This document shows positions 1 through 64,000 of a stretch of DNA of 64,000 nt, piece after piece. This DNA comes from a virus (lineage: Duplodnaviria; Caudoviricetes), in the IMG/VR virus record IMGVR_UViG_3300036855_000054, positions 1-64,000 of that record, one strand, 5' to 3'. How positions within the stretch are numbered: the first letter of the stretch is position 1; every line of letters starts with the position of its first letter. Under the pieces are notes generated by a model. It was not told where the DNA came from. It worked only from the letters and a program-made list of their open reading frames with translations, and made no database searches. The translations under genes and the position numbers were made by a program.

Positions 1-463
1 CATGGCACTACCCGCCTTCGCCTTGGCGGCCGTCGAAGCGCTGCGACTCAAACGCGCGCTTCGAGGGCCGCCGCGGCTTGCGGTAGGGAACCGGCCAGGT
101 TGGGTAAGCCTGACCGACATGGTGTCCGGCGCCGCCGCGGAGAGACGGGGAAGCTGCGACGGCGCCGGACGTCCCACCGGACCACCCGGTGGGAGTTGAG
201 GTGTCCAGCACCGCCGCGAGCAGGGGGAAGCGGGCGGCGGTGCTGGACGTCCCGGTCAGCCTGGGGGAACTGCCGGGAGCTTGTGAGGCCTGCCCCGCCG
301 CCGACCGGGAAGTGCCGACGGCGGGGCTAGGCAGTCCACTCGCCTGTGGCCGAGTGGGTGCCGAGGAGGTGGCGGAAGGTCCGCTCACGATTGCCTCCCC
401 GGGTTGGTGACCGCTGGGTGTCCGGGCCTGATCGGAGAAGGAGACCCAGCGGAAGCTTGATCT

Positions 464-567
464 CCCCCCTTTCGCAAGGGGGGCTTGTACACCACAGACG
501 GTAACCCCCCGAGAGACGCGCGGTCAAGAACTAATTCGGGGGGCTTCCGCCCTCAACCCCCCCTTGC
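464..567. promoter_or_regulatory. Divergent promoter/operator region of a genetic switch
   Basis: GCAAGGGGGGCTTG (474-487) and CAACCCCCCCTTGC (554-567) form a 13/14 inverted repeat; CCCCCCTT/AAGGGGGG palindrome at 464-483; lies between a leftward ORF and the HTH gene at 613. Confidence 0.55.
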
Positions 568-612
568 ATGGGACGATCTGTCCCAGAGATGACCTGGTGA
601 CGGAGGAGCGGC

Positions 613-1458
613 GTGGAAGACCTGGACGAGTTAGCAGCGCAGGACGCCGGGACGAGACTCCTGCGCGCGAACGAGCTGCTGAGCAGCTACCAGGACTGGG
701 TCAACGAACTCAGTCGGATGCGGCGCGAAGCGATCGAGGAACTCATCGCGGGTGACATGTCCCGTAAGGACATCGCCGCCATGCTCGGCGTAAGCGTGAC
801 GCGCGTTGGCCAACTGCTCGCGGCCGGCCCGCAGCCGGAACGCGCGCTGTTCGGGACGGGTCCCATCACCGTGGCGATCGGCGCCAAGCCGGAAGCGGGC
901 AAGTCCGAAGAGGATGGCAGCGACATGCTCTCGGTCGAGGCCGCTGCCGCATACGACCTGATCTCTGAGGCGGCCCACGGCTACGGGCTGAAGACGACGA
1001 GGGAACCCGTGCGGCCCAAGAACGGCCACCAACTCAGGCTCAACCGGCCCAATCTCATCGTCGTCGGCAGTCCCCGCATCCTGCGACTGATGGAACAGGT
1101 GCTCGCCGCAGATCGCCACCTCGGCTTCGGCTACGAGGTCACCGAGGACGGCAAAGAGAAGTGGCACCTCACGGAGCACGGCCGGGTGATCCGCTCGCCG
1201 CGAGACGGCAAGCAGCCGGGCGATTACGCCTACATCGGCAGACTCCCCCGCACCGACGGTCGCGGCACGTTTCTGTATCTCGCTGGCATCCACGCCGAGG
1301 GCACTCTCGGCGCGGCCACCTTCCTGACCAGCAACGTCAAGGAAATCTACGACGAGGTGAAGGGCAAGACCTGGTCGATGCTGGTCCAGTGCCACTGGCA
1401 CCCGAAGACGAAGGCGATCGAATCCGCCGACCGCCTGACCGAGATCTACTACACCTGA
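613..1458 (+). CDS. HTH transcriptional regulator with a C-terminal alpha/beta putative sensor domain
   Basis: N-terminal HTH MSRKDIAAMLGVSVTRVGQLL; C-terminal motifs NLIVVGSP, DYAYIGRLP, FLYLAGIHAEGTLGAA; GGAGG RBS. Confidence 0.75.
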   Translation: MEDLDELAAQDAGTRLLRANELLSSYQDWVNELSRMRREAIEELIAGDMSRKDIAAMLGVSVTRVGQLLAAGPQPERALFGTGPITVAIGAKPEAGKSEEDGSDMLSVEAAAAYDLISEAAHGYGLKTTREPVRPKNGHQLRLNRPNLIVVGSPRILRLMEQVLAADRHLGFGYEVTEDGKEKWHLTEHGRVIRSPRDGKQPGDYAYIGRLPRTDGRGTFLYLAGIHAEGTLGAATFLTSNVKEIYDEVKGKTWSMLVQCHWHPKTKAIESADRLTEIYYT

Positions 1459-1469
1459 GAGGGCAGCCC

Positions 1470-2414
1470 ATGCACGTCACTGCTTTCACCGTCGCGGGGT
1501 CGCCCGACACCCCGAACGAAGACTGGTACGCGACAACCTCTGACCTGATCGTCGTCCTCGATGGCGCCACCATCCGCACCGACACCGGGTGCGTGCATGG
1601 AGCCGCGTGGTACGCGCGCAAGCTCGGCGGGGCCATCCTCGCAGGTGCGGCGGACCGCGGTGCGCCACTGGACGATGTGCTCGCCAACGCCATCCGCGAC
1701 GTAGCCGCGCTCCACCCACACTGCGACCTCACGCACGCCGGTACGCCATCAGCCGGCGCGGCGATCGTGCGGCTCGACGGCCGGGCGCTGCGCTACCTCG
1801 TACTCGGTGACGTGACCGTCGTGCTCGACGCACACAACGGCGGCACCATGTGGATCTCCGACCAGCGGATCAGTGACTCCGCGCGGGTCGAACGGGACGA
1901 GGTGGACCGCCACCTGATCGGCTCACCGGAGAAGGTCGACGCGCTCATCGCCATGAAGCGCGCCGAGCTGGCCGCGCGGAACCGCGAGTACTGGATCGCT
2001 GCCGCTGATCCGTCAGTGGTCGAGTACGCCCTGACCGGAGAAGTGCGGCTGTCCGATGGCGGGCGGCTCGCTGTCCTGACCGACGGCGCGGCCCGATGGG
2101 TCGACCTTTTCCGGTGCGGCAACTGGTCCGGCGGGCTCAAGGTGCTCAGCAGCTCCGGACCGCAGTGGTTCATCGAGCACCTCGTGCGCGCAGTGGAGGA
2201 CTCCGACCCGCTGGGTGCGCGGTACCCCCGCAACAAGCGGTCGGACGACGCCACCGCGGTCTACGCCGAGCCCACGAGCCGCATCCCTGAGCGGCCAGCG
2301 CAGACGGACGAGGAACGGCTGTACGCCGGGTCCGACCTGGCGATGCGGCTGAGCAGCGAGAAGCTCTACGGCGACGGGCTACTGGTCAAGGCGGGCACCA
2401 GCCAAGTGGAATGA
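1470..2414 (+). CDS. PP2C-like protein phosphatase
   Basis: Motifs PNED, VVLDGAT, LGD, LTDG, SDDAT; ATG 11 nt after the regulator stop. Confidence 0.8.
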   Translation: MHVTAFTVAGSPDTPNEDWYATTSDLIVVLDGATIRTDTGCVHGAAWYARKLGGAILAGAADRGAPLDDVLANAIRDVAALHPHCDLTHAGTPSAGAAIVRLDGRALRYLVLGDVTVVLDAHNGGTMWISDQRISDSARVERDEVDRHLIGSPEKVDALIAMKRAELAARNREYWIAAADPSVVEYALTGEVRLSDGGRLAVLTDGAARWVDLFRCGNWSGGLKVLSSSGPQWFIEHLVRAVEDSDPLGARYPRNKRSDDATAVYAEPTSRIPERPAQTDEERLYAGSDLAMRLSSEKLYGDGLLVKAGTSQVE

Positions 2415-2433
2415 TCAGACGCTAGACGTAAGT

Positions 2434-2465
2434 GGAGGCCGGGAGATTGAGCCCTCCCGGCCTCC
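2434..2465. terminator. Intrinsic terminator-like hairpin
   Basis: GGAGGCCGGGAG/CTCCCGGCCTCC perfect 12-bp stem after the PP2C gene. Confidence 0.7.
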
Positions 2466-2665
2466 GACAAAAGCATCACGCGTGAACCCGCTGGTTCCTG
2501 ACGCCTTGCCACCTACCCTGGTAAGGATAGCTCATGTTGATGATGACCATCCATCAACAGGCGGCAGCGGGTCTGCGTGTCCGACACGCAAGGAGGACCC
2601 GTGGGCATCACGCCCGCTACCAGCACAGTTACCGCATCCCCGCAGGTGATCGGCGGCGGCGCCGC

Positions 2666-3202
2666 ATGACCTGGACGAAGCTCGGAGACGAGTTTTGGGA
2701 CGAGTGCGCGGCCGGTGGACTCACCGACGAGGCGACCCGCACCCACGGTGAAGCGATCGGCTGGGTGTACCGCATCGAGCGCACCGACCTGCACATCCCC
2801 AAGCACCTGATACGCCGCTTCGCGGGCAGCACCCGGTGGGAGTCGGCGGTCGTGGAGTTGGCGTCCGCCGGGTTCTGGCGGGACTGCGGCAACACGTACC
2901 TCATCGAGCACCACGCCGACGTGATCCGCGCGTCGATCGCCGCTCAACGTCGCAAGCGCGAACGGGACAAGCAGGCTCAGCGTGGGTGGCGGAAGCGTGC
3001 CACCGAACCCTCCGTAAGCGCTGACGTCAGCGACGGCGTAAGCGCTTACGTAAGCGCAGGTGTCAGTGGCGACGCAGACAGCCAGACAGACAGCCAAGAA
3101 GGGAAGGTGACCAAGAACGAAACGAACGACTGGCCAGAGGTACGCCAACCAGGCACACCCGACGCCCCCTGGCAGGCCATGGCACCCGGCTACGACCGCT
3201 GA
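2666..3202 (+). CDS. Replication-initiator-like wHTH protein (actinophage/island type)
   Basis: MTWTKLGDEFWD...AVVELASAGFW...YLIEHH, basic coil, then VSAD-type repeats. Confidence 0.6.
   Translation: MTWTKLGDEFWDECAAGGLTDEATRTHGEAIGWVYRIERTDLHIPKHLIRRFAGSTRWESAVVELASAGFWRDCGNTYLIEHHADVIRASIAAQRRKRERDKQAQRGWRKRATEPSVSADVSDGVSAYVSAGVSGDADSQTDSQEGKVTKNETNDWPEVRQPGTPDAPWQAMAPGYDR
3013..3072 (+). repeat. Five tandem 12-bp repeats (CGTMAGCGCNNN), iteron-like
   Basis: cgtaagcgctga cgtcagcgacgg cgtaagcgctta cgtaagcgcagg tgtcagtggcga. Confidence 0.8.
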
Positions 3203-3206
3203 AGCC

Positions 3207-3278
3207 CCCGTGCTGACCTTCACGTCGCAGGAGTGGGACGCTTTCACTGGGGGCGTCAAGGACGGTGAGTTCGACTAG
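3207..3278 (+). pseudogene. DUF397 C-terminal fragment
   Basis: Translates PVLTFTSQEWDAFTGGVKDGEFD*; the N-terminal WRKSS/CVEV part is absent in frame. Confidence 0.7.
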
Positions 3279-3503
3279 ACCGACCAGCACAGGCACAGAC
3301 AGATGGACGCCCCGGTCAGCCGCGATGGCTGGCCGGGGCGTTCGTCGCTTACGGCACGGGCCGGAGTCGCCCCCGCGATCACGGGCATGATCCGGGGGCG
3401 GTGGTGTGGTGGGTGCGAGAGCGCAGGAACGTTCATGGCCCGACGGAGCATCAACACCCACCGGAGGCATGTCGATCGGCAAGCGGTCAGGGGAGAATTC
3501 TGC

Positions 3504-3794
3504 TCACATCGCCCGATCGGTGCGGCGCGTCACGCCGATCAGCTGCTCCCACTCGTCCTCCAGGTCGGTGAGCCGGTCCAGGTCCGGCCAGCTGCGCACC
3601 ATCACCGCCACACCGCACCCCGCCAGGACCACGGCCCCGGCGGCGACGGCCAGCCAGAAAACGGCACGTCCGGACAGCACTCCGACCAGCCCCCAAGACA
3701 CAGCAAGCGACGCTAAGACGGGTGCAAGGGTACGGCGGTCGAGCACTGCGGCTCCTCGGTGGCAGGGGGGTGTCCGAGGGAGATCGGCCACCAC
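3504..3794 (-). CDS. Small membrane protein
   Basis: Two hydrophobic segments; start uncertain. Confidence 0.5.
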   Translation of the reverse strand: MVADLPRTPPCHRGAAVLDRRTLAPVLASLAVSWGLVGVLSGRAVFWLAVAAGAVVLAGCGVAVMVRSWPDLDRLTDLEDEWEQLIGVTRRTDRAM

Positions 3795-3922
3795 GGCGGG
3801 ACCGTTACTGCTCGGTATGTTTCCGCCCGATGTAGGACGGCTTGTCCTACCTGCGTCCCTGCTTGTCCGGAATGATTCTCATGTGCGAGTTCCCGGGGGG
3901 CGTGCTCGCGCGCCCGGCGCGA

Positions 3923-3957
3923 CAGCGGCCCGGTGTCAGATCGACACCGGGCCGCTG
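3923..3957. repeat. Perfect 15-bp inverted repeat
   Basis: CAGCGGCCCGGTGTC-agatc-GACACCGGGCCGCTG in non-coding DNA. Confidence 0.75.
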
Positions 3958-4312
3958 CGCTTAACCCCACTACCGAAAACCAGGAAAAACCCTGCGGGAA
4001 ACGGTAACACCGCGCTCCCAGCCTCAGCGGGCTGACGCTAACACGAGGCGGCTACTCCCCCAGCAGAAGATGCCCGGAGTTCGTCCTCGGTGTTCCCGCC
4101 GGCTGCGCGACAACATGCGCGACACGCTCATGACCTGCGATAGCCAGATCAGCGGTGCAGTGTCCGCATGGTGTCCCGGTAGACCATCGGACCGCTCTCA
4201 GTCGTCACCATGACGCCTCGTCACCTTGGACGCGGTGCCGAGTGGCACCGTGTTTGACTGGCTACGCGCAACTGCCTACTCATCAGTAATGGCGCTGTGA
4301 GCAGCGACAGCC

Positions 4313-4464
4313 AGATCACCGCAGCACCATTCCACCGGAACATCCCGTCACGTTTCGACCACGACACCGCAGCACGGTGACACCGGATGACCCATCCAGT
4401 GAGGCAGTGCATCTTCCTGTCATCGCTGCCTCTGTCCAGCGCTACACCGCCGCACCGCTGCACG
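4313..4464. promoter_or_regulatory. Putative partition centromere: 19 in-phase 8-bp units ending in CACC-like boxes
   Basis: 7 exact CACC, 8 with one mismatch and 4 with two mismatches, at exact 8-bp period, upstream of parA. Confidence 0.65.
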
Positions 4465-4608
4465 TCTGTCGTCCAGCCACCTGTCAGTGGGGTAGGGCGG
4501 TAGCCACCTCCGTGTGACGCGCGGCGCCGGTGCTGCGCCGTAGAACAGGTGTGCTGCAAGATGACGGGGCGTTCATCAACTTGCGGCGATCAGGCGAGGT
4601 GTCGACAC

Positions 4609-5454
4609 ATGACAGACGGACAACGGCGACACGCCGGGACCAGACAACGCAGACAGGCCAGCGTGGTGTCCGCCGCCATGCAAAAGGGCGGCGTCGGGAA
4701 GACCACCACCATCTGCAACGTGGCCGGCGCCGCCTCAGCCCGCGCCCTGAGCACCCTCGTCGTCGACTTCGACCCGCAAGGCAACACCACCAGCACCCTC
4801 GCAGCCGAGGCGGTCGCCCGGAACCAGCTCACCATCGCCGACGCCGTCCACCCCGAAGAAGACGAACGCGTCCCGCTCGCCGACGTGATGGTGCCGACGA
4901 TCTGGGAGCACGTGAGGCTCGCGCCCGCGGTGACCAACTCCCTGACGAAAGTGGAGCGGCTCATCAACGCCGCCGACCACGACCGCGAGTACCGGCTGAT
5001 CGAGGCACTCGAACCGGAACTGGCGAACGTGGACCTCGTCCTCGTCGACAACGCACCCTCACTCGGGCAGCTGATGCGCAACGCGCTGAACGCCAGCGAC
5101 TACGCATTCGCGGTCGTCCAGGCCGACCAGTGGTCCTGCGACGGCCTCGGCGAACTGCGGGAGACGGTCAAACGCGTCCAGCGGCGCAACCGCGGCCTGA
5201 CCCTGTCCGGGGCGCTGATCAGCATGTGGCGCAACACCGCCGACGAGAAGTTCTGGCTGCGCGAGATCATCGAGAACTTCGACGAGGCCGAGGTGTGGGA
5301 ACACGACAAGATCCCGCAGTGGACCGCGATCAAAACCACCCTCAACGCGGGCATCCGGCTGGACCAGTCCCGGGAGAGCCGTCTGCGGGTCCTCGGGCAC
5401 ACCTACCGCCGGCTGCTGGCCCGATGGGTTCCCGACCCGGAGGTGACGATCTGA
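4609..5454 (+). CDS. parA: ParA family partition ATPase (type Ib, no N-terminal HTH)
   Basis: QKGGVGKTT, VVDFDPQGN, LVDNAPSLG; start uncertain. Confidence 0.92.
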   Translation: MTDGQRRHAGTRQRRQASVVSAAMQKGGVGKTTTICNVAGAASARALSTLVVDFDPQGNTTSTLAAEAVARNQLTIADAVHPEEDERVPLADVMVPTIWEHVRLAPAVTNSLTKVERLINAADHDREYRLIEALEPELANVDLVLVDNAPSLGQLMRNALNASDYAFAVVQADQWSCDGLGELRETVKRVQRRNRGLTLSGALISMWRNTADEKFWLREIIENFDEAEVWEHDKIPQWTAIKTTLNAGIRLDQSRESRLRVLGHTYRRLLARWVPDPEVTI

Positions 5455-5825
5455 TGCAGCCGAAACCACGGCGCCTGTCAAAACTCTCCGAAGGCGACCC
5501 GCTCAACGGCGACGACGCCGACCTCCAACCCCAGCGGGCGCCGGTTCCCCGCGAACCACCGCCGCAGCCAACACCGCCACCGTCTCGACAGCTGCTCACG
5601 ACACGGTCCCGGCGGCGACGCGCGGCGCCGCTCTCCGACACGGCGATGGTCTCGTTCAACTGCAACATGATGGTCGGGATGCGCCGCCTCGTCCGCCGCT
5701 TCGCCGCCGACCACGACGTGGACATCCAGGACGTCGTCGAGGAAGCCCTCGCCCGATACCTCGAGGACCAGGGCATCGAAGCGCCACGAAGGCCACTTGA
5801 CCAGCAGCAGCCAGATCAGCGCTGA
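5454..5825 (+). CDS. Centromere-binding protein with C-terminal ribbon-helix-helix (ParG-like)
   Basis: TGATG overlap with parA; disordered N-terminus, then VSFNCNM...RRFAADHDVDIQDVVEEALARYL. Confidence 0.75.
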   Translation: MQPKPRRLSKLSEGDPLNGDDADLQPQRAPVPREPPPQPTPPPSRQLLTTRSRRRRAAPLSDTAMVSFNCNMMVGMRRLVRRFAADHDVDIQDVVEEALARYLEDQGIEAPRRPLDQQQPDQR

Positions 5826-5852
5826 CCTACGGACACGGCCGGGGAGGGTGCG

Positions 5853-6131
5853 GTGCCGCTGAACTTGACCGGGCTCCCGGCGTGGTACGTCCACCTCACC
5901 GACGCCCACGAGGCCGAGATGCAACGCCTGCTGGCCGAACGGGACACCGCCGCGGAGGTGCTACTCGAGCACGCCCCGGTGTTCCGTGAGGCCCTGGTGT
6001 GTGTGGAGTGCTCCGAGACGTACCCGTGTGCGGCGCTGCGGGCGGTGCATGACGGGCGGGGAGTGTGGCCGGCGGACGCGCGGCAACTCGCCGGGGTCGA
6101 GCATGGTCAAGGACTAGCCCCGAAGCGGTAG
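5853..6131 (+). CDS. Hypothetical Zn-binding protein
   Basis: HxP...CVEC...YPC motif. Confidence 0.5.
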   Translation: MPLNLTGLPAWYVHLTDAHEAEMQRLLAERDTAAEVLLEHAPVFREALVCVECSETYPCAALRAVHDGRGVWPADARQLAGVEHGQGLAPKR

Positions 6132-6635
6132 CATCACCCGGAGCAACCCCCAGCGAAAATACCCACCTCGCCGGGGTCCCCTACCGCAATGATCGGCCCG
6201 ACGTGTCCGGACTTTTCGCGTATCGAACGGGCGACGCCCCGGAGCGCACTGCTGCGCTCAACGGGGCATCTACCCAATACGCCAAACCGGTCCCCACCGG
6301 CGACGCGATCCATAGCATACGGGTCCCCGCACCTGCGCAGACGTCCGACACCACGCTAGGTGGCGGGTCTGACATCGGCGGACATCGGCGCGTCACGGTG
6401 ACTGACCACGGCGGCCGCGTCAGACTCTCTGACCATGAACTAACCCAAGACATGACGAAGGCCCGGCGTTGGCAGCGCCGAGCCTCTGTCTCAGATGATC
6501 ACGCGGGTGGCACCCCGCTACGACTCTTCCGCTCCCCCGAGGGTATGGGGTTGCTTGTTGCCGTCATGGTACGGCAGGGAGCGGTCAAGTCGCTAGTTGT
6601 GCTGCCCGCGTGTCGAACTCCGAGGAGCGGCACGC

Positions 6636-6809
6636 ATGGAACAGCAGCAGCCGGGTAACCCACCCGGCACCACCGGAGTACCCAACTGGGTGCTCGAAGC
6701 CCCGATCTCAGACCGGGCGCTCCGCATCTACGTCCTACTGCGCTCGGACAGCCATCCGCCCGGTGAGCCGACCGTGGAGACGCTCGCAACGTTCGGGGGT
6801 CGCCGGTGA
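6636..6809 (+). CDS. Short or truncated HTH replication-protein N-terminus
   Basis: VPNWVLEAPISDRALRIYVLL...PTVETLA; GAGGAG RBS; ends before a recognition helix; GTGA overlap with the next gene. Confidence 0.55.
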   Translation: MEQQQPGNPPGTTGVPNWVLEAPISDRALRIYVLLRSDSHPPGEPTVETLATFGGRR

Positions 6810-7912
6810 GCGGCGCAGTCACCGCGCGGAGAGCGCAGCGCGTCAACAAGGGCAAAGAAGAGATCCGGCGCGACATGCTCCAGACCAAGAGTCTGAGCTG
6901 GAAAGCCCGCGGCCTGCTCTCCTACTGCATCTCCCTGCCCGAGCAGTGGGAATGCCACGGTGTCGCCGGGCTCGCCCGAGCCTCCGACAACGACGGTTAC
7001 GAGGCCACCAACAACGCCGTCAAGGAACTGGAGGCAGCCGGCCTGTTCGTCCGGCTGAAGCGCCAAGGTAAGAGCAGGCAGTGGGAGTGGCTGTGGACCT
7101 ATAGCGACGACCCCAGTGAGGTCGCCGCCGAGGTCGCCAAGTGGGTCGGTGAGGGATACCGGGTCAGCACCAACCGCGGTGGCAACAAGAAGGCGAAGGG
7201 ACGCCCCGACCAGCAGGCTCTCGACGACCAGGACAACGAGGCCGGGCAGCCCGAACCTGAACCCGTGTCCGGGAAACCCGAACACGGGTCACCGGACTCA
7301 CCGGACCCAGCCACCGTGTCTGGGTTTTCCGGACACGGCTCACCCGAGTACGGCCCAGCCGGGCACGGAGAACCGCGAAATATAGATGTTCACTCAACAG
7401 GGGTTACTCAAGACGCACTACCTCCTTCGGAGGTAGTGCGCGCTTCGCACGCACGCACGCGCGAGGACACGCCTGCCGATCCGCCATCGAAGCGAAGCCG
7501 GCCGGCCGCCGCGCACGTCCCCGCGGCCGAGCTGAACAGGACCGCGCACGGCGTCGGGGCCCGACGGATCATCGACCGCTGGCGACAAGGACACGAGACC
7601 CCGCACCGGTACTCGGTGTACCGGGAAATCTCCAAGGAAGTCGATCAACTCCTCAAGGACGGGGCCGACCCTTCCCTGATCCTGGTCGCACTCCGCGACT
7701 GGGACTTCCGCGGGAAGACCAGCGGGTTCCTGAAGAACTGCTACGACGACGCCGTCCACGATTCCCGGCCTGTGCACGAACGGCGACGAACCGTCGAGCC
7801 GCGAACAGCCACGTCATCCGTGGTTGACGTGGAGGTTGAGGCCGCGGTCGCCGGGCTCGTAGCCAAGTACGCCGGCACCGGTTTCCTGGCACTCCCGGAG
7901 GGCGCCCGATGA
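6806..7912 (+). CDS. Phage replication initiator (wHTH) with internal iterons
   Basis: LSWKARGLLSY..SLPEQW, AVKELEAAG, central PxxG repeats; followed by a loader-like gene. Confidence 0.8.
   Translation: MSGAVTARRAQRVNKGKEEIRRDMLQTKSLSWKARGLLSYCISLPEQWECHGVAGLARASDNDGYEATNNAVKELEAAGLFVRLKRQGKSRQWEWLWTYSDDPSEVAAEVAKWVGEGYRVSTNRGGNKKAKGRPDQQALDDQDNEAGQPEPEPVSGKPEHGSPDSPDPATVSGFSGHGSPEYGPAGHGEPRNIDVHSTGVTQDALPPSEVVRASHARTREDTPADPPSKRSRPAAAHVPAAELNRTAHGVGARRIIDRWRQGHETPHRYSVYREISKEVDQLLKDGADPSLILVALRDWDFRGKTSGFLKNCYDDAVHDSRPVHERRRTVEPRTATSSVVDVEVEAAVAGLVAKYAGTGFLALPEGAR
7263..7376. repeat. Iteron-like CCGRRCACGG direct and inverted repeats (putative ori)
   Basis: ccgtgtccgg, ccgaacacgg, ccgtgtctgg, ccggacacgg, ccgagtacgg, ccgggcacgg; the last three at 15-bp period. 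Confidence 0.65.
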
Positions 7913-8568
7913 TGACCGTCGAGGAGCTGACGTCCCTGCTGAAAATGGTGGGGCGGGGAGATAACCGCACCACCGGCACGGCGAACGCCGAGTACTGGGC
8001 GTTGATGGCGCAGCAGGGTGGCTGGACGTGGAAGACCGCCGTGCGGGCTTTGGTGCAGTTCCGCACGCAACACCCGGGGACGTGGATGGACCCGGGGCAC
8101 ATCACGGCGATCATCAAGGACGCTCGGGAGAAGGCCGCGCTGTCGTTCGTGGTGCCCGATTACCCCGAGGATCTCCCTCCGCCGGAGTACGCGGAGTGGT
8201 ACCGGGCGCGGAAGAACGAGCACGTCGACCGGATCCTGGCGGGTTGGTCGAAGGGCGAGCCGATCCCGGAACCCAGTGCGGCGAACGAGATCCGGGAACA
8301 TCGCGCGCTGGCCGGAGGAAGTGGTGTCCCACTGGAGCTTCCGGTCGTGTCGGCTCCCCCTGAGTTGCGGGCTGACCTGCGCAAGAACTGGCGCAAGCTC
8401 GTCGAGAAGCGCCCTCAGCTGCCGCCGGTTCAGGCGCTCAGGCCCACGCCGAAGGCGGCGCTGGATCCGCAGCGGATGGCCGAGGCGCGCCGCGAACTGG
8501 ACCAGATCCGGGAGCGGCAACCTGCCGGGGACGGCGACGGATCCGACCCTGAAGCGGTGGCGTCGTGA
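7909..8568 (+). CDS. Helicase loader/inhibitor-like protein
   Basis: MTVEELTSLL...DNRT....AEYW...AVRAL...WMDPGHI pattern; coupled to the initiator gene. Confidence 0.6.
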   Translation: MMTVEELTSLLKMVGRGDNRTTGTANAEYWALMAQQGGWTWKTAVRALVQFRTQHPGTWMDPGHITAIIKDAREKAALSFVVPDYPEDLPPPEYAEWYRARKNEHVDRILAGWSKGEPIPEPSAANEIREHRALAGGSGVPLELPVVSAPPELRADLRKNWRKLVEKRPQLPPVQALRPTPKAALDPQRMAEARRELDQIRERQPAGDGDGSDPEAVAS

Positions 8569-8837
8569 GCGAGGCCACCATCCGTCCCCGCGTGGTCGCC
8601 CTGCCGCTGCCGGCGGACGCCACCAAGGAGGAACGGCTGCGCCGGCGTGCGTTCAAGTCCTGGGTGCAGAAGGTTCCATGTCCGGTCCCGCACTGCCGGG
8701 CGCAGCCTTTCGAGGCGTGCAAGGAACCGAGCCATGGAGGGTTCCGGAGGATGATCACGTGGCATCCGCAGCGTCAGGATCTCGCGGACAAGCGCCTCGG
8801 GGAGAACGTGCGGGATGAGACCGGGGTGGCGTCGTGA
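8565..8837 (+). CDS. Phage zinc-finger protein
   Basis: CPVPHCRAQPFEAC...HPQR. Confidence 0.65.
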   Translation: MSEATIRPRVVALPLPADATKEERLRRRAFKSWVQKVPCPVPHCRAQPFEACKEPSHGGFRRMITWHPQRQDLADKRLGENVRDETGVAS

Positions 8838-9268
8838 ACCGGCGTCAGGAGTACGCCCTCGCGCATCCGCTCACCCGTGCCGACCTCGGCCTGGACGCTC
8901 TGGCGCCGTTCACTGCGGTCGACGTGATGCCGAGCGGGAATCTGCTGCGCTCGATCCTGGCGGTCGATCGTTGAATGAAGCTCAACTCAGGTGCGCCCGT
9001 GTGGCACACAAGCCTGTCCCTGTGGACACCCGACCAGCGCACGATGCTGCGCTCACCCACCCAGGTCGAACGCGCCGCCGTGGAGTTGCTCGCCGGGGTG
9101 GGCAACGACCGGGAGTGGTGGATCTGGAGACCTGCGCCGCGGGTGGGTCATCTGCGTGTGGGTTTGACCGTCGAGGAGGTTGCTGTGCTGCCCGAAGTTC
9201 CTGCTGAGCACGACGCCGGGGATTCCGGCCCGGAGCGTCGTCGCACCCCTGCGAGGAGACCAGGATGA
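8834..9268 (+). pseudogene. Hypothetical gene interrupted by an in-frame TGA at 8972-8974 (or two adjacent genes)
   Basis: GTG 8834 and ATG 8975 are in the same frame, separated by a single stop codon. Confidence 0.5.
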
Positions 9269-9801
9269 CCCTGACCGGCGAGAAAGCCGTTCCCGTGCTG
9301 TACCTGGACATCGACGGCACCGTGCGGCACGGCGTCGACGAGCTCGGCCGGTTCGTCAACACCGCTGACGACGTGGTCGTGTTCCCCGAGGCGGTGGAGA
9401 TGATGCGCCGCTGGAAGGCTGGCGGCGGCCGGATCATCGGGGTCAGCAACCAGGGCGGCATCGCGCTCGGCCACGTCAAGGCGTCGGACATGGTGAAGGC
9501 GATGGAGCGGACTCACCAACTGTCGGGTGGCCTCTTCGACAAGATCGCCTGGTGCCAGCACCATCCTCAGGCCAGCCACCCCGAGATGGCCCGGTGCTGG
9601 TGCCGTAAGCCCTCACCTGGCCTTGTGATCGAAGCGTCGCTCAACCTGGCCGAGAGGTGCCGAGGCGAGATCTACCCGCCCTACATGGGCCTCATGGTCG
9701 GAGACCGACCGGAAGACGAGGAGTGCGCCCGCCTCGCTGGCCTGGATTTCCAGTGGGCCGCTGACTGGCGTGCGCAGGCCGTGGAGGTGGCCGATGCCTG
9801 A
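9265..9801 (+). CDS. HAD-IIIA phosphatase (GmhB/HisB-like)
   Basis: DIDGT, VSNQGGI, CQHHP...CWCRKPSPG, MVGDR. Confidence 0.88.
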   Translation: MTLTGEKAVPVLYLDIDGTVRHGVDELGRFVNTADDVVVFPEAVEMMRRWKAGGGRIIGVSNQGGIALGHVKASDMVKAMERTHQLSGGLFDKIAWCQHHPQASHPEMARCWCRKPSPGLVIEASLNLAERCRGEIYPPYMGLMVGDRPEDEECARLAGLDFQWAADWRAQAVEVADA

Positions 9802-9976
9802 GCAACTCCCGTGGTCCCGCTGGCCGTGGAATCGGTGCCCGGCGCGGCGCGAACGCCAGCCTGGCGACACCGACTGGGGCCGCTGCGAGTTGCGGCGCCA
9901 CGGCCCGGAGATCGATCACGCCCTGGAGCGCGGCATGGGTGCCGATCGGCGCTGGAGCACCCGGTGGACGTCGTGA
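9794..9976 (+). CDS. Hypothetical protein
   Basis: GGAGG RBS; Cys/His pattern; coupled. Confidence 0.5.
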   Translation: MPEQLPWSRWPWNRCPARRERQPGDTDWGRCELRRHGPEIDHALERGMGADRRWSTRWTS

Positions 9977-10233
9977 GCGAGCAGCGGTGCGAGTGCTGTG
10001 ACCTGCCTGTCTCCTCGTGCGGCAAGGCAGCCGAGGCGGTGCAACGCCAGCAGTTGATGGCGGAGCGGGCGCTGCTGTTGGCTGCGGGCTGGTTCCCGGC
10101 CCGGTGGGCGGGTGAGTGCGCCGGCTGCGGCTACTGGTTCAAAATGGGTGCCCTGATCCGCCGCGATGGCGAGGATTGGCGTTCGGAGTGCTGCTCGGAC
10201 GGTGCCGTAGTGGGCAGTGGGAGGTCGCGGTGA
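9973..10233 (+). CDS. Cys-rich hypothetical protein
   Basis: CECCDLP..SCG, CAGCG, ECC; GTGA overlaps. Confidence 0.6.
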   Translation: MSEQRCECCDLPVSSCGKAAEAVQRQQLMAERALLLAAGWFPARWAGECAGCGYWFKMGALIRRDGEDWRSECCSDGAVVGSGRSR

Positions 10234-10395
10234 GCGGCACCTTCATCGATGCGGACGGCGTTATCCGCCAGCGCCACGGCCATGTCACACCGCAGCCGCT
10301 CGTGGCGCGGTGCGGAGGGCCCGGGATGTGCACGGTGTGCCGGGCCGAGCGGGACCACGAAACACGCGGCGACATGGCGGGGTGCGTGTTCTGCC
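10230..10395 (+). pseudogene. Interrupted gene: HGHVTP/CGGPGMC module followed by a HIT-like start MAGCVFC
   Basis: Coding sense is lost exactly where the ychF-like sequence begins. Confidence 0.5.
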
Positions 10396-10548
10396 GAGAT
10401 CGTCTCCTACGACGACCTGGTCGCCGCCGGTTCGATGGCCGACGCCCGCAGCGCCGGAAAGGTCCGCATGGAGGGCAAGGACTACGTGATGGCCGACGGC
10501 GACGTCGTCGAGTTCCGCCACGGAGCAACGTCTAAGCCGAGCAAGTGA
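10393..10548 (+). pseudogene. ychF: 3' fragment of the ribosome-binding ATPase YchF
   Basis: AEIVSYDDLVAAGSMADARSAGKVRMEGKDYVMADGDVVEFR matches the conserved YchF C-terminus; no 5' part present. Confidence 0.9.
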
Positions 10549-10647
10549 TAGTCCCATGCCCTGCCGATAGCCGGGTATGACCGGGGTGCTTGAGACACTC
10601 GTGTCTCGGTCGTGTTCTCTCGTGCCGCCGTGTGCGATGCTGGATTC

Positions 10648-11361
10648 GTGAGCGACAGTCCTCGATCCAGTGGCGTGCTGGTATATCTCGACACTTCCGT
10701 CCTGGCCATGCCCGAGGCGGCCCGGCAGCTCGGAATGCCGGTTACGACACTGCGGCACTGGCTGGAGGGTCACACTATCGACGGCCGGTTCTACGAACCC
10801 GTCCTGCGGCCTGAGCCAGTCGGCTCCAACGATGTCACATGGGGTGAGCTGGTCGAGGCAGATTACCTGCGCGCTTACCGTGGTAAGGGTGTGTCGATGC
10901 AGGCACTGCGCCCGTTCATCCAGCAGGCTCGTGAACGATTCGGGCTTCGCTACCCGCTGGCGCACCTGCGCCCGTTCACCGACGGTCGAAAGCTTCTGCT
11001 GGAGTTGCAGACTGAAGCGCACCTTTCGGATGCGTTGCGCGTGGTCTACCAGCTTCACGACGGGCAGCTTGAGCTTGATCATCGTGCCGATTCCTGGCTT
11101 GAGCGTGTCGAACGTGACGCCGACCAGGACACCGCTGCGCGAATCCGTCCCGACGGTCCTGACTCGCCGGTTGTTCATGATCCACAGATCTCCTCCGCAG
11201 CGGCCACCGTCGCTGGCATCCGCACCGAGATCATCCGCGAGCAGTACGAGTCCGGTGAGGAGACCCGCGACATCGCTCAGACCTTCGGTTTGCCGATCGA
11301 TCACGTCTTGGCCGCGCTGAGCCATGAACAACGTCAGCGACCGCTGCGCGTCGCCGCCTGA
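10648..11361 (+). CDS. DUF433 antitoxin with N-terminal HTH (VapB45-like)
   Basis: MPEAARQLGMPVTTLRHWL; TWGELVEA; HDPQISSAAATVAGIRTEII...IAQTFGL. Confidence 0.82.
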   Translation: MSDSPRSSGVLVYLDTSVLAMPEAARQLGMPVTTLRHWLEGHTIDGRFYEPVLRPEPVGSNDVTWGELVEADYLRAYRGKGVSMQALRPFIQQARERFGLRYPLAHLRPFTDGRKLLLELQTEAHLSDALRVVYQLHDGQLELDHRADSWLERVERDADQDTAARIRPDGPDSPVVHDPQISSAAATVAGIRTEIIREQYESGEETRDIAQTFGLPIDHVLAALSHEQRQRPLRVAA

Positions 11362-11590
11362 CGCTGCGCTCATGCAACTCGGCCGGGCTCGCTGGTACAT
11401 CGACGCCGACACCCTAGGTGTCGCTGCGATTCTTATGCGTGCTCGACCCGACGTCACCTTCCCCGGTGACTCGGGTGAGCGGCACAGCCCGCGCTGGCAT
11501 CTTCCTGCGTGCTCGATCACCCGCACCGACACACCAGATGTCGAGTGGATCCCCAAGGTGACCGCGGCTGGTCTGGCGATCATCACTCGC
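11324..11590 (+). pseudogene. PIN-like toxin (VapC45-like), truncated
   Basis: WYIDADTL...TPDVEWIPKV...AIITR, then diverges before the expected TRD motif and C-terminal half. Confidence 0.7.
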
Positions 11591-11652
11591 TGCACGGGCA
11601 CGCCCGCACCGTGGAGGTCGCGGAGATCGCCGCAGCAGCGCTCAACGTGCCA

Positions 11653-11847
11653 TCACAGCACCCCCAATTCCTGCCGGGCTGCGGCCAGTTCGGCGCAGCG
11701 TGCGTAGACGTCGCCGGTGCGGGTGTGCGGGTTGCAGTCGGCGAACCGGCGCCACTGCTGCGTGGTGTACGCGGTGCCGCTGAGCAGGAACGCTGCGGCG
11801 CTGTCGATATCGCGGTGGCGCATGTCGGCGTCGGTGGGGATGAACAT
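11653..11847 (-). CDS. Hypothetical protein
   Basis: GAGGA RBS; GC3-rich codons. Confidence 0.5.
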   Translation of the reverse strand: MFIPTDADMRHRDIDSAAAFLLSGTAYTTQQWRRFADCNPHTRTGDVYARCAELAAARQELGVL

Positions 11848-11906
11848 CGCGGGTCCTCGCTTGCGGTAGGGACGGTCAGCGGTGGGGAGTCGCTGACCGG
11901 GGGTGG

Positions 11907-12464
11907 CTAGCTGGTGCGGGCCATCTCGCGTGACAAGCGGTAGATCCCGTCCTGCACGGTGTCGTACGTGCCGTGCCAGTGCGGGGACATCTCCGGGAGC
12001 CTCGTGCGGCTGTCCGCGTCGGCCGGCAGCCCGGACTGGCGGATCACTTCGGCGCGCAACTCGGCTGTGAACTCCGGGGAGATCGTGCGGTTGGCGAAGA
12101 CATGCCCGGTCATGAAGTGCACCAGCTCCGCCTTCGCGCAGCAGCGGGAGGTGTGCACATCGTTGTTGCTGGACACGTCACACCCGTAGGTCTCGGCGAC
12201 GCGGGCGCCGTGCTGCGGGCAGTACCAGGAGTTGGCCGAGTAGGCGCAGTCGGTCATCCCCTCGAACCGGCCGCCCCGGAAACCGTTCGCGACTGCCTCG
12301 ACCTGGTCGACGGTGGGGCCGTCGGTCCAGAACACGTTGACCGATGAGCCGCCTGCGTAGCGTTCGATGCGGACTGAGAACTTCACGGCGGGGAATCCGC
12401 GCTTCAGGAATGGGCGCAGCAGCTTGGCGACTTCGGCGGTGTCGATGTAGCGGGCGGCGGTCAT
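11907..12464 (-). CDS. LPD29 domain protein
   Basis: AKLLR..LK..FP.VKFSVR...YAGGSSVNVFWTDGPT..QV...F.G..F.GMTD. Confidence 0.8.
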   Translation of the reverse strand: MTAARYIDTAEVAKLLRPFLKRGFPAVKFSVRIERYAGGSSVNVFWTDGPTVDQVEAVANGFRGGRFEGMTDCAYSANSWYCPQHGARVAETYGCDVSSNNDVHTSRCCAKAELVHFMTGHVFANRTISPEFTAELRAEVIRQSGLPADADSRTRLPEMSPHWHGTYDTVQDGIYRLSREMARTS

Positions 12465-12489
12465 CTGGTCCTCCTGGTGGCCCCGGTTT

Positions 12490-12570
12490 CTGTAATACAC
12501 AATCTACGCCGCGGTGGCCGGTGGCGCAAGGGTTTACGTGTCACAAAAACTGTGTATTCTTGTGGCACAC
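12490..12570. promoter_or_regulatory. Divergent promoters with operator-like inverted motifs
   Basis: AATACACA (12494) and TGTGTATT (12551); GTGTCACAA and TTGTGGCAC; AT-rich. Confidence 0.5.
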
Positions 12571-12587
12571 GAACCAGGGAGCCGCCG

Positions 12588-12806
12588 ATGACCGAGAAGC
12601 GCCGTCCTGGACGGCCAGCCACGGGCCAGAAACCGAACTACCCGATCCGCGTCGACCGGGAAGTTCAGGACGCGTTCGTCGCAGCTGCGGGCAAAGAGCA
12701 CCCGGCAGTGGTCGCCGCGTTCATGGCCTGGTACGCGCGCCTACCCGGTTCACGACGTCCCGAACGCCCCCCCGCGGCTGGTCCCGAGCCCGAATTCGGC
12801 GGATAG
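12588..12806 (+). CDS. Small RHH-type regulator
   Basis: GRPATGQKPNYPIRVD...AFMAWY. Confidence 0.7.
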   Translation: MTEKRRPGRPATGQKPNYPIRVDREVQDAFVAAAGKEHPAVVAAFMAWYARLPGSRRPERPPAAGPEPEFGG

Positions 12807-12940
12807 CACACCGCCCAGCACCAAGATCGGGCGACACGCCGAGCAGGCGCCCACAGCCACCACCCGCCCACGGCCATCATCAACACACGGGTAGCGCACC
12901 CCAGCACCCGGATCCCCTACCGCAAACCTGGAGACCCGCC

Positions 12941-14173
12941 ATGCCTACGCCGCCGCCGCCGGAGAGCGCCGAGGACCTCGAGACGTCCATCAGCGACGTC
13001 GTGCGCACCGGCCAGATCGTCACCACCGCTCAGTGGATTGTCGCGTCGGTCGTGATGGGCGGCTCGGCGCTCAGCGCCGGGTACGCCTTCGGGCACTTCC
13101 ACGAGCCGTTCTACATGGGCTTCATCATCGGCCTGGCCGTGGACACCGCCCTCGCCTCGTGGCTGCTGATCTCCCGCAAGCTCCGCGCCACCGGCGTGAA
13201 AACGGCGTGGGGGCCGGTCCTCGAGGGCATCACCGCCCTGATGACCCTGTGCCTGAACTCCGGGTCCTCGATGCTGGACGGGAACTACGCCCTGGCCGGT
13301 GCGCACGCGTTCCTGCCGGTCGTGCTGTTCGTGCTGTCGATGGCCGGCGGGGAGGCGCAGCACAAGTTGCACGACCTGCTGAAGAAGAAGGAAGCCGCCG
13401 AGGCCGCCCGCAAACGCCAGGCGGACGACGACGAGAGGATCCGCAGCGAGCGCGCGACCCGAGAGCACCACGAGACGACCCGCACGGAGAACAACCGCCG
13501 CACTGCCGAGGCCACCAAGGCAGCCAAGGAAGCCGAGAAGGAGACTGAGGCGCACAAGGCGAGCGTCACGGTCGCACGGGAGGAGAACGAGGCGGCCGTG
13601 ACGATGGAGCGTGAGAGGAACGAGACCGCGCTGACGGTCGAGCGGGAGCGGAGCGAGACTGCTGCGACGCTCGAGCGGGAAGCCCGCGAGCACGCAACTC
13701 AGAAATCCGTTCGGGAGCTGTCTGGGCTCATTCTGATGAGCACCACAATGCGCGTCGTCGCAATGACAGCGGCCGGCTTGAATGGGACTGGACAATCGTC
13801 GCGCCAGTATTCTGCCATCCCCCGCCAGGGGTCGGTTTCGCCAGCCGGATCGCCAGCGTCGCCAGCCCGCGTCGCCAGCGGTTCGCCAGCGCCGTCGCCA
13901 GCCCGTCGCCAGCCCGCGTCGCCAGCCCGTCGCCAGCCGCCGCCAGCATCACCAGCGCAGGTCGCGCCCGATCTGGCGAAGCTGGTGACGCTGGCGAAGC
14001 AGGAGCTGGCGACGTCGCCAGGGATGGGCCGGCCGACGCTGGCGAAGAGGCTGGCGGAAAGGTCTGGCGACCACGTCACCGACCACATGGTGAAGACGAT
14101 TCGACGAATGATCGACGATGAGCAGAGGGAGCTTCTGGCGGCCGAGGTGGCTGGATTCCTCAGCGCGCAGTAG
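12941..14173 (+). CDS. Spread-protein-like (DUF2637/Spd type) membrane protein with coiled coil and C-terminal HTH
   Basis: Four TM helices, E/R/K coil, SPA repeats, GMGRPTLAKRL. Confidence 0.6.
   Translation: MPTPPPPESAEDLETSISDVVRTGQIVTTAQWIVASVVMGGSALSAGYAFGHFHEPFYMGFIIGLAVDTALASWLLISRKLRATGVKTAWGPVLEGITALMTLCLNSGSSMLDGNYALAGAHAFLPVVLFVLSMAGGEAQHKLHDLLKKKEAAEAARKRQADDDERIRSERATREHHETTRTENNRRTAEATKAAKEAEKETEAHKASVTVAREENEAAVTMERERNETALTVERERSETAATLEREAREHATQKSVRELSGLILMSTTMRVVAMTAAGLNGTGQSSRQYSAIPRQGSVSPAGSPASPARVASGSPAPSPARRQPASPARRQPPPASPAQVAPDLAKLVTLAKQELATSPGMGRPTLAKRLAERSGDHVTDHMVKTIRRMIDDEQRELLAAEVAGFLSAQ
13838..13956 (+). repeat. TCGCCAGC-type short repeats inside the CDS
   Basis: About ten CGCCAGC copies at short spacing. 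Confidence 0.7.
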
Positions 14174-14194
14174 TAATCGCTCGATCCCCATAAA

Positions 14195-14245
14195 CAACGA
14201 GAAGGGCCGGTCACCTCCATGTGAGGTGACCGGCCCTTCTCGTTG
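14195..14245. terminator. Perfect 23-bp stem hairpin
   Basis: CAACGAGAAGGGCCGGTCACCTC-catgt-GAGGTGACCGGCCCTTCTCGTTG. Confidence 0.85.
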
Positions 14246-14265
14246 CGCTGGGTCGTACTGGTCGT

Positions 14266-14650
14266 GGAGCACACAAACACACACACCGCCGGCAGGAGGG
14301 GGGGGTGCTGCCTCATCTGCCCCTGGTAGGAGCGGGTGTGCCCGTGGGTCGCCACACAGTGTGTGTGTTTGCTCCTGCCGGTCCGCCCTAGGCGCCCTAG
14401 CCCGCTGGTCAGGGGGTGGTCCTGCTGCTCTAGGCCCAGGTCTAGACCTTGGGGGTAGTGAGGTGGTGAGGGGCTGGTCTGGTCTAGAGGTTGGCGGCGT
14501 GGTGGATGCGCTGGTCGCCGCGGTGGTGGTGGGGCGGGACGAAATTTCGGACGAAATTTCGCGGGTGGGGGCGCGGGTGGCCCGGTGGGGGGTCCAACGC
14601 GCCCGCGCGCGCCCGCGCGCGAGAAGCCAGAGTGTAGGCCGAAATTTCGC
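14266..14650. other. Non-coding motif-rich cis region
   Basis: 13-bp (CA)n inverted repeat, five CTAG, three CGAAATTTCG palindromes. Confidence 0.6.
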
Positions 14651-14716
14651 GGCGGCGTGTCGATCCTGGGGGCGTGTCGCGGCAGCGGTCTGCTGGGCCG
14701 GGAGGGACGCCACGGA

Positions 14717-14782
14717 TGTTTGGCGATATCGCCTATTGACAAGGGTCACCGGGCCACCGTAGATTAACGATATCGCCAAACA
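14717..14782 (+). promoter_or_regulatory. Housekeeping-sigma promoter flanked by inverted operators
   Basis: TTGACA(14736)-N18-TAGATT(14760); TGTTTGGCGATATCG / CGATATCGCCAAACA perfect 15-bp inverted repeat. Confidence 0.8.
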
Positions 14783-14801
14783 CCGTTCTACGGAGGACCC
14801 G

Positions 14802-15329
14802 ATGACCCGCATCTACGTTACTGAGACCGACACCGACAGCTACGACCCGTGGGAGTCCGACGAGCAGGCACCCCGCCGACGCGCCGGGTTCTTCACCGAG
14901 GAGTCCGCCACGTACTGGCACGGCGACAAGGCCGTGTTCGACGGCTCCAACCTGGCCGACGTCAACACTCGCGACCAGAACCGCGGCCAGGGTCTCTACC
15001 GCACCGCCAAGGGTCGCTGGGTGCTGCGCACCTGGTCCAACTGGCAGGGCGAGGTCGACACCTACTCGTACGTCACCGAGGACGACGCCCGCGACTGGCT
15101 GATCTTCAACGCGGAAGAGGACGCGGCGCAGAAGTACTTCGGCGAGATCGAGGACGAGCGCGGACCCGGCCGCCCCGAGGTCGGCGGCGCCGTGCACGTT
15201 CGTCTCGGCGACCTGCTGCCCAGCCTGGACGCGTGGGCGTCCCGCGCGGCAGTCTCCCGCGCGGACGCGGTCCGGGAAGCGGTCCGGCGTCTGCTCGCCG
15301 AGGAGCCTGTCGGCAGCCACATCGGCTGA
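14802..15329 (+). CDS. Acidic domain fused to a C-terminal CopG-like RHH
   Basis: LYRTAKGRWVL domain; GRPEVG..VHVRL...LDAWA...VSRADAVREAV; GGAGG RBS. Confidence 0.75.
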   Translation: MTRIYVTETDTDSYDPWESDEQAPRRRAGFFTEESATYWHGDKAVFDGSNLADVNTRDQNRGQGLYRTAKGRWVLRTWSNWQGEVDTYSYVTEDDARDWLIFNAEEDAAQKYFGEIEDERGPGRPEVGGAVHVRLGDLLPSLDAWASRAAVSRADAVREAVRRLLAEEPVGSHIG

Positions 15330-15346
15330 CCACCCAGAACGCACAA

Positions 15347-15388
15347 AAGCGCCCCACCCTCACGCTCAGGCGCAAGGGTGGGGCGCTT
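15347..15388. terminator. Terminator hairpin between convergent genes
   Basis: AAGCGCCCCACCCT/AGGGTGGGGCGCTT. Confidence 0.75.
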
Positions 15389-15680
15389 CCTTGGTGTCCC
15401 GGGTCGATGCCGACCACGCGGGACAGCTCAGGGGACTGGTGTGCTCATGCTACGGATGGCTGGCGCCAGATGATGTTGTACGGCGTGCTCACGATGAAAG
15501 GACTCCATGGAGGGATGGGTATCCGGGTCCCTGTGATCGTCACCGTTGGCGGAGGTAGTCGGAGACGGTCATCCCTCGCCGTCCCGCCCGCTGGCGGAGT
15601 TGCTTCATCTCTACCTCGGTGAGCCGCGCCGAGACGATGCGAGTCCGGGCGTTCTCGCCGTCAGGTCCGCGCATGTGCAG

Positions 15681-15836
15681 TCAGCCCTCTCGGTGCCGGT
15701 GCCGCAGGGCTCCCACCATGGCAGTAGCAGCGAAGGCGACGACACCGAGGATCACGAGCCAGAACAGTGCCTTGACGGCGAGACCGACCACGACGCAGAC
15801 CACCCACAGAACGAGTAGGCCGATGATCACGGGCAT
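15681..15836 (-). CDS. Small 2-TM membrane protein (not in the ORF track)
   Basis: MPVIIGLLVLWVVCVVVGLAVKALFWLVILGVVAF...; overlaps the holin stop. Confidence 0.6.
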   Translation of the reverse strand: MPVIIGLLVLWVVCVVVGLAVKALFWLVILGVVAFAATAMVGALRHRHREG

Positions 15837-16177
15837 CAGACGCCGCGCACCGCGGCCGGGTGCGCGGTGACCTGGGTGCGGACGAACGCCGCCACGATGG
15901 CCGCAGCGAACGCCATGATGACCGCCTGATTCCCGGCGGTCATGTGCAGACCGAACGCGAGCCCGAGCGCCAGCGCCGCCTGGATCACGCCGAGGATCGC
16001 GGGCGCGAGCTGGTCGGAGTGGACCAGGACGGCGGTGACCAGCCCGGTGATCGCGATAGCGACAGCGTTGATCACACCCTGCTGGTCGGCGGTCAGGGGC
16101 AGGACGAATGCGCTGACCATCTGCACGATGGCGGCGATCAGGCCCAGGATCAGGGCAGGTTCACGGCGCGGGGTCAT
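15836..16177 (-). CDS. Holin-like 4-TM protein
   Basis: REPALILGLI...LTADQQGVI...FVRTQVT; GAGGAG RBS. Confidence 0.7.
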   Translation of the reverse strand: MTPRREPALILGLIAAIVQMVSAFVLPLTADQQGVINAVAIAITGLVTAVLVHSDQLAPAILGVIQAALALGLAFGLHMTAGNQAVIMAFAAAIVAAFVRTQVTAHPAAVRGV

Positions 16178-16477
16178 CGGTGTCTCCTCGGGGGATTGTG
16201 TGTGGGGGGCGTAGTAAGCGCCGAACGCCTCGGCGTCGCGCCAGAAGAACCGGCCCGTGATGCCGCGGATGATCCAGTCGCCTTGACCGGCTGGCCAACC
16301 GCCACTGTCGTCGTTGTCGTTCGGCAGGGTCAGCTCCCGCCCGCCGGTCGGGAAGGTCCGGATACGGCCGCCACACCAGGCGGCGATCGCTTCCCAGTCG
16401 GCGTCCTCGGTGAGTTGCGCGGCACGGACCAGCGGTTTCGGTTTGATCGCGTACAACTGGCCCGGCTCCGCGCTCAC
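16178..16477 (-). CDS. Common phage soluble domain (KPxxVxAxQ...GDWIIRG...F...F...Y), in frame with the holin
   Basis: GTG coupled to the DUF1353 stop; no stop codon before the holin ATG. Confidence 0.55.
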
Positions 16478-17010
16478 CGGCGTCGCTCCTTGTTGTGCAT
16501 GGTGGTGGCCATGTAGTCGGCTGCGCTGAGTAGCGACAGGGGGATGAGCAGCAGAATCGCTGGGGCGACGAGCAGTAGGCCGGGAATGGTGATCGCGAGG
16601 ACGAGCGGCGCATCCCGCCACCAGCCGATGTGACCACCGCGGCGTGTGAGCAGGGACCCCCATCTGACTGCCGCGAACATCAGGTAACGGCGAGGGGCTG
16701 CCACACCAAGGGTGCCCAGCGCTTCCAGCAGGATGTGATCAGCGCGCCGGTAGCTGATCAGTCCAGTGGGCACGACGCGACGCCAAAGATGATCATGGAG
16801 TATGGCCGCCGCAGTGCCCGTGAGAACGTCCACAAGCCACCGGAGTACAGCCGGGCTGCTCGTGAGGTCAGTGTCCTGGCCGATCTCGACTTCGATGATC
16901 GTCCCGTCGGCGCAGTGATAGACGAGGCGGCCTAGCGTGCGCCAGGCGTTGAACACCAAGTCGTTGTCCTGGGTGATCGCCACCGGGCGGTTCGATTCGA
17001 AGCCGATCAC
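16474..17010 (-). CDS. DUF1353 protein
   Basis: TDLTSSP, AAILHDHLW, ADHILLEAL, MFAAVRWG. Confidence 0.8.
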   Translation of the reverse strand: MIGFESNRPVAITQDNDLVFNAWRTLGRLVYHCADGTIIEVEIGQDTDLTSSPAVLRWLVDVLTGTAAAILHDHLWRRVVPTGLISYRRADHILLEALGTLGVAAPRRYLMFAAVRWGSLLTRRGGHIGWWRDAPLVLAITIPGLLLVAPAILLLIPLSLLSAADYMATTMHNKERRR

Positions 17011-17387
17011 GAGTCGCCCGCGGTCCCGTACCGCACGAAGAACGGCGGGACATAGAAGTGGCCCGGGTAGCCGATCTGGACCTTGCCGGCGTTGAGCAGT
17101 TCGACAAACTCGAGCTTCTGCGCGTCACTCAGGTGCTGGAAGTAGAACTTCGCTTGGCCGCCGACGTACGCCTTGTAGCTCTTGTCGGTAGGGCCGACCT
17201 CGGCGCCCTCGTGGACCAACTCCATGAATCGGTCCCCGGAGAGCGAGCCGCAGTAGGTGCACGCCGGGTCCGACTGTCCGACCAGCCCGTGGCCCCGTTC
17301 GAAGCCGTCCAGACCTTCGCCCTGCGGGTACTGCCACGGGCCGGGCTCGTTCTCCGCCCGGCGGGGGCATGGCACGCCGGACGTCAT
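17007..17387 (-). CDS. Hypothetical protein
   Basis: CPRR, CTYCGSL, TDKSYKAY, KFYFQHLS; coupled. Confidence 0.65.
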   Translation of the reverse strand: MTSGVPCPRRAENEPGPWQYPQGEGLDGFERGHGLVGQSDPACTYCGSLSGDRFMELVHEGAEVGPTDKSYKAYVGGQAKFYFQHLSDAQKLEFVELLNAGKVQIGYPGHFYVPPFFVRYGTAGDS

Positions 17388-17971
17388 CAGTGCGTCCAGT
17401 CGGCGAGGATCTTGGCCTGCGCCTGCGGGAGGGTCATCTGCCCGGAGCACACCGCGGCCTTCGCGGCGTTCTCGGCCTCGTCCTTCTCCCCGGCCGGGTG
17501 TGCACCGGAGCGCGGCTCGGGCCACAGGTTGCGCGGGTCGGTCGGGTTGCCTCCGGCCTCGAGCGGAAGCAGATGGTCCTCTTCGTATCCGGCGAGGGAC
17601 CCGGACTCCCCGTAGGCCACCATCTGCTGCCGCTTGAGTTGGGTCGTGTAGCTCGCTGGCGGCCGGATGGTGGCGGTCCACCCGCGTACGCAGATGGTCT
17701 GGTGGATGGTGGCCTGCGTGACGTTCGGGTTGGTGACGCCCGGCGTGCAGTTCTTGTCGGCCCGCCCGTTTAGCGCAATACAGGTGTGTGGGCCGACTGC
17801 GGTGACGGTGCCGCTGTCCTGCGCGGCACTGGCCGCGTCATCCGGGTCCGTGGCTGCCGCCACGGGTGCCGGGCTGGCCAGCGGTGCGGCCGGGGAGCCG
17901 CAGCCGCTGAGCCCGGCGCACAAAAAAGCCGCCGTCGCCACGGCGGCTGCGGCTCCCCGGCCTGCTCTCAC
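17387..17971 (-). CDS. Lipoprotein with an HNH-like domain
   Basis: Lipobox LSGC; EEDHLLPLEAGG.P.DPRNLWPEP...KD..EN. Confidence 0.72.
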   Translation of the reverse strand: MRAGRGAAAAVATAAFLCAGLSGCGSPAAPLASPAPVAAATDPDDAASAAQDSGTVTAVGPHTCIALNGRADKNCTPGVTNPNVTQATIHQTICVRGWTATIRPPASYTTQLKRQQMVAYGESGSLAGYEEDHLLPLEAGGNPTDPRNLWPEPRSGAHPAGEKDEAENAAKAAVCSGQMTLPQAQAKILADWTH

Positions 17972-18270
17972 TGGGCGGTGGGGGTGCCAGCGGTGATGAC
18001 GATGGCCGTGGCCGCTCCACCGGTGACCTGGATGGCCTCGACACCGCTCACGTTGGGGTCGTTGGCGTCCGCGCCGGTCAGGTTCGCGGTGCCCACGGTG
18101 CCGCTGGGCACGAACTCGACGGACATGGTGTCGGCTGCGACGTTCAGAGTGCCGAAGGTCGGGTCGTCCAGCGCCCAGTTGATCGCGTCGGCGGTGGTGG
18201 GGTTGCCCTTCGCGTCGGTCTCGCTGACGCTGAAGGTGACCTTCTGGGTGTCGGTCAGGACGGTTGCCAC
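17968..18270 (-). CDS. Ig-like domain protein (ORF stays open upstream to 18552)
   Basis: DAKGNP...INW...VTGGAATAIVI; AAGGAG RBS before GTG 18270. Confidence 0.6.
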   Translation of the reverse strand: MATVLTDTQKVTFSVSETDAKGNPTTADAINWALDDPTFGTLNVAADTMSVEFVPSGTVGTANLTGADANDPNVSGVEAIQVTGGAATAIVITAGTPTAQ

Positions 18271-18548
18271 GTGATGCTCCTTTGTGTGGTGGTGTGCGAT
18301 GTCGCCCGTGTCCTGGTCGACCACGGGGCCTGGGGTGATGTGGAGCGCTACCGGCCCGGTGAGCCAGCGGTAGACCACGGAGGCGGAGTGCCGCCACGCC
18401 GTGTCGATGTCCTGGTCGGCCGGGGTCTGTCCGCGCCACAGCTGGCCGGCGACGCTGGCCGCGAGGTGGCGTTCCGCTGTGGTGTCGCGGTGGTGGTTGC
18501 GGATCTCGCGGTGATCGCCCGCGTGCCCGTCGTGGTCCTCGCGGCGGG

Positions 18549-19553
18549 TCACAGCCCCTTCGCCGCCTTCCACGCCTTCAGCGCGGCCACCACGTGCGCG
18601 TCCATGCCGTGGTGGCGGTAGGTCAGCCATGTCTGGGTGGCGTCCGCCAGCTGCTGATCAGCCGGGTCCACCACTGGTACAGGCGCCGGAGCAGGTCCAG
18701 GAGTCGGTCCAGGAGGGACGGGGGTGGGGCCGGGCTGGGGGTTGGGCCCGACGGGAAAGTCGCGGCCCGTCAGAGCCTTAAAGTCGGCCGCGAGTGCGGC
18801 CTGATCCACCCCCTCGACGAACGCCGTGGAGCCGAGGTGCTCCGGCCAGATGACAACCCAGGCCTCTTGGACCTGGCCGCTCTGCCAGAACTCGTCGGTC
18901 ACTCCCATGACCTCGCCCCAGGTGATCACGTTGACGTCCGACTGGTGCGGGGTGGGCACCGCGAGGGCGTACAGCCCGCCGAGGATGGCGTGGCCACCCC
19001 AGTCGGCCGCTGAGGGGTCGTAGTCCCACGGTCCACCCTGGTCGGTCTGGGCCTGCTGCGCGACGTGCAGGTCCACGCCGAGGTGGACGCTGCCGAAGAT
19101 GGCGACGGCGGCCTTGATCTCGTCCAGGTTGGTGACATCCACCTGGGCGTAGGCGAGGCAGCGGGTGCCCGCGATGCCGTTGGTCTCGACCTCTTTGAGC
19201 ATGTCGGCGAGCACCACGCCGTTGTCGTCGGCGGGGTAGTTGGGGTTCCCGGACCGCCTGTAGAGGTCGATGACAGCGTTGTCGTCGGGCGCGAGGGTCT
19301 GCCCGGCGAGGTACCGGCTGATCAGGATGCGGTCGTGGAAAACCATCGCAGGTCCGCAGTCCCCGGCGACGTCGTTCTTGAGCATTCCCCAGTCGCCGAC
19401 CTGCGAGAAGTGGTCAACGGTGGCCGGATGGTCGGGGATGACCCCGGTGAGCAGCGGGCCGAGTCGCAGCGCGGGTCGGTTGGGGTCGTGGGGTCGGCGG
19501 CCGAGGCGACGGCCGGGGACGATCTGGTGCTCGACGTGCTTGTCTGCGGTCAT
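18549..19553 (-). CDS. Papain-like cysteine peptidase
   Basis: NDVAGDC (Cys), WGGHAI (His), ITWG; Pro-rich linker. Confidence 0.72.
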   Translation of the reverse strand: MTADKHVEHQIVPGRRLGRRPHDPNRPALRLGPLLTGVIPDHPATVDHFSQVGDWGMLKNDVAGDCGPAMVFHDRILISRYLAGQTLAPDDNAVIDLYRRSGNPNYPADDNGVVLADMLKEVETNGIAGTRCLAYAQVDVTNLDEIKAAVAIFGSVHLGVDLHVAQQAQTDQGGPWDYDPSAADWGGHAILGGLYALAVPTPHQSDVNVITWGEVMGVTDEFWQSGQVQEAWVVIWPEHLGSTAFVEGVDQAALAADFKALTGRDFPVGPNPQPGPTPVPPGPTPGPAPAPVPVVDPADQQLADATQTWLTYRHHGMDAHVVAALKAWKAAKGL

Positions 19554-19697
19554 CGCACTCCTCAGCGGTTGTTGGTGCGGACAGAGGTAGGTGCCCGTGC
19601 CGTCCGGGACCGGCGCACCGGATATCCGGAGATCCCTGGCGCGTCATCTGGGCGCGCAAGACGGCACGGGCAGATCAGGGAGGCCACCCGCAGGTGG

Positions 19698-19727
19698 TTG
19701 ACTTCCGGGCGACAATGTCTGTATGTT
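19698..19727 (+). promoter_or_regulatory. Promoter of a leaderless transcript
   Basis: TTGACT-N18-TATGTT, with ATG 6 nt downstream. Confidence 0.7.
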
Positions 19728-19733
19728 GTACTT

Positions 19734-20627
19734 ATGAGCGCAGATCAGACCAAGACTCCGGTCCTCACCAAGACACTCCGCAACGGCTCAACGTGCGCTA
19801 TCAGCCTCGTCCCGGATCCCCCCTGGCCAGGGCAGGAAACGACCACCCTGAGCTGGTGGCTCCTGTTCGAAGGACAGGACGGGAAGGTCCTCGGGCAGAT
19901 GAAGGCCCGCCCGTACGAGATGGCCGAGCCGGCGTCTGGTCTCAGCCACGCCATCCCGGTCAAGCACGGCACCGTCATCGGTCTCACCAAGGCCGAAGCG
20001 GACCAGATCACCGCCGCGATCGACCGGTGGGTAGACGACCGCAAGGCCGCGAACGATGAGGCCCGCGAGCAGCACGTGGCCCGTGTCCGCGCCGCCGCCC
20101 CCGGGGCGGCCACCTGGGAGATCCAGGACCCGTACGGGGTGCCCGGTGTAGGCGTGACTGCCCGCATCGGCCGCCAGATGGTCACCTCGCTGCGGACCTG
20201 GAGCCGGTACTACCGGGAGGACGGCATGACGTTCGGCGCTGCCGACGATAGGGGGTACGTGTACTTCGCCGAGGTCCGCAGGGCAACCGAAGAAGAGGCT
20301 GCTCCACTGCTGGCCCGCGAGGCTGCGCAGCAGCACCGCGAGACTGTGGTCGCCCAAGTAGAGACGGAGATCGCCGTTCCCGCCACGCGGCCGGATGCGG
20401 ACGAGGAGATCCCGGACCTGAACCTGCTGAAGGGCGTCAAGCTTGGCTCGCTGGTAGAGATCCGCAAGGGAGCAGAGTGCCTGTGGGTGCTGCGCTACAA
20501 CGGCGCCGACGGTGACAACTGGGCGTACAACAACTACGGGGGCTACATCGCGACCCGGGTACCGCTCACCCCTCAGCGCAGCGAACTGTTCGCCGAGGCG
20601 CGTCGCGTGCTGGAGGCATCCCGGTGA
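19734..20627 (+). CDS. Hypothetical protein (moron)
   Basis: Good codon bias; EDGMTFG and YNGADGDNWAYNN motifs. Confidence 0.7.
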   Translation: MSADQTKTPVLTKTLRNGSTCAISLVPDPPWPGQETTTLSWWLLFEGQDGKVLGQMKARPYEMAEPASGLSHAIPVKHGTVIGLTKAEADQITAAIDRWVDDRKAANDEAREQHVARVRAAAPGAATWEIQDPYGVPGVGVTARIGRQMVTSLRTWSRYYREDGMTFGAADDRGYVYFAEVRRATEEEAAPLLAREAAQQHRETVVAQVETEIAVPATRPDADEEIPDLNLLKGVKLGSLVEIRKGAECLWVLRYNGADGDNWAYNNYGGYIATRVPLTPQRSELFAEARRVLEASR

Positions 20628-21154
20628 CCGAGGAACTCATCACGGCTGCGGCTGCGGCTGCCGAGCGCGGTATCAGCGAGTCCCGCATGCGGGACCTGAT
20701 CTCCGCCGCCGCGATCGCCGCAGTCGCCCGGCAGCCTGGGCGCGCCGGCCGGAATCTGTATCCCGCAGAGGAGCTCAGGGCCATCCCCGGCCCCGCGCAG
20801 GGGCAACGCAATGATCTGACCGCCCAGCGGATCGGGGAGATGGTCGCTGCCGCGCGGGTCATCGCCGAGGGCGCCGATAGGTACGACGAGTGGTCCAAGC
20901 TCGACGCGCGGATCATCGACGGGAATCCCGGGGCGGTGCGGGCGCTCGTACCCGCGACACGCCGCTGGGCCCGACGGAACCGCGCGCAGGCCGCGGCGCT
21001 GGCCCGGTTCGAGATGCTCAACTCGCAGATCGGTGACCTGGGCGCAGCCATCCTCCCGATGCGCATGCGGGAACAGATCATCATCGCCGAGGCGAAATCC
21101 ACCCAAGCCAGCACCGCCAAGACAGGCACCGAGACCGAAGGGGACCAAGCATGA
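20624..21154 (+). CDS. HTH DNA-binding protein
   Basis: ITAAAAAAERGISESRMR...PGPAQGQRNDL. Confidence 0.6.
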   Translation: MTEELITAAAAAAERGISESRMRDLISAAAIAAVARQPGRAGRNLYPAEELRAIPGPAQGQRNDLTAQRIGEMVAAARVIAEGADRYDEWSKLDARIIDGNPGAVRALVPATRRWARRNRAQAAALARFEMLNSQIGDLGAAILPMRMREQIIIAEAKSTQASTAKTGTETEGDQA

Positions 21155-21405
21155 TCACGAAAACGAGCACCGCGTACTGGTCGGTGGGACCAGACATGAG
21201 GGCCCGTCGAACGACCATCTGTCCCGCAACGGGGCATCCGTCAACGTGGCGTTGCACTGTCGCCTCCGCAATTGGCGGGCTGCTGCTCATCGTGTTCGAG
21301 TTGACGTACTGGTGGAAGTCGGACGTTGGTACTCGGTGGGTTGATCGCCAAGGCGAACGACTGATCACTTGGAAGCGGACCGCTGCCCAGGCGGTGCATC
21401 GATGA
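21151..21405 (+). CDS. Hypothetical protein
   Basis: ATGA coupling at both ends. Confidence 0.4.
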   Translation: MITKTSTAYWSVGPDMRARRTTICPATGHPSTWRCTVASAIGGLLLIVFELTYWWKSDVGTRWVDRQGERLITWKRTAAQAVHR

Positions 21406-21704
21406 GCGCACCTGAGCGGGGACTCGACTCAGAGACAGTGGCATGGCTTTACGCCCAGGGCCTCTGCTCGGTCAGGACGCCCACGGAGGCCGCCGTCGAG
21501 GTGGCCGTCATCGGCCACCCCCCATCTCGGCCCAAGGTGCGCGCTGGAGCAGTCGTCCAGTTGGCATGGAAGCTGGACCAGTTGTGGGGCTGGGCGAAGT
21601 CCGGTGAAACCAGGAGCGATCGGGACGGCGGCCAGTACTACCTCATGGACAAGGCGAACGTGGACGCTGGTTCCAGGAGCAGTCGCCCGTGGAGTCGCTG
21701 GTGA
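21402..21704 (+). CDS. Hypothetical protein
   Basis: Coupled ORF. Confidence 0.45.
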   Translation: MSAPERGLDSETVAWLYAQGLCSVRTPTEAAVEVAVIGHPPSRPKVRAGAVVQLAWKLDQLWGWAKSGETRSDRDGGQYYLMDKANVDAGSRSSRPWSRW

Positions 21705-22006
21705 CCGTCCAGTGTCACTACGGCGGACTCGTCGACTGCAAGCCGGTCGGCAACGTGCACCTGGTCCGGGGCAAGGCCCACGGGACACCGGGTCCGCTGT
21801 TGTGTGGCATTAACCACCACGCCGAGGACAGCACCGGATTCAGCGTCGGCGGCGGAGTGACCGGGCCGAATGTGAAGCACATCCCGTGTGAGGACTGCGC
21901 CGCCGTGGCCCGTGAGCAGTACCTGGGGTTGCCGATCTACGGCTTGGCGGGTGCCCGCGAGGCACTGATCAAGCTCGTGGAGTCCGCTGTAGCTCCGGTC
22001 GCCTGA
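21701..22006 (+). CDS. Cys/His hypothetical protein
   Basis: VHLV...GPLLCG...CEDC. Confidence 0.55.
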   Translation: MTVQCHYGGLVDCKPVGNVHLVRGKAHGTPGPLLCGINHHAEDSTGFSVGGGVTGPNVKHIPCEDCAAVAREQYLGLPIYGLAGAREALIKLVESAVAPVA

Positions 22007-22399
22007 TCGCCAGTACAGACCGGCCACCCAAGCCCAAGGAGGGCGACATGAGCACCGCATGCCGACGAGAGAGTGTCACTCCTGATGACGCCGCCCTGTC
22101 AGTGATCGCTCCGGGCGTAGGCAAGCTCATCGTGGACTGCGAGGTCCACGGCGAGATCGGCAGCGTCCCTGCGGGCGGGAAACCGGTCGAGGATCCGATG
22201 ACCTACGACGACCCGGTGCTCGTGCAATGAGCAGGAGGGCGAGGTGCTGGAGTTCCTTCGCTCAGAACGGGTGCTGGGCCATCTGCGGAAGTGGTGGGAG
22301 CCGTTGCTTGATCAGAACGCGGATGCCCCGTGACACTCCCACCTCTCCCGGAGATCATCACCTGGCTGGAGTCCACCCCGGGGCGCCAGCTTCGGGCGA

Positions 22400-23542
22400 T
22401 TAGCCGTGTCCGACGCAGTCCAGGTGCGCGGCGAAGGTGTACCCGGGCGGCGCGTTCTCCACGCCGACCTCGATAGCCACAGCCCCCTGGCTCAACTCGA
22501 ACGCCCCCGACTTCCCGGCGGCAGCGGGGAACGGGTTGATGGCCTTCGCGGTGCCGTCGGCGTGGCGCTCCACGAGCCACCACACGTTGGCGGTGGCGTT
22601 GGTGTTGCGGGGGCAGGAGGCGGACCACTGGCACCAGGCGCGCGACCCGGCGGGCATGACGATGGACTTGCCGACAGCGTCGATGGTGAGCAGCCCCGAC
22701 AGGTCGATGTTGCCGGTGGCGTCGGCAGGGTTGTGCAGGTGGATCTCGCGCATCTTGCGCCCCTTGCTGGTGGCGATGAGCGGGGCCGGCTGGGCCTGTC
22801 CGAGGAGCTGGGCGAACTGGGCGCTGGTGCCGAGGTAGGCGTCGACGTCCACCGGCTGGTATCCGGCGACGATGCCGGTGTCCGCGAACTGCAGGACCGC
22901 CACGCCGAGTCCGCCGTAGCCGTTCCATCTGCGCGGGGTGACGTTGGCGTACAGCTGCGCGGGCGTGCCGGCCGAACTGCCCGGATAGGACGACGCCCAC
23001 AGCGGGGGAAGCCCGGCGAGGCTGGGGGAGCCCATCGCCTGCCAGAACCACTGCGGGAGATACAGCAGCGGCACGGTCGCGCCGTGCGCCGCGCAGCGCT
23101 GCAGGAAGTACCGGATCCCCGCCGTGGTCAGCGACGGGGAGGTGGCCCCGGCGAGATGCTCGGCTGGCATGAGACCGCCGTGCAGGTGGGGAGTTCTCCC
23201 CATGCCGCCGCTGTCGGTCAGGGTTCCCGCGGGGTGGCCCATGGCTCCGGTGGTGAGGGCTTCGGCGTCGAGCATGCCGGGGATTCCGCCGGTGGTGCGC
23301 AGCACCTCGGCGAAGATCCACGCCTGCTGGTCTTCGTTGCCGGGCCGCAGGTAGTGGTAGCCCAGAACCGGGAGTCCGGCGCGTGTGGCGCGGGCGATCC
23401 AGTCCGCCGAGCCTTGCGCCAGGTAGCTGCTGTCGATGCCCTCGGAGACCTTGACGGCCAGGAAATCGACCTCGCGGGCCACCTGCTCGATGTTGAGGCC
23501 CCGCTGGAAGACGGGGTGGCAGTCCGCTCCGTACAGGGGCAT
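22400..23542 (-). CDS. GH25 muramidase endolysin
   Basis: GAD, KVSEG, GYHYL, LDAE, LWASSY, LQF, VDVD; GGAGG RBS. Confidence 0.85.
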   Translation of the reverse strand: MPLYGADCHPVFQRGLNIEQVAREVDFLAVKVSEGIDSSYLAQGSADWIARATRAGLPVLGYHYLRPGNEDQQAWIFAEVLRTTGGIPGMLDAEALTTGAMGHPAGTLTDSGGMGRTPHLHGGLMPAEHLAGATSPSLTTAGIRYFLQRCAAHGATVPLLYLPQWFWQAMGSPSLAGLPPLWASSYPGSSAGTPAQLYANVTPRRWNGYGGLGVAVLQFADTGIVAGYQPVDVDAYLGTSAQFAQLLGQAQPAPLIATSKGRKMREIHLHNPADATGNIDLSGLLTIDAVGKSIVMPAGSRAWCQWSASCPRNTNATANVWWLVERHADGTAKAINPFPAAAGKSGAFELSQGAVAIEVGVENAPPGYTFAAHLDCVGHG

Positions 23543-23587
23543 GGACACCTCCACCCGTCCGCAGGCACGCTCCGGGCAGATTAAAAG

Positions 23588-23640
23588 TCATACAAACTGC
23601 TGCTCTAGCTATTGAACTCATACAAATAGCAGGCTAGACT
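23588..23640 (+). promoter_or_regulatory. Leaderless promoter with a duplicated TCATACAAA operator
   Basis: TTGAAC(23612)-N17-TAGACT(23635); TCATACAAA at 23588 and 23618. Confidence 0.7.
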
Positions 23641-23646
23641 ACTGGT

Positions 23647-23823
23647 ATGACGAAGACAGAGACCACCGCCACCGAAACCCACACGACCACCACCGAGAAC
23701 GCGAGCCTGGGATGCAAGCGAGTCGCCTGCTCCTGCGGATGGACCTCCGCACCGACCAACCAGCCGCAGCACCTCAACCGGGCCGCTCGCTCACATAGAA
23801 CCGCAGTATCCAAGAAGCGATGA
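23647..23823 (+). CDS. 58-aa Zn-binding microprotein (not in the ORF track)
   Basis: MTKTETTATETH...ACSCGWTS...H. Confidence 0.6.
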   Translation: MTKTETTATETHTTTTENASLGCKRVACSCGWTSAPTNQPQHLNRAARSHRTAVSKKR

Positions 23824-23981
23824 CTGCCCGGATCTGCGAACGGGAGGGCTGCACCAACGCCCTCCCGCCCGGCTCGGCCACGCAACGGAAGTTCTGCACA
23901 GAGCGATGCCAGGTCGCCGAGTGGCGACGGCGCAAGGTTGCCGAGGCTGCCACTACGCAGGCACCCACCGACCATCAGTGA
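23820..23981 (+). CDS. 53-aa CGNR/FCS-like zinc finger (not in the ORF track)
   Basis: CEREGCTN...RKFCTERCQVAEWRRRK; ATGA coupling. Confidence 0.7.
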   Translation: MTARICEREGCTNALPPGSATQRKFCTERCQVAEWRRRKVAEAATTQAPTDHQ

Positions 23982-24273
23982 TCCACCCGTGATTCCCGCA
24001 CCGAGGGCACCGCAGCGACGGCGACAGGGTCAGCGGGTCCAAGGTCGGCACCGTCCACACCGCACGCCCAGGGAACGCCTCAGCGATGCCGGGCAGGTCG
24101 AACAGGATGCTGGCGCTGCACGCCGCCCCGTCCGGGCGGTGGTGGGTTTCGATCAGGCCCACCGGGTCGTACCCCTGCCAGGAGACGAACCGGGCTGTCA
24201 CCCCGCGGCCGAGGTCGAGACCGGGTGGTTCCTGCCCGTCCCCGTTGCCCTGATAGTGGTGGCGTCCGGTCAC
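23953..24273 (-). CDS. DUF6527-like protein
   Basis: PLTLSPSLRC..CGNHGWITDGRW. Confidence 0.65.
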   Translation of the reverse strand: MTGRHHYQGNGDGQEPPGLDLGRGVTARFVSWQGYDPVGLIETHHRPDGAACSASILFDLPGIAEAFPGRAVWTVPTLDPLTLSPSLRCPRCGNHGWITDGRWVPA

Positions 24274-24288
24274 CTGCTGGGCCTCCCG

Positions 24289-24690
24289 TCATGCCCCACG
24301 GCGCAGCGCGGTGAGTTCGGCGGTGAGTTCGGCGACCTGGGAGCGCAGGTCCAGGACTTCGGCCTGGGCGCTGGCCAACTGCTTCCCCAGTTGTTCGGCC
24401 CGTTCCGCCATCTCCTCGGCTTGGGCTTTGCCTTCCGCTCGGGCGGCGGCCAGTTCGGCGTGCAGGAACGCCACCGACTCTCGGCTCGGTGCCAGCATCT
24501 CCAGCGCCACATCGTTGTAGATCTTGATGCGTTCGGCGTCGGTTTTCCGTCGGCTGGCGAATCCGCTGATGAGCGCGGCCACCCCGGCCAAGCCGCCGAG
24601 GACCGCCGTGATGAGCGCGGGCAGGCTCAGCCACCACGACTGTCCCGGCGGCGCGACCTGTGCTAACGCGTACAGCAGCAGCGTGGTCAC
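24289..24690 (-). CDS. TM plus coiled-coil lysis-region protein
   Basis: N-terminal TM followed by heptad repeats. Confidence 0.7.
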   Translation of the reverse strand: MTTLLLYALAQVAPPGQSWWLSLPALITAVLGGLAGVAALISGFASRRKTDAERIKIYNDVALEMLAPSRESVAFLHAELAAARAEGKAQAEEMAERAEQLGKQLASAQAEVLDLRSQVAELTAELTALRRGA

Positions 24691-25220
24691 AGTGCGGCCT
24701 GAGGGTTGTCCTTAAGAACCCTCAGCGCGGCCTCCAGGCGGGGTAGCCGATGGCCGATCTGTACGGCCCGGGCGAAGTTGGCCAACGCGAACGCCGTGAT
24801 GTAGGAGGCGCCCAGCGCGGTGGTGATCTGAGGTATCGCGGTGACCGCGAACGTGCCGATCACGTAGGCGGTGCACAGGCCGACGAGCATCCACATGGCG
24901 GCCCGTTCCAGGACCAGCCCGGTGCGCCATCGCTGGAGGCGTTTCAGCAGCACCTCGGGCCGGCGTCTGTTGAGGGTCGCGGAGGCCATGCTGATCCCGG
25001 TGAGCCCGAGGCAGGACCCGGCGGTGAGCCCGACGTACCAGCCGAGCTGCGCCCAGGCGGGCAGGGTTTGGGCGATGGCCCGGGACGAGTGCCCGCTGAC
25101 GAGTCCGGCGACACCGAACAGTGCGCTGAGCAGGAGCAGGTACGCCTCGTGCCAGTTGCGGCCGATCCGCATCATGTCGACCGGGGCGACGGGTGCGGCC
25201 ACCTTGTTCAGAGCGTCCAT
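24687..25220 (-). CDS. 4-TM membrane protein (lysis region)
   Basis: Four hydrophobic helices. Confidence 0.7.
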   Translation of the reverse strand: MDALNKVAAPVAPVDMMRIGRNWHEAYLLLLSALFGVAGLVSGHSSRAIAQTLPAWAQLGWYVGLTAGSCLGLTGISMASATLNRRRPEVLLKRLQRWRTGLVLERAAMWMLVGLCTAYVIGTFAVTAIPQITTALGASYITAFALANFARAVQIGHRLPRLEAALRVLKDNPQAAL

Positions 25221-25443
25221 CCGAGCAGCAGCCCCACCGGGATGAGCGCCAGCAGCAGGCAGATCAGCGCGCCCCGGCGGATGTCGCTCGCAGCGATCCG
25301 GTAGGTCCGCTGGTCACCCCAGTGGTCCCGCATCTCGTGTTCCCAGTCGAGGAGGTCGTCGCGGTGCACAGGCACCTCTTCTGGTCGGTGGGGTGGAAGC
25401 CCGACGGCGCCCGCTGTCGGGGTAGTGGACGCCGCCGGGGGTT

Positions 25444-27567
25444 TCAGGTGAGTCCTACGGCGCCGGTGGCGACCCGCTGCACACCGATGACGCCGGTGGC
25501 CACGGTCTGCAGGCCGATGGTGGCGGTGGCGACCCGTAGGACGGTGAGCGTCCCGGTGATGGGCCAGGTGACGGCGCCGGCCCCGCTGGTGGGTATCAGT
25601 GCCGCCGCGGCGGCGAGGACCACCGCAGCGACGGCGGTGACCCCGGGTGTGCCGCCGAGCGCAGCGGCAGCGGCGAACGTGGCCGCTGCGGGTTCGGTGG
25701 CGTCACCGGTGACTCCGAGCGCGCCGCTGGCGGTGAGCGGGACCGCTCCGGTACTCACCCTGATGCCGGCCGAGGCCAGTGCCGCGACGGCGATCAGGGC
25801 GGCGGCCCCGGCGGCGCCCGTCCCCGTGTCGGAGACGTTCAGCGCGCCGGCCGCCGCGAGAGCAGCCCCGGCGAAGGTCTCGCCGGATCCGCCTGCGGCG
25901 AGCGTGGCGATGGCGTCGAGCACGCCGGCCGCCGGTGCGGTGACACCCGCTGCGGTGGTGATCGCTGCGGTGGCCACCAGGGTGGCGGCCCCGGCGGCGC
26001 CCGCGACCGCGGTGGCGCCGAGAGTCGCGGTCGCGGTCAGTGTGGCGTCGCCGGAGACGGTGCCCTGGGTGTCGACGGTGAGCGTGCCGGTCGCGTCGAG
26101 CGGCGCGCCCCCGGTTGCGGTGCCCGTCCCGGTGGCGCTGAGGGCCGCGGCGGCAGCCAGGTTGGCCGCCGCCGCCGCGCCGCCGGTCGCGCCTGTAGTG
26201 AGGACTGCGGTGACAGCGAGGGCGGCCGAGGCGGTGGCCGTCCCGACCGCTCCGGCGGACAGGCCGGCTGCGGCGCCGAGTGTGGCCCCCCCGATGGCGG
26301 TGCCTGCACCTGCCGCAGTGAGCGTCGCGGCGCCCGGCAGGGTTACTGCCCCCGGGGCGGTCGCGGTGCCATCGACGGTGAGGGCAGCCGCAGCGGCGAG
26401 CGCGGTGGCGCCGCCGGTGACGACCGGATCCGGGCTGACACTGAGGGTGGCCCCTGCGGTCAGGGTAACGCCGCCACTGGTGGTGACGTCGACGCCGGCA
26501 GCCAGGGTGGCCGACCCGGCGAGGGTCGCGGTGAGCGACTCTGTGACACCCGCAGTGGCGGTGAGCGTCGCGGCACCCGCGAGGGCTGCGCCTGCCGGTT
26601 CGGTGACGCTCGGACCCGGGGCGAGGGCGGCCCCTGCGGTGAGGGTGACGGCCCCAGTGGCCTGCCCCACCCCGCTGGCCGTGAGGGACGCCGCGCCGGT
26701 GAGTGCCACCGCACCGGTGGTTTGCCCAGTCCCGGTCGCGGTGAGCGTCGCGGTCGCGGTGAGCGTCGCCGCGCCGGTGGTGGTGTCCAGTGCGCCCACG
26801 GTGAGCGCGGCCCCACCGGACAGCACGGCGGCACCCGCACTGGTCACCCCGGGGCTGGGTGTCAGTACCGCATGGGCCGCGAGCGGCGCCGCGCCGGTCT
26901 CGGTGTCCAGGGCGCCCGCGGTCACTGCCGCGTGCGCAGCGAGCGTTGCCCCCGCGGCTGAAGTGTTCGCACCTGCGGTGGCGAGCGTTGCAGCGGCGGT
27001 GAGGGTCGCCGCACCGGCCGCCGTGGTGCTCTGCGTGGACGCCGAGTTGTACTGCGTCCCGTCCCACGCCCACCCGGAGGTGTCCCCGTCGGCGTAGCCA
27101 CCGACTGTGGTGGTGGCTTCGATCAGGACCGCGGTGACGTCCAGGGTGGTGCCGGATGCCAGGGTGGCGGCGTAGACCTCCACGCCCATCGTGGCGTCGC
27201 CGGTGACAGCAGCCGTGCCGGGCACGCTGATCGTGTAGACCTGCGCGGCTGTGGTCGGGTTGGTGGTCTGCACCGTTGAGCTGTGCGTGAACCCGCCACC
27301 GGAGTTGAAGAAGTCGAGCGTGACCTCGATGTGGCTGGCAGTGGAGGTGGCGAACTGCACGATCGCCGAGTAGGTGGTGCCCACCGCGCACGCCACCAGC
27401 GGGCTGATGGTGTCGGTGTCGGTGGCCGCGCCGGTCTGCCGGATCGTCTGCGGGCGGGCGAACCCGCCGACGGTGGTGCGGGTCAGGGTCCGCCCGGAGT
27501 AGGCGGAGATCCAGCCCGTGTTGTTGGCCCCGGCGGCGGGGTTGGTGCAGTAGTTGTGCCTGGCCAA
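25444..27567 (-). CDS. Virion fibre-like protein: N-terminal CBM-like domain plus about 21-aa Ala/Thr/Gly repeats
   Basis: NYCTNP...W...YADGD..GWAWDG; repeated GAAxLxAxAxLT. Confidence 0.75.
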   Translation of the reverse strand: MARHNYCTNPAAGANNTGWISAYSGRTLTRTTVGGFARPQTIRQTGAATDTDTISPLVACAVGTTYSAIVQFATSTASHIEVTLDFFNSGGGFTHSSTVQTTNPTTAAQVYTISVPGTAAVTGDATMGVEVYAATLASGTTLDVTAVLIEATTTVGGYADGDTSGWAWDGTQYNSASTQSTTAAGAATLTAAATLATAGANTSAAGATLAAHAAVTAGALDTETGAAPLAAHAVLTPSPGVTSAGAAVLSGGAALTVGALDTTTGAATLTATATLTATGTGQTTGAVALTGAASLTASGVGQATGAVTLTAGAALAPGPSVTEPAGAALAGAATLTATAGVTESLTATLAGSATLAAGVDVTTSGGVTLTAGATLSVSPDPVVTGGATALAAAAALTVDGTATAPGAVTLPGAATLTAAGAGTAIGGATLGAAAGLSAGAVGTATASAALAVTAVLTTGATGGAAAAANLAAAAALSATGTGTATGGAPLDATGTLTVDTQGTVSGDATLTATATLGATAVAGAAGAATLVATAAITTAAGVTAPAAGVLDAIATLAAGGSGETFAGAALAAAGALNVSDTGTGAAGAAALIAVAALASAGIRVSTGAVPLTASGALGVTGDATEPAAATFAAAAALGGTPGVTAVAAVVLAAAAALIPTSGAGAVTWPITGTLTVLRVATATIGLQTVATGVIGVQRVATGAVGLT

Positions 27568-27611
27568 TGCCCTACCCCCCGCTACCGGGCGCCGCTCGGG
27601 TCAGGCCGAAA

Positions 27612-27995
27612 CTAGGAGAGCGCCGCCGAAATTGCGGCGATGGCGAAGCTCAGCGTGTCGCCGGAGTTCAGTGTCTTCGGGGTGGTCAGAGCCCCGAACC
27701 ACGCCCGCCTCGGAGTGCCCGCGGAGTCGTAGATTTCGACGCTGTTCGCGGTCAGCGCGGGGGAGTTGGTGAAGCTGATGGCCCCGGAGTTGCTGGCCGC
27801 TGCGGACGACGCGGAACCGAACGCGATGGTCTGCCGCGCGTAGGAGCCGCCCGTGAACTCCGTGCCGGCCGCGGTGGTGGTGCCCGTGGTGGACATGACC
27901 GCGAGCTTCATCGGCGTGGTCGGTGCGGTGTAGGACGCGGTCCCGAGGGATGCGTCGAGGAGCCGGTTCGATTCGGCTTGCGCAAGAGCGGCCAT
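27612..27995 (-). CDS. Small tail/fibre structural protein
   Basis: TEFTGGSYARQTI...IYDSA...GALTTPKTLNSGDTLSF. Confidence 0.75.
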   Translation of the reverse strand: MAALAQAESNRLLDASLGTASYTAPTTPMKLAVMSTTGTTTAAGTEFTGGSYARQTIAFGSASSAAASNSGAISFTNSPALTANSVEIYDSAGTPRRAWFGALTTPKTLNSGDTLSFAIAAISAALS

Positions 27996-27997
27996 CG

Positions 27998-28213
27998 TCA
28001 CGCCTCCTTGGCGTCTTGGGTTTCGAGGATCGTCCGGAACTCGTCGCCGCGGGCCGTGCCCTTGTTCCGGGTCTGGTGTTGGCATCCGGGGCAGCCGGCG
28101 CGGGCGTGGCAGTCCATGTGCCAGTCCACCCACGTGCCGTCGGGGAGGAGCACCGCGTCCTTCGGGTGGTCATCGGTCGCGCCGCAGCCGATGCAGGTGG
28201 TCATGGTGGTCAA
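27998..28213 (-). CDS. Small Cys/His protein
   Basis: CIGCG.TDDHPK...HMDCH...CPGC. Confidence 0.6.
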   Translation of the reverse strand: MTTMTTCIGCGATDDHPKDAVLLPDGTWVDWHMDCHARAGCPGCQHQTRNKGTARGDEFRTILETQDAKEA

Positions 28214-28226
28214 CGCGGGCTCCTAG

Positions 28227-28625
28227 TCAGGTGTAGATGCTGGATCGGTTGAGCTGCAGGTGCGCCTGCCACGACTCGGAGCGGACCCCCGGGGACGGCT
28301 CAGCGAGGTTGACCCACAGTTCGGCCGTCACCCACGTCCACGCGTTCGAGGCGGAGGGGTCGACGTGTAGGTAGACCCACTTCTCGCCGGGCTGCACGGT
28401 GGGGTCGATCAGCGGGTCGGCGTCCACGACCTCCGCGAGGTACTCCCCGGCGCCGGGGTCGTCGCGCCATGTCGCGACCAGGGGGCCGCGGACGCTGCCC
28501 TGCCGGGCCATCGCGGTGATCGTCCAGCCGGTGGGGTTGAGCACCTGCTTGTGGGCGTCGCGGAGGTTGGTGACGGTGATGTAGCGCTGTGTGCCCTGGT
28601 CGATGGGCAGTGTTGGGCCCGACAC
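28227..28625 (-). CDS. BppU-like tail protein
   Basis: LPIDQGT...TGWTITAMAR; position among tail genes. Confidence 0.55.
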   Translation of the reverse strand: MSGPTLPIDQGTQRYITVTNLRDAHKQVLNPTGWTITAMARQGSVRGPLVATWRDDPGAGEYLAEVVDADPLIDPTVQPGEKWVYLHVDPSASNAWTWVTAELWVNLAEPSPGVRSESWQAHLQLNRSSIYT

Positions 28626-28637
28626 CGTGGCCTCCTC

Positions 28638-29312
28638 TCAGCAGCAGGCGAGGAGGCGTGCGCGGATGTCGTCGTGTAGCTGCTGGTGCCCGGCGATGGT
28701 CAGGTGCACCTGGTCCGGACCCCAGTAGTAGGACCAGGGGTGCCCGTCCGGGGCGCTGGCGCTGTCGTCGATGTAGCCCAGGTAGTTGCGGATCGCGGCG
28801 TCCCGCGCGGCATTGGCGTAGGTGGCCCACGTGGAGGTGGCCGGGGTGCATGGCCACACGTCGCAGGCTGTGGAGGACTGGCCGATGCCGAACGGGTAGT
28901 AGTGCCAGAGGATCACCCGGGCGTTGGGCAGCTGGCTGCGGATCTGCCACACCAGGTAGGTCACGTCGGTTTCGTAGTCGGCGGGGGAGCGTTCCCCGTA
29001 CCAGTCGTTTCCGCCGAGCGCGATGATGACGGTGGTGGCCTGCCAGGTGGTGAGCTGGTCCAGGTCGCCCTGATACAGGGTCAACCAGGTGCGGACGGTG
29101 GCCCCGTTGTGCGCCAGGGGCAGCACGCTGCTACCGGGGTCGGCCGCGAGCAGCGCCGCGTACCCGTCGCCGGGGGGCACGTTGTAGCCGGTGGTGATCG
29201 AGTCCCCGATGATGGCCAGTTTTGTGACGTCGGTGGAGTTCGCCGACGCCGGGACCGCGAGCACACCGAGCAGCGCCAGGACCGCCCCGGCGAGCGTGAG
29301 CAGGCGGATCAT
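28638..29312 (-). CDS. Secreted SGNH/GDSL hydrolase
   Basis: Signal peptide; GDSIT, NGAT, GGND, DQVH. Confidence 0.88.
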   Translation of the reverse strand: MIRLLTLAGAVLALLGVLAVPASANSTDVTKLAIIGDSITTGYNVPPGDGYAALLAADPGSSVLPLAHNGATVRTWLTLYQGDLDQLTTWQATTVIIALGGNDWYGERSPADYETDVTYLVWQIRSQLPNARVILWHYYPFGIGQSSTACDVWPCTPATSTWATYANAARDAAIRNYLGYIDDSASAPDGHPWSYYWGPDQVHLTIAGHQQLHDDIRARLLACC

Positions 29313-29800
29313 TCCGTGGCCTCCGTGGGGTGCGTCGACGGCGCTGGTTCGGGCTGGAGGACCACGTGCTGCCAGTCGATGGCCCCGGCGCACGCCCCCG
29401 ACACGGGATCGCGGTGGGGCCAGGTGGGTTCCTCGACGACCCGCCACCGGGTGTTGTCAGAGAACTGGACGAGCTGCCCCGGGTACAGCGGCGCGGGCAG
29501 TGAGGATTCGGCGAGCAGGCCGCCGTCCCGGTCGTGGGCCTTGATCCGGGCGTTGGGCATGGGGGTGACGATCTGCAGGTTCCGGTCCAGGCTTATCGCG
29601 GCGTGCGGCTCGGAGTGCACCGTGAGCTCGGCGCTGGACCCGTCGTCGGCCACCGACACGTCGACCAGGGTGTGCCGCCATCCGGTGGACGGTTCGGCCA
29701 GCCCGGGGAGCCGGATGTGCTTGCCCAGCAGTTCCCGGAACGAGGTGGGCTGGAAACCGCCGACGTCGGGGTGCGCGGTGACACGGGCAACGAACGGCAC
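29309..29800 (-). CDS. Hypothetical protein
   Basis: Coupled to the SGNH gene. Confidence 0.55.
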   Translation of the reverse strand: MPFVARVTAHPDVGGFQPTSFRELLGKHIRLPGLAEPSTGWRHTLVDVSVADDGSSAELTVHSEPHAAISLDRNLQIVTPMPNARIKAHDRDGGLLAESSLPAPLYPGQLVQFSDNTRWRVVEEPTWPHRDPVSGACAGAIDWQHVVLQPEPAPSTHPTEATE

Positions 29801-29847
29801 GGGGCGGCCTCCAAGGCAGGGGTTTAAGCGGGGGAAGCCGCGCGGGC

Positions 29848-30396
29848 TCAGTCGCCGAGACGGATGGCGGCCATGTAGGTGCCGCTGAAGGTCACCGTGG
29901 TGGCCAGCAGGCCGCCACTGTCCTGGTAGACGCTCATGTAGATGGTGGCGCCCACAGACAGGGACCAGGGCGGGCTGATGGCGGTGAGCGCCACCCCGTC
30001 ACCGGTGGTCATACCCGGATGGTTGTGGGCGGCGACTGAGTTTCCGACAGCGGTGCCATTGAGTAACAGATGCACGGCCCGGGAACCGGTGTTGTTCGAC
30101 GCGAAATGGACTTGCCCGTAAATGATGTAAATACCGGCCGTGTTGACCGTGAAGTTGCTGTTCGACGCCACCCACATGTTGTCGTTGTTCGTCAAGGCGG
30201 CGTCGAACGTGATGATGGTGTCGGCGGCGCTGTTCACGTTGTGGGAGGCGTTGGTGTACGCCGCCGCGGTGGGCACGTAAGCCCGTGGTGCGACGGCCCC
30301 GGTGAGCAGGCTGTTGATGTTGTTGATGCCCGTGGACAGGGCGTTCAGCGATGCCTGATGAACCACCACCCCGTCGGTGAATGTGGGCATCGTCAT
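29848..30396 (-). CDS. Minor tail protein with a C1q-like C-terminus
   Basis: IITFD...DNMW...FTVNTAGIYII.GQV.F. Confidence 0.72.
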   Translation of the reverse strand: MTMPTFTDGVVVHQASLNALSTGINNINSLLTGAVAPRAYVPTAAAYTNASHNVNSAADTIITFDAALTNNDNMWVASNSNFTVNTAGIYIIYGQVHFASNNTGSRAVHLLLNGTAVGNSVAAHNHPGMTTGDGVALTAISPPWSLSVGATIYMSVYQDSGGLLATTVTFSGTYMAAIRLGD

Positions 30397-30447
30397 CGGC
30401 GCTGACCTCCCCCGCTAGTCAGTGGTTGAAGTGGGATGATCGGCGGC

Positions 30448-30765
30448 ATGGAACCGGACCGCGGCCTGGTGATGATGTTCGATCCTCGCGCCCTGGCGGG
30501 CATTAAGCGGGTCACCTTCTCCAGCACCCCGGATCTGACCCCGTACCCGTCAGGTCAGGACCCGCAGCCAGGTGACTGGCCACGATTCGGCCCGGAGGCT
30601 CAGGTCGAACGGGACACTCCCAGCGTGTCGTCGGAGCCGGCGGCGGTGGAGTGTCAGATGGCGGCGTGGCTGTGGGCGGGGGGCGAGCCGGTGATGTGGT
30701 GGATTCGGCGGCTGCGCCTCGGCGAACGGCTCACCATCGAGTTTCACGACGTAGCCGGTCAGTAG
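30448..30765 (+). CDS. Hypothetical antisense moron
   Basis: GATGAT -10 hexamer 7 nt before ATG. Confidence 0.45.
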   Translation: MEPDRGLVMMFDPRALAGIKRVTFSSTPDLTPYPSGQDPQPGDWPRFGPEAQVERDTPSVSSEPAAVECQMAAWLWAGGEPVMWWIRRLRLGERLTIEFHDVAGQ

Positions 30766-33251
30766 ATCGGCGTGGTGGTCGAACCCAGCACCCCGTAGGT
30801 GGCGTCACCGAGGACCCACGCGGACGGCACGAACACGGGGCTGGCCTGCAACTCCACGGTCCAGCCGCCGGACTGGGCGTCGATGCGGTGGGAGACCTTC
30901 TCGACGTAGTAGTCGGCGCTCGTGGTGATCGCGGTGCGGCGCTTCACCGTGACCCGCTGGGAAATCTCCAAACCGAGCACCGTGGGCCACATGGCCGGGT
31001 AGGCGGCCGGGTGCAGGCCCAGCTTGGAGATCCTGGTTTTCGGGGTGCCGTAGCGCTGCAGGTAGAAGATCCCGGCCTGGGTGAGGTCGGCGTCGTTGGT
31101 GACCTTCACGTCCTGCTGCAGGACCCGCGCCCCGTACTTCGCGGCGGTGGTCGTGTTGATCATCGGCAGGAAGTTGGCGTTCCCCGGCCGGGTCAGGTTG
31201 GCCTGGGAGAACGTGTAGGTGGGGTCATGGTCGGTGCCGTAATCCTCGTACGGCACCTCACCGCCCGCGGTGTTCTCCCCGAACGTGGCCGTCGCGGTCT
31301 GGGTGGCATACCTTGAGGACCGGTCCTCGAACACCACGACCCCGGTCCGGCTGACATAGACCAGACCTCTTTCGGTGTCCTGGATCTCCTGCAGCACATC
31401 CAGCACGAACCGGGTGTTGTAGTCGAAGTCCTCGCTGAGGTTGATGAACCCGGCCGCGACCGAGGTGGCCCCGCCCCAGTACTGGGCGAGCAGCCGGGTC
31501 ACCCGGGCACCGGACTGCTCCCCGATGTAGCCCACGCCGCGCTGGTAGCGGGCCTGTCTTCGGGTGGCGCCGATATTGGTGGAGTACACCGCCATGCGGG
31601 CGATGGACACCTGGGATTGGGTGTCCCCGAAATCCGTGGTGGCCTCGTGGTGCAGGTTGGTGTACCCGTAGTACCGCACCCCGCTGGGACCGGCGACGGT
31701 GATCTCGTGGGTGTCGTAGGTGAACGCCAGCGCGGGCGCCCCCGCGTTGTTCCACATGGTGATGGCGTAGTAATGCCACTGCCCGTCGGGGTACCCGTCG
31801 TGAATGTCGCTGGTCAGGCTGAGGAACGCGGTGAACCCGGCCACCGCGTCATGGAACTGGAACCCCAGCCGCCCGCCGCCGGTGTACATCTCCAGGTGGT
31901 GCTGCGTGCTGCTGGCCCCGTAGCCCAGCTCAGTCGTGAAGCCACCCGTGGTGGTCTGCAGCAGTTGCATGAACAGGGCCACGCCGGAGGAGAACTTGGC
32001 CCAGCATTCAACGGTGCTGCCGGTGTTGAGTAGGGACCCGTTGGAGGCCATGGTGTCGAAAGCGGTCTGCTGCTCGATCGGGTAGGTCAGCGAGTTGTGG
32101 CCACGGACGGGCGGGTTCTGGGAGTTGTTCTGCTGCAACACCAGGGCCGGGCTGCCGTCGGGCTGCTGGTCCCCACCCCACTGCACCTGACCGGTGGCGG
32201 ACTGGAACCCGATGGGGTTGAAAATCGCGCGGGTGCCGACGGCGAACGTGCCCGAGTTGGGGGCTTTCTGCTGCTCGAACGGCAAATAGGCCCCGGGGTT
32301 GTCGGCGAGGGCAACCGCCTGGTAGCTCTGGGCGATCTCAGTGATCGCCAGCAACGCGATCGCGTCGACCGCCTGCAGTGGGCGCAGCGCACGGGTTCCG
32401 GCCATGTCGTAGGTGGTGGGCCAGCGCTCCACGTAGCCCGTGAACACCAGGGACCATGTCGGCCCGGTGGTGCCGAAGGTCTGCGCGGTGGGCCCGAAGT
32501 GCAGGGCGGTGGCGTCCACGTAGAAGGTGGGTGTGCTGGTGCCGGTCCCGAAGATCGCGACGGTTTCGAGGGTGTCCACACAGTCCCAGGTCACCGACAG
32601 GCGGGTCCAGGTGGTCTGCACGCTCGTGCTGGCCGTGTGCACTCCACCCAGCGCATCGGTGACCTGCACAGTCACCGAACAGCCGCCCGTGGCGTACACG
32701 TAGCAGGAGAACGTGTAGGTGATCGCGGGGGCGGTGCGGAAAATGTTGGTGACACCGAACCCGGCGCCGGCTGCGGACTGTGTGACGAGCAGACTCTTCG
32801 ACCCGTCGAAGTGCTGCGCCGTGGAGGTGGCCGCGGTGGTGGTGCCCCCGGCGACCGTCCAGTTCCCGGTGCCGGATTCGAACGACGGATCGTACGAGCC
32901 GTTCACCGTGGTGCTGATGATGTTCCCCGAGGTGGGCAGCACGGGCCATATGGCCCACACCCAGATACACCGGTACGGGGTGACGATGTTGCTACCCGTG
33001 TTGAACGGGCTGGCCCCGTTGTCCGGGTGCAGCAGCTCGAGCGGGTCGATGACCTGCAGGGTGCACTGCCCGGCGGTGGCCTGGTCCAGCTCGTACTGAC
33101 GGCCCCGGTCGGTCGAAATGGACTGCACCTGCAGTTTGCGGTACGGGGCGTTGATGGAGCGCCGGTTGCTGCCGGGCGTGTTGGGTGGCCCTTGGGTGAA
33201 GTCGATCTCGATGCCGACGAGGGGGTGCGCCGGGTTCGGCAGCGTCGTCAC
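30759..33251 (-). CDS. Minor tail/baseplate protein with CBM and LamG-like inserts
   Basis: Follows the tape measure; RGRQYELD, PSFESG, TVECW, DGQWHYYAIT, WVLGD.TYGVLG. Confidence 0.85.
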   Translation of the reverse strand: MTTLPNPAHPLVGIEIDFTQGPPNTPGSNRRSINAPYRKLQVQSISTDRGRQYELDQATAGQCTLQVIDPLELLHPDNGASPFNTGSNIVTPYRCIWVWAIWPVLPTSGNIISTTVNGSYDPSFESGTGNWTVAGGTTTAATSTAQHFDGSKSLLVTQSAAGAGFGVTNIFRTAPAITYTFSCYVYATGGCSVTVQVTDALGGVHTASTSVQTTWTRLSVTWDCVDTLETVAIFGTGTSTPTFYVDATALHFGPTAQTFGTTGPTWSLVFTGYVERWPTTYDMAGTRALRPLQAVDAIALLAITEIAQSYQAVALADNPGAYLPFEQQKAPNSGTFAVGTRAIFNPIGFQSATGQVQWGGDQQPDGSPALVLQQNNSQNPPVRGHNSLTYPIEQQTAFDTMASNGSLLNTGSTVECWAKFSSGVALFMQLLQTTTGGFTTELGYGASSTQHHLEMYTGGGRLGFQFHDAVAGFTAFLSLTSDIHDGYPDGQWHYYAITMWNNAGAPALAFTYDTHEITVAGPSGVRYYGYTNLHHEATTDFGDTQSQVSIARMAVYSTNIGATRRQARYQRGVGYIGEQSGARVTRLLAQYWGGATSVAAGFINLSEDFDYNTRFVLDVLQEIQDTERGLVYVSRTGVVVFEDRSSRYATQTATATFGENTAGGEVPYEDYGTDHDPTYTFSQANLTRPGNANFLPMINTTTAAKYGARVLQQDVKVTNDADLTQAGIFYLQRYGTPKTRISKLGLHPAAYPAMWPTVLGLEISQRVTVKRRTAITTSADYYVEKVSHRIDAQSGGWTVELQASPVFVPSAWVLGDATYGVLGSTTTPIY

Positions 33252-33266
33252 CGGCTCACCCCCCGG

Positions 33267-36200
33267 TCAGGCGAAGCTGTAGGCGATGCCCGCGTTGCCG
33301 TTGCGGATGTCGTGGCGCAGCAGCTGGGTTTGCAGCTCCTTCACCAGGTCCTGGGTGGTCCACACGTTGCCCTGCACCACCACCTGCAGGGTGCCGCCCT
33401 GACCGCCGGAGGTGGTGATCGTCGACCCGGCCAGCGCGGAACCGGTGATGGACCCGGTGAACCCGGACGCCCCGGTGAGGGCGCCGCTGACCCGGCTGGC
33501 CATGCTCGCCGCTGCCGCCACGGCCTGGTGAGCGTAGGAGTCGATGCCCTGCGCCAGGCCCTGCGCCAGGAACATGCCAGCTTGTGCGGCCACGGTGGAC
33601 GGGGAGTGGATGCCGAGGGCACCCTTGATGCCGTTCATCACGGAATTCGCCCAGCTGACGGCCTGGTTGTAGACCCACCCGGCCAGTTGCTGCACACCGT
33701 TCCAGAACCCGACGATCAGGTTGTATCCGGCGCTCTTCAGCCATTCCCCGGCCCCGGCGAACATGCCGATGATGGTGCGCGGCAGGCCGCCGACGAAGCC
33801 GAGGAACCCGTTCCACAGGCTGACCACGCCGTTCCACAAGCCCCGGACAATGTCGCCGCCGATACCGGCCATCACCGTCGAGGGGGAGGCGATGCCGAGG
33901 CCCTGTTTGAAGCCGCGGATGAACCCGCCGATGAAGTCGGCGATGCCGTGGTAGATGGTGCCGATAAACCCGGTGAACCCGTTCCACAGCCCGGACAGAA
34001 TGTCCGACCCGGCCTGGTACAGCCACGACGGGGCGGCAGCAAAGAACCTCCCGATCTCTCCCGGTAATGCGACGAAGAACGCGATAGTGGCGTTGAAACC
34101 GGCGACGATGCCGTGCCACAGGCCGGTGAGCAGGTCCTGACCGGCGTGCAGCAGCCACGTGCCGGCGTTGACGGTGAACTGCAGGAACCGGCCGTGCAGC
34201 GCCGCGAACCACGACATGGTGGCCTGGAATCCGGTGACGATGCCGTGCAGGAAGCCGTCGAGCATGCGGCGGCCGTCGGTGAGCAGCCAGACGTCGATGC
34301 CGACGAAGAACCGCTCGATCATTCCCGGCAGGTTGTGGAACCAGGTGGTGACTGCCGTGTATCCGGAGGTCACCCCGTCTATCAGGCCCCGGATGGCCCT
34401 GACACCGAAGTCGTACAGCGCCCGGGTCAGCTCCCCCAGCCCGCGGCCCAGGGCTTCGCCGAGTTGTGCCGGTGACATGGAGAACAGCGCTTTGGCCGCG
34501 TCGAACGCCACCCGGAACGGGGTGACGATCGCGTTCCCGATGCTGGAGAAGAAGTGCCTGACGTCGTCGACGGCTCGGCGTGCCCATTCGCCGATGGACA
34601 GAAAAAAGTGTTCGAACGCGCTGACGGACTTGCCGATGGCGGCCTGCGGGTTCGTGAAGCCGCCCACAAGGTCGTCCCAGGCGGTTTTCACGGCCCGCAC
34701 CCCGGCGTCGAACGCGCCCTTGACGTCGTCCCACAGGCCGGTGAAGAAACTTTTCACCGCACCCCAGTGGGTGATCAGCTCGTAGGCGGCGAACGCGAGC
34801 AGCGCGATCCCGGCGACCACGGCGGCGACGATCGCGATGAACGGGGCGAGTGCGATGTCCAGGACGGTAGCGGCGGTGGCGGCGGCGAACATGGACGCGG
34901 CCCAGCCCCAGAACGCGACGGTGAGCGCCACCATGGCGGCGACCACCACGGAGCCGATGACGGTGGCCAGGATGGTCGCGGCGGTTTTGTGCTGCGCGAG
35001 CCACTGCGCGGCTGTGGCCAGCGCCCCGATCAGCGGGGTCACCACCGGCAGCAGTTTCTCCCCAATGCTGGTGGCCAGCGCCCCGAGCCCGTCCTTGGCC
35101 TCGGTGAGTTTCGTGTTGAACTGGGCCTGGATTTCCGCCCAGCCCTTGACGTGGCCGCCGGCTTCGGCGGTGGCGCCCGACACCACGTTGATCGCGTTGC
35201 TGGTGGTCTGGGTGTTCTCCCCGGTGAGCATCAGCGCGGTGTTCAACCCGGTGGCGTCACCCATCGCGGCCCGCAGCGCCCCCGTGTAGGACTGCATGAC
35301 GTGCGCGCCGTCCATTTGAGTGGTGCCGATGACGTGAGTGGACCCGGCGAGCGCGGCGAACGAGGTGACTTGCTTGTCGCTGATCACGTTCATGCCTTTG
35401 GCGGCAGCCGTGAAGTCTTTCATCGACATGCTGCCGTCGAGGACCTTCGCGCCCAGGTCCTGCACAGACTTGGGCAGTCCCTTAAGTGCGTTGTTCAGAT
35501 TCAGCACCACCTGGGTGGCGCTGGACCCCATGTTGTTCTGGATCGCGTGCGCGACTTCCTGGATGGTCCCGGACAGGCCCTTCGTGCCCAGGTCCGTGGA
35601 CAGTTGCTGGGAGTTGATCCCCAGGATCGCGAGTTCTTTGGACTGCGCCTGGGTGGGCGCCGCCATGTGCCGGATGGTGTCGGACAGGTTCTGTGTGACC
35701 TGCTGCGCGCTCATGCCGTGCACCGTCATGCTGGCGAGGTCGCCGAGGATGTCGTTGAGGCTGACGTGGTTCGCGGAGGCCACCGGCAGTACCGCCGACA
35801 TGGACGCCGCCAGCTGCTCGAACGTGGTTTTGCCTTGCGAGGTGGCGGCCACCAGTTTCGAGGTGACGTCCGCCGAGTCGGACGCCTTCAGGTGGTAGTC
35901 CTGCAGCACCGAGGTCACCGCGTCGGCCACCGTCACCAGGTCCGCGTTCTCGGTTTTGGCGCCTTCCGCGGCGGCCTGCAGCACCTTCAACCCGGCGGCG
36001 CCGTGCTGACCTCCGGACTCCACCGTGTACATGGCCTGCGCGAGTTCGGTGGTGGAATACCCGACGGCCCCGGCCATCGACAGGATGCCGTCGCGGACCA
36101 TCCCGATCTGCTGCTGGGATTCCCCTGCGGACGTGACCAGCCGCTCGGTGGCCATGTTGAAATCCCCGGCCATCTTCACGGTCTCCACCGCGGCGCCGAT

Positions 36201-36704
36201 ACCCGCGGCAGCGACCCCGATGAGCGCCGCCTTGGACATGCCCAGCTTGCCCAGGAAGCCGTCGGCTTTGGCGCTGCTACCAGTCCAAGCCTCACCGAGC
36301 GCCTTGTTGGACACCGCCGCCTTGTCCCCCGCGGCGGCCATCGCCGTCGACAGTTCGGCGGTGCGCGCCGCCATCGCCCCGTAGGAGGCTTCGACCTCAA
36401 CGGACATGGCCTGCGCCGACGCCGCCACTTCCGCGAAAGAGGCTTTGATGCGGTCGTTCTCGGCCTGCATCTCCGTGGCGGCAGCGGTGGTTGCGCCCGT
36501 GTCGATCGCCGCGCCGCCCGCCGCCGCGCCCAGATCAGCACCGGCGCCCATGGAGGCCATGCGGGCGTCCAGTTCGGCCATGGCCGCGGTCTGGGACTCC
36601 ACAAACGCCGTCATCCGGGCTTCGGCCTCGGTCAGCCCAGCGGTGTAACCGGCTACATCAGCACCCAAGATCGCGATGAGCGGAGGCAAAAAATCGTCGG
36701 CCAC
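33267..36704 (-). CDS. Tape measure protein (TP901-like)
   Basis: 1145 aa, ELAQAMY.VES, W/F-spaced repeats, LGIHSPSTV. Confidence 0.93.
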   Translation of the reverse strand: MADDFLPPLIAILGADVAGYTAGLTEAEARMTAFVESQTAAMAELDARMASMGAGADLGAAAGGAAIDTGATTAAATEMQAENDRIKASFAEVAASAQAMSVEVEASYGAMAARTAELSTAMAAAGDKAAVSNKALGEAWTGSSAKADGFLGKLGMSKAALIGVAAAGIGAAVETVKMAGDFNMATERLVTSAGESQQQIGMVRDGILSMAGAVGYSTTELAQAMYTVESGGQHGAAGLKVLQAAAEGAKTENADLVTVADAVTSVLQDYHLKASDSADVTSKLVAATSQGKTTFEQLAASMSAVLPVASANHVSLNDILGDLASMTVHGMSAQQVTQNLSDTIRHMAAPTQAQSKELAILGINSQQLSTDLGTKGLSGTIQEVAHAIQNNMGSSATQVVLNLNNALKGLPKSVQDLGAKVLDGSMSMKDFTAAAKGMNVISDKQVTSFAALAGSTHVIGTTQMDGAHVMQSYTGALRAAMGDATGLNTALMLTGENTQTTSNAINVVSGATAEAGGHVKGWAEIQAQFNTKLTEAKDGLGALATSIGEKLLPVVTPLIGALATAAQWLAQHKTAATILATVIGSVVVAAMVALTVAFWGWAASMFAAATAATVLDIALAPFIAIVAAVVAGIALLAFAAYELITHWGAVKSFFTGLWDDVKGAFDAGVRAVKTAWDDLVGGFTNPQAAIGKSVSAFEHFFLSIGEWARRAVDDVRHFFSSIGNAIVTPFRVAFDAAKALFSMSPAQLGEALGRGLGELTRALYDFGVRAIRGLIDGVTSGYTAVTTWFHNLPGMIERFFVGIDVWLLTDGRRMLDGFLHGIVTGFQATMSWFAALHGRFLQFTVNAGTWLLHAGQDLLTGLWHGIVAGFNATIAFFVALPGEIGRFFAAAPSWLYQAGSDILSGLWNGFTGFIGTIYHGIADFIGGFIRGFKQGLGIASPSTVMAGIGGDIVRGLWNGVVSLWNGFLGFVGGLPRTIIGMFAGAGEWLKSAGYNLIVGFWNGVQQLAGWVYNQAVSWANSVMNGIKGALGIHSPSTVAAQAGMFLAQGLAQGIDSYAHQAVAAAASMASRVSGALTGASGFTGSITGSALAGSTITTSGGQGGTLQVVVQGNVWTTQDLVKELQTQLLRHDIRNGNAGIAYSFA

Positions 36705-36742
36705 GGCTCACCCCCCGGGGTTTGTTGCCGTGACAGAACGGG

Positions 36743-37168
36743 TCAGCGGATGGTTGCCCACATGGCCCGGAAGATGGCCCCCACCTTGTGCCGGGCCTCC
36801 TGGAATGCCGGTTTCAAATACGGCCGGGCGGGAAGCCTCGCCCCGCGCCCCGCCGTGCCCCCGAGTTCTTGGATGCGGGCGTAGACCTTGGTGGGCCCAA
36901 CCTTGGCCTCGAACCGGTCCAGGCCCACATGCGTCACCGGGGTGACCGTGACAGAGGACTTCAACGCGCCCGTGATCATCGCCGGGGGCTCACCCGGGGA
37001 GGACGGGGTGGGGGTGCGCCGGGCGTGTTCCTTGAGCATCAGCTTGTCCACAGTGTCCCGAGCGACCTGCTCCGCCGCCGCCTTCACCGCCAGATCGGTC
37101 ACCGCCCGAGCCGCCGCGATCCGCCCGGCGAGCGCGGCGTTGAACTCCGCCCCGCCCTGCATCGGCAT
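36743..37168 (-). CDS. HK97 gp10-like tail completion protein
   Basis: PGEPPA.ITGALKSS, YARIQELG, LPARPYLKPA. Confidence 0.82.
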   Translation of the reverse strand: MPMQGGAEFNAALAGRIAAARAVTDLAVKAAAEQVARDTVDKLMLKEHARRTPTPSSPGEPPAMITGALKSSVTVTPVTHVGLDRFEAKVGPTKVYARIQELGGTAGRGARLPARPYLKPAFQEARHKVGAIFRAMWATIR

Positions 37169-37182
37169 GCCGCTTCCCCCTC

Positions 37183-37769
37183 TTACTTGCTGTCGATACG
37201 GCGCTGCTCCTCCTCGTGGCGCAGTGCAGCGATGTGCGGCGCCCGGGCCACGAACCAGGCGGGCATCGCCGCCACCTCCGCCGGGGTTTTGCCGTACTCG
37301 TGCAGCCACCACTCCAGCGCCATCACCCGCTCCCACAACTCCGGCTCACCCGGAGCTGGGGGCTTCCGGGGGGCGAGGCCCGCGAAACGCGCCGCTATGC
37401 GTTCGCGGGCGTGGTAGGGGACCCCGGGTCCTCGAGCTGCTTATCCGACGGCTCGGCCGGGGTGGGGAACAGCAGTGCCCGGGCGGGCGCGAGGGCTTCC
37501 TCGAGCTTGTGGTTATCCGGCAGCCGCAGCTCGCGCAGTAGCTTCGGGTTGGCCACCGGCAGCGCATGCGGGTCGCTGAGGTACGGCACGTACCAGTCCT
37601 TGATCATCAGGAGCTTCAGCCCGGTGGTGAGGTCGTACGCGAAGTCGAACGGGCGCCCCTCGTCCGGTTTCGGCATCTGCCGCATCAGGTCTTCCTGGTC
37701 CCCGGCGATGATGGTCTCCGGGTCCCGTAGTTCCACCCACGCCCCGTCTGTGGGCAGGTCAACGCGCAT
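37183..37769 (-). CDS. Tail assembly chaperone G (37395-37769) and -1 frameshift extension GT (to 37183)
   Basis: Located between the tail tube and tape measure genes; overlapping -1 ORF ...YGKTPAEVAAMPAW. Confidence 0.72.
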
Positions 37770-37781
37770 GCAGCCCTCCGA

Positions 37782-39044
37782 TCACAGGTAGGTGTTGGAG
37801 CCGAGGGCGTTGGTGATAGTCACCTTGCCGGGACTGCCGCCACCCGAGCCGCCGGCATTGGTCACGTTGGCGAGGGCGTCGAAGGTGAGCTTGTAGCGGA
37901 TGTTCGCCTTGCTGACGTCCATGGTGGCGGCGGCGAACGCGGCCTGCTGGCAGTCCACCTGCACCTTGACGTCCGCGGCCCCGGCCTGCCCGTTGTCCAA
38001 GAGGAACTGGAACTGGGGCTGCGTGTTCTGCAACATGTAGTTCAGGCCGGACTCGTCGGCGGCGATGACCTCCAACTCCCCGGAGATGTCAAGCTCGCCG
38101 CGCTGGATGATGTACGGGGTCTGCACACCCGACACCGTGAAGTCCGGTTCCAGCTTCCGCTTGAAGCTGATCTTCCCGCTCGGGACGGCCTTCACCAGGG
38201 TTCCGCCCGTCGCCGGACCACCGAGACCGATCACACCCCGCCACGACGCGATGGGCAGCACCGCCGACGGGGCCGACACCGGCAGCGCCCCCGCCGCAGC
38301 CGACGGCCAGGACGTCCACTTGGAGGTCATCATGAGCAGTTCGGTCTCGGCGTTGAACGTGAGTTCGAGGTCCGAGCAGCAGGAGCCCGCGAACACCCGC
38401 GCACCCACCGTCGGGGTCACCCCCGAGTAGTGCGTGACGGTGTGCGTCGGGGGCTGGCCCTGCTGGTAGGCGCCCGTCGCACCAGAGTTGAGCAGGGAGA
38501 ACGCGTGCGTGAACGGGGCCACCACCCCGATCACCGCCACCGCCGAGGCGTGCGGATAGGCCAGCGGCGCCGCACCCGCCGCAAGCGGGATCGTGTACGG
38601 GCCGGCGCCGGACGGGGTGCCCGTCTTGCGCACCTCGGCGAGGTTGCCGGTGTCGATCAGGATGGTCGTCCCAGCGGTGATCGACACCGCCGTGGTGATC
38701 GACGTGGCCCCTGCGGTGGTCGACGCGGACAGCGTGGTCGTGGGGCTGCCCGTCGTCCCCGTCGGCACGCAGTCCCCGAACAGGTTCGCCAGGATGAACG
38801 GCAACGTGTCGCCGAACACGGGTCCGTCGAGGCTGAACTCGTTGACGATCGGACCTTGCTGGCGACCATAGATGCTGGTCATCCAGCCGCGCATGCCCTT
38901 GTCGTCCAGCCACTTAGGTTTGTCTTCCCAGGTGATTTTCTGGGGCAGCAGCGTGTTGGTCATCGCCAGCGGAGTCCCGGGGGTCGCCTCGAGGGCGATC
39001 CCCGCGAACTGCCGCATCGAGCTGTAGGTGGCGGTCTGCGCCAT
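37782..39044 (-). CDS. Major tail tube protein
   Basis: GIALEATPG, DKGMRG, FTHAFSL; position. Confidence 0.85.
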   Translation of the reverse strand: MAQTATYSSMRQFAGIALEATPGTPLAMTNTLLPQKITWEDKPKWLDDKGMRGWMTSIYGRQQGPIVNEFSLDGPVFGDTLPFILANLFGDCVPTGTTGSPTTTLSASTTAGATSITTAVSITAGTTILIDTGNLAEVRKTGTPSGAGPYTIPLAAGAAPLAYPHASAVAVIGVVAPFTHAFSLLNSGATGAYQQGQPPTHTVTHYSGVTPTVGARVFAGSCCSDLELTFNAETELLMMTSKWTSWPSAAAGALPVSAPSAVLPIASWRGVIGLGGPATGGTLVKAVPSGKISFKRKLEPDFTVSGVQTPYIIQRGELDISGELEVIAADESGLNYMLQNTQPQFQFLLDNGQAGAADVKVQVDCQQAAFAAATMDVSKANIRYKLTFDALANVTNAGGSGGGSPGKVTITNALGSNTYL

Positions 39045-39047
39045 GGC

Positions 39048-39287
39048 TCAGCCCTCCTTCGTGGTGGTGCCGGCGGGCTGGGCCGGTGCCCAGTGCTGAT
39101 CCGGTGGGCCATCGGCGCCCCAGTCGACGACGTCGCCGGGCTGTACCCAGCGGGACACGCGGTCCGGGGGCAGGTAGATAGCGGCGTACCCGCCGGTGAA
39201 CGTGAACTCGGCGCACTGCTGCTCGACGAACGGTTCCGGGGCAGGCTTCGATGGCCCCGCCGAGGACGGGGCCTTGGGATCAGCCAT
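39048..39287 (-). CDS. Small virion-region protein
   Basis: VQPGDVVD motif; RBS. Confidence 0.6.
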   Translation of the reverse strand: MADPKAPSSAGPSKPAPEPFVEQQCAEFTFTGGYAAIYLPPDRVSRWVQPGDVVDWGADGPPDQHWAPAQPAGTTTKEG

Positions 39288-39299
39288 TGAGCGGGGCTC

Positions 39300-39845
39300 C
39301 TATGCGATCAGGTATTCATCAGCAGCAAAAGTGCAGCGCAGTAGCGCCTCGGTTTTCTCGGCGTGGCTCACCGGGTCACCCACCACCCAGCGGATACCGG
39401 GGGTGCCGCCCTCGCCGACCTGGAAACCGCCCGCCTCGATCCCCCCCGAACCGCAGGTTCGGTCGGCGTGGATGCGGGCCATGATGGCGTCCCGCAGCGC
39501 GTACTCGGCGTCCTGCACGTCCTCCGCATAAGCCGACTCGGAGCGGATCAGCACATCCATGGTCACGTCGTGGCGGACCCGTTTCAGCCCGTACAGGGAC
39601 CCGCCGTACGCCTCCCGGATCTCGTCACCAGGGTTGAGCAGGACGTACATCATGCAGCCCGTCGGGGCGCCCACCTGGCCCAGATAGAAGTCGGCGTTGT
39701 CGAACCGTTTCGGGCGGCCACGGCGGACCACGCCCATCGCCAGGCCGGGCACGGACAACTGCGGGGTCCGGTAAGTGCGGGTCTGCGGGTCGTATTCCCC
39801 GGAAAAATAGGTGCACAGGGTGTCGGCGACGGTGGCGGCGGTCAT
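39300..39845 (-). CDS. Tail terminator-like protein
   Basis: DAIMARIHADRTCG; synteny. Confidence 0.65.
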   Translation of the reverse strand: MTAATVADTLCTYFSGEYDPQTRTYRTPQLSVPGLAMGVVRRGRPKRFDNADFYLGQVGAPTGCMMYVLLNPGDEIREAYGGSLYGLKRVRHDVTMDVLIRSESAYAEDVQDAEYALRDAIMARIHADRTCGSGGIEAGGFQVGEGGTPGIRWVVGDPVSHAEKTEALLRCTFAADEYLIA

Positions 39846-40735
39846 CAGAAAACTCGCCGGTACGGCTCGAGGAGGTGCTCGGCCTCAAATATCAACCCGG
39901 AGCCGTCCTTGCGACTATCAGCCAGCCGCGTGGAGATGCCACCCCGCATATCCGGGAACGCATCCTCGGCCGACGAGTCGGGGCGCATGAGCAGCGCGAT
40001 CGTGTACAGCGCAGAGGCCTCGAAAACGTCGTGCGGCATGACGCTGACCCGGGTCGGGGTGGTCGTGGTGTGCGCGCCGGCCAGGCCAGCCGTGAGCGGC
40101 AGAGACCCCGGGCCGGTGGCGGGTGCCCATGTGCTGGCCACGGTGACCGGCTCGTCCAGGCCGGGATCGAAGATCCGCAGCGCATCCCCGGGCTGGACGC
40201 CGGTGGTGTCACCAACAGGCAGGGACGTGGCACCCGCGATCACATCGCTGGTCAGCAGCGTGTTCGGGTACCCGGCGATGTAGGCGAGAGTTGCGTACGA
40301 GTCCCGCCCCGGTGGCGGGCCACCGAACTGCAGCGACCCTGACCATGAGGTGGTGGCCGCCGACAAGTCCAGCACGATCGTTCGACCGTCCTCGATGAAC
40401 GCCGCAGGGGAGTTGTAGGTCGTGAGACTCCCGAGGGTCGGCCCGTACTGCAGGCTGCTCACCGACACGACAGGGATGTGGTCCGGATGCCACAGGATCC
40501 GGCCGTGCCGGTCCGGTCGGATCCGCTTGTTCTCCGTCCGTTGATGCGCGGTCAGGGTGCCCTCGGCGCCCATCTCCACATAGCTGTCTACCCACCGCGT
40601 AGACATCATCAGCAGCTTGTGCAGGATGGCGGTCTGATCAGCAGGCTGCAGGTCACCGCTTCGGAGCCCAAGAACATCCAGCAGCGTGGGGTATTCGATG
40701 AACTCGCCGGTGGTGCAGTAGGGGACGGTCAGCAC
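39845..40735 (-). CDS. Head-to-tail adaptor
   Basis: PYCT..EF, YIAGYP, AEHLLEPYRR. Confidence 0.75.
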   Translation of the reverse strand: MLTVPYCTTGEFIEYPTLLDVLGLRSGDLQPADQTAILHKLLMMSTRWVDSYVEMGAEGTLTAHQRTENKRIRPDRHGRILWHPDHIPVVSVSSLQYGPTLGSLTTYNSPAAFIEDGRTIVLDLSAATTSWSGSLQFGGPPPGRDSYATLAYIAGYPNTLLTSDVIAGATSLPVGDTTGVQPGDALRIFDPGLDEPVTVASTWAPATGPGSLPLTAGLAGAHTTTTPTRVSVMPHDVFEASALYTIALLMRPDSSAEDAFPDMRGGISTRLADSRKDGSGLIFEAEHLLEPYRRVF

Positions 40736-40748
40736 GGCGCCCCCTCGG

Positions 40749-41177
40749 TCACTTCCTCTTCCGGCCCTTCAGCGCCGCGGACAGCTTCTGCCTCGTCGCC
40801 GACGACACGGCATGCCCCTTGTGTGGGTGCTTTTTTCCCTTGAGGGAGGCGCTGAGCTTGGCCCTCGCCGACGCGCTCATCAAATGCCCCCGGTGGGGAT
40901 GGTGCTTACCGCGCAGCGCCGCGCTGATCTTGGCGCGGGTCGCGCTGCTCACCGCATGCCCACGATGCGGATGCGACCGGCCCTTCAGCGCCGCCGATAT
41001 GCGGGCACGGGCCTGAGCGGACATGGCGTGCCCGCGGTGCGGGTGCCGGCGCCCAACCCGCGCGGCGCGGGCTGCTGCGGACTGGTGATACGGGCGGCGC
41101 GGCGCGTGTGACCCGCGATGCGGGTGCGGTTTCCCCCGCCTCGAGGAGGGGCTACGGCGAGCCGGGTGCCGTGCCAT
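40749..41177 (-). CDS. Highly basic protein of tandem NUMOD3-like repeats
   Basis: Four copies of HPHRGHxxSxxxRAKISAALKGK. Confidence 0.75.
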   Translation of the reverse strand: MARHPARRSPSSRRGKPHPHRGSHAPRRPYHQSAAARAARVGRRHPHRGHAMSAQARARISAALKGRSHPHRGHAVSSATRAKISAALRGKHHPHRGHLMSASARAKLSASLKGKKHPHKGHAVSSATRQKLSAALKGRKRK

Positions 41178-41337
41178 GGCACACCCGCAGCCACCCGGCC
41201 GCCGGGTAGACCGCCACCTCCGCGTCCTGCCCGTCGGTGTCCAGCACGGTGAGGCACTGGTGGTGCGCGTCCACCACCCAGTCCGTCGCAGTGGGGTACG
41301 TGTCGTCCCCGTCGGCGGTCCGGACGATCACCGCCAT
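41152..41337 (-). CDS. Hypothetical protein
   Basis: VAVYPAAGW; GGAGG RBS; coupled. Confidence 0.55.
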   Translation of the reverse strand: MAVIVRTADGDDTYPTATDWVVDAHHQCLTVLDTDGQDAEVAVYPAAGWLRVCHGTAPGSP

Positions 41338-41600
41338 CAGGTGGCCTCCTCCGGTAGTTCGCGGATCCACATGCCGTGGGTGCAGCCCACGACATGCCCG
41401 GCATCAGCGGGCCAGCCACCGGGGAAGTCCTCCGGGCACAGCGGGGGCTTCGATGCTGACGGGTTGTCCTTCACCGGGTAGATCGCGTTGTCCGGGCTGT
41501 TGGGGTCCTTCGCCGCAACCGGTTTCGCGGCGGGTTTGGTCGCGGGCTTCGCCACCGGCGCCTGGTGCTCAGGCTCGGTCGGCTTCTGCGCGGCAGGCAT
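41337..41600 (-). CDS. Hypothetical protein
   Basis: AK-rich N-terminus, C...GCTHGMW. Confidence 0.55.
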   Translation of the reverse strand: MPAAQKPTEPEHQAPVAKPATKPAAKPVAAKDPNSPDNAIYPVKDNPSASKPPLCPEDFPGGWPADAGHVVGCTHGMWIRELPEEAT

Positions 41601-41862
41601 CGTGGGGTTCCTCTCGGTGGCATGAGGCGCCGCAGCGCCCGCAGGTCGTGAAGTAGGCGACGAAACCGCAGGACCCGCACCGGTAGCCCCCGGCTGGCTG
41701 GCCACCCAGGTTGACCGGGAACGCCCCCAGATCCCGGAGGGCCTTCTCATGCTGCGGATTGGTGACCTCGACGATGCGGCCCTGATAGTTGGTGGTGCGG
41801 CCGGTGCGGGCGCCCTCGACCTGGACGCCCGTCACCGCACCGTCAGGCATGGCCAGCCGCAC
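41569..41862 (-). CDS. Zinc-ribbon protein
   Basis: GYRCGSCGF...CGRCG. Confidence 0.6.
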   Translation of the reverse strand: MRLAMPDGAVTGVQVEGARTGRTTNYQGRIVEVTNPQHEKALRDLGAFPVNLGGQPAGGYRCGSCGFVAYFTTCGRCGASCHREEPHDACRAEADRA

Positions 41863-41865
41863 TGG

Positions 41866-43596
41866 TCAGGCCTTCGTGATCCCGCTGAGACACCCGTTCC
41901 ACTGCGGGGCGTAGCAGATGAACGTCCCGAACCAGTACGACGAGGTGTCGTAGGTGAACTGCAGCACCGGCCAGTCCACACCCATGTAGTCCTGCACGTT
42001 CACCACGGACCACACGTTGCTGACCTGCGAATCCGGCAGAGGCAGCGTGTCCGAGAGGATCGGCACGACCCCCTGCGGCAGCCACGGGTGCACCTCGAAC
42101 TCGACGCGCTTACCCGTCACCTCGTTGAGGACCGCCACCGCCACGTCACCGAGGGTCACACCGGAGATTTCGTCCTGCGTGATCTTCAGTTGGTAGTTGG
42201 TGGAGTTCCCGGTCTTCAGCGCCTCGGAGAGCTGCTTGCGGTCGGCGCCGTTGAACAACGCCCTGTCCGGGTCGGCCTTCACCGAGTCGTAGAGGCTGGA
42301 GAAACCGGACTGCAGTTCGGTTCCGGCGCTTCCACCGGTCGCGAACGCGGCGTTGATCTTCTTGTTGTACCCGGAGTTGGCGCCCATCACGATCGGCAGG
42401 ATGCCGTCATAGGCCGCCGGGTAGGCGGAGGTGTCCGAGGTGGGCACCGTCTTCCCGCCGGTGGGGAGCGCGCCCTGCAGGACGATCTTCCCTCCGGTCG
42501 GGAGGCCAGAGACGCGCTGCCAGAACCAGCGGGACGCGTCCCCCGGATCCGACGCGCCGGTGGACACGTAATAGTTGTAGCCCAGTGCCTGCGCGGCGTC
42601 GGTGAAGGCCAGGTCCACGACGTGCCCGGAGGTGACGGCCACGGTCGCGGCGGCGGTGGCCACGGACTCGCCGAACGCCCCCGCATCAGAGGTGACCTTG
42701 ACGTAGATGTTGGTGGTCACCCCGGACAGCGCAGTCTCCCCGGCGGCCGGTGCCCGGTCGGTGAGGGTCACACCGGTAGGGGCGGCCATGGCCCCGGAGA
42801 ACCCGGAAGTGGTGCCGCGGTTCATGAGCAGCAGCCGCTCCTCCATCAGCATGCTGGAGTACAGCAGGCTGGTGCGGGACAGCGACCGAATGTCCTGGTA
42901 GCCCTGGCCGGCGAACTGCGCGGACCAGGTCACCTCATCCGAGACGCCGTTCTGCACGTAGGGCACGGTGACGTCGTACCCGGCGTAGCTGATCTTCGGG
43001 CCCCGGTGGTAGTACAGCGAGTTACTGGCACCGGAAACCGCGAAGTTCGTCTGCGTGCTGTCCACGATGCCGGGGTGAAGGTTCCCCACACCGCCGGTGC
43101 CCGAGCCGGTGATACCGGAGATCACCTTGAACTTGTGGCTGGTGCCGTACCCGCGAGTACGGGGGATACGGTTCCGCAGCGGCGTCGGCCGCGGAAAAAG
43201 CATTTTCGCAGGAGCCTCAAGGTCGAAAGCGACCAAACCGGTCGAAATCGGGTTGGTGAGGTTGATGTCCTTCGTCAGGCTCGGGGTCGCGGCCTTCAAC
43301 TGCTCGAGGGCTGCCGACACCGACGCGAGGTCATCCTCGGAGAGGCCCTTGCGAATGTCCGGGGTCAGAGACTTGGACAGCGCATCGTACGCCGAGGTGG
43401 GCGCCTGGGCGCGGCCGAACTCGATGCGCTGGCCCTTGGCGAACCCGGCGACGTCCTCCCGGGACACCTCCCGCTGGGGGGCGACGTCGATGGCCTTGGT
43501 GAGTTCATCGAACCGTGCCGACACCTCGGCGGCGGGGAGTTTCGGCGCCTCAGGGCGCTCGCCGAACAGCAGTTCGACGTTAGCGGGGAGAGCCAC
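41866..43596 (-). CDS. Major capsid protein with an inserted beta-sandwich domain
   Basis: FDLEAPAK, TPLRNRIPR, MEERLLL, YDGI, VHPWLPQG; AAGGAG RBS. Confidence 0.85.
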   Translation of the reverse strand: MALPANVELLFGERPEAPKLPAAEVSARFDELTKAIDVAPQREVSREDVAGFAKGQRIEFGRAQAPTSAYDALSKSLTPDIRKGLSEDDLASVSAALEQLKAATPSLTKDINLTNPISTGLVAFDLEAPAKMLFPRPTPLRNRIPRTRGYGTSHKFKVISGITGSGTGGVGNLHPGIVDSTQTNFAVSGASNSLYYHRGPKISYAGYDVTVPYVQNGVSDEVTWSAQFAGQGYQDIRSLSRTSLLYSSMLMEERLLLMNRGTTSGFSGAMAAPTGVTLTDRAPAAGETALSGVTTNIYVKVTSDAGAFGESVATAAATVAVTSGHVVDLAFTDAAQALGYNYYVSTGASDPGDASRWFWQRVSGLPTGGKIVLQGALPTGGKTVPTSDTSAYPAAYDGILPIVMGANSGYNKKINAAFATGGSAGTELQSGFSSLYDSVKADPDRALFNGADRKQLSEALKTGNSTNYQLKITQDEISGVTLGDVAVAVLNEVTGKRVEFEVHPWLPQGVVPILSDTLPLPDSQVSNVWSVVNVQDYMGVDWPVLQFTYDTSSYWFGTFICYAPQWNGCLSGITKA

Positions 43597-43667
43597 GAAA
43601 CGGCTCCTTTCACAAGAAAACCCCGCACACCGGCGGGGTGAAGGGGGGAAACGGGCAGGGAAACGCG

Positions 43668-45221
43668 CTACGCGGCTGCCTTCTCCAGCAGTTGCCGCGC
43701 CCGCTCCCGGTAGCCCTGCGCGAGATAGGTGTCCGTGGCCGCCGCTGCCTTCCGCAGCAGGTCGTTGGCCTCGGATTCCATCCGCGTGGCGTCGGTGTTG
43801 CGGGCCTGCGCTTCCTGGGTTGCGGTGCGTGTGAGCACCGGTCCTCCCGGTTCCGGCAGCGCCAAAGCCTTCGCGAGATCGGCCTCCAGCGCCTTCATGC
43901 GCTCCTCGGAGGTCTTCAACGCGTCAGCGACAGCGCTCTTCACCAGCTCGGTGAGGTGCGCATCATCATCGGTCGGGCCCGGCTTCTCGGGCTCGGAGGT
44001 CTCGGTCTTCACGGTGGTGGGCTGGGCGGCCATCAGCACGGTCTCCTCGGTTGGGCGCTCGTACGGCGCGTCGGTCTCACCGGCGGCGGCTTCGCCCTCC
44101 CACCAGCACATCAAGTACTTCAGCGAGCACAGCAGTTCCCCGACGTCGCACAACTCCGGGTCGCCCTCGGACAGTTCGTCCAGTTCGGCCTTGATGAGGC
44201 TGATCAGCCCGTCGCGGACAGCGGCGATCTCCGCCGGGTCGTGGGTCTGCTCCCCGTCGACCTTGGTCAGATCCGGGTCGGCGCCCTTCCACCCGTCGGG
44301 GACCAGGTTCTCCTTACCGAGCGCCTTCGCGCGGGCCTTGATGTGGGCCTTCGCTTTCGCGGGGTCCTTCGCCCGGCCGATCGCCTGAATAGCGTTCTTC
44401 AAGTCGGCCACCGACTTGATCGGGAACGACCCGTCTGGGAGCGCTTGGTCCTTGTCGGCGGCGTCATCCCGCTCGGACTGGGTGAACTGCCGCTTCCCGA
44501 GTTCGGCGACGATGCGCTTCACGATCTCATCGGAGTCGAACCCGGCGCCCTTCACCTCGACGGTGACCCGCTGCGCGTCGCCGCCGGTGTCCTCGGCCGC
44601 GGGCTGCCGCTCCAGCTCGCCCTCCTCCGTGACCTGCTCGGCGGGTGCCCCGGTGGCCTCGTCCGTCAGCGCGCTGGTCTTGCTCAGCGACTTCGCCAGA
44701 TCGGCCGGGGTGGGCACTGGCATTACGGCTGCATCCTCGGCTTCCACTGGCTCAAACGGGGCATCGACACCCGCCGCCTTGCAGATCATCATCTTGGCCG
44801 TCGGCAGGCACGGCCGGTCAACGTAGGAGGTTTCGCAGATTGAGCCGCCCGCGATCCACTCCTGACCATCCCGCTTGCGGATCACCGGCGTCTTGACGCC
44901 GATCGAGTAGCCCTTGAGCGCGCCCGCCTCGATCTTCTTCGCGGTGCCCGGGTCGACGACCTTCGACTTGATGTACCAGTCGTCGCCGTCATTGGTCAGC
45001 TCGACACCGACACCAGCGCACACAGGCTGGTGCATCTCGCGGATGTTGCCCCACTCGAACCAGGCGGGCATGGCCGTCTTGAGCCACTCCGGGTCGCAAC
45101 GCTGCCCGTCCATGTCCAGATCGGATCCGGTGGCCTTGCCGTACACCAGCAGGTCGCCGTTGTCGTCCCGCTCCGACTTGGTGATGTCGGCCGCGTAGAC
45201 ATAGGTCAGCGTGTCAGCCAT
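43668..45221 (-). CDS. Prohead protease / DUF6582 / scaffold fusion
   Basis: NIREMH, LKGYSIG, ETSYVDRPC; ALPDGSFPIK...LKNAIQAIGRAK; C-terminal coil. Confidence 0.85.
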   Translation of the reverse strand: MADTLTYVYAADITKSERDDNGDLLVYGKATGSDLDMDGQRCDPEWLKTAMPAWFEWGNIREMHQPVCAGVGVELTNDGDDWYIKSKVVDPGTAKKIEAGALKGYSIGVKTPVIRKRDGQEWIAGGSICETSYVDRPCLPTAKMMICKAAGVDAPFEPVEAEDAAVMPVPTPADLAKSLSKTSALTDEATGAPAEQVTEEGELERQPAAEDTGGDAQRVTVEVKGAGFDSDEIVKRIVAELGKRQFTQSERDDAADKDQALPDGSFPIKSVADLKNAIQAIGRAKDPAKAKAHIKARAKALGKENLVPDGWKGADPDLTKVDGEQTHDPAEIAAVRDGLISLIKAELDELSEGDPELCDVGELLCSLKYLMCWWEGEAAAGETDAPYERPTEETVLMAAQPTTVKTETSEPEKPGPTDDDAHLTELVKSAVADALKTSEERMKALEADLAKALALPEPGGPVLTRTATQEAQARNTDATRMESEANDLLRKAAAATDTYLAQGYRERARQLLEKAAA

Positions 45222-45272
45222 CAGGCGTGCTCCTTACGGCCATCCGGCCAGGCACAAGGGGAAAATCTCTTC

Positions 45273-47969
45273 TCAGAGGATCAATCCGGACAAATCTGGC
45301 AGGAGCGCGCAGGCGCACCTCGGATGGAGGGGAGGAGCCCCGCCGTTCGGGAAGGACTGGCCGATCAGGATCGGCCCCGCGTCTTCGTTGGCTTGGCAGC
45401 GGACACACACGTTCCCCGAGCCCGTGGCCCACAGGTAACGGGTGATCCCCGGCGCGATGGTGTACCGGTCCGTGGCGGCCTGAGCGATCCCTCGGGCCAC
45501 CTCGGTTTCGGCGATCATCTCCGCCGCGTCGGCGTCCTCTAGGACCTCGGCCAGGTCGGCGTCCAGTTCGTCCACGGTGGGCTGCTCATCCACCGCATCC
45601 GCGAGCACCTCGGCCACGTCCCGCGCCCGGGTGTGGTTGATGCCGGTGGCGATCCGGTCGGCCTGGGCGAGCATGCGCTGCAACCCGGGGGACAGGTCCG
45701 CCTCGGCGATCCGCTCCGTGGTGGCCGCGGTGTCCCCGGGTTGCCACCCGTTCCACTCGGGGTCGTGCTCGATCTGACCGAGTAGGACTTGTGCGGAGTG
45801 GTCCCCGAGCATGTAGGCGTCCGTGTACAGGCCGGTCAACGTGCGCCGGATCTGCGGGGTCACGCTGAACCCCAGCGCCGACAGCCACGCGAGGGCGTCC
45901 CGGCGCCGGGCTTCGGTCTGCGGATCAGCCGTGGTGGTTTTGCGGAGGGCGAGCCACCGGGTGGCGATCATCCGGGTCGGTGCCCCACTCAAAGCCTCCC
46001 GCATCCGGGCCGCCCAGAACCTGGCGGTCTCCCGGTCCTTCGCCCACGCCGGCCACGCGTCCCGGTCCTTCGGGTCCAGGACTTTTGGGCGAGCACCACC
46101 ACCCGCAGTCTTGAACACCACGCGGTCCAGTGGCACCTCGTGGAGCATGGCGTCGGTGCGGGTCGCAGCCTTGAACACGAACGGTCTGCGGCCCACAGTG
46201 TGGCCGTTCTTGTGCCACTTCCAGAACGCCGCGATCTCCGCCTTCGCCGCGTCCTGCCCGTCACTGGCGGGTTTCGGCTGCCCCTGCCCGGCCGCCGGTT
46301 TCGGCGCCGGTTTCTGCCCCTGCTGCTGCCCGGTCGCGGGGTCCTCGCTGCCAGGCTGGGCGTCCTCACCCTCCGGTGGGGCCGTTGACGGCGGGGCCTG
46401 CGCAGGGGTGATCATCTCCCCCGGAGGCGCCAACTTCGACGAGTTCTCCAGGAAGATGATCCCGCGGCCGGTCTCCACGATCGGCATGTCGGCCTCGGCG
46501 AAGGAGTACGGGGCGCGGCCCTGCTCCTCCCGGGACTCGTTCAGGGTCAACCGGCCGCCCTTGACTTGGCGGTCCAGCACCTCATCCGCCGCGTCCTCAT
46601 CCTCAGAGTCCAACCCGAGGAAACGGAACTCCAGTTCGTCGGGCATCCCCAGGTAGGTGCGGGAAATGCCGGTGAGCACGCCCTGCAGCCACCGCTGGTC
46701 GGGGGCGTCCGCTTTGCGTTCCTGAACGTTCTCCTGGCCCTCGTGATACCCGGAGGAACCGAGGCCCTTGGATTCGGTGAACCCCAACTCGGCGATGGTG
46801 GTGTCCAGGTGCATCGCCACCAGTTTGATCAAATGCAGGTCGTAGTCGGGTTTGAACTTCTCCCCAACATCAGCGGTTTCCTGCGGGTGCATCCCCGGCG
46901 GCAGCAGATGAAACCGCATCCGCTCCAGCGTCTTACCGGAATAGAGATCGTTGAACGCGCGGGAGTACTCCGCCAACTGCTGCGGGGTCCACGACTCGGC
47001 GCCGTCGTTCAAAATCCACCCGGCGGGGGCCACCCCATCAGACCACTGGCCCCTATTCCACTCGTGGCGCCTCAAGTAGAGGTCCACATCGGTCAGCGCC
47101 TGCTCCACCCCGGACATCCCGTAAGGGGAGAAGGTGCGAAGCTCACGGCGCCGGTAAATCAGGCGGTCCGCGGTGTACCCGTTGAGCACCTTCCCGTCGG
47201 TGTCGCAGTCCGCGACGAACTCCCCCCGCGGGAACCCCCACAACACCTGCTGGTAGGCGGGCTGCGGAGGCATGGGGCGGCCACCGAGATGATCCAACAA
47301 CGGCTTTACCGTGGATCCGTCGAGGATGCGGAACCCCATCTGCTGCCCGCCGCGGTTGCGGTACGGGTAGATCGCCAGGGCGTCCAGCACATGGTGCTCT
47401 TCGAGCCCCTTCGTGGCCCACGCGGCGAAGTCCTCACCTTGCTGCGGGTCGGGTTGCTGCCAGAACTCGATGAGCCGCGCGATCTCCGGGTTCAGCTTGT
47501 CCCGCAGATCCTTCTTGATCTGCACCGACGACGTGTCGGGGTCCTGCTGCTTGTAGGTCTGCAACGCCCGCTTGGTGATGACAATGTCCCATTCGCGGGC
47601 CGCGAGCTTGCTTTTCCGGATGCGGATGCAATCCCTGACGATCGGGATTTCGGCAGCATCCCGGAGCACCTTCCACGGCACGTGCCGGTCGGAGACACCC
47701 GGGAGGTTGATCGTGACCGGGTACTCGTAGATGCGGGGTTCGCTGCGCCCAGATCCGTCATCGCGCGGCGGGTCGATCAGGGAGGGCTGCAGGGGTAGGC
47801 CAGGCCCGAACGGCACCTGCGGGTCGGTGCGGGGCAGCATCGTCGCCAGCTGGCCCGTCTTGTTCTGGGACTGCAGCAGTGCCTGCACCTGCTCGGCGGT
47901 GAACGTGGCAGCGGGTGCGACAGGGCGCGCCGCGGCCTTCGTCAGATTCCGGTGGCGGCGCTTCGACAC
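45273..47969 (-). CDS. Portal protein fused to a MuF-like minor head domain
   Basis: ILDGSTVKP, YGMSGVE, LTLNE.R; C-terminal IAETE, CVRC..N, PPLHPRCAC. Confidence 0.9.
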   Translation of the reverse strand: MSKRRHRNLTKAAARPVAPAATFTAEQVQALLQSQNKTGQLATMLPRTDPQVPFGPGLPLQPSLIDPPRDDGSGRSEPRIYEYPVTINLPGVSDRHVPWKVLRDAAEIPIVRDCIRIRKSKLAAREWDIVITKRALQTYKQQDPDTSSVQIKKDLRDKLNPEIARLIEFWQQPDPQQGEDFAAWATKGLEEHHVLDALAIYPYRNRGGQQMGFRILDGSTVKPLLDHLGGRPMPPQPAYQQVLWGFPRGEFVADCDTDGKVLNGYTADRLIYRRRELRTFSPYGMSGVEQALTDVDLYLRRHEWNRGQWSDGVAPAGWILNDGAESWTPQQLAEYSRAFNDLYSGKTLERMRFHLLPPGMHPQETADVGEKFKPDYDLHLIKLVAMHLDTTIAELGFTESKGLGSSGYHEGQENVQERKADAPDQRWLQGVLTGISRTYLGMPDELEFRFLGLDSEDEDAADEVLDRQVKGGRLTLNESREEQGRAPYSFAEADMPIVETGRGIIFLENSSKLAPPGEMITPAQAPPSTAPPEGEDAQPGSEDPATGQQQGQKPAPKPAAGQGQPKPASDGQDAAKAEIAAFWKWHKNGHTVGRRPFVFKAATRTDAMLHEVPLDRVVFKTAGGGARPKVLDPKDRDAWPAWAKDRETARFWAARMREALSGAPTRMIATRWLALRKTTTADPQTEARRRDALAWLSALGFSVTPQIRRTLTGLYTDAYMLGDHSAQVLLGQIEHDPEWNGWQPGDTAATTERIAEADLSPGLQRMLAQADRIATGINHTRARDVAEVLADAVDEQPTVDELDADLAEVLEDADAAEMIAETEVARGIAQAATDRYTIAPGITRYLWATGSGNVCVRCQANEDAGPILIGQSFPNGGAPPLHPRCACALLPDLSGLIL

Positions 47970-47985
47970 TGCGACACCCCCGGGG

Positions 47986-48138
47986 TCAGTCCTGGTTGAC
48001 CATCTGCCACTCGCCCGGGTTGTCACCATCGCGGTGCAACAGCCACGTCTGGCCGCACCCGCAGGTGTAGAAGGTGACTGTCAGGCCGTCACCAGGATCG
48101 GGCGGGGCGCACTCGTGCTCGGGATCTGCGGTGGTCAT
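47986..48138 (-). CDS. Small Cys protein
   Basis: HEC...CGCGQTW; coupled. Confidence 0.5.
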   Translation of the reverse strand: MTTADPEHECAPPDPGDGLTVTFYTCGCGQTWLLHRDGDNPGEWQMVNQD

Positions 48139-48533
48139 GAGCGAACCTCGACGATCGGAAGCATGGTGCGCACGTCGGCGTGGTAGGAGCAGCGTGGGGA
48201 CAGGGAGTCCGCGATGCCGCGACTGTCCGGGTCGTGCGGGGAGCGGCCATACCAGGGGAACTCCGAGCACACCCGCGGCCTGTCGTCATGCGCCTCGCAC
48301 TGGCGGGTGTCCGGGTTGAACTGGTCGCAGCGCACCCGGTGCACGGTGTCGCCGTCGGCGGCGGTGAAGGTGCTCGTGCTTGTCCAGTTGTCCAGGAAGA
48401 ACTGGTACTGGTGACGCGCCCAGTCCGGCATCTTGTCGCCGTCCTCAGCGATCCTCGCGGCAGCGCGTTCCTTCGGATCGAAAGTGATGATCACTGGGTC
48501 GCAACAGTCCCCGCATCGCGCACAGTCAGTCAC
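48135..48533 (-). CDS. YkgJ family cysteine-cluster protein
   Basis: CARCGDCC...C...C..H..RPRVC..FPW. Confidence 0.82.
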   Translation of the reverse strand: MTDCARCGDCCDPVIITFDPKERAAARIAEDGDKMPDWARHQYQFFLDNWTSTSTFTAADGDTVHRVRCDQFNPDTRQCEAHDDRPRVCSEFPWYGRSPHDPDSRGIADSLSPRCSYHADVRTMLPIVEVRS

Positions 48534-48802
48534 GGGGCGCGCCCCTCCACGGCCTCCAGGATGCGTCGGTGCGTGTCCAGCAACTCCCGGTGGCGTAGAT
48601 GGAGACGCCGCAGGTGGCGGCGTCCCCACAGCCACAGCGCGATCCCGCACAGCACCGAGGCGAGGATGTTCGGGTAGGTCTGCACCCACCCGTCGTGCAG
48701 ACCACCGAGAGGCCACAGCACCCACAGCAAAGCGGCCACCGCACACCCCCGCCGCACGTAGCGAAAACGATCGCCCGCACCCGCTGTTCCGCTAGCCGCC
48801 AA
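48530..48802 (-). CDS. Small membrane protein
   Basis: YPNILAS plus TM segment; start uncertain. Confidence 0.5.
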   Translation of the reverse strand: MAASGTAGAGDRFRYVRRGCAVAALLWVLWPLGGLHDGWVQTYPNILASVLCGIALWLWGRRHLRRLHLRHRELLDTHRRILEAVEGRAP

Positions 48803-49037
48803 GCACGTCGTGAATGGTCACCGGGATGTTGACCGGCACCAGCAGGTCGTGCACGTTCACCGGTCCGGCGTTGACCGGTGCGCACACCACGTTGTCGTGA
48901 CACACCGGGACGTCCGTGCCCGCCGCCGCCACGCCACCGAGTACGAGGAACCCGGCGGGGACCACCGCGGCGCACACCGCAGCGGAACGACGAACCGAAG
49001 GGAACCGGGGGGTGCTGGTCGCAGAGTGTCGAGCCAT
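48792..49037 (-). CDS. Small secreted Val/Pro/Asn-rich peptide, chaplin-like
   Basis: Signal peptide ending AAA; NVVCAPVNAGPVNV, VPVNIPVTI. Confidence 0.5.
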   Translation of the reverse strand: MARHSATSTPRFPSVRRSAAVCAAVVPAGFLVLGGVAAAGTDVPVCHDNVVCAPVNAGPVNVHDLLVPVNIPVTIHDVLGG

Positions 49038-49040
49038 GAG

Positions 49041-50552
49041 TTATCTCCCGAGAGTCAGTGAAGCACTGTTGTCTTGCTGCTGGTCACTGCTGACCAGTTG
49101 ATCGAGGAAGCCCGTCGCCGAGCCCTTCGGGGTGTAGAACGCCAGCAGCAGGGCGTCCGCGTTGTCCGGGGACCGGCCGAGACGCTTCCGGATCTCGTCT
49201 TTCTTCTCGATCCGGATCCGGCCCTTCGGCCCGACCTCCCAGCGCGGCTCCAACAACTGGGCCACCGTGGTGTCCGCGTTGTCCATCCCCGACAGGTCCC
49301 ACTGCCGGTCCTGCGAGAGCAGCCGGCCGATCTCCCACCAGATCTCGGCCCGCACGTTCTCGAACTGGTCCACCCGGCGGGCCGCTGTCGACACGTTCAC
49401 CGGGACGATCCGGGCCTGATGCCGGTCCGCGGCCGCCATGTTCTGCAACTCGCCGATCACGCCGCGGCCGACACCGATCTCGTCGACCTTCACCGCAGCG
49501 GCGCCGGTTTCGCGGATGGCCCGCAGGATCAGCGGGGCGATCGTGGACGGCTGGTCGGAGAACTCCCGCCACTCCCGGCCCGCCACCACGCCGCGGCGCT
49601 CCCGGACCACGGTCTCGTCCCCGCCGCCACCCACATCGACACCCAACTCGACCGGGGTCAGTTCGCCGGCGGCCCGAGGGTCGTGCGGGGCGATGCGGCA
49701 CGCGGCGAGGTCGGACCCCCGGATTACCCGGCCGGGGTCGTCGACAGAGAACTCGCCGAGAACCTTGGAGCGGTAGATGGGGTTGTCTTCGCCCCACTCG
49801 AGGAGCTTCTCCTCCGCCCACGACCGGCTGATCAGCAGCTGGCGCAGCTCGTCGGGGACCTGCTCGTCGGTGAAGTTCGGGGTGTCGAACGCCGAGACAC
49901 CGATGACGTGCCACAAGCTGCCCGGGTTGCACACCCGGGCGAAGTGCGACGCCGAGTTGTCCGGGTTGCCGATCGCGAGGATCCGACAGTCCGGGTTGGT
50001 GGTCAGCGCATCCGCAGCGACCCACAACTGCTCGGGGATGCCGGATGCCTCGTCCAGCACCACCAGCACCCACCGGGCGTGGATGCCCTGGAAGGCCGCC
50101 TCGTCGTGGTCGGCGGGTTTGCGGCCGAACGCGACGAGATCCTCGCCGAGGTGCCATTCGGTTTGGTTCACGCGCCCCGGCAGGTTGCCCTTGCGGTGGG
50201 CCTGCCGGATGTAGCGCCACAGAATGGCCCGGACCTGCGCGTAGGTGGGTGCCGTGGTGACCACGAACGCCTCACCGGGCGCGTGGACACTGAGCCACCA
50301 CGCCACGATCCGCGACGCCAGATGCGACTTGCCGGCCGAGTGGCAGGAGCGGACCGCGGTGCGGCGGTGCTCCACCACGGCGCGCATGATCTGGTCCTGC
50401 TTGGACCACACGTGCTCGTCGAGACGATCAACGACCCACAGCGACGGGTCGGTGAGGTGGGCCGCGGACTGCTGGTCCTGTTCGAGTTCGTCGAGCGCGG
50501 ATCCCCACGCCGCCCGGTCAGCTTGCGAGAGACAAATGGCGTCGAGCGACAT
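49041..50552 (-). CDS. terL: Terminase large subunit
   Basis: SCHSAGKS, TAPT, VLDEASG, IGNP, LGVDV, SPDNADAL. Confidence 0.93.
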   Translation of the reverse strand: MSLDAICLSQADRAAWGSALDELEQDQQSAAHLTDPSLWVVDRLDEHVWSKQDQIMRAVVEHRRTAVRSCHSAGKSHLASRIVAWWLSVHAPGEAFVVTTAPTYAQVRAILWRYIRQAHRKGNLPGRVNQTEWHLGEDLVAFGRKPADHDEAAFQGIHARWVLVVLDEASGIPEQLWVAADALTTNPDCRILAIGNPDNSASHFARVCNPGSLWHVIGVSAFDTPNFTDEQVPDELRQLLISRSWAEEKLLEWGEDNPIYRSKVLGEFSVDDPGRVIRGSDLAACRIAPHDPRAAGELTPVELGVDVGGGGDETVVRERRGVVAGREWREFSDQPSTIAPLILRAIRETGAAAVKVDEIGVGRGVIGELQNMAAADRHQARIVPVNVSTAARRVDQFENVRAEIWWEIGRLLSQDRQWDLSGMDNADTTVAQLLEPRWEVGPKGRIRIEKKDEIRKRLGRSPDNADALLLAFYTPKGSATGFLDQLVSSDQQQDNSASLTLGR

Positions 50553-51075
50553 GAGGCATCGCCCTCCGCTGCTGCTCTGTCAGCCCGAGCTCGGGGTCGT
50601 TCAGCACGGCGCGCAGCACCTCGGCGATCAGCGCTCCCTGCTTCTCGGCGAGGTGGACCTGCCGCTCCGCTAGTCCTGCCGCGATGGCCTTGGCGCAGAA
50701 CCCGGCGCACCGGTCCCGCTCGGCCGCTTCCAACTGGGCGAGGCCGCGCACGTACTCCCCGGTGGGCCCGAACTCCCCATAGGACTGGGCGACCAGAGCG
50801 GCCCGCAGGTTGGGGGAGTCGGCCACCAGTTGCTCGAGCTCGTCGGCGTACCGCTGTGCGCGGGTAGCGGCCTGGCTGACCAACCGGAGCAGGGTCTCCC
50901 CGGGGTCCGTGGTGGTGTCACCGAGGCCCCAGCGCATGACCTCGCCCCGCACCGCTGCCTTGGCCCTGGCGGTGGGATTGAACAGGTGCCGGTTGCACTT
51001 GTCGGACCCGTCAACTCTCCAGCCTCTGCACGGGTCTCCGTTGGTCTTGCGGGCGGTGCAGCGCTCGCCATTCAC
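50518..51075 (-). CDS. terS: Terminase small subunit
   Basis: RCTARKTNGDPC...C..H N-terminus; AGLAERQV; upstream of terL. Confidence 0.72.
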   Translation of the reverse strand: MNGERCTARKTNGDPCRGWRVDGSDKCNRHLFNPTARAKAAVRGEVMRWGLGDTTTDPGETLLRLVSQAATRAQRYADELEQLVADSPNLRAALVAQSYGEFGPTGEYVRGLAQLEAAERDRCAGFCAKAIAAGLAERQVHLAEKQGALIAEVLRAVLNDPELGLTEQQRRAMPHVARRHLSLAS

Positions 51076-51218
51076 GCATGCCTCCCTCTCTGCATCCAGA
51101 GATGTCTCAGAGATGGGGAGAGATGCGAAACAAGATCACCGCCGCTGGCGATATCCCTGGTGATCAGAGCCGTGTCCTGCTGGTCATCCCCTGCTGTTGA
51201 CCTTCCGAAGGGCACGCC

Positions 51219-52394
51219 ATGGCGACGATCGCCCCCGCTGGACCTGTCACAGTGCCACCCGTCGTCGTGGTGGGCAGCCGTGCCCGCGTGCTGGCAGCCC
51301 GTGTCGCAGCCCCTGCTGGCCTGTATGTGCTCACCCAGGCGCTTGTCGTGGCGGTCGCCGCAGCCATGGCCGCCGTGCAGGGGCACACGCTGAACCTGCA
51401 CGCATGGGACGGGGACTGGTATCTGCAGATCGCCCGGCACGGCTACGCGGCACCCGCCGGCCTGGCCGACGCTCACGGGCCGGCGTCCTGGTGGGCGCCG
51501 ATGGCGTTCTTCCCCGCCTACCCGCTGCTGGTGCGGGCCGTGGCGCCGCTGGTCGGGTGGCACTGGGTGGTGGCCGGTGTCGCCGTGTCCCTGGCCGCGG
51601 GGATGGTGGCCGCGTGCGGTGTCGCCGCGCTCGCCCGGCGTGTCACCGGCTCCCGGCGGGCCGAGTTGCTGGCTGTGGTGCTGGTGGCTGCCGCGCCCAT
51701 GAGCATCGTCCTGGCGATGACCTACCCCGCTGGGCTGGTGATCGCCGGGACCGTGTGGGCACTGGTGGGGGTGCTGCAGCGGCGGTGGGTGCTGGCTGCG
51801 CTGGGTGCGGTGCTCGCCGGGGCCTCGGCGCCGGTGGGGCTGCCCGCGGCGGTGGTGGTGATGATCGGCGCCCTGGTGGCCATCCGCGACGGTCAGGGAC
51901 CGCGCTGGTGGCCGGTTGTGGCGCTGTTCGCGGCACCCACCGGGGCGTACGGGTACCTGCTGTGGGTGGCGCGGCAGGTGGGGTCGGTGTGGGGCTGGTC
52001 CCAGATCCAGCGCCAGGGTTGGGACACCGGCTGGGACGGGGGAGTGTCCACCGCCCGGTTCCTGCTCGGTTCCCTCACCGGCCGGGAGGTGTTCCCCCTG
52101 GTCACCGCGGCGGTCGTCGTGGCCGCCGTGGGGTTGCTCGCCTGGGCGTGGCGGCGTCTGCCGTGGCCGGTGTGGCTGCACGCCGCGCTGCTGCTGGCGC
52201 TCGTACTGGGCTCGGGTGGCATGGTGTGGGACAAGGCCCGCGATCTGCTGCCCGCCGCTGCGCTGCTCATCCCCGTGGCCGTGGTGCTGGCGTCGAAACC
52301 GGGCAGGGCCGGGGTGCTGCCCGTGGTTGTTCTGGTGGCGTTCGGGGTGTGGTTCAGCGGGTACGGGCTCACCGTGTGGCCCTACTCAATCTGA
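51219..52394 (+). CDS. GT-C membrane mannosyltransferase (PIG-V/Gpi18-like)
   Basis: WDGDWYLQIARHGY, AFFPAYPLL, QIQRQGW; about 10 TM helices. Confidence 0.82.
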   Translation: MATIAPAGPVTVPPVVVVGSRARVLAARVAAPAGLYVLTQALVVAVAAAMAAVQGHTLNLHAWDGDWYLQIARHGYAAPAGLADAHGPASWWAPMAFFPAYPLLVRAVAPLVGWHWVVAGVAVSLAAGMVAACGVAALARRVTGSRRAELLAVVLVAAAPMSIVLAMTYPAGLVIAGTVWALVGVLQRRWVLAALGAVLAGASAPVGLPAAVVVMIGALVAIRDGQGPRWWPVVALFAAPTGAYGYLLWVARQVGSVWGWSQIQRQGWDTGWDGGVSTARFLLGSLTGREVFPLVTAAVVVAAVGLLAWAWRRLPWPVWLHAALLLALVLGSGGMVWDKARDLLPAAALLIPVAVVLASKPGRAGVLPVVVLVAFGVWFSGYGLTVWPYSI

Positions 52395-52615
52395 CCTACG
52401 ACGTGAGCGAGGCGGGGAGCGTCGGCCGCCGCTCACCCGCCTCTACGGCTTTTGGTCTTAACCGGAGCCGTCAACCGCTCGGCGAGGGGAGTACCAGCGA
52501 CCCCTGACGTTGTCTGCGCAGGGGGCGGTTGGCCACAGGTTAGGTGGGTTGTTGGCGCGGGCACAACACCGGGGGTGACACCACTACCGCCCGTGCACCT
52601 ACGTGTGCAGAATGA

Positions 52616-52825
52616 ATGTTCATGCCCGTGGATCCCACCTGGAACGAGACGAGAGCCAGGATGCACACGTGGCTCGTCGTGACCGGCGAGTCATACGGCT
52701 CCAACGGCCCTGTCGATTCGGTCACCGTGGAGAACGTGCTGGAGTACTGGGACGAGATGGTGCGCCGCCGTCCCGAGCTGGTCCGGATCCTGGGGGAGAT
52801 CCACGCCGAGGACACCAGGAGCTAG
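52616..52825 (+). CDS. Hypothetical protein
   Basis: GC3-biased short ORF. Confidence 0.5.
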   Translation: MFMPVDPTWNETRARMHTWLVVTGESYGSNGPVDSVTVENVLEYWDEMVRRRPELVRILGEIHAEDTRS

Positions 52826-53161
52826 CTGCCCTTTGTCCGGCGCTTCTACCCACAGGCGAATTGCAACTCTGAGCTGTCGATCTGCGGCGGCAGGTTTTGG
52901 TTGCGCATGCGCGCCATCGGAGCACCGACCGCTGGGCTCAACGCCGTCGCGGGACCGGGCCTCGGTGTCAGCCAGCGTCAGATCGCCACCCTGGCCCGAT
53001 GAAAAGAGGAGGACAGGGCCTGCACCACCATCGCGGGCCGGAGGAGGCGGCGAACACCGCATCGCGCCGCCGAGACACGGAAGCCCTCACCGTGCCGTGG
53101 CGAGGGCTTCCAAAACCAGGTTGAAGAAGACACAGCAACCCAGATCGGAGAGTACAGCATC

Positions 53162-53260
53162 ATGGCTGCGCACGTTTATTCGATACACATGGCCCCGGGC
53201 GGCTCGACGCACGAGCACATCGAGCGTGTCCGCTACCTCGACACCCTGACCGCGTCGTGA
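53162..53260 (+). pseudogene. DUF3892 N-terminal fragment
   Basis: MAAHVYSIHMAPGGSTHEHIERVRY then early stop; GGAG RBS. Confidence 0.6.
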
Positions 53261-53489
53261 TCCGAGCCTGCCGGGCGTCGGCAACCCCTTCGCCGCGGGA
53301 TGCCGATCCACCGGAACGGCTCATCGCAGTCCTCGCAGCGCACCCCCGCAGGGCTCGACCCAGGGCAGCCCCGGGTCAGCGTCGACGAGACCCGAACTGC
53401 GGGCACCGCTGCGGCCCGCGTCATCAGACCCCGACTTCGGCCTTGGTATCCCTGGCTTCGCTGTCCGGGTTCACGGAGAGGATTGAGCG

Positions 53490-53720
53490 ATGGGCATCCC
53501 CGATCTGGACAACCGGTTCAGCTACCACGCGCCGCTGACCGAAGGGCGGCGTCACGCCCACGAGACGGTGCGGCAGGAATGCCGTGACCTGGCCGGGCTG
53601 CTCGACGGGCTCCTGCCGGACGGGCGGGAGAAATCGACCGCCATCACCAACCTCGAACAGGTCATGTTCTGGGCCAACGCGGCGCTGGCACGCCAGCCTG
53701 ATGCTGGTGGCACCCGTTGA
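53490..53720 (+). CDS. Acb2/Tad1-like helical hairpin protein
   Basis: NRFSYH.P...LPDGREKSTAITNLEQVMFWANAALAR. Confidence 0.78.
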   Translation: MGIPDLDNRFSYHAPLTEGRRHAHETVRQECRDLAGLLDGLLPDGREKSTAITNLEQVMFWANAALARQPDAGGTR

Positions 53721-54070
53721 GCGCCGCGTACTGGTGGGAGACCCGCCGGGATGGCGAGCCCACGGCCACCTACCTCGCCCGCGTGCTCGACGACCTCGGC
53801 GCAGCTGATGTGGCCACCCAGGCCCGACGGTTCCACTTCGATGACTACTTCTGCCCGGAGTCCGTGGATGACGGGGCGAACATCCATCGTCTCGTGTTCG
53901 CGGTAGAGGACTGGGCCAGGTCCGCGACCCGTGACCAGCGTGAACGGGCACGTGTTGTCAGCGCGGCCGCGAAGACGGGGGAGTTCGACGGCACCCGCGA
54001 GGAATCCCAGCAGTGGGCCGCGAGCTCCGACGGGCAGGCAGTGTTCCAGGACCTCGTCGAGGGCCGCTGA
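53717..54070 (+). CDS. Hypothetical protein
   Basis: HFDDY, GEFDGT.EES..WA.S.DGQ; coupled. Confidence 0.65.
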   Translation: MSAAYWWETRRDGEPTATYLARVLDDLGAADVATQARRFHFDDYFCPESVDDGANIHRLVFAVEDWARSATRDQRERARVVSAAAKTGEFDGTREESQQWAASSDGQAVFQDLVEGR

Positions 54071-54244
54071 CCGTGATCCGAGCCTGCCCAGCCTTCCAGG
54101 ACCGTCACGTCACCGGAACAGGCTGGCACTGGATCCCCTACCTCGCCGGGCGCAGGATCAGGACGGTCCAGGCGCGAGACGCGCTGCTGTGATCGGCCTG
54201 GAGTTCAAGTCACGGCGGCCTAGGACACGCCACCTACCGCTGAG

Positions 54245-54619
54245 TCACTCGCCGGACGCCTGCTTGTCGACACGACGGGTATCGAGCGCTTCCTTGCCGT
54301 CAGCCCAGTCACAGGCCGCCAGGAGCGCCATCGCGAACGCGCGACCCTCCGTGGTCCCGACGGCCTCCATGTCGCCTTTGTGCTGGAACGAGGCGCCCTC
54401 ATAGAACACGATGCCTGGTTCCTCATCGAGGGTGCGCACCAGGAGTGGCGCACCGCCCCTGTCCTCTTTCGGCACGTGCCACTCGGCGCCCAGCTTCTGC
54501 CTGTTACTCCGCTCGAAGCGATCCGGCTTGAGCGGCGGCGCGTACGGGCCCAGCGCTGACGCCAGGTCCGTGAGTTCGGTCCGAAGCCTGGCCAGGAGAA
54601 GGCGCGGATCAGTGCTCAT
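54245..54619 (-). CDS. Hypothetical protein, leaderless
   Basis: GATAAT 6 nt upstream of ATG. Confidence 0.6.
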   Translation of the reverse strand: MSTDPRLLLARLRTELTDLASALGPYAPPLKPDRFERSNRQKLGAEWHVPKEDRGGAPLLVRTLDEEPGIVFYEGASFQHKGDMEAVGTTEGRAFAMALLAACDWADGKEALDTRRVDKQASGE

Positions 54620-54786
54620 CCGCCCATTATCACAGGTCAACCGCATACCCACTCGTGCAACACACCTAGATCGCCACGACCCGGGGAGGTCACTGTGGGC
54701 GAACACCACTGGACCGACGAGTTCAACGAGTCCGACGACGAACACGACCTGGCCCTGGCAGCGCGGCGTGTGCAGCCCTTGGTGGC

Positions 54787-55041
54787 ATGAAGGTCGATAC
54801 TGGACCAGTGGATCACCGACGCAGTGGACCGCCACGCCCCACCGGGCGCCACCCAGCCCTGCGCGGCGGCGTGTACATCCCCGGACCGTTGGCCGACCGG
54901 CTCACCGACAGACGCTGCCTGGTGATCATCACCGTAGGTCTCACCGCCCTGTGCAGCATGACCCTGACGATCCTGCTGCTCCTGGGGATCCTGCTGCCGG
55001 TCGTGTACTCCAGATGGCCACGACCGGCACAGGGCGACTGA
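54787..55041 (+). CDS. Small membrane protein
   Basis: C-terminal TM; coupled to a 31-aa acidic ORF at 54695-54790. Confidence 0.5.
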   Translation: MKVDTGPVDHRRSGPPRPTGRHPALRGGVYIPGPLADRLTDRRCLVIITVGLTALCSMTLTILLLLGILLPVVYSRWPRPAQGD

Positions 55042-55324
55042 CGGCCCGCTGAGAGCGATTCTGAGACGTCGAACCGGGCCGGCCGGGGTGACGGGATGGC
55101 CGGAAACGACCACCTAACAGCAGTGATCGTCGTGGAGGACTGGTCCGAGGTGCCGGCCGACGGTCACCGCGCGCCCACCTTGACGTACCCCGAGGACCCC
55201 AGCCGGGACAGGCGGCGCGCCACCGGCTCAGCCCTGACCATGCCGTCCCCGTGGGTGGGGCATGAGGGTGGGGTGGTGGACTCGCTGGCCTCACCGCAGG
55301 GATGGACGGGGCAGCGCCAGGCGG

Positions 55325-55570
55325 TCACCGCTGGTCCTCGGGTTCCAGCTCGCGGTGCGTGGCATAGCACTGTGTGGCGCCGTTGTACGGGTCCGGCTCG
55401 TCGAAGGTGAGTTGCACCCCGGGTGCTCCGGGTATCAGGTCCACCCCGGTCACGGTGCCCGCGATGCGGATCGTGTGCCGCCGCTGCCTGCCGCTGCCCG
55501 GCACCTCACGCGGCCAGACGGCTCGGTCGCCTACGGTCCAGGTCACCGCTTCACCTTGGCTCAGCACCAT
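55325..55570 (-). CDS. SH3-like small protein
   Basis: WTVGDRAVW...GTVTGV...ELEP. Confidence 0.55.
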   Translation of the reverse strand: MVLSQGEAVTWTVGDRAVWPREVPGSGRQRRHTIRIAGTVTGVDLIPGAPGVQLTFDEPDPYNGATQCYATHRELEPEDQR

Positions 55571-55685
55571 CTCAGTTCCTCTCAGATGTCGTCGGTGTGC
55601 ACCAGGATCAGGGCGTGCTCGTCGGTGACGCCGTGGACAGTTGCAGCGGGGGTGACGGGGATGGCCGGAACAGCCCCCCCTGACG

Positions 55686-55742
55686 GCAAAGAAACCGCCG
55701 GGCCACGCGAGGGGGGGAGGCGCGGCCCGGCGGTCTCTTTGC
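55686..55742. terminator. Hairpin downstream of the recombinase gene
   Basis: GCAAAGAAACCGCCGGGCC/GGCCCGGCGGTCTCTTTGC. Confidence 0.7.
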
Positions 55743-55804
55743 AACCCAACCACTTCAGGAACCCGGGCGTCAGGGTAGACGATCAGACCGACAACGGCGC
55801 GGCA

Positions 55805-56890
55805 TTAGCCGTCGGTGGTGTCCGGGTCGAACGCCGCGGCGACACCATAGGCGGGACTGCGCTCTAGGTTGATGATGTGCACCCCGTAGCGGGCCGTCGT
55901 GGTGCCGTACTGATGCCCGACCGCGTGCTGGATCGACTCCGCCGCGTAGCCCTGGCGGCGAGCCTCGGTGATGAACGAGTGTCGCCCGACGTGCGGGTGC
56001 ACGCTATCCGGATCATCGACGCCGGCGAGCGCGGCGATGCGCTTGACCAGGGCGAGCACCTCGCGCCGGAGCATCGGCTTGCCGGTGGCGGTGGCGAACA
56101 GCGGGGTAATGGCCGCACTCGCATGACCTCGGCGGACTGGCAGGCGATTCAGGTCTGACCGGGACGCCAGGTAGGCGTCGATGCGGGAACACACCTGCGG
56201 AGGCAGGGCGAAGATGTGTTCCTTGTGGCCCTTGAGCTCAGACCGGAGCACGCGGCGGCCGTCCTGGACGTACATGTCGCCCACCATCGCGCCGCATACC
56301 TCGCTAACTCGCGGTCCAACCAGGAACAGCAGGGCGATCAATGCCGAGGACCGCGCGTGGACACCCTCAACCGGGTCGTTGTCTGCCGCGTGGATGAGTG
56401 CCCGCACTTCGGCTTTGGAGAGAGACCTGGTGGTAGACGGGTCGTTCGAGGCTTGGAGACCCTTCTTGCGGCGGTCGATCAGTGCGACCGGGTTGGATTC
56501 GGTATGGCCGTCGTGCATGGCCCAGACGTAGAAGCTGGATGCGGTCGCGACCATCTGAGCCCGGCTGCGCTTCGACAGCGGTTCGTCTGTCTCCGCGTCG
56601 CGACTCGCTTCGGCGGCGTCGATCCAGGCGAGTACGTGGAGGCGCTTGGCGTCGAACAGGTGCACCCCATTGCGGTGGCACCACGCCAACCATCCGAATC
56701 CCTGACGTACGGCTCGGTACCCGCGCCATTCCCCGGTAGTGACGCGATACGGCCAGCCGATGGCGTCCGCATAGGTCGTCCGGGAGTTGCCGCTGTACTC
56801 GGCGAGCCATTGACCGATGAGGTGGAGACCTTCCTGCCAGCGTTCGTCGTCGGGCGAGGGGACTGGCCGTGCGGGCAGCAATTCGGTCAT
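55805..56890 (-). CDS. Tyrosine recombinase (Xer/resolvase-like)
   Basis: GPRVSE (R), LKG (K), HPHVGRH (HxxR), GH, TTARY (Y); no obvious arm-binding domain. Confidence 0.9.
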   Translation of the reverse strand: MTELLPARPVPSPDDERWQEGLHLIGQWLAEYSGNSRTTYADAIGWPYRVTTGEWRGYRAVRQGFGWLAWCHRNGVHLFDAKRLHVLAWIDAAEASRDAETDEPLSKRSRAQMVATASSFYVWAMHDGHTESNPVALIDRRKKGLQASNDPSTTRSLSKAEVRALIHAADNDPVEGVHARSSALIALLFLVGPRVSEVCGAMVGDMYVQDGRRVLRSELKGHKEHIFALPPQVCSRIDAYLASRSDLNRLPVRRGHASAAITPLFATATGKPMLRREVLALVKRIAALAGVDDPDSVHPHVGRHSFITEARRQGYAAESIQHAVGHQYGTTTARYGVHIINLERSPAYGVAAAFDPDTTDG

Positions 56891-56931
56891 CCGTGACTAC
56901 CCTCCGGTCGGTTGTAACACTGTCACCATAC

Positions 56932-56959
56932 TACCATCATAAGCCAGGTTATGGGTGGA
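56932..56959. other. dif-like recombination site
   Basis: TACCATCATAA-GCCAGG-TTATGGGTGGA, 11-6-11 geometry, upstream of the recombinase gene. Confidence 0.65.
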
Positions 56960-57041
56960 CCTACACGCTCGGCGCCAAGATTTGGTCCGGCACCCGTCAC
57001 CCGTCACCCACGGCGCCCCTCGCGCGCGCACTCGCGCGGCC

Positions 57042-57761
57042 TCACAGGGTCACCGCCCTGCAGACCAGGCAGGTGTGACCCAGCTCCGTTGCCTCGTGGC
57101 ACCGGTCGATGCACGCCTCACAGAACCGGCCCCCTTGCTTGGGTGTGCCGCGGCGGCACCGTTCACACTCGGGCTCCTGGGATGGGGCCGGGGCGCAGCC
57201 CTCCATCTGGCCGGCGAGCACGTCCGCGGTGGCTGCGGCGACCTGGGTGGCGTTGACGGCTTCGGTCAGCGGGAACTCGGGGTGCGGGCTGGTCACTTTG
57301 TCACCGTTCTCGACTGGTGCGGTCTCCTGCAGGTAGAGGGCCGCCAGGGGGATGTGGGCGTGGTTGAGGAACTGATACAGGCTGTTGACCGCGCCGGCAG
57401 CGTCCTGCAGGCACACCACCGCGTAGGCCGCCTCGGCGCGCGCCGACTCCTGGTCGTCCCGGTTGTTGGCGTTCCGCAGGTTGGGGTTCACCCCCAGGCC
57501 CTCCACCAGGTAGGCCACCTGCCGCAGGGTCTGTTCCAGACCACCAACGGCGGCTTGGAGGTTGCCCACCAGGCTGGACACGTCAGCCGGGTGAGGCAGC
57601 GCGGTGGCGGCGCCCTGGCTGGTGGCGTAATTCAGGTAGCGCACCAGCTCGCTGATCGTGGCGGCGGCGGCGATGGTGTGCTCCGCGTCGTAGGGGCCGT
57701 GCAGGGGCCAGTGCTCGTGCACCAGTTCCTCGGGGTCGGGGTGGGAGTCATTGCGGTTCAT
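57042..57761 (-). CDS. Hypothetical protein
   Basis: ELVRYLNYAT helical domain plus C-terminal Cys/His finger. Confidence 0.7.
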   Translation of the reverse strand: MNRNDSHPDPEELVHEHWPLHGPYDAEHTIAAAATISELVRYLNYATSQGAATALPHPADVSSLVGNLQAAVGGLEQTLRQVAYLVEGLGVNPNLRNANNRDDQESARAEAAYAVVCLQDAAGAVNSLYQFLNHAHIPLAALYLQETAPVENGDKVTSPHPEFPLTEAVNATQVAAATADVLAGQMEGCAPAPSQEPECERCRRGTPKQGGRFCEACIDRCHEATELGHTCLVCRAVTL

Positions 57762-57804
57762 GGTTGGTCTCCGTCGTGGGTGGGGACGTACATCCGATCC
57801 ACTG

Positions 57805-58083
57805 TCAGGTCCAGCCAGCGCCGCTGGTAATGAGGTCCCAGCATTCCCCGCAGTACTCGCCCGGCATGTAGTGAAGTTCCTTGCATGCCGGGCAGACCTT
57901 CGGGTGTCGCCACCGATCCAGGCTTGCGTTCACCCGCGCCCTAATGCGGCCAATGGCAGCCGAAACCGCTGCGCTCACCGCCGGGAACGATGCTGCTGCC
58001 ACGCCGATCGCCATGTGCGGGATGGTCTCGCGCCCGAAGGGGTTCCGGATGGGTCGGCTCTCGCGGGCTTGGTCCTCAGTCAT
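57805..58083 (-). CDS. Hypothetical Zn-finger protein
   Basis: CPAC...YCGEC. Confidence 0.5.
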   Translation of the reverse strand: MTEDQARESRPIRNPFGRETIPHMAIGVAAASFPAVSAAVSAAIGRIRARVNASLDRWRHPKVCPACKELHYMPGEYCGECWDLITSGAGWT

Positions 58084-58191
58084 GGCGGTCGGGGTCCTTT
58101 TTTATCTCGCAGCGGTGGGGACTCTTGATCCTGTCGCGTGTTTCGCCAGTTCAAATGTGCTTACTACGGTACCACGGTGTACGATTCTGGC

Positions 58192-58461
58192 GTGACTGAA
58201 CCACCGCGCAACCTCGACCAACTACGGGCCATGCCGCCAGGGCGGGATCGGATCAAGGCCGCCAACGCCTATATCGAGCAGCGCGAGGAAGCCATCGCCG
58301 AGGCTCAGCGCATCCGCGACGGGGACGTTCAGGCCTTGGACGCTGCCATCGGAGCCACCAAGACGGCACGGGATCTCGGCTGTAGCCGCTCCACCGTGCT
58401 GCTCATCCGTGGCCGGGATACCTCCGGCAAGAAGCCGCGCAAGAAGCGGCAGCGCTGGTGA
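58192..58461 (+). CDS. Small HTH regulator, leaderless
   Basis: TACGAT 6 nt before GTG; GATKTARDLGCSRSTV. Confidence 0.7.
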   Translation: MTEPPRNLDQLRAMPPGRDRIKAANAYIEQREEAIAEAQRIRDGDVQALDAAIGATKTARDLGCSRSTVLLIRGRDTSGKKPRKKRQRW

Positions 58462-58566
58462 GCACCGTCATCCCGGCATCGAGGGCCGGGCGCGCGTACA
58501 TCGACGGATCACCGGTCTCAGCGTGACCACCATCAAGCTGATCAAAGCCCGAACGGAGGGCGAGTC

Positions 58567-58863
58567 ATGAACGGGAACGGCTACGGCCCAATTGAGTACC
58601 GCATCACCTTCTGCGGCAGGTACCCGCGCGAGCAGCACCCTTCGTTCCCCGCCGCTGACCATGACGGATGGCTAGTGGTGCTCGCCTGGGCCTACCAGGA
58701 GGCACAGCAGACCGCCAACCGGGTATTGGGTTCTGAGTGGTGCAACATCTACGCCCCGCACTACGCCTCCTACCAGGCGATGGCCCAGTACTACCCGAAG
58801 GGCGAACTCGGCTTCCTTGACTCCACCGTCCCGCCGAGTCGACAGGAGGTGACCCGGCGGTGA
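58567..58863 (+). CDS. Hypothetical protein
   Basis: ITFCG.Y..E.HP...HDGW...G..W..IY; GGAGG RBS. Confidence 0.6.
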   Translation: MNGNGYGPIEYRITFCGRYPREQHPSFPAADHDGWLVVLAWAYQEAQQTANRVLGSEWCNIYAPHYASYQAMAQYYPKGELGFLDSTVPPSRQEVTRR

Positions 58864-58995
58864 GCACCGTCATCCCCGGTAGACCACGGCGCCCGGACTC
58901 CCCTGCCATGGTGTTGCTGTAGTTCCGTCACCGTGACACAAAGTTCGGCGGCCCGCTGCTGGTGCTAGCGGGCCGCCGAAGTCGCCTCACCGTCG

Positions 58996-60039
58996 TTACG
59001 CGCCGGGATGTGCAAGTCTCCGTGACGCCTCGTCGTACGCGGCGCCGCGGCCCTCGGCGAGCACGAACTCGGCGGTGTTGCCGGAGTTGATGTCCGTCTG
59101 GTCCTCGGTGGTCTCCCACCCGGCCCGGCCGAACACCCAGTCACCGAACGAGCCGAGTGCCTGCGTGGCTTCCCGCTGCCGGGTGGCCAGGGACAACGGA
59201 TAGGCAGTGCCGGGCAGCGCGGCGATACGGTGCGGATCGGTGACGATCTCCACCCGGCCGGTGTGCCCGTCGTACAGGGCCACCCCGGCGAAACGTTCGG
59301 TGACCACCATCCAGCCCACCTGCCGCGTCATCGGCACTACCACCACGGGGCGCGATCCGTCGCAGTAGGCGTAGGCGTCGGCCGGGTCGAACCGCCACCA
59401 GCGCTGCTCGTGCGCGATCTGCCGGCCTAGGTTGTGGGAGAACCAGCCGCCGATCCGGGCGTCGGCTGCCTGGTCGAATTGGCAGGTCGTGGCGCTGCCC
59501 CGGCCGGTCAGCGGGATCGACTGGGCCAGCAGCACCTGGTAGCCGGCGAAGATGCCCCTGCGGGTGACCAGGCTCATGTACTGGTCACCCTGCGGGATGT
59601 AGCTGGTGGTGGCGATGTCGCCGGGGTAGTCACCGAGGTTCGGCCGGGCCTGGGCTTCCGCGACCTGGTACGGGGCGCGTTTGCCCAGTTCGCCGAGCGG
59701 TGCACTGGTCACCGAGATGGACGGCGTGTACTGCTTGGCCTGCAGGTAGCCGTGGTAGCCGATGGACCACCAGCCCAGTGCGATCAGGCCGACGATGCCC
59801 ACCAGCCACGCCGCAGCCCACGCCGGGAGAGGGTTGCCATCCCGCTCCTCCCGCCAGGCGCCGAGCACCGCCAGTACGCCCACGACGACGAGCAGGGCTA
59901 CGAGCGGGACCAGCACGAACAGGCTCGACCGCAACGACCACCACAGGATCGTCGGGTAGTAGTCGCCGACGCCGAAGAACAGCGCGATCGGCGAGACGAT
60001 GGCCGCGGCGACCGCTGCGGGGATGGCGAACGTTCTCAT
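58996..60039 (-). CDS. Membrane-anchored extracytoplasmic protein, probably C-terminally truncated
   Basis: Three TM helices plus a large domain; abrupt low-quality end. Confidence 0.6.
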   Translation of the reverse strand: MRTFAIPAAVAAAIVSPIALFFGVGDYYPTILWWSLRSSLFVLVPLVALLVVVGVLAVLGAWREERDGNPLPAWAAAWLVGIVGLIALGWWSIGYHGYLQAKQYTPSISVTSAPLGELGKRAPYQVAEAQARPNLGDYPGDIATTSYIPQGDQYMSLVTRRGIFAGYQVLLAQSIPLTGRGSATTCQFDQAADARIGGWFSHNLGRQIAHEQRWWRFDPADAYAYCDGSRPVVVVPMTRQVGWMVVTERFAGVALYDGHTGRVEIVTDPHRIAALPGTAYPLSLATRQREATQALGSFGDWVFGRAGWETTEDQTDINSGNTAEFVLAEGRGAAYDEASRRLAHPGA

Positions 60040-60101
60040 TGGTCCCTTCCGGGGGGTAGTGGTCATACGGTCACCAGCGCAGTGTCCGCGAGTGGAGGCG
60101 C

Positions 60102-60896
60102 TCACGAGGCTGCTCCGTCCAGCAGGCCGGGAAGGGTGCACCGGTCATTCGCAAAGCGGATCGCGGCCTGCTCGCAGGCCGCCTCATCGCCCTCGATGAG
60201 TACCGCGCGGCGGCCGATTGACTTCGCTGCCACCCCGGTTGTTCCTGATCCCGCAAAGCAGTCGAGGACGAGCCCGCCTACTGGAGTGCATTCGCGCACC
60301 AGTGGGATGATGGTGACGAGGGGCTTCTCCGAGGGGCGCCCGCGGTACGGCGGCTTCGATTCAACGATGTAAGTCACCGACCTGGGGTGGCGAGTCCCGT
60401 CGTCAGTCCAGGCGCGCTCCCGCGCGCCTCCCGTGTGGTGGCTCGTGCCGAGCGATTTGCTCTTGACGCCGTTGTTTGGGCCGTCATGGGGGACCCGCTC
60501 CCACTCGTGGTGCAGAGCGCCCCAGTTGCCGCGATAGAACTGGTATGCCCACTCGTGGACCTTCGCTAGCCGATCCCGGGAGGCGGGGCCGGAGCCCTTG
60601 GTCTTCACCCACAGCTGCTCCTGGGCGAACTTCCAGGCCGCAAAGTCGTCGCGACGGTCCCAGAACATGCGCGCCGAACCGAAGCACCACAGGGTGGCCG
60701 AAGCCGGGAGTGCCGCACCGACGGCATCTACCCAACCGTCCGGCCAGCGGTCCCACGTTGCGGAAGTTTCGCCGTAGGGCGGGTCCACCACGGCTGCGTC
60801 GGGACGGGCACCGTCAGTGGTGAGTACCGGCAGCACCGCGCGGCAATCCCCGTGATACAGCGTCACGTACTCGTCGGAGTAGTAGGGCGCGCTCAT
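60102..60896 (-). CDS. DNA N4/N6 methyltransferase (beta class)
   Basis: [24 protein letters not shown]. Confidence 0.9.
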
Positions 60897-61129
60897 TCGG
60901 CACCGCCCCTGGTGCGCGTGTGCCCCGGGCAGTAGTCCTGCTGCTTGCCCTCGTGGCCCATGGCCTTGAGGCGCTTAGCCATCGCCATCGCGTAACAGCC
61001 GCCGGTGTCGTCTCCCTCGAACCTGGGGAGGCCGCAGCCGGGCGAGACCTTGTCGCATCCCGAGGTCGGATTCCAGGTCATGCCGGGCGACCCGTCGTCG
61101 CCTCGGGTCCATTCGATCGTCGTGGTCAT
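60893..61129 (-). pseudogene. DUF5131 (gp37/gp68-like) N-terminal fragment
   Basis: TIEWT...[15 protein letters not shown]...CYA...AKRL, then an unrelated tail. Confidence 0.8.
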
Positions 61130-61181
61130 CGTCGTGGGTCCTTTTGCGGTAGGGGGTATCAGCGGGTGGGGTTGCCCGCTC

Positions 61182-61412
61182 TTACTTGCTGGAGTTCCGT
61201 CGCTTCCGGTGGCCGGCGCCGCCGCGCCCGCGGAACGTCGTACCGGCCTCGACGAGCAGCTTGTGCACGGACCCGTACGAGCGGCCCGTCGCCTCGGCCA
61301 GCTCTTTCACGGTGGCGCCCCGCTCATAGGCCGCCTTGAACTGCTCGCGGATCTCTATCCGCTGGTCGCCCCGCAGGTTCGTCTTGGGGGGGATCCGGTC
61401 GATCTCGGTCAC
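61182..61412 (-). CDS. Small HTH protein
   Basis: [28 protein letters not shown]. Confidence 0.8.
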
Positions 61413-61612
61413 TTCTCGGTCGTCTGCTCTCTTGTCGTGGTGGTGTGGACTTCGGCGGGGGCGATGACGGCGGCGCAGCGGCACGGCTCCGGTCCGGGCT
61501 GGTGGCACACGGCGCACTTCGGGCCGGCGTGCAGCGCGGCGACGGCTTCCCGCGCCTGCTCGTAGATCGGCAGGAACACTTGACCAGCGGCGGCAGGGGT
61601 CATGACCACCAC
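61409..61612 (-). CDS. Hypothetical protein
   Basis: CAVC; coupled. Confidence 0.45.
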   Translation of the reverse strand: MVVMTPAAAGQVFLPIYEQAREAVAALHAGPKCAVCHQPGPEPCRCAAVIAPAEVHTTTTREQTTEK

Positions 61613-61618
61613 TCCCCC

Positions 61619-62434
61619 TCAGCCCTGATCGGCGGTGTCGGCCAGCAGGGCGTCAGCGTCCTGCGTCGGGCGCTCCGGAAGGTCGGGGGTGAACACCCGC
61701 ACCAGCGGCCCGTTCTGCTGCCCTGTCTTCTCGTCCAGCCGGTACGGCATCAGCACACCCCGGTACGCCGACCCCACCTCGATGACCACGGCCCGGGTCT
61801 GGTGGTGCCGGTACATGGCCACGAGCATCTTGCGACGCTTCCCGACCTGCACGAACGCCCACAACCGGGTCGGCTCGAACCCCGTGCCGTAGGAGGGTGC
61901 GACCGCACGGCCGTCGTCGTCGGTGACCGTCTTCGCGGTGTCCGGGGTCATCAGGTCGGCGAAGCGGGGGAACTCCTCGTAGGCGTAGGCCACCGAGAAC
62001 GACACGCTGAACCCGTCGGGGACCTGCTTGGGGTCCTCGGCGACGGTGAGCGTGTCCCCTTCCAAGGTGAGCACCACGTGGTGGGTGGTCTCCTTGCCCA
62101 GCGAGTGCACCAGCGGCTTGAACGCGGCGATCACGGCTTTCGCATCGGTCAGGGACACCACCACGGGCTTGTGCAGCTGGCCTTCGCAGTGCTCATGGGC
62201 CTGACCGAGGGCGTAGCGGTCGGTGGAGGTGGCGATCAGCAGATCGGAGGTGATGACGTCGATCAGCGCCGTGGACCGGTCGTCCGGGTCGGTCTCCTGC
62301 ACGGTCCACTCGCCCCGGTCGGAGTGCAGCAGCACCGCGCACAAGGCGGGCAGTTCCGGATCGTCCGACGCGGTGAGCGTGGCGTCAGCCAGCAGGCCGA
62401 CGAAGTTGCGGGTAGGGATCGTTGCAGTGCTCAT
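61619..62434 (-). CDS. DNA polymerase III beta-clamp-like protein
   Basis: DPELPAL.AV.L, ATSTDRY, EFP.F..L, GVLMP. Confidence 0.7.
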   Translation of the reverse strand: MSTATIPTRNFVGLLADATLTASDDPELPALCAVLLHSDRGEWTVQETDPDDRSTALIDVITSDLLIATSTDRYALGQAHEHCEGQLHKPVVVSLTDAKAVIAAFKPLVHSLGKETTHHVVLTLEGDTLTVAEDPKQVPDGFSVSFSVAYAYEEFPRFADLMTPDTAKTVTDDDGRAVAPSYGTGFEPTRLWAFVQVGKRRKMLVAMYRHHQTRAVVIEVGSAYRGVLMPYRLDEKTGQQNGPLVRVFTPDLPERPTQDADALLADTADQG

Positions 62435-62664
62435 GCGGTGGGGCCTTCTCTCTGCGGCAGGGAAAACGCGGGATGGGATCGGCGGCGCCAGCTGTGCCCG
62501 ACGTGCCAGTTGCCGCTGAGCGCGGCGCACCGGTACACGTCGAGTCCTTTGCGCTGACTGCCGGGATGGAAACGGCGGATGGCCTGCCGGGCGGTTTTAC
62601 GGTCCGGGTAGGCGTACTTGTCGCAGGTGGCGCAGTAGAGGCGCGCCGCAAGTGGGTTGCTCAC
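62431..62664 (-). CDS. Hypothetical Zn-binding protein
   Basis: C..CDK.AY.DRK.AR...VYRC....NWHVGH. Confidence 0.6.
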   Translation of the reverse strand: MSNPLAARLYCATCDKYAYPDRKTARQAIRRFHPGSQRKGLDVYRCAALSGNWHVGHSWRRRSHPAFSLPQREGPTA

Positions 62665-62749
62665 GCAGCAGCCACCACGGGTGGGATCTCCTGGACAGCC
62701 CGCACCGTCTCGCCGTAGGTCTTCAGCGGCAGTTCTTCAGTGGCAGGAC

Positions 62750-63199
62750 TCATGACGCCTCCCAGAGGGTTCGGGGAATTCCATCGACCCCGCGGTCCTC
62801 GCGGGGTCGACTAGGGGTGTCCCACCCGCGACGTGGCGGGCGTTGCGCGACGACGCGCCACCCGGCGGCACGCAGGGATGCGCCGCTCTCGCCAGCCTGG
62901 GTGTAGGTGATCAACCGCCGGTAGCCGAGGGCTTTCGCTGCACGCCAGCACGCGGCGTAGAGCATCGAGTTGGCATGCTCGGTGCCATCAGTGGCGGTTC
63001 GGTTGACTTCAAGTGTTTGCCCGTCGGCCCACTCGCGGGCCACGGGGTAGCCGCACATGGCTACCCCGACCAGCTCGTCAGCGTCGTTTGCTACCCCGAC
63101 GTTGAACACCGAGCCCGGCGGTGGGCGGTGGTGCCGATGGTGCAGCGTCACAAACCCGCGGGCCGTGGCGCGGGTGACGGGAACCAGGCGCAGGCTCAT
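62750..63199 (-). CDS. XF1762 family protein (GNAT/Mom-like)
   Basis: HHRHH.PP.G, TLEVNR..TDG...A.SMLY, LITYT...ESGASLRAAGW. Confidence 0.82.
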   Translation of the reverse strand: MSLRLVPVTRATARGFVTLHHRHHRPPPGSVFNVGVANDADELVGVAMCGYPVAREWADGQTLEVNRTATDGTEHANSMLYAACWRAAKALGYRRLITYTQAGESGASLRAAGWRVVAQRPPRRGWDTPSRPREDRGVDGIPRTLWEAS

Positions 63200-64000
63200 G
63201 ACGCGACCCCGCTGAGGTCGTCGAACAGATGCGGCTGGTCACCGAGCGGGCGGTTGGACCACAACACCTCGGTCCGGTTGGCCCACGTGCCGCCCTGGCC
63301 CGTGGAGGCGGCCATGTCGAGGCGGTGCCACCCGGCGTACAACTCGTCGTAGAGCGGGGATGGGTAGCCGGAGAGGACGACAGAGGCGTCGCAGGCGACG
63401 AGCGCTGCCGCGAGTTCGCGGTGCTCGTCGTCGCTGCGCATCTCGTGGCGGTAGCCGCCGGAGACGCGGGTGCTGCCGACGTAGGGCGGGTCGATGTACA
63501 GGCAGACGTCGTCGTGGTCGCCGAAGCAGCGGATCAACTCCAGCGCGGGGCGGCACTCCAGGCTGACGTGCGCCAGCCGGGCCACTGCGGGACCCATCCG
63601 GGAGACGTAGCCAGCGAGGTAACCGGGCATCCCGAACGACGACCCGGCCGAGCCCTCGTAGTGACGCCAACCCGTGGGGCGCAGCTGACCACCGCGGCCC
63701 TGCGTGAGACACACCCACACCCGCCGCGCCCGTTCCAGGTCCGACACCGGAGAGCGGTCGGGAATCGCGGCCGCGATCCACTCCTGCGCCAGCCCCTGCT
63801 CGGCGCGGGAGTGCGGCGTCAGCGCGCAGACCCGCTGGAGTTCGTCAGACTGGTCGCGGAGCACCTTCCAGAAGGTTTGGAGGTCGGCGTCCAAGTCGTT
63901 GACCGTCTCCATGCGGCTCGGCTGCTTGGCCAGCAGCACCGCCAGCGAGCCACCGAACGGCTCCACGTAGTGGTTGTGCTCCGGCAGGAGGTGGCCGATC
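63196..64000 (-). CDS. Dam-like (D12 class) adenine methyltransferase; 5' end outside the window
   Basis: YVEPFGGS, ETVNDLD, YIDPPY, LSGY, TEVLWSN. Confidence 0.9.
   Translation of the reverse strand, partial: IGHLLPEHNHYVEPFGGSLAVLLAKQPSRMETVNDLDADLQTFWKVLRDQSDELQRVCALTPHSRAEQGLAQEWIAAAIPDRSPVSDLERARRVWVCLTQGRGGQLRPTGWRHYEGSAGSSFGMPGYLAGYVSRMGPAVARLAHVSLECRPALELIRCFGDHDDVCLYIDPPYVGSTRVSGGYRHEMRSDDEHRELAAALVACDASVVLSGYPSPLYDELYAGWHRLDMAASTGQGGTWANRTEVLWSNRPLGDQPHLFDDLSGVAS

Follow-up and report, generated by a model that had tools for sequence, protein, structure and literature searches.

Among the closest described precedents for the locus reported here is an escape mutant of phage TE-F, which acquired the ToxI antitoxin of the toxIN plasmid through recombination (Blower et al. 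2012, PMC3475682). The present locus lies in a 64,000 nt stretch of DNA (hereafter the window; positions 1 to 64,000 of IMG/VR record IMGVR_UViG_3300036855_000054) and is similar in that the antitoxin half of a host locus appears to have been acquired by recombination, with the toxin left behind; the expected effect would likewise be suppression of toxin-mediated suicide. The two differ in that TE-F carries an RNA (type III) antitoxin, captured under laboratory selection and of demonstrated function, whereas here a type II protein antitoxin from a metagenome is accompanied by the scars of both neighbouring genes and has a putative role. Phages also use orphan antitoxins, namely AdfN (a T-even NADAR protein) and DarG2-like proteins, against DarTG (Johannesman et al. 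2025, PMC11825919). Like the gene considered here, these are stand-alone antitoxin homologues thought to have been co-opted from bacteria, but they are old, domesticated, enzymatic (type IV) and conserved across phage subfamilies, while the present gene is a recent type II antitoxin, 92% identical to the host sequence and found in a single phage record.

By family, the nearest characterised relatives are Rv2018 and Rv2019 (VapBC45) of M. tuberculosis (PDB 5AF3), of which Rv2019 is an RNase toxin that is neutralised by Rv2018 (PMC5175181). The DUF433-PIN_10 combination counts as a toxin-antitoxin system and is found in defence islands, and the Mut7-C group, which includes PIN_10, is without a solved structure (PMC5499597). 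The present antitoxin matches this type over its full length, both the phage toxin stump and the host toxin match PF18478, and, as in Rv2018-Rv2019, the antitoxin gene is followed by the toxin gene, with a 10-nt gap. Identity to Rv2018 is however about 24%, and with the toxin amputated the phage genes no longer form a pair. The same family is found in a temperate actinophage, Gordonia phage Murp (genes 43-42, HTH_66/DUF433 plus PIN_10, annotated as hypothetical), but there both genes are whole, lie beside the immunity region and a serine integrase, and show no host-gene scars. The Murp pair is 25% identical and is probably a prophage-borne toxin-antitoxin pair, not an orphan antitoxin. Where phage counter-defence genes come from is usually deduced from homologues that are old and diverged, whereas the present sequence directly shows the donor locus, both breakpoints and how recent the event was.

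Host-derived segment and its junctions

The record is a 97 kb short-read metagenome assembly that encodes a tape measure protein, portal, TerL, endolysin, tyrosine integrase and ParA. It represents a large siphovirus-type temperate phage of soil-type actinobacteria, and possibly a phage-plasmid. The only integrase is of the tyrosine type (55805-56890) and lies 44 kb from the segment described below. The term "host" is used here for bacterial chromosomal contigs with a related ychF locus. The features of the region are:

10230-10535, + strand: gX, which closes a rightward operon of tightly packed genes (~7909-10535)
10393-10548, + strand: 3' fragment of ychF, its last 51 codons and stop; the left junction is between 10392 and 10393
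10549-10629, + strand: host intergenic DNA, with a palindrome (GAGACAC-TC-GTGTCTC) at 10592-10607
10630-11361, + strand: antitoxin of Rv2018/VapB45 type, intact (243 codons), with an N-terminal HTH and a C-terminal DUF433
11372-11590, + strand: 5' part of a PIN_10 (VapC45-type) toxin gene, the first 73 of 148 codons; the right junction is between 11590 and 11591
11591-11707, + strand: phage read-on from the toxin stump, 38 further codons with a stop at 11705-11707, overlapping the 3' end of the convergent gene
11653-11847, - strand: convergent phage gene (64 aa, GC3 0.89), the native gene nearest the insert on its right side
11907-12500, - strand: LPD29 gene (PF18847 at 78 bits), next after the 64-aa gene

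When host contigs were compared with the whole 97 kb record by blastn, a single matching region was found, window positions 10393-11590 (1,198 bp), with 88-92.5% DNA identity. Positions 917-1149 of L002/L003 align to 10393-10627 (88.1%) and positions 1308-2272 to 10626-11590 (92.5%, E values down to 0), while L006/L026 align to 10393-11527/11590 at 78% and L007 to 10621-11590 at 73%. Homology begins at 10393 and ends at 11590, and the flanks on either side are unrelated to the host contigs. The gene order in the latter is a full ychF, an antitoxin of 243-253 aa and a PIN_10 toxin of 148 aa, with intact cognate pairs in L002/L003, the contigs 92% identical to the segment. The phage retains the last 51 codons of ychF, the complete 243-codon antitoxin and the first 73 of the 148 toxin codons; blastn of the host contigs found the 5' part of ychF and the 3' part of the PIN gene nowhere in the 97 kb. 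A preliminary description of this DNA had proposed a captured foreign segment in which the 3' end of ychF is followed by an intact antitoxin of DUF433 type and by a PIN toxin cut short at ITR, and these contents are confirmed; the coordinates it gave, 10393-11590, are the exact breakpoints. It had also suggested a BLASTn comparison with host ychF loci, and the exact-boundary match to chromosomal ychF-antitoxin-toxin contigs bears out the host derivation. The presence of ychF, a housekeeping gene, only as a 3' stump was counted as a sign of host origin.

At the left junction the insert interrupts gX, which begins with a GTG (10230) that overlaps the stop of the preceding gene (GTGA, 10230-10233); the gene calls of this operon are also seen in the Logan contig. 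The gX family consists of small proteins with an invariant HGHV..ARCGGP..C..C motif and no Pfam match, and the native part of gX holds the invariant residues H16, G17, R27, C28, G29, G30, P31, C34 and C37; the HIT-like CxIV motif previously suggested for this protein is not borne out. A GC3 frame plot shows 54 native codons (10230-10391) followed by 47 Arg-rich, out-of-frame codons over the ychF fragment, to a stop at 10533-10535. As 10393-10230 = 163 = 3x54+1, the ychF piece is in the +1 frame, and since the two frames differ there is no fusion protein. The proposed switch of the phage ORF into YchF must therefore be discarded: no YchF tail is made, and an in-frame gX-YchF fusion was rejected on the frame mismatch.

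The ychF fragment gives a partial match to YchF-GTPase_C (PF06071, 57.7 bits in Pfam); the YchF G domain is absent across the 97 kb, and the fragment is not a full YchF GTPase. The atypical ending remarked upon earlier, FRHGATSKPSK, is indeed present, but its creation by the capture was rejected since the tail (HGATSKPSK) is identical in the L002/L003 chromosomes and occurs in L028 as well. The intergenic DNA that follows is without 158 bp found in L002/L004, and because of this difference the AGGA Shine-Dalgarno of L002 is absent in the phage. Neither a sigma-70-like promoter nor a terminator was detected in this intergenic DNA, and its RNA fold is no better than that of shuffled sequences (z -0.38).

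Second assemblies provide one contig for each junction, neither of which covers both. The right junction is spanned by Logan contig SRR11835640 (7,054 bp, ~10489 to ~17540), which also carries an exact copy of the 64-aa convergent protein, and the left junction by an 11,550-bp NCBI contig, which encodes an 88-aa ORF (10282-10545) across it. The exact junction sequences gave no match in IMG/VR or in the JGI metagenome contigs, a search from which the window's own record was possibly excluded. A megablast search of INPHARED with positions 9000-13000, for a relative with an uninterrupted site, gave no match, and IMG/VR scans with the LPD29, 368-aa and 407-aa proteins found no relatives. Thirteen loci carrying a HAD-like gene have that gene alone in common with the phage, and a contig with one of the closest LPD29 homologues (L039) shares LPD29 only.

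Antitoxin and truncated toxin

The antitoxin is of the Rv2018/VapB45 type, with full-length matches in both sequence and fold. A phmmer search of the PDB aligns query positions 20-230 with chain positions 13-236 of 5AF3 (Rv2018; E 3.5e-7), and in Foldseek an AF2 model (pLDDT 90) matches the same structure at E 6.5e-12 (TM 0.69/0.77), the next match having an E value of 0.05; the C-terminal domain of the model also matches the DUF433 structure 2GA1. In Pfam, HTH_66 (PF21321) scores 22.7 bits against a gathering cut-off of 24.3 and DUF433 (PF04255) is not reported, while among homologues at 40-75% identity many carry both domains in precomputed annotations. The VapC45 family assignment made at the outset holds, given the PF18478 match, the UniRef names, and Rv2018 as the best match in sequence and fold.

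Amino-acid identity to the host protein P0001 is 96-97%, and dN/dS relative to the L002 copy is 0.10. The T-ending codons noted earlier in this gene are real, with a GC3 of 0.70 compared to a median of 0.85 for phage genes and 0.81 for the L002 copy. The start codon is GTG, with an alternative GTG start at 10612. None of the other IMG/VR contigs was found to have this antitoxin, and there is no sign in that collection of its spread or retention in phages. This lack of another carrier was counted against antitoxin function, as were the GTG start, the lack of a promoter-like site and of an AGGA Shine-Dalgarno, and the toxin-less state of several host strains.

The phage copy of the toxin is inactivated, judging from its sequence and from a model of the host protein. 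The stump ends in ...AIITR at R73, so that the cut falls just before Asp74; 65 homologues all share R73 and D74 of the T-R-D motif. Half of the fold is gone: an AF2 model (pLDDT 94) of the host protein shows that strands 1 and 2 and two helices are all that the stump keeps, with four helices and three strands lost. Because only half a domain is present, the PIN_10 score (PF18478) of the stump, 18.7 bits, is below the cut-off of 26.2, while the full-length host toxin P0084 scores 48.4. The model of the full-length host toxin gave no Foldseek match at E <= 0.001, and VIA-align returned only generic Rossmann/flavodoxin-like folds (Z 5-6). The phage genome carries the antitoxin without a functional toxin, that is, as an orphan antitoxin.

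Probable capture and possible role of the segment

The capture is recent. In the two dead fragments, 15 of the 21 substitutions on the window lineage are at third codon positions (p = 4e-4 versus 1/3), and dN/dS is 0.06-0.11 in all three pieces (ychF, antitoxin and toxin), the pattern expected if divergence took place while the fragments were still functional. Since third-position changes predominate even in the dead stumps, the substitutions predate the capture, and decay after capture was rejected as the cause of the low GC3. There are no repeats flanking the segment, on which ground a transposon-like insertion was rejected, and no adjoining recombinase. That host DNA was captured illegitimately, and that this capture is real and present on one molecule, is in our judgement likely.

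It is improbable that the two junctions belong to different molecules, either joined by the assembler through the 1.2-kb host sequence, or as parts of a chromosome in which two mobile elements entered ychF and the PIN gene and left 1.2 kb of host DNA between them. The short-read origin of the record would allow this, the segment contains a break (~10489) in the Logan assembly of that run, the length of the NCBI contig (11,550 bp) would agree with an end close to the right junction, other elements have hit the PIN gene in host strains, and the collections searched yielded no empty-site relative. Yet the Logan contig passes 11590 without a competing exit path, no 5' part of ychF or 3' part of the PIN gene occurs within 97 kb, and neither junction has a recombinase or repeats. 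The integrase is internal (55.8 kb) and at neither junction; the gene order is therefore not that of a prophage with att sites at the junctions. A related contig joins a Phage_zn_bind_8 block and LPD29 within 2.5 kb, and tetranucleotide usage of 1-10392 is as similar to that of the rest of the record (r 0.81-0.90) as parts of the rest are to one another, although this last is weak evidence. Still further down in probability, and in our view very unlikely, is a segment that serves mainly as a homology patch for RecA-dependent, Campbell-type integration at the host locus, or that is a relic of aberrant excision. Some 1.2 kb of host-like DNA suffices for homologous recombination, and a single crossover would give a lysogen in which ychF and the toxin-antitoxin pair are both complete, but the phage is equipped with a tyrosine integrase of its own and with a ParA system, and no such prophage junctions were seen in the host contigs. 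The integrase, 44 kb away, also speaks against the att site for integration that had been suggested for the segment, and aberrant excision of the specialised-transduction type was rejected given this distance and host DNA that is not beside attP.

In the reading preferred here, a temperate actinophage would have taken up 1,198 bp of host chromosome by illegitimate, non-site-specific recombination. The insertion point would be the 3' end of a rightward operon, just ahead of a convergent gene, with the ends cutting through ychF and the PIN_10 toxin gene and only the antitoxin left whole. The same orientation, and the lack of a detected terminator, suggest that the antitoxin could be transcribed by read-through from the upstream phage operon. 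It would then bind the cognate PIN_10 RNase encoded by the host, or by satellites such as L007 that carry the toxin-antitoxin pair, and the bound toxin would stay silent during infection or lysogeny, as expected of an orphan antitoxin in counter-defence or anti-addiction. As a whole, this combination of illegitimate capture and an orphan antitoxin with such a role falls a little short of an even chance. That the antitoxin neutralises a cognate host RNase toxin and is functional for the phage is, on this analysis, plausible but somewhat doubtful. The DUF433-PIN_10 family has no PADLOC model and no known anti-phage activity. If the antitoxin works, the locus would be a snapshot of the birth of an anti-defence gene and a testable hint that VapBC45-type (DUF433-PIN_10) systems, which are known from M. 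tuberculosis, restrict phages or satellites of actinobacteria; with a non-functional antitoxin, the locus would still be a clean example of illegitimate uptake of host DNA by a temperate phage.

More tentatively, the locus may be a fresh natural counterpart of TE-F, in which the phage uses a stolen protein antitoxin to silence the PIN_10 toxin of its host or of satellites (L007). It would then be the first such case for VapBC45/DUF433-PIN_10, and would imply that the family acts against phages. The capture may instead be real and its cargo neutral, a recent accident at an insertion-tolerant operon end, with an antitoxin that is intact by virtue of its mid-fragment position and will decay; this we regard as a possibility of roughly one part in three. 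The stumps on either side are plainly of no use, the substitutions record no time spent in the phage, neither promoter nor Shine-Dalgarno was detected, the antitoxin gene is unique among the IMG/VR contigs searched, and the insert has damaged the tail of gX, all of which suit neutral cargo. Less easily accommodated are that the sole complete gene is exactly the one that could help the phage, that the potentially harmful toxin is cut before an invariant Asp, that the fragment is co-oriented with the upstream operon, and that other phages show this pattern too (PMC3475682, PMC11825919).

Variability of the host locus

The preliminary description viewed the segment as an island att junction. This view is not supported: the segment has neither an adjoining recombinase nor flanking repeats, and the ychF-antitoxin-toxin synteny is common to lineages only 78% identical; in L002/L006/L026 no recombinase separates ychF from the toxin-antitoxin pair. 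Downstream of ychF the DNA does vary by strain (L028 has an IS481 element there, and ychF of G001 lacks a neighbouring toxin-antitoxin pair), and given this variability an old insertion downstream of ychF is possible. Several host strains have already lost the toxin, and other elements affect the PIN gene in host strains, with a 5.7-kb insertion in L026 and a deletion 12 nt away in L025.

The captured segment and its donor locus

Positions 10393–11590 (plus strand) are the only part of the whole 97 kb that matches host contigs by blastn. The ychF part is 88.1% identical to the host-type contig L002 and the antitoxin-toxin part 92.5%; for L006 and L026 the identity is 78%. This homology ends abruptly, the sequences directly outside 10393 and 11590 being unrelated, and since it is confined to exactly that span the two coordinates, which had been proposed in the preliminary description, are true breakpoints. 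Short metagenome contigs, all chromosomal, encode homologues of the DUF433-type protein at 97% and 92% identity. The gene order in L002 and L003 is ychF (>356 aa), antitoxin (243 aa), PIN_10 toxin (148 aa), DUF429 and TNT; in L006 and L026 it is Ada/AlkA, Ogt, ychF (376 aa), antitoxin and PIN_10. The phage copy is without 158 bp that are present between ychF and the antitoxin gene in L002–L005 (L002:1150–1307), a stretch that abuts the ATG start and AGGA Shine-Dalgarno of the host antitoxin gene, and its intergenic part carries a palindrome at 10592–10607. The preliminary description had observed the segment correctly and is partly supported in its interpretation; an att junction of a ychF-associated island finds no support, as no flanking repeats of the segment were found and no recombinase lies near it in phage or hosts.

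On the left, the segment abuts gX, a phage gene starting with GTG at 10230 and the last in a tight rightward operon with start/stop overlaps (about 7909–10535). The GC3 frame plot follows the gX frame to 10392, after which the ychF stump continues in the +1 frame, so that the supposed switch of the phage ORF into YchF gives no fusion product; past the junction, gX has 47 Arg-rich out-of-frame codons and stops at 10535. Nor is the ORF HIT-like: it has no Pfam match, and an exhaustive HMMER search returned only small proteins with an invariant HGHV..ARCGGP..C..C. As this motif lies wholly within the native 54 residues, C-termini vary within the family and the shortest members have 55 aa, gX need have lost little of its sequence. 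The family (window 10230–10391; proteins P0160–P0184; motif HGHV-x-P...ARCGGP-x2-C-x2-C) is unnamed, and P0160 (1,515 aa) contains 16 matched stretches of its sequence. The ychF stump comprises the final 51 codons and the stop. Its ending, HGATSKPSK, is identical in L002 and L003 and recurs in the host-type contig L028, while L006, L026 and the MAG G001 end canonically in FRFNI or FRFNV. The tail is indeed unusual, but since L002 and L003 share it, it is evidently a trait of the donor lineage and not a product of the capture.

The antitoxin gene is whole, as had been described, with all 243 codons from GTG 10630 (alternative GTG 10612). Its product matches PDB 5AF3 (Rv2018, M. tuberculosis) over the full length (E 3.5e-7); for the AF2 model (pLDDT 90), 5AF3 is far ahead of other matches (E 6.5e-12, TM 0.69/0.77), and the C-terminal domain of the model matches a DUF433 structure. 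That Rv2019 and Rv2018 form an RNase toxin-antitoxin pair has been shown by experiment (PMC5175181), and DUF433-PIN_10 was established as a toxin-antitoxin family within the Mut7-C group, found in defence islands (PMC5499597). As in the host, the toxin gene begins 10 nt past the antitoxin stop; it is host-like through codon 73 (...AIITR), which bears out the amputation at ITR. Thereafter come 38 phage-derived codons with a stop at 11707, and this extension runs over the end of a convergent phage gene of 64 aa. The host toxin is a PIN_10 protein (PF18478, 48.4 bits), and UniRef labels such proteins 'VapC45 PIN like'. Across 65 aligned PIN_10 proteins R73 and D74 never vary, and the phage copy stops at R73; mapped onto the host toxin's AF2 model (pLDDT 94), the truncation removes four helices and three strands. 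Lacking D74 and these elements, the stump cannot act as a nuclease. When the host toxin was searched by fold, only generic alpha/beta matches came up, which fits a Mut7-C group without a solved structure (PMC5499597).

The phage and the integrity of the insert

The linear IMG/VR virus record has 97,057 bp, the window covering its first 64 kb; it is 84% complete (CheckV), with a G+C content of 68.6% and a median GC3 of 0.85. Its main features in the window are:

4549–5454, ParA ATPase
22400–23554, endolysin
33267–36704, tape measure
45273–48029, portal
49041–50552, large terminase
55805–56890, tyrosine integrase

These genes identify the record as a large temperate siphovirus-type actinophage. 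Its right third encodes two DNA methylases, an FtsK-like protein and an AAA_24 protein. The tyrosine integrase is single and no serine recombinase was found in the record; there is no tRNA gene in the window, and no close relative in INPHARED. The coexistence of a ParA-type partition ATPase (4549–5454) and a tyrosine integrase (55805–56890) suggests that the phage is able either to integrate or to live on as a plasmid, and it is perhaps a phage-plasmid.

The insert is probably real and carried on a single molecule, and an assembly artefact, as the preliminary description had allowed for, is improbable. Each junction is seen separately in a second assembly, their linkage on one molecule resting on the record. 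On the right, the exact 64-aa protein is found on a 7,054-bp Logan contig (run SRR11835640) which, by gene coordinates, spans about 10489 to about 17540 unbroken across 11590. On the left, an 88-aa ORF spanning 10393 (10282–10545) is recorded from an 11,550-bp NCBI contig. These assemblies probably come from the same or a sister sample. The Logan contig breaks at about 10489, where ychF is most conserved, which could reflect branching to other ychF genes of the community. Three findings speak against two elements with host DNA left between them: neither the 5' part of ychF nor the 3' part of the toxin gene occurs anywhere in the 97 kb, the integrase is internal to the record and, as a weaker point, the tetranucleotide usage of 1–10392 is as close to that of the rest as parts of the rest are to each other.

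Origin, age and possible function

The segment was probably acquired from the host chromosome, in infection or lysogeny, by illegitimate recombination; aberrant excision was rejected because the integrase lies 44 kb away. The insertion struck an operon end at the meeting point of convergent transcription units, a place tolerant of insertions. No relative with an uninterrupted site was found in INPHARED or IMG/VR, so that microhomology at the join cannot be judged.

In comparison with L002, the ychF stump has a dN/dS of 0.11, the antitoxin gene 0.10 and the toxin stump 0.06. With L026 as outgroup (window vs L002), 20 of the 24 changes assigned to the window lineage in the antitoxin gene, and 15 of 21 in the two dead stumps (p = 4e-4 vs one third), affect the third position of a codon. 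This bias and the low dN/dS indicate that the stumps diverged from L002 while they were working chromosomal genes; as that divergence predates the loss of function, the capture is recent, and selection on the antitoxin inside the phage is not readable from these substitutions. The true donor strain is absent from databases. The window lineage is AT-biased (35 GC>AT vs 5 AT>GC; L002 lineage 16 vs 10; Fisher p = 0.018), which explains the many T-ending codons already noticed; its changes include 18 C>T and 10 G>A and are mostly synonymous. Decay in the phage was rejected as the source, since even the dead-stump changes are mostly at third positions, and the bias is a property of the donor lineage that predates capture.

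A function of the antitoxin for the phage is possible, and is put forward tentatively. The protein would bind the cognate PIN_10 RNase and hold it inactive once infection or induction stops the host from making its own antitoxin; satellite-borne copies of the same toxin might equally be neutralised. Expression by read-through from the upstream operon is plausible, because the gene is co-oriented with it and no terminator-like site or stable hairpin was found between them. The functional reading is weakened in that no promoter or Shine-Dalgarno was detected for the phage gene, PADLOC holds no model of the DUF433-PIN_10 family, and the gene was not found on other IMG/VR contigs. That the antitoxin is neutral cargo is only somewhat less likely than a function, and that the segment serves as a homology patch, as had also been proposed, is most improbable. 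Phage TE-F, which captured ToxI (PMC3475682), and T-even phages with the orphan antitoxin AdfN (PMC11825919) likewise carry phage-borne antitoxins. Orphan antitoxins acquired by phages from host toxin-antitoxin loci are already known as a kind; this is the first such case seen here for the VapBC45/DUF433-PIN_10 family, and it stands out in that both neighbouring-gene scars are kept and the donor locus is known.

The toxin-antitoxin pair in hosts and other elements

Of 301 genomes sampled from Mycobacteriales, 34 have relatives of the antitoxin, a tally that takes in one unpublished genome, G218, on which nothing else here depends. The nearest genome among GTDB representatives is the MAG Mycobacteriales bacterium LS6_sbin.9, whose antitoxin is 67–69% identical and not beside ychF; its ychF shares 87% identity with the L006 gene. 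The pair is mobile. A 12.2-kb Logan contig (SRR13378646; L007:1–10699) carries it whole, with 73% nucleotide identity to the window segment, beside Phage_capsid, DUF3799, D5_N/DUF5906 primase and small HTH_17 and HTH_3 regulator genes, and has the look of a phage satellite or mini-prophage that makes use of the pair. Gordonia phage Murp (ON724008.1) has a complete pair, annotated 'hypothetical protein', in genes 43-42 (L027:2456–3530). Its HTH_66/DUF433 antitoxin (PF21321, 40.9 bits) and PIN_10 toxin (PF18478, 51.6 bits) genes overlap by 26 nt and lie between immunity-region HTH genes and a serine integrase.

Host strains often have a broken toxin gene, through a frameshift in P0158, a deletion in L025 and an insertion in L026. 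In L025 (1–949; Logan SRR15082120), 2.4 kb are deleted, including the toxin 3' half, DUF429 and TNT. The breakpoint corresponds to L002 position 2260, 12 nt from that of the phage (2272); this closeness could mark a local fragile spot or be coincidence. In L026, a 90-kb contig (ENA ERZ25039549), a 5.7-kb insertion (5584–11239) splits the PIN_10 gene, the toxin 3' end resuming at 11240–11380; it encodes a 946-aa tyrosine recombinase (Phage_integrase domain), a 302-aa protein and a DDE_Tnp_1_4 transposase. What lies downstream of ychF varies in this lineage, since in L028 (1–1318; JGI 3300053168) the place of the pair after ychF is taken by an IS481-family element with a CTAG duplication. This element has imperfect terminal inverted repeats, and the adjoining ychF tail reads HGATSKPSK(A).
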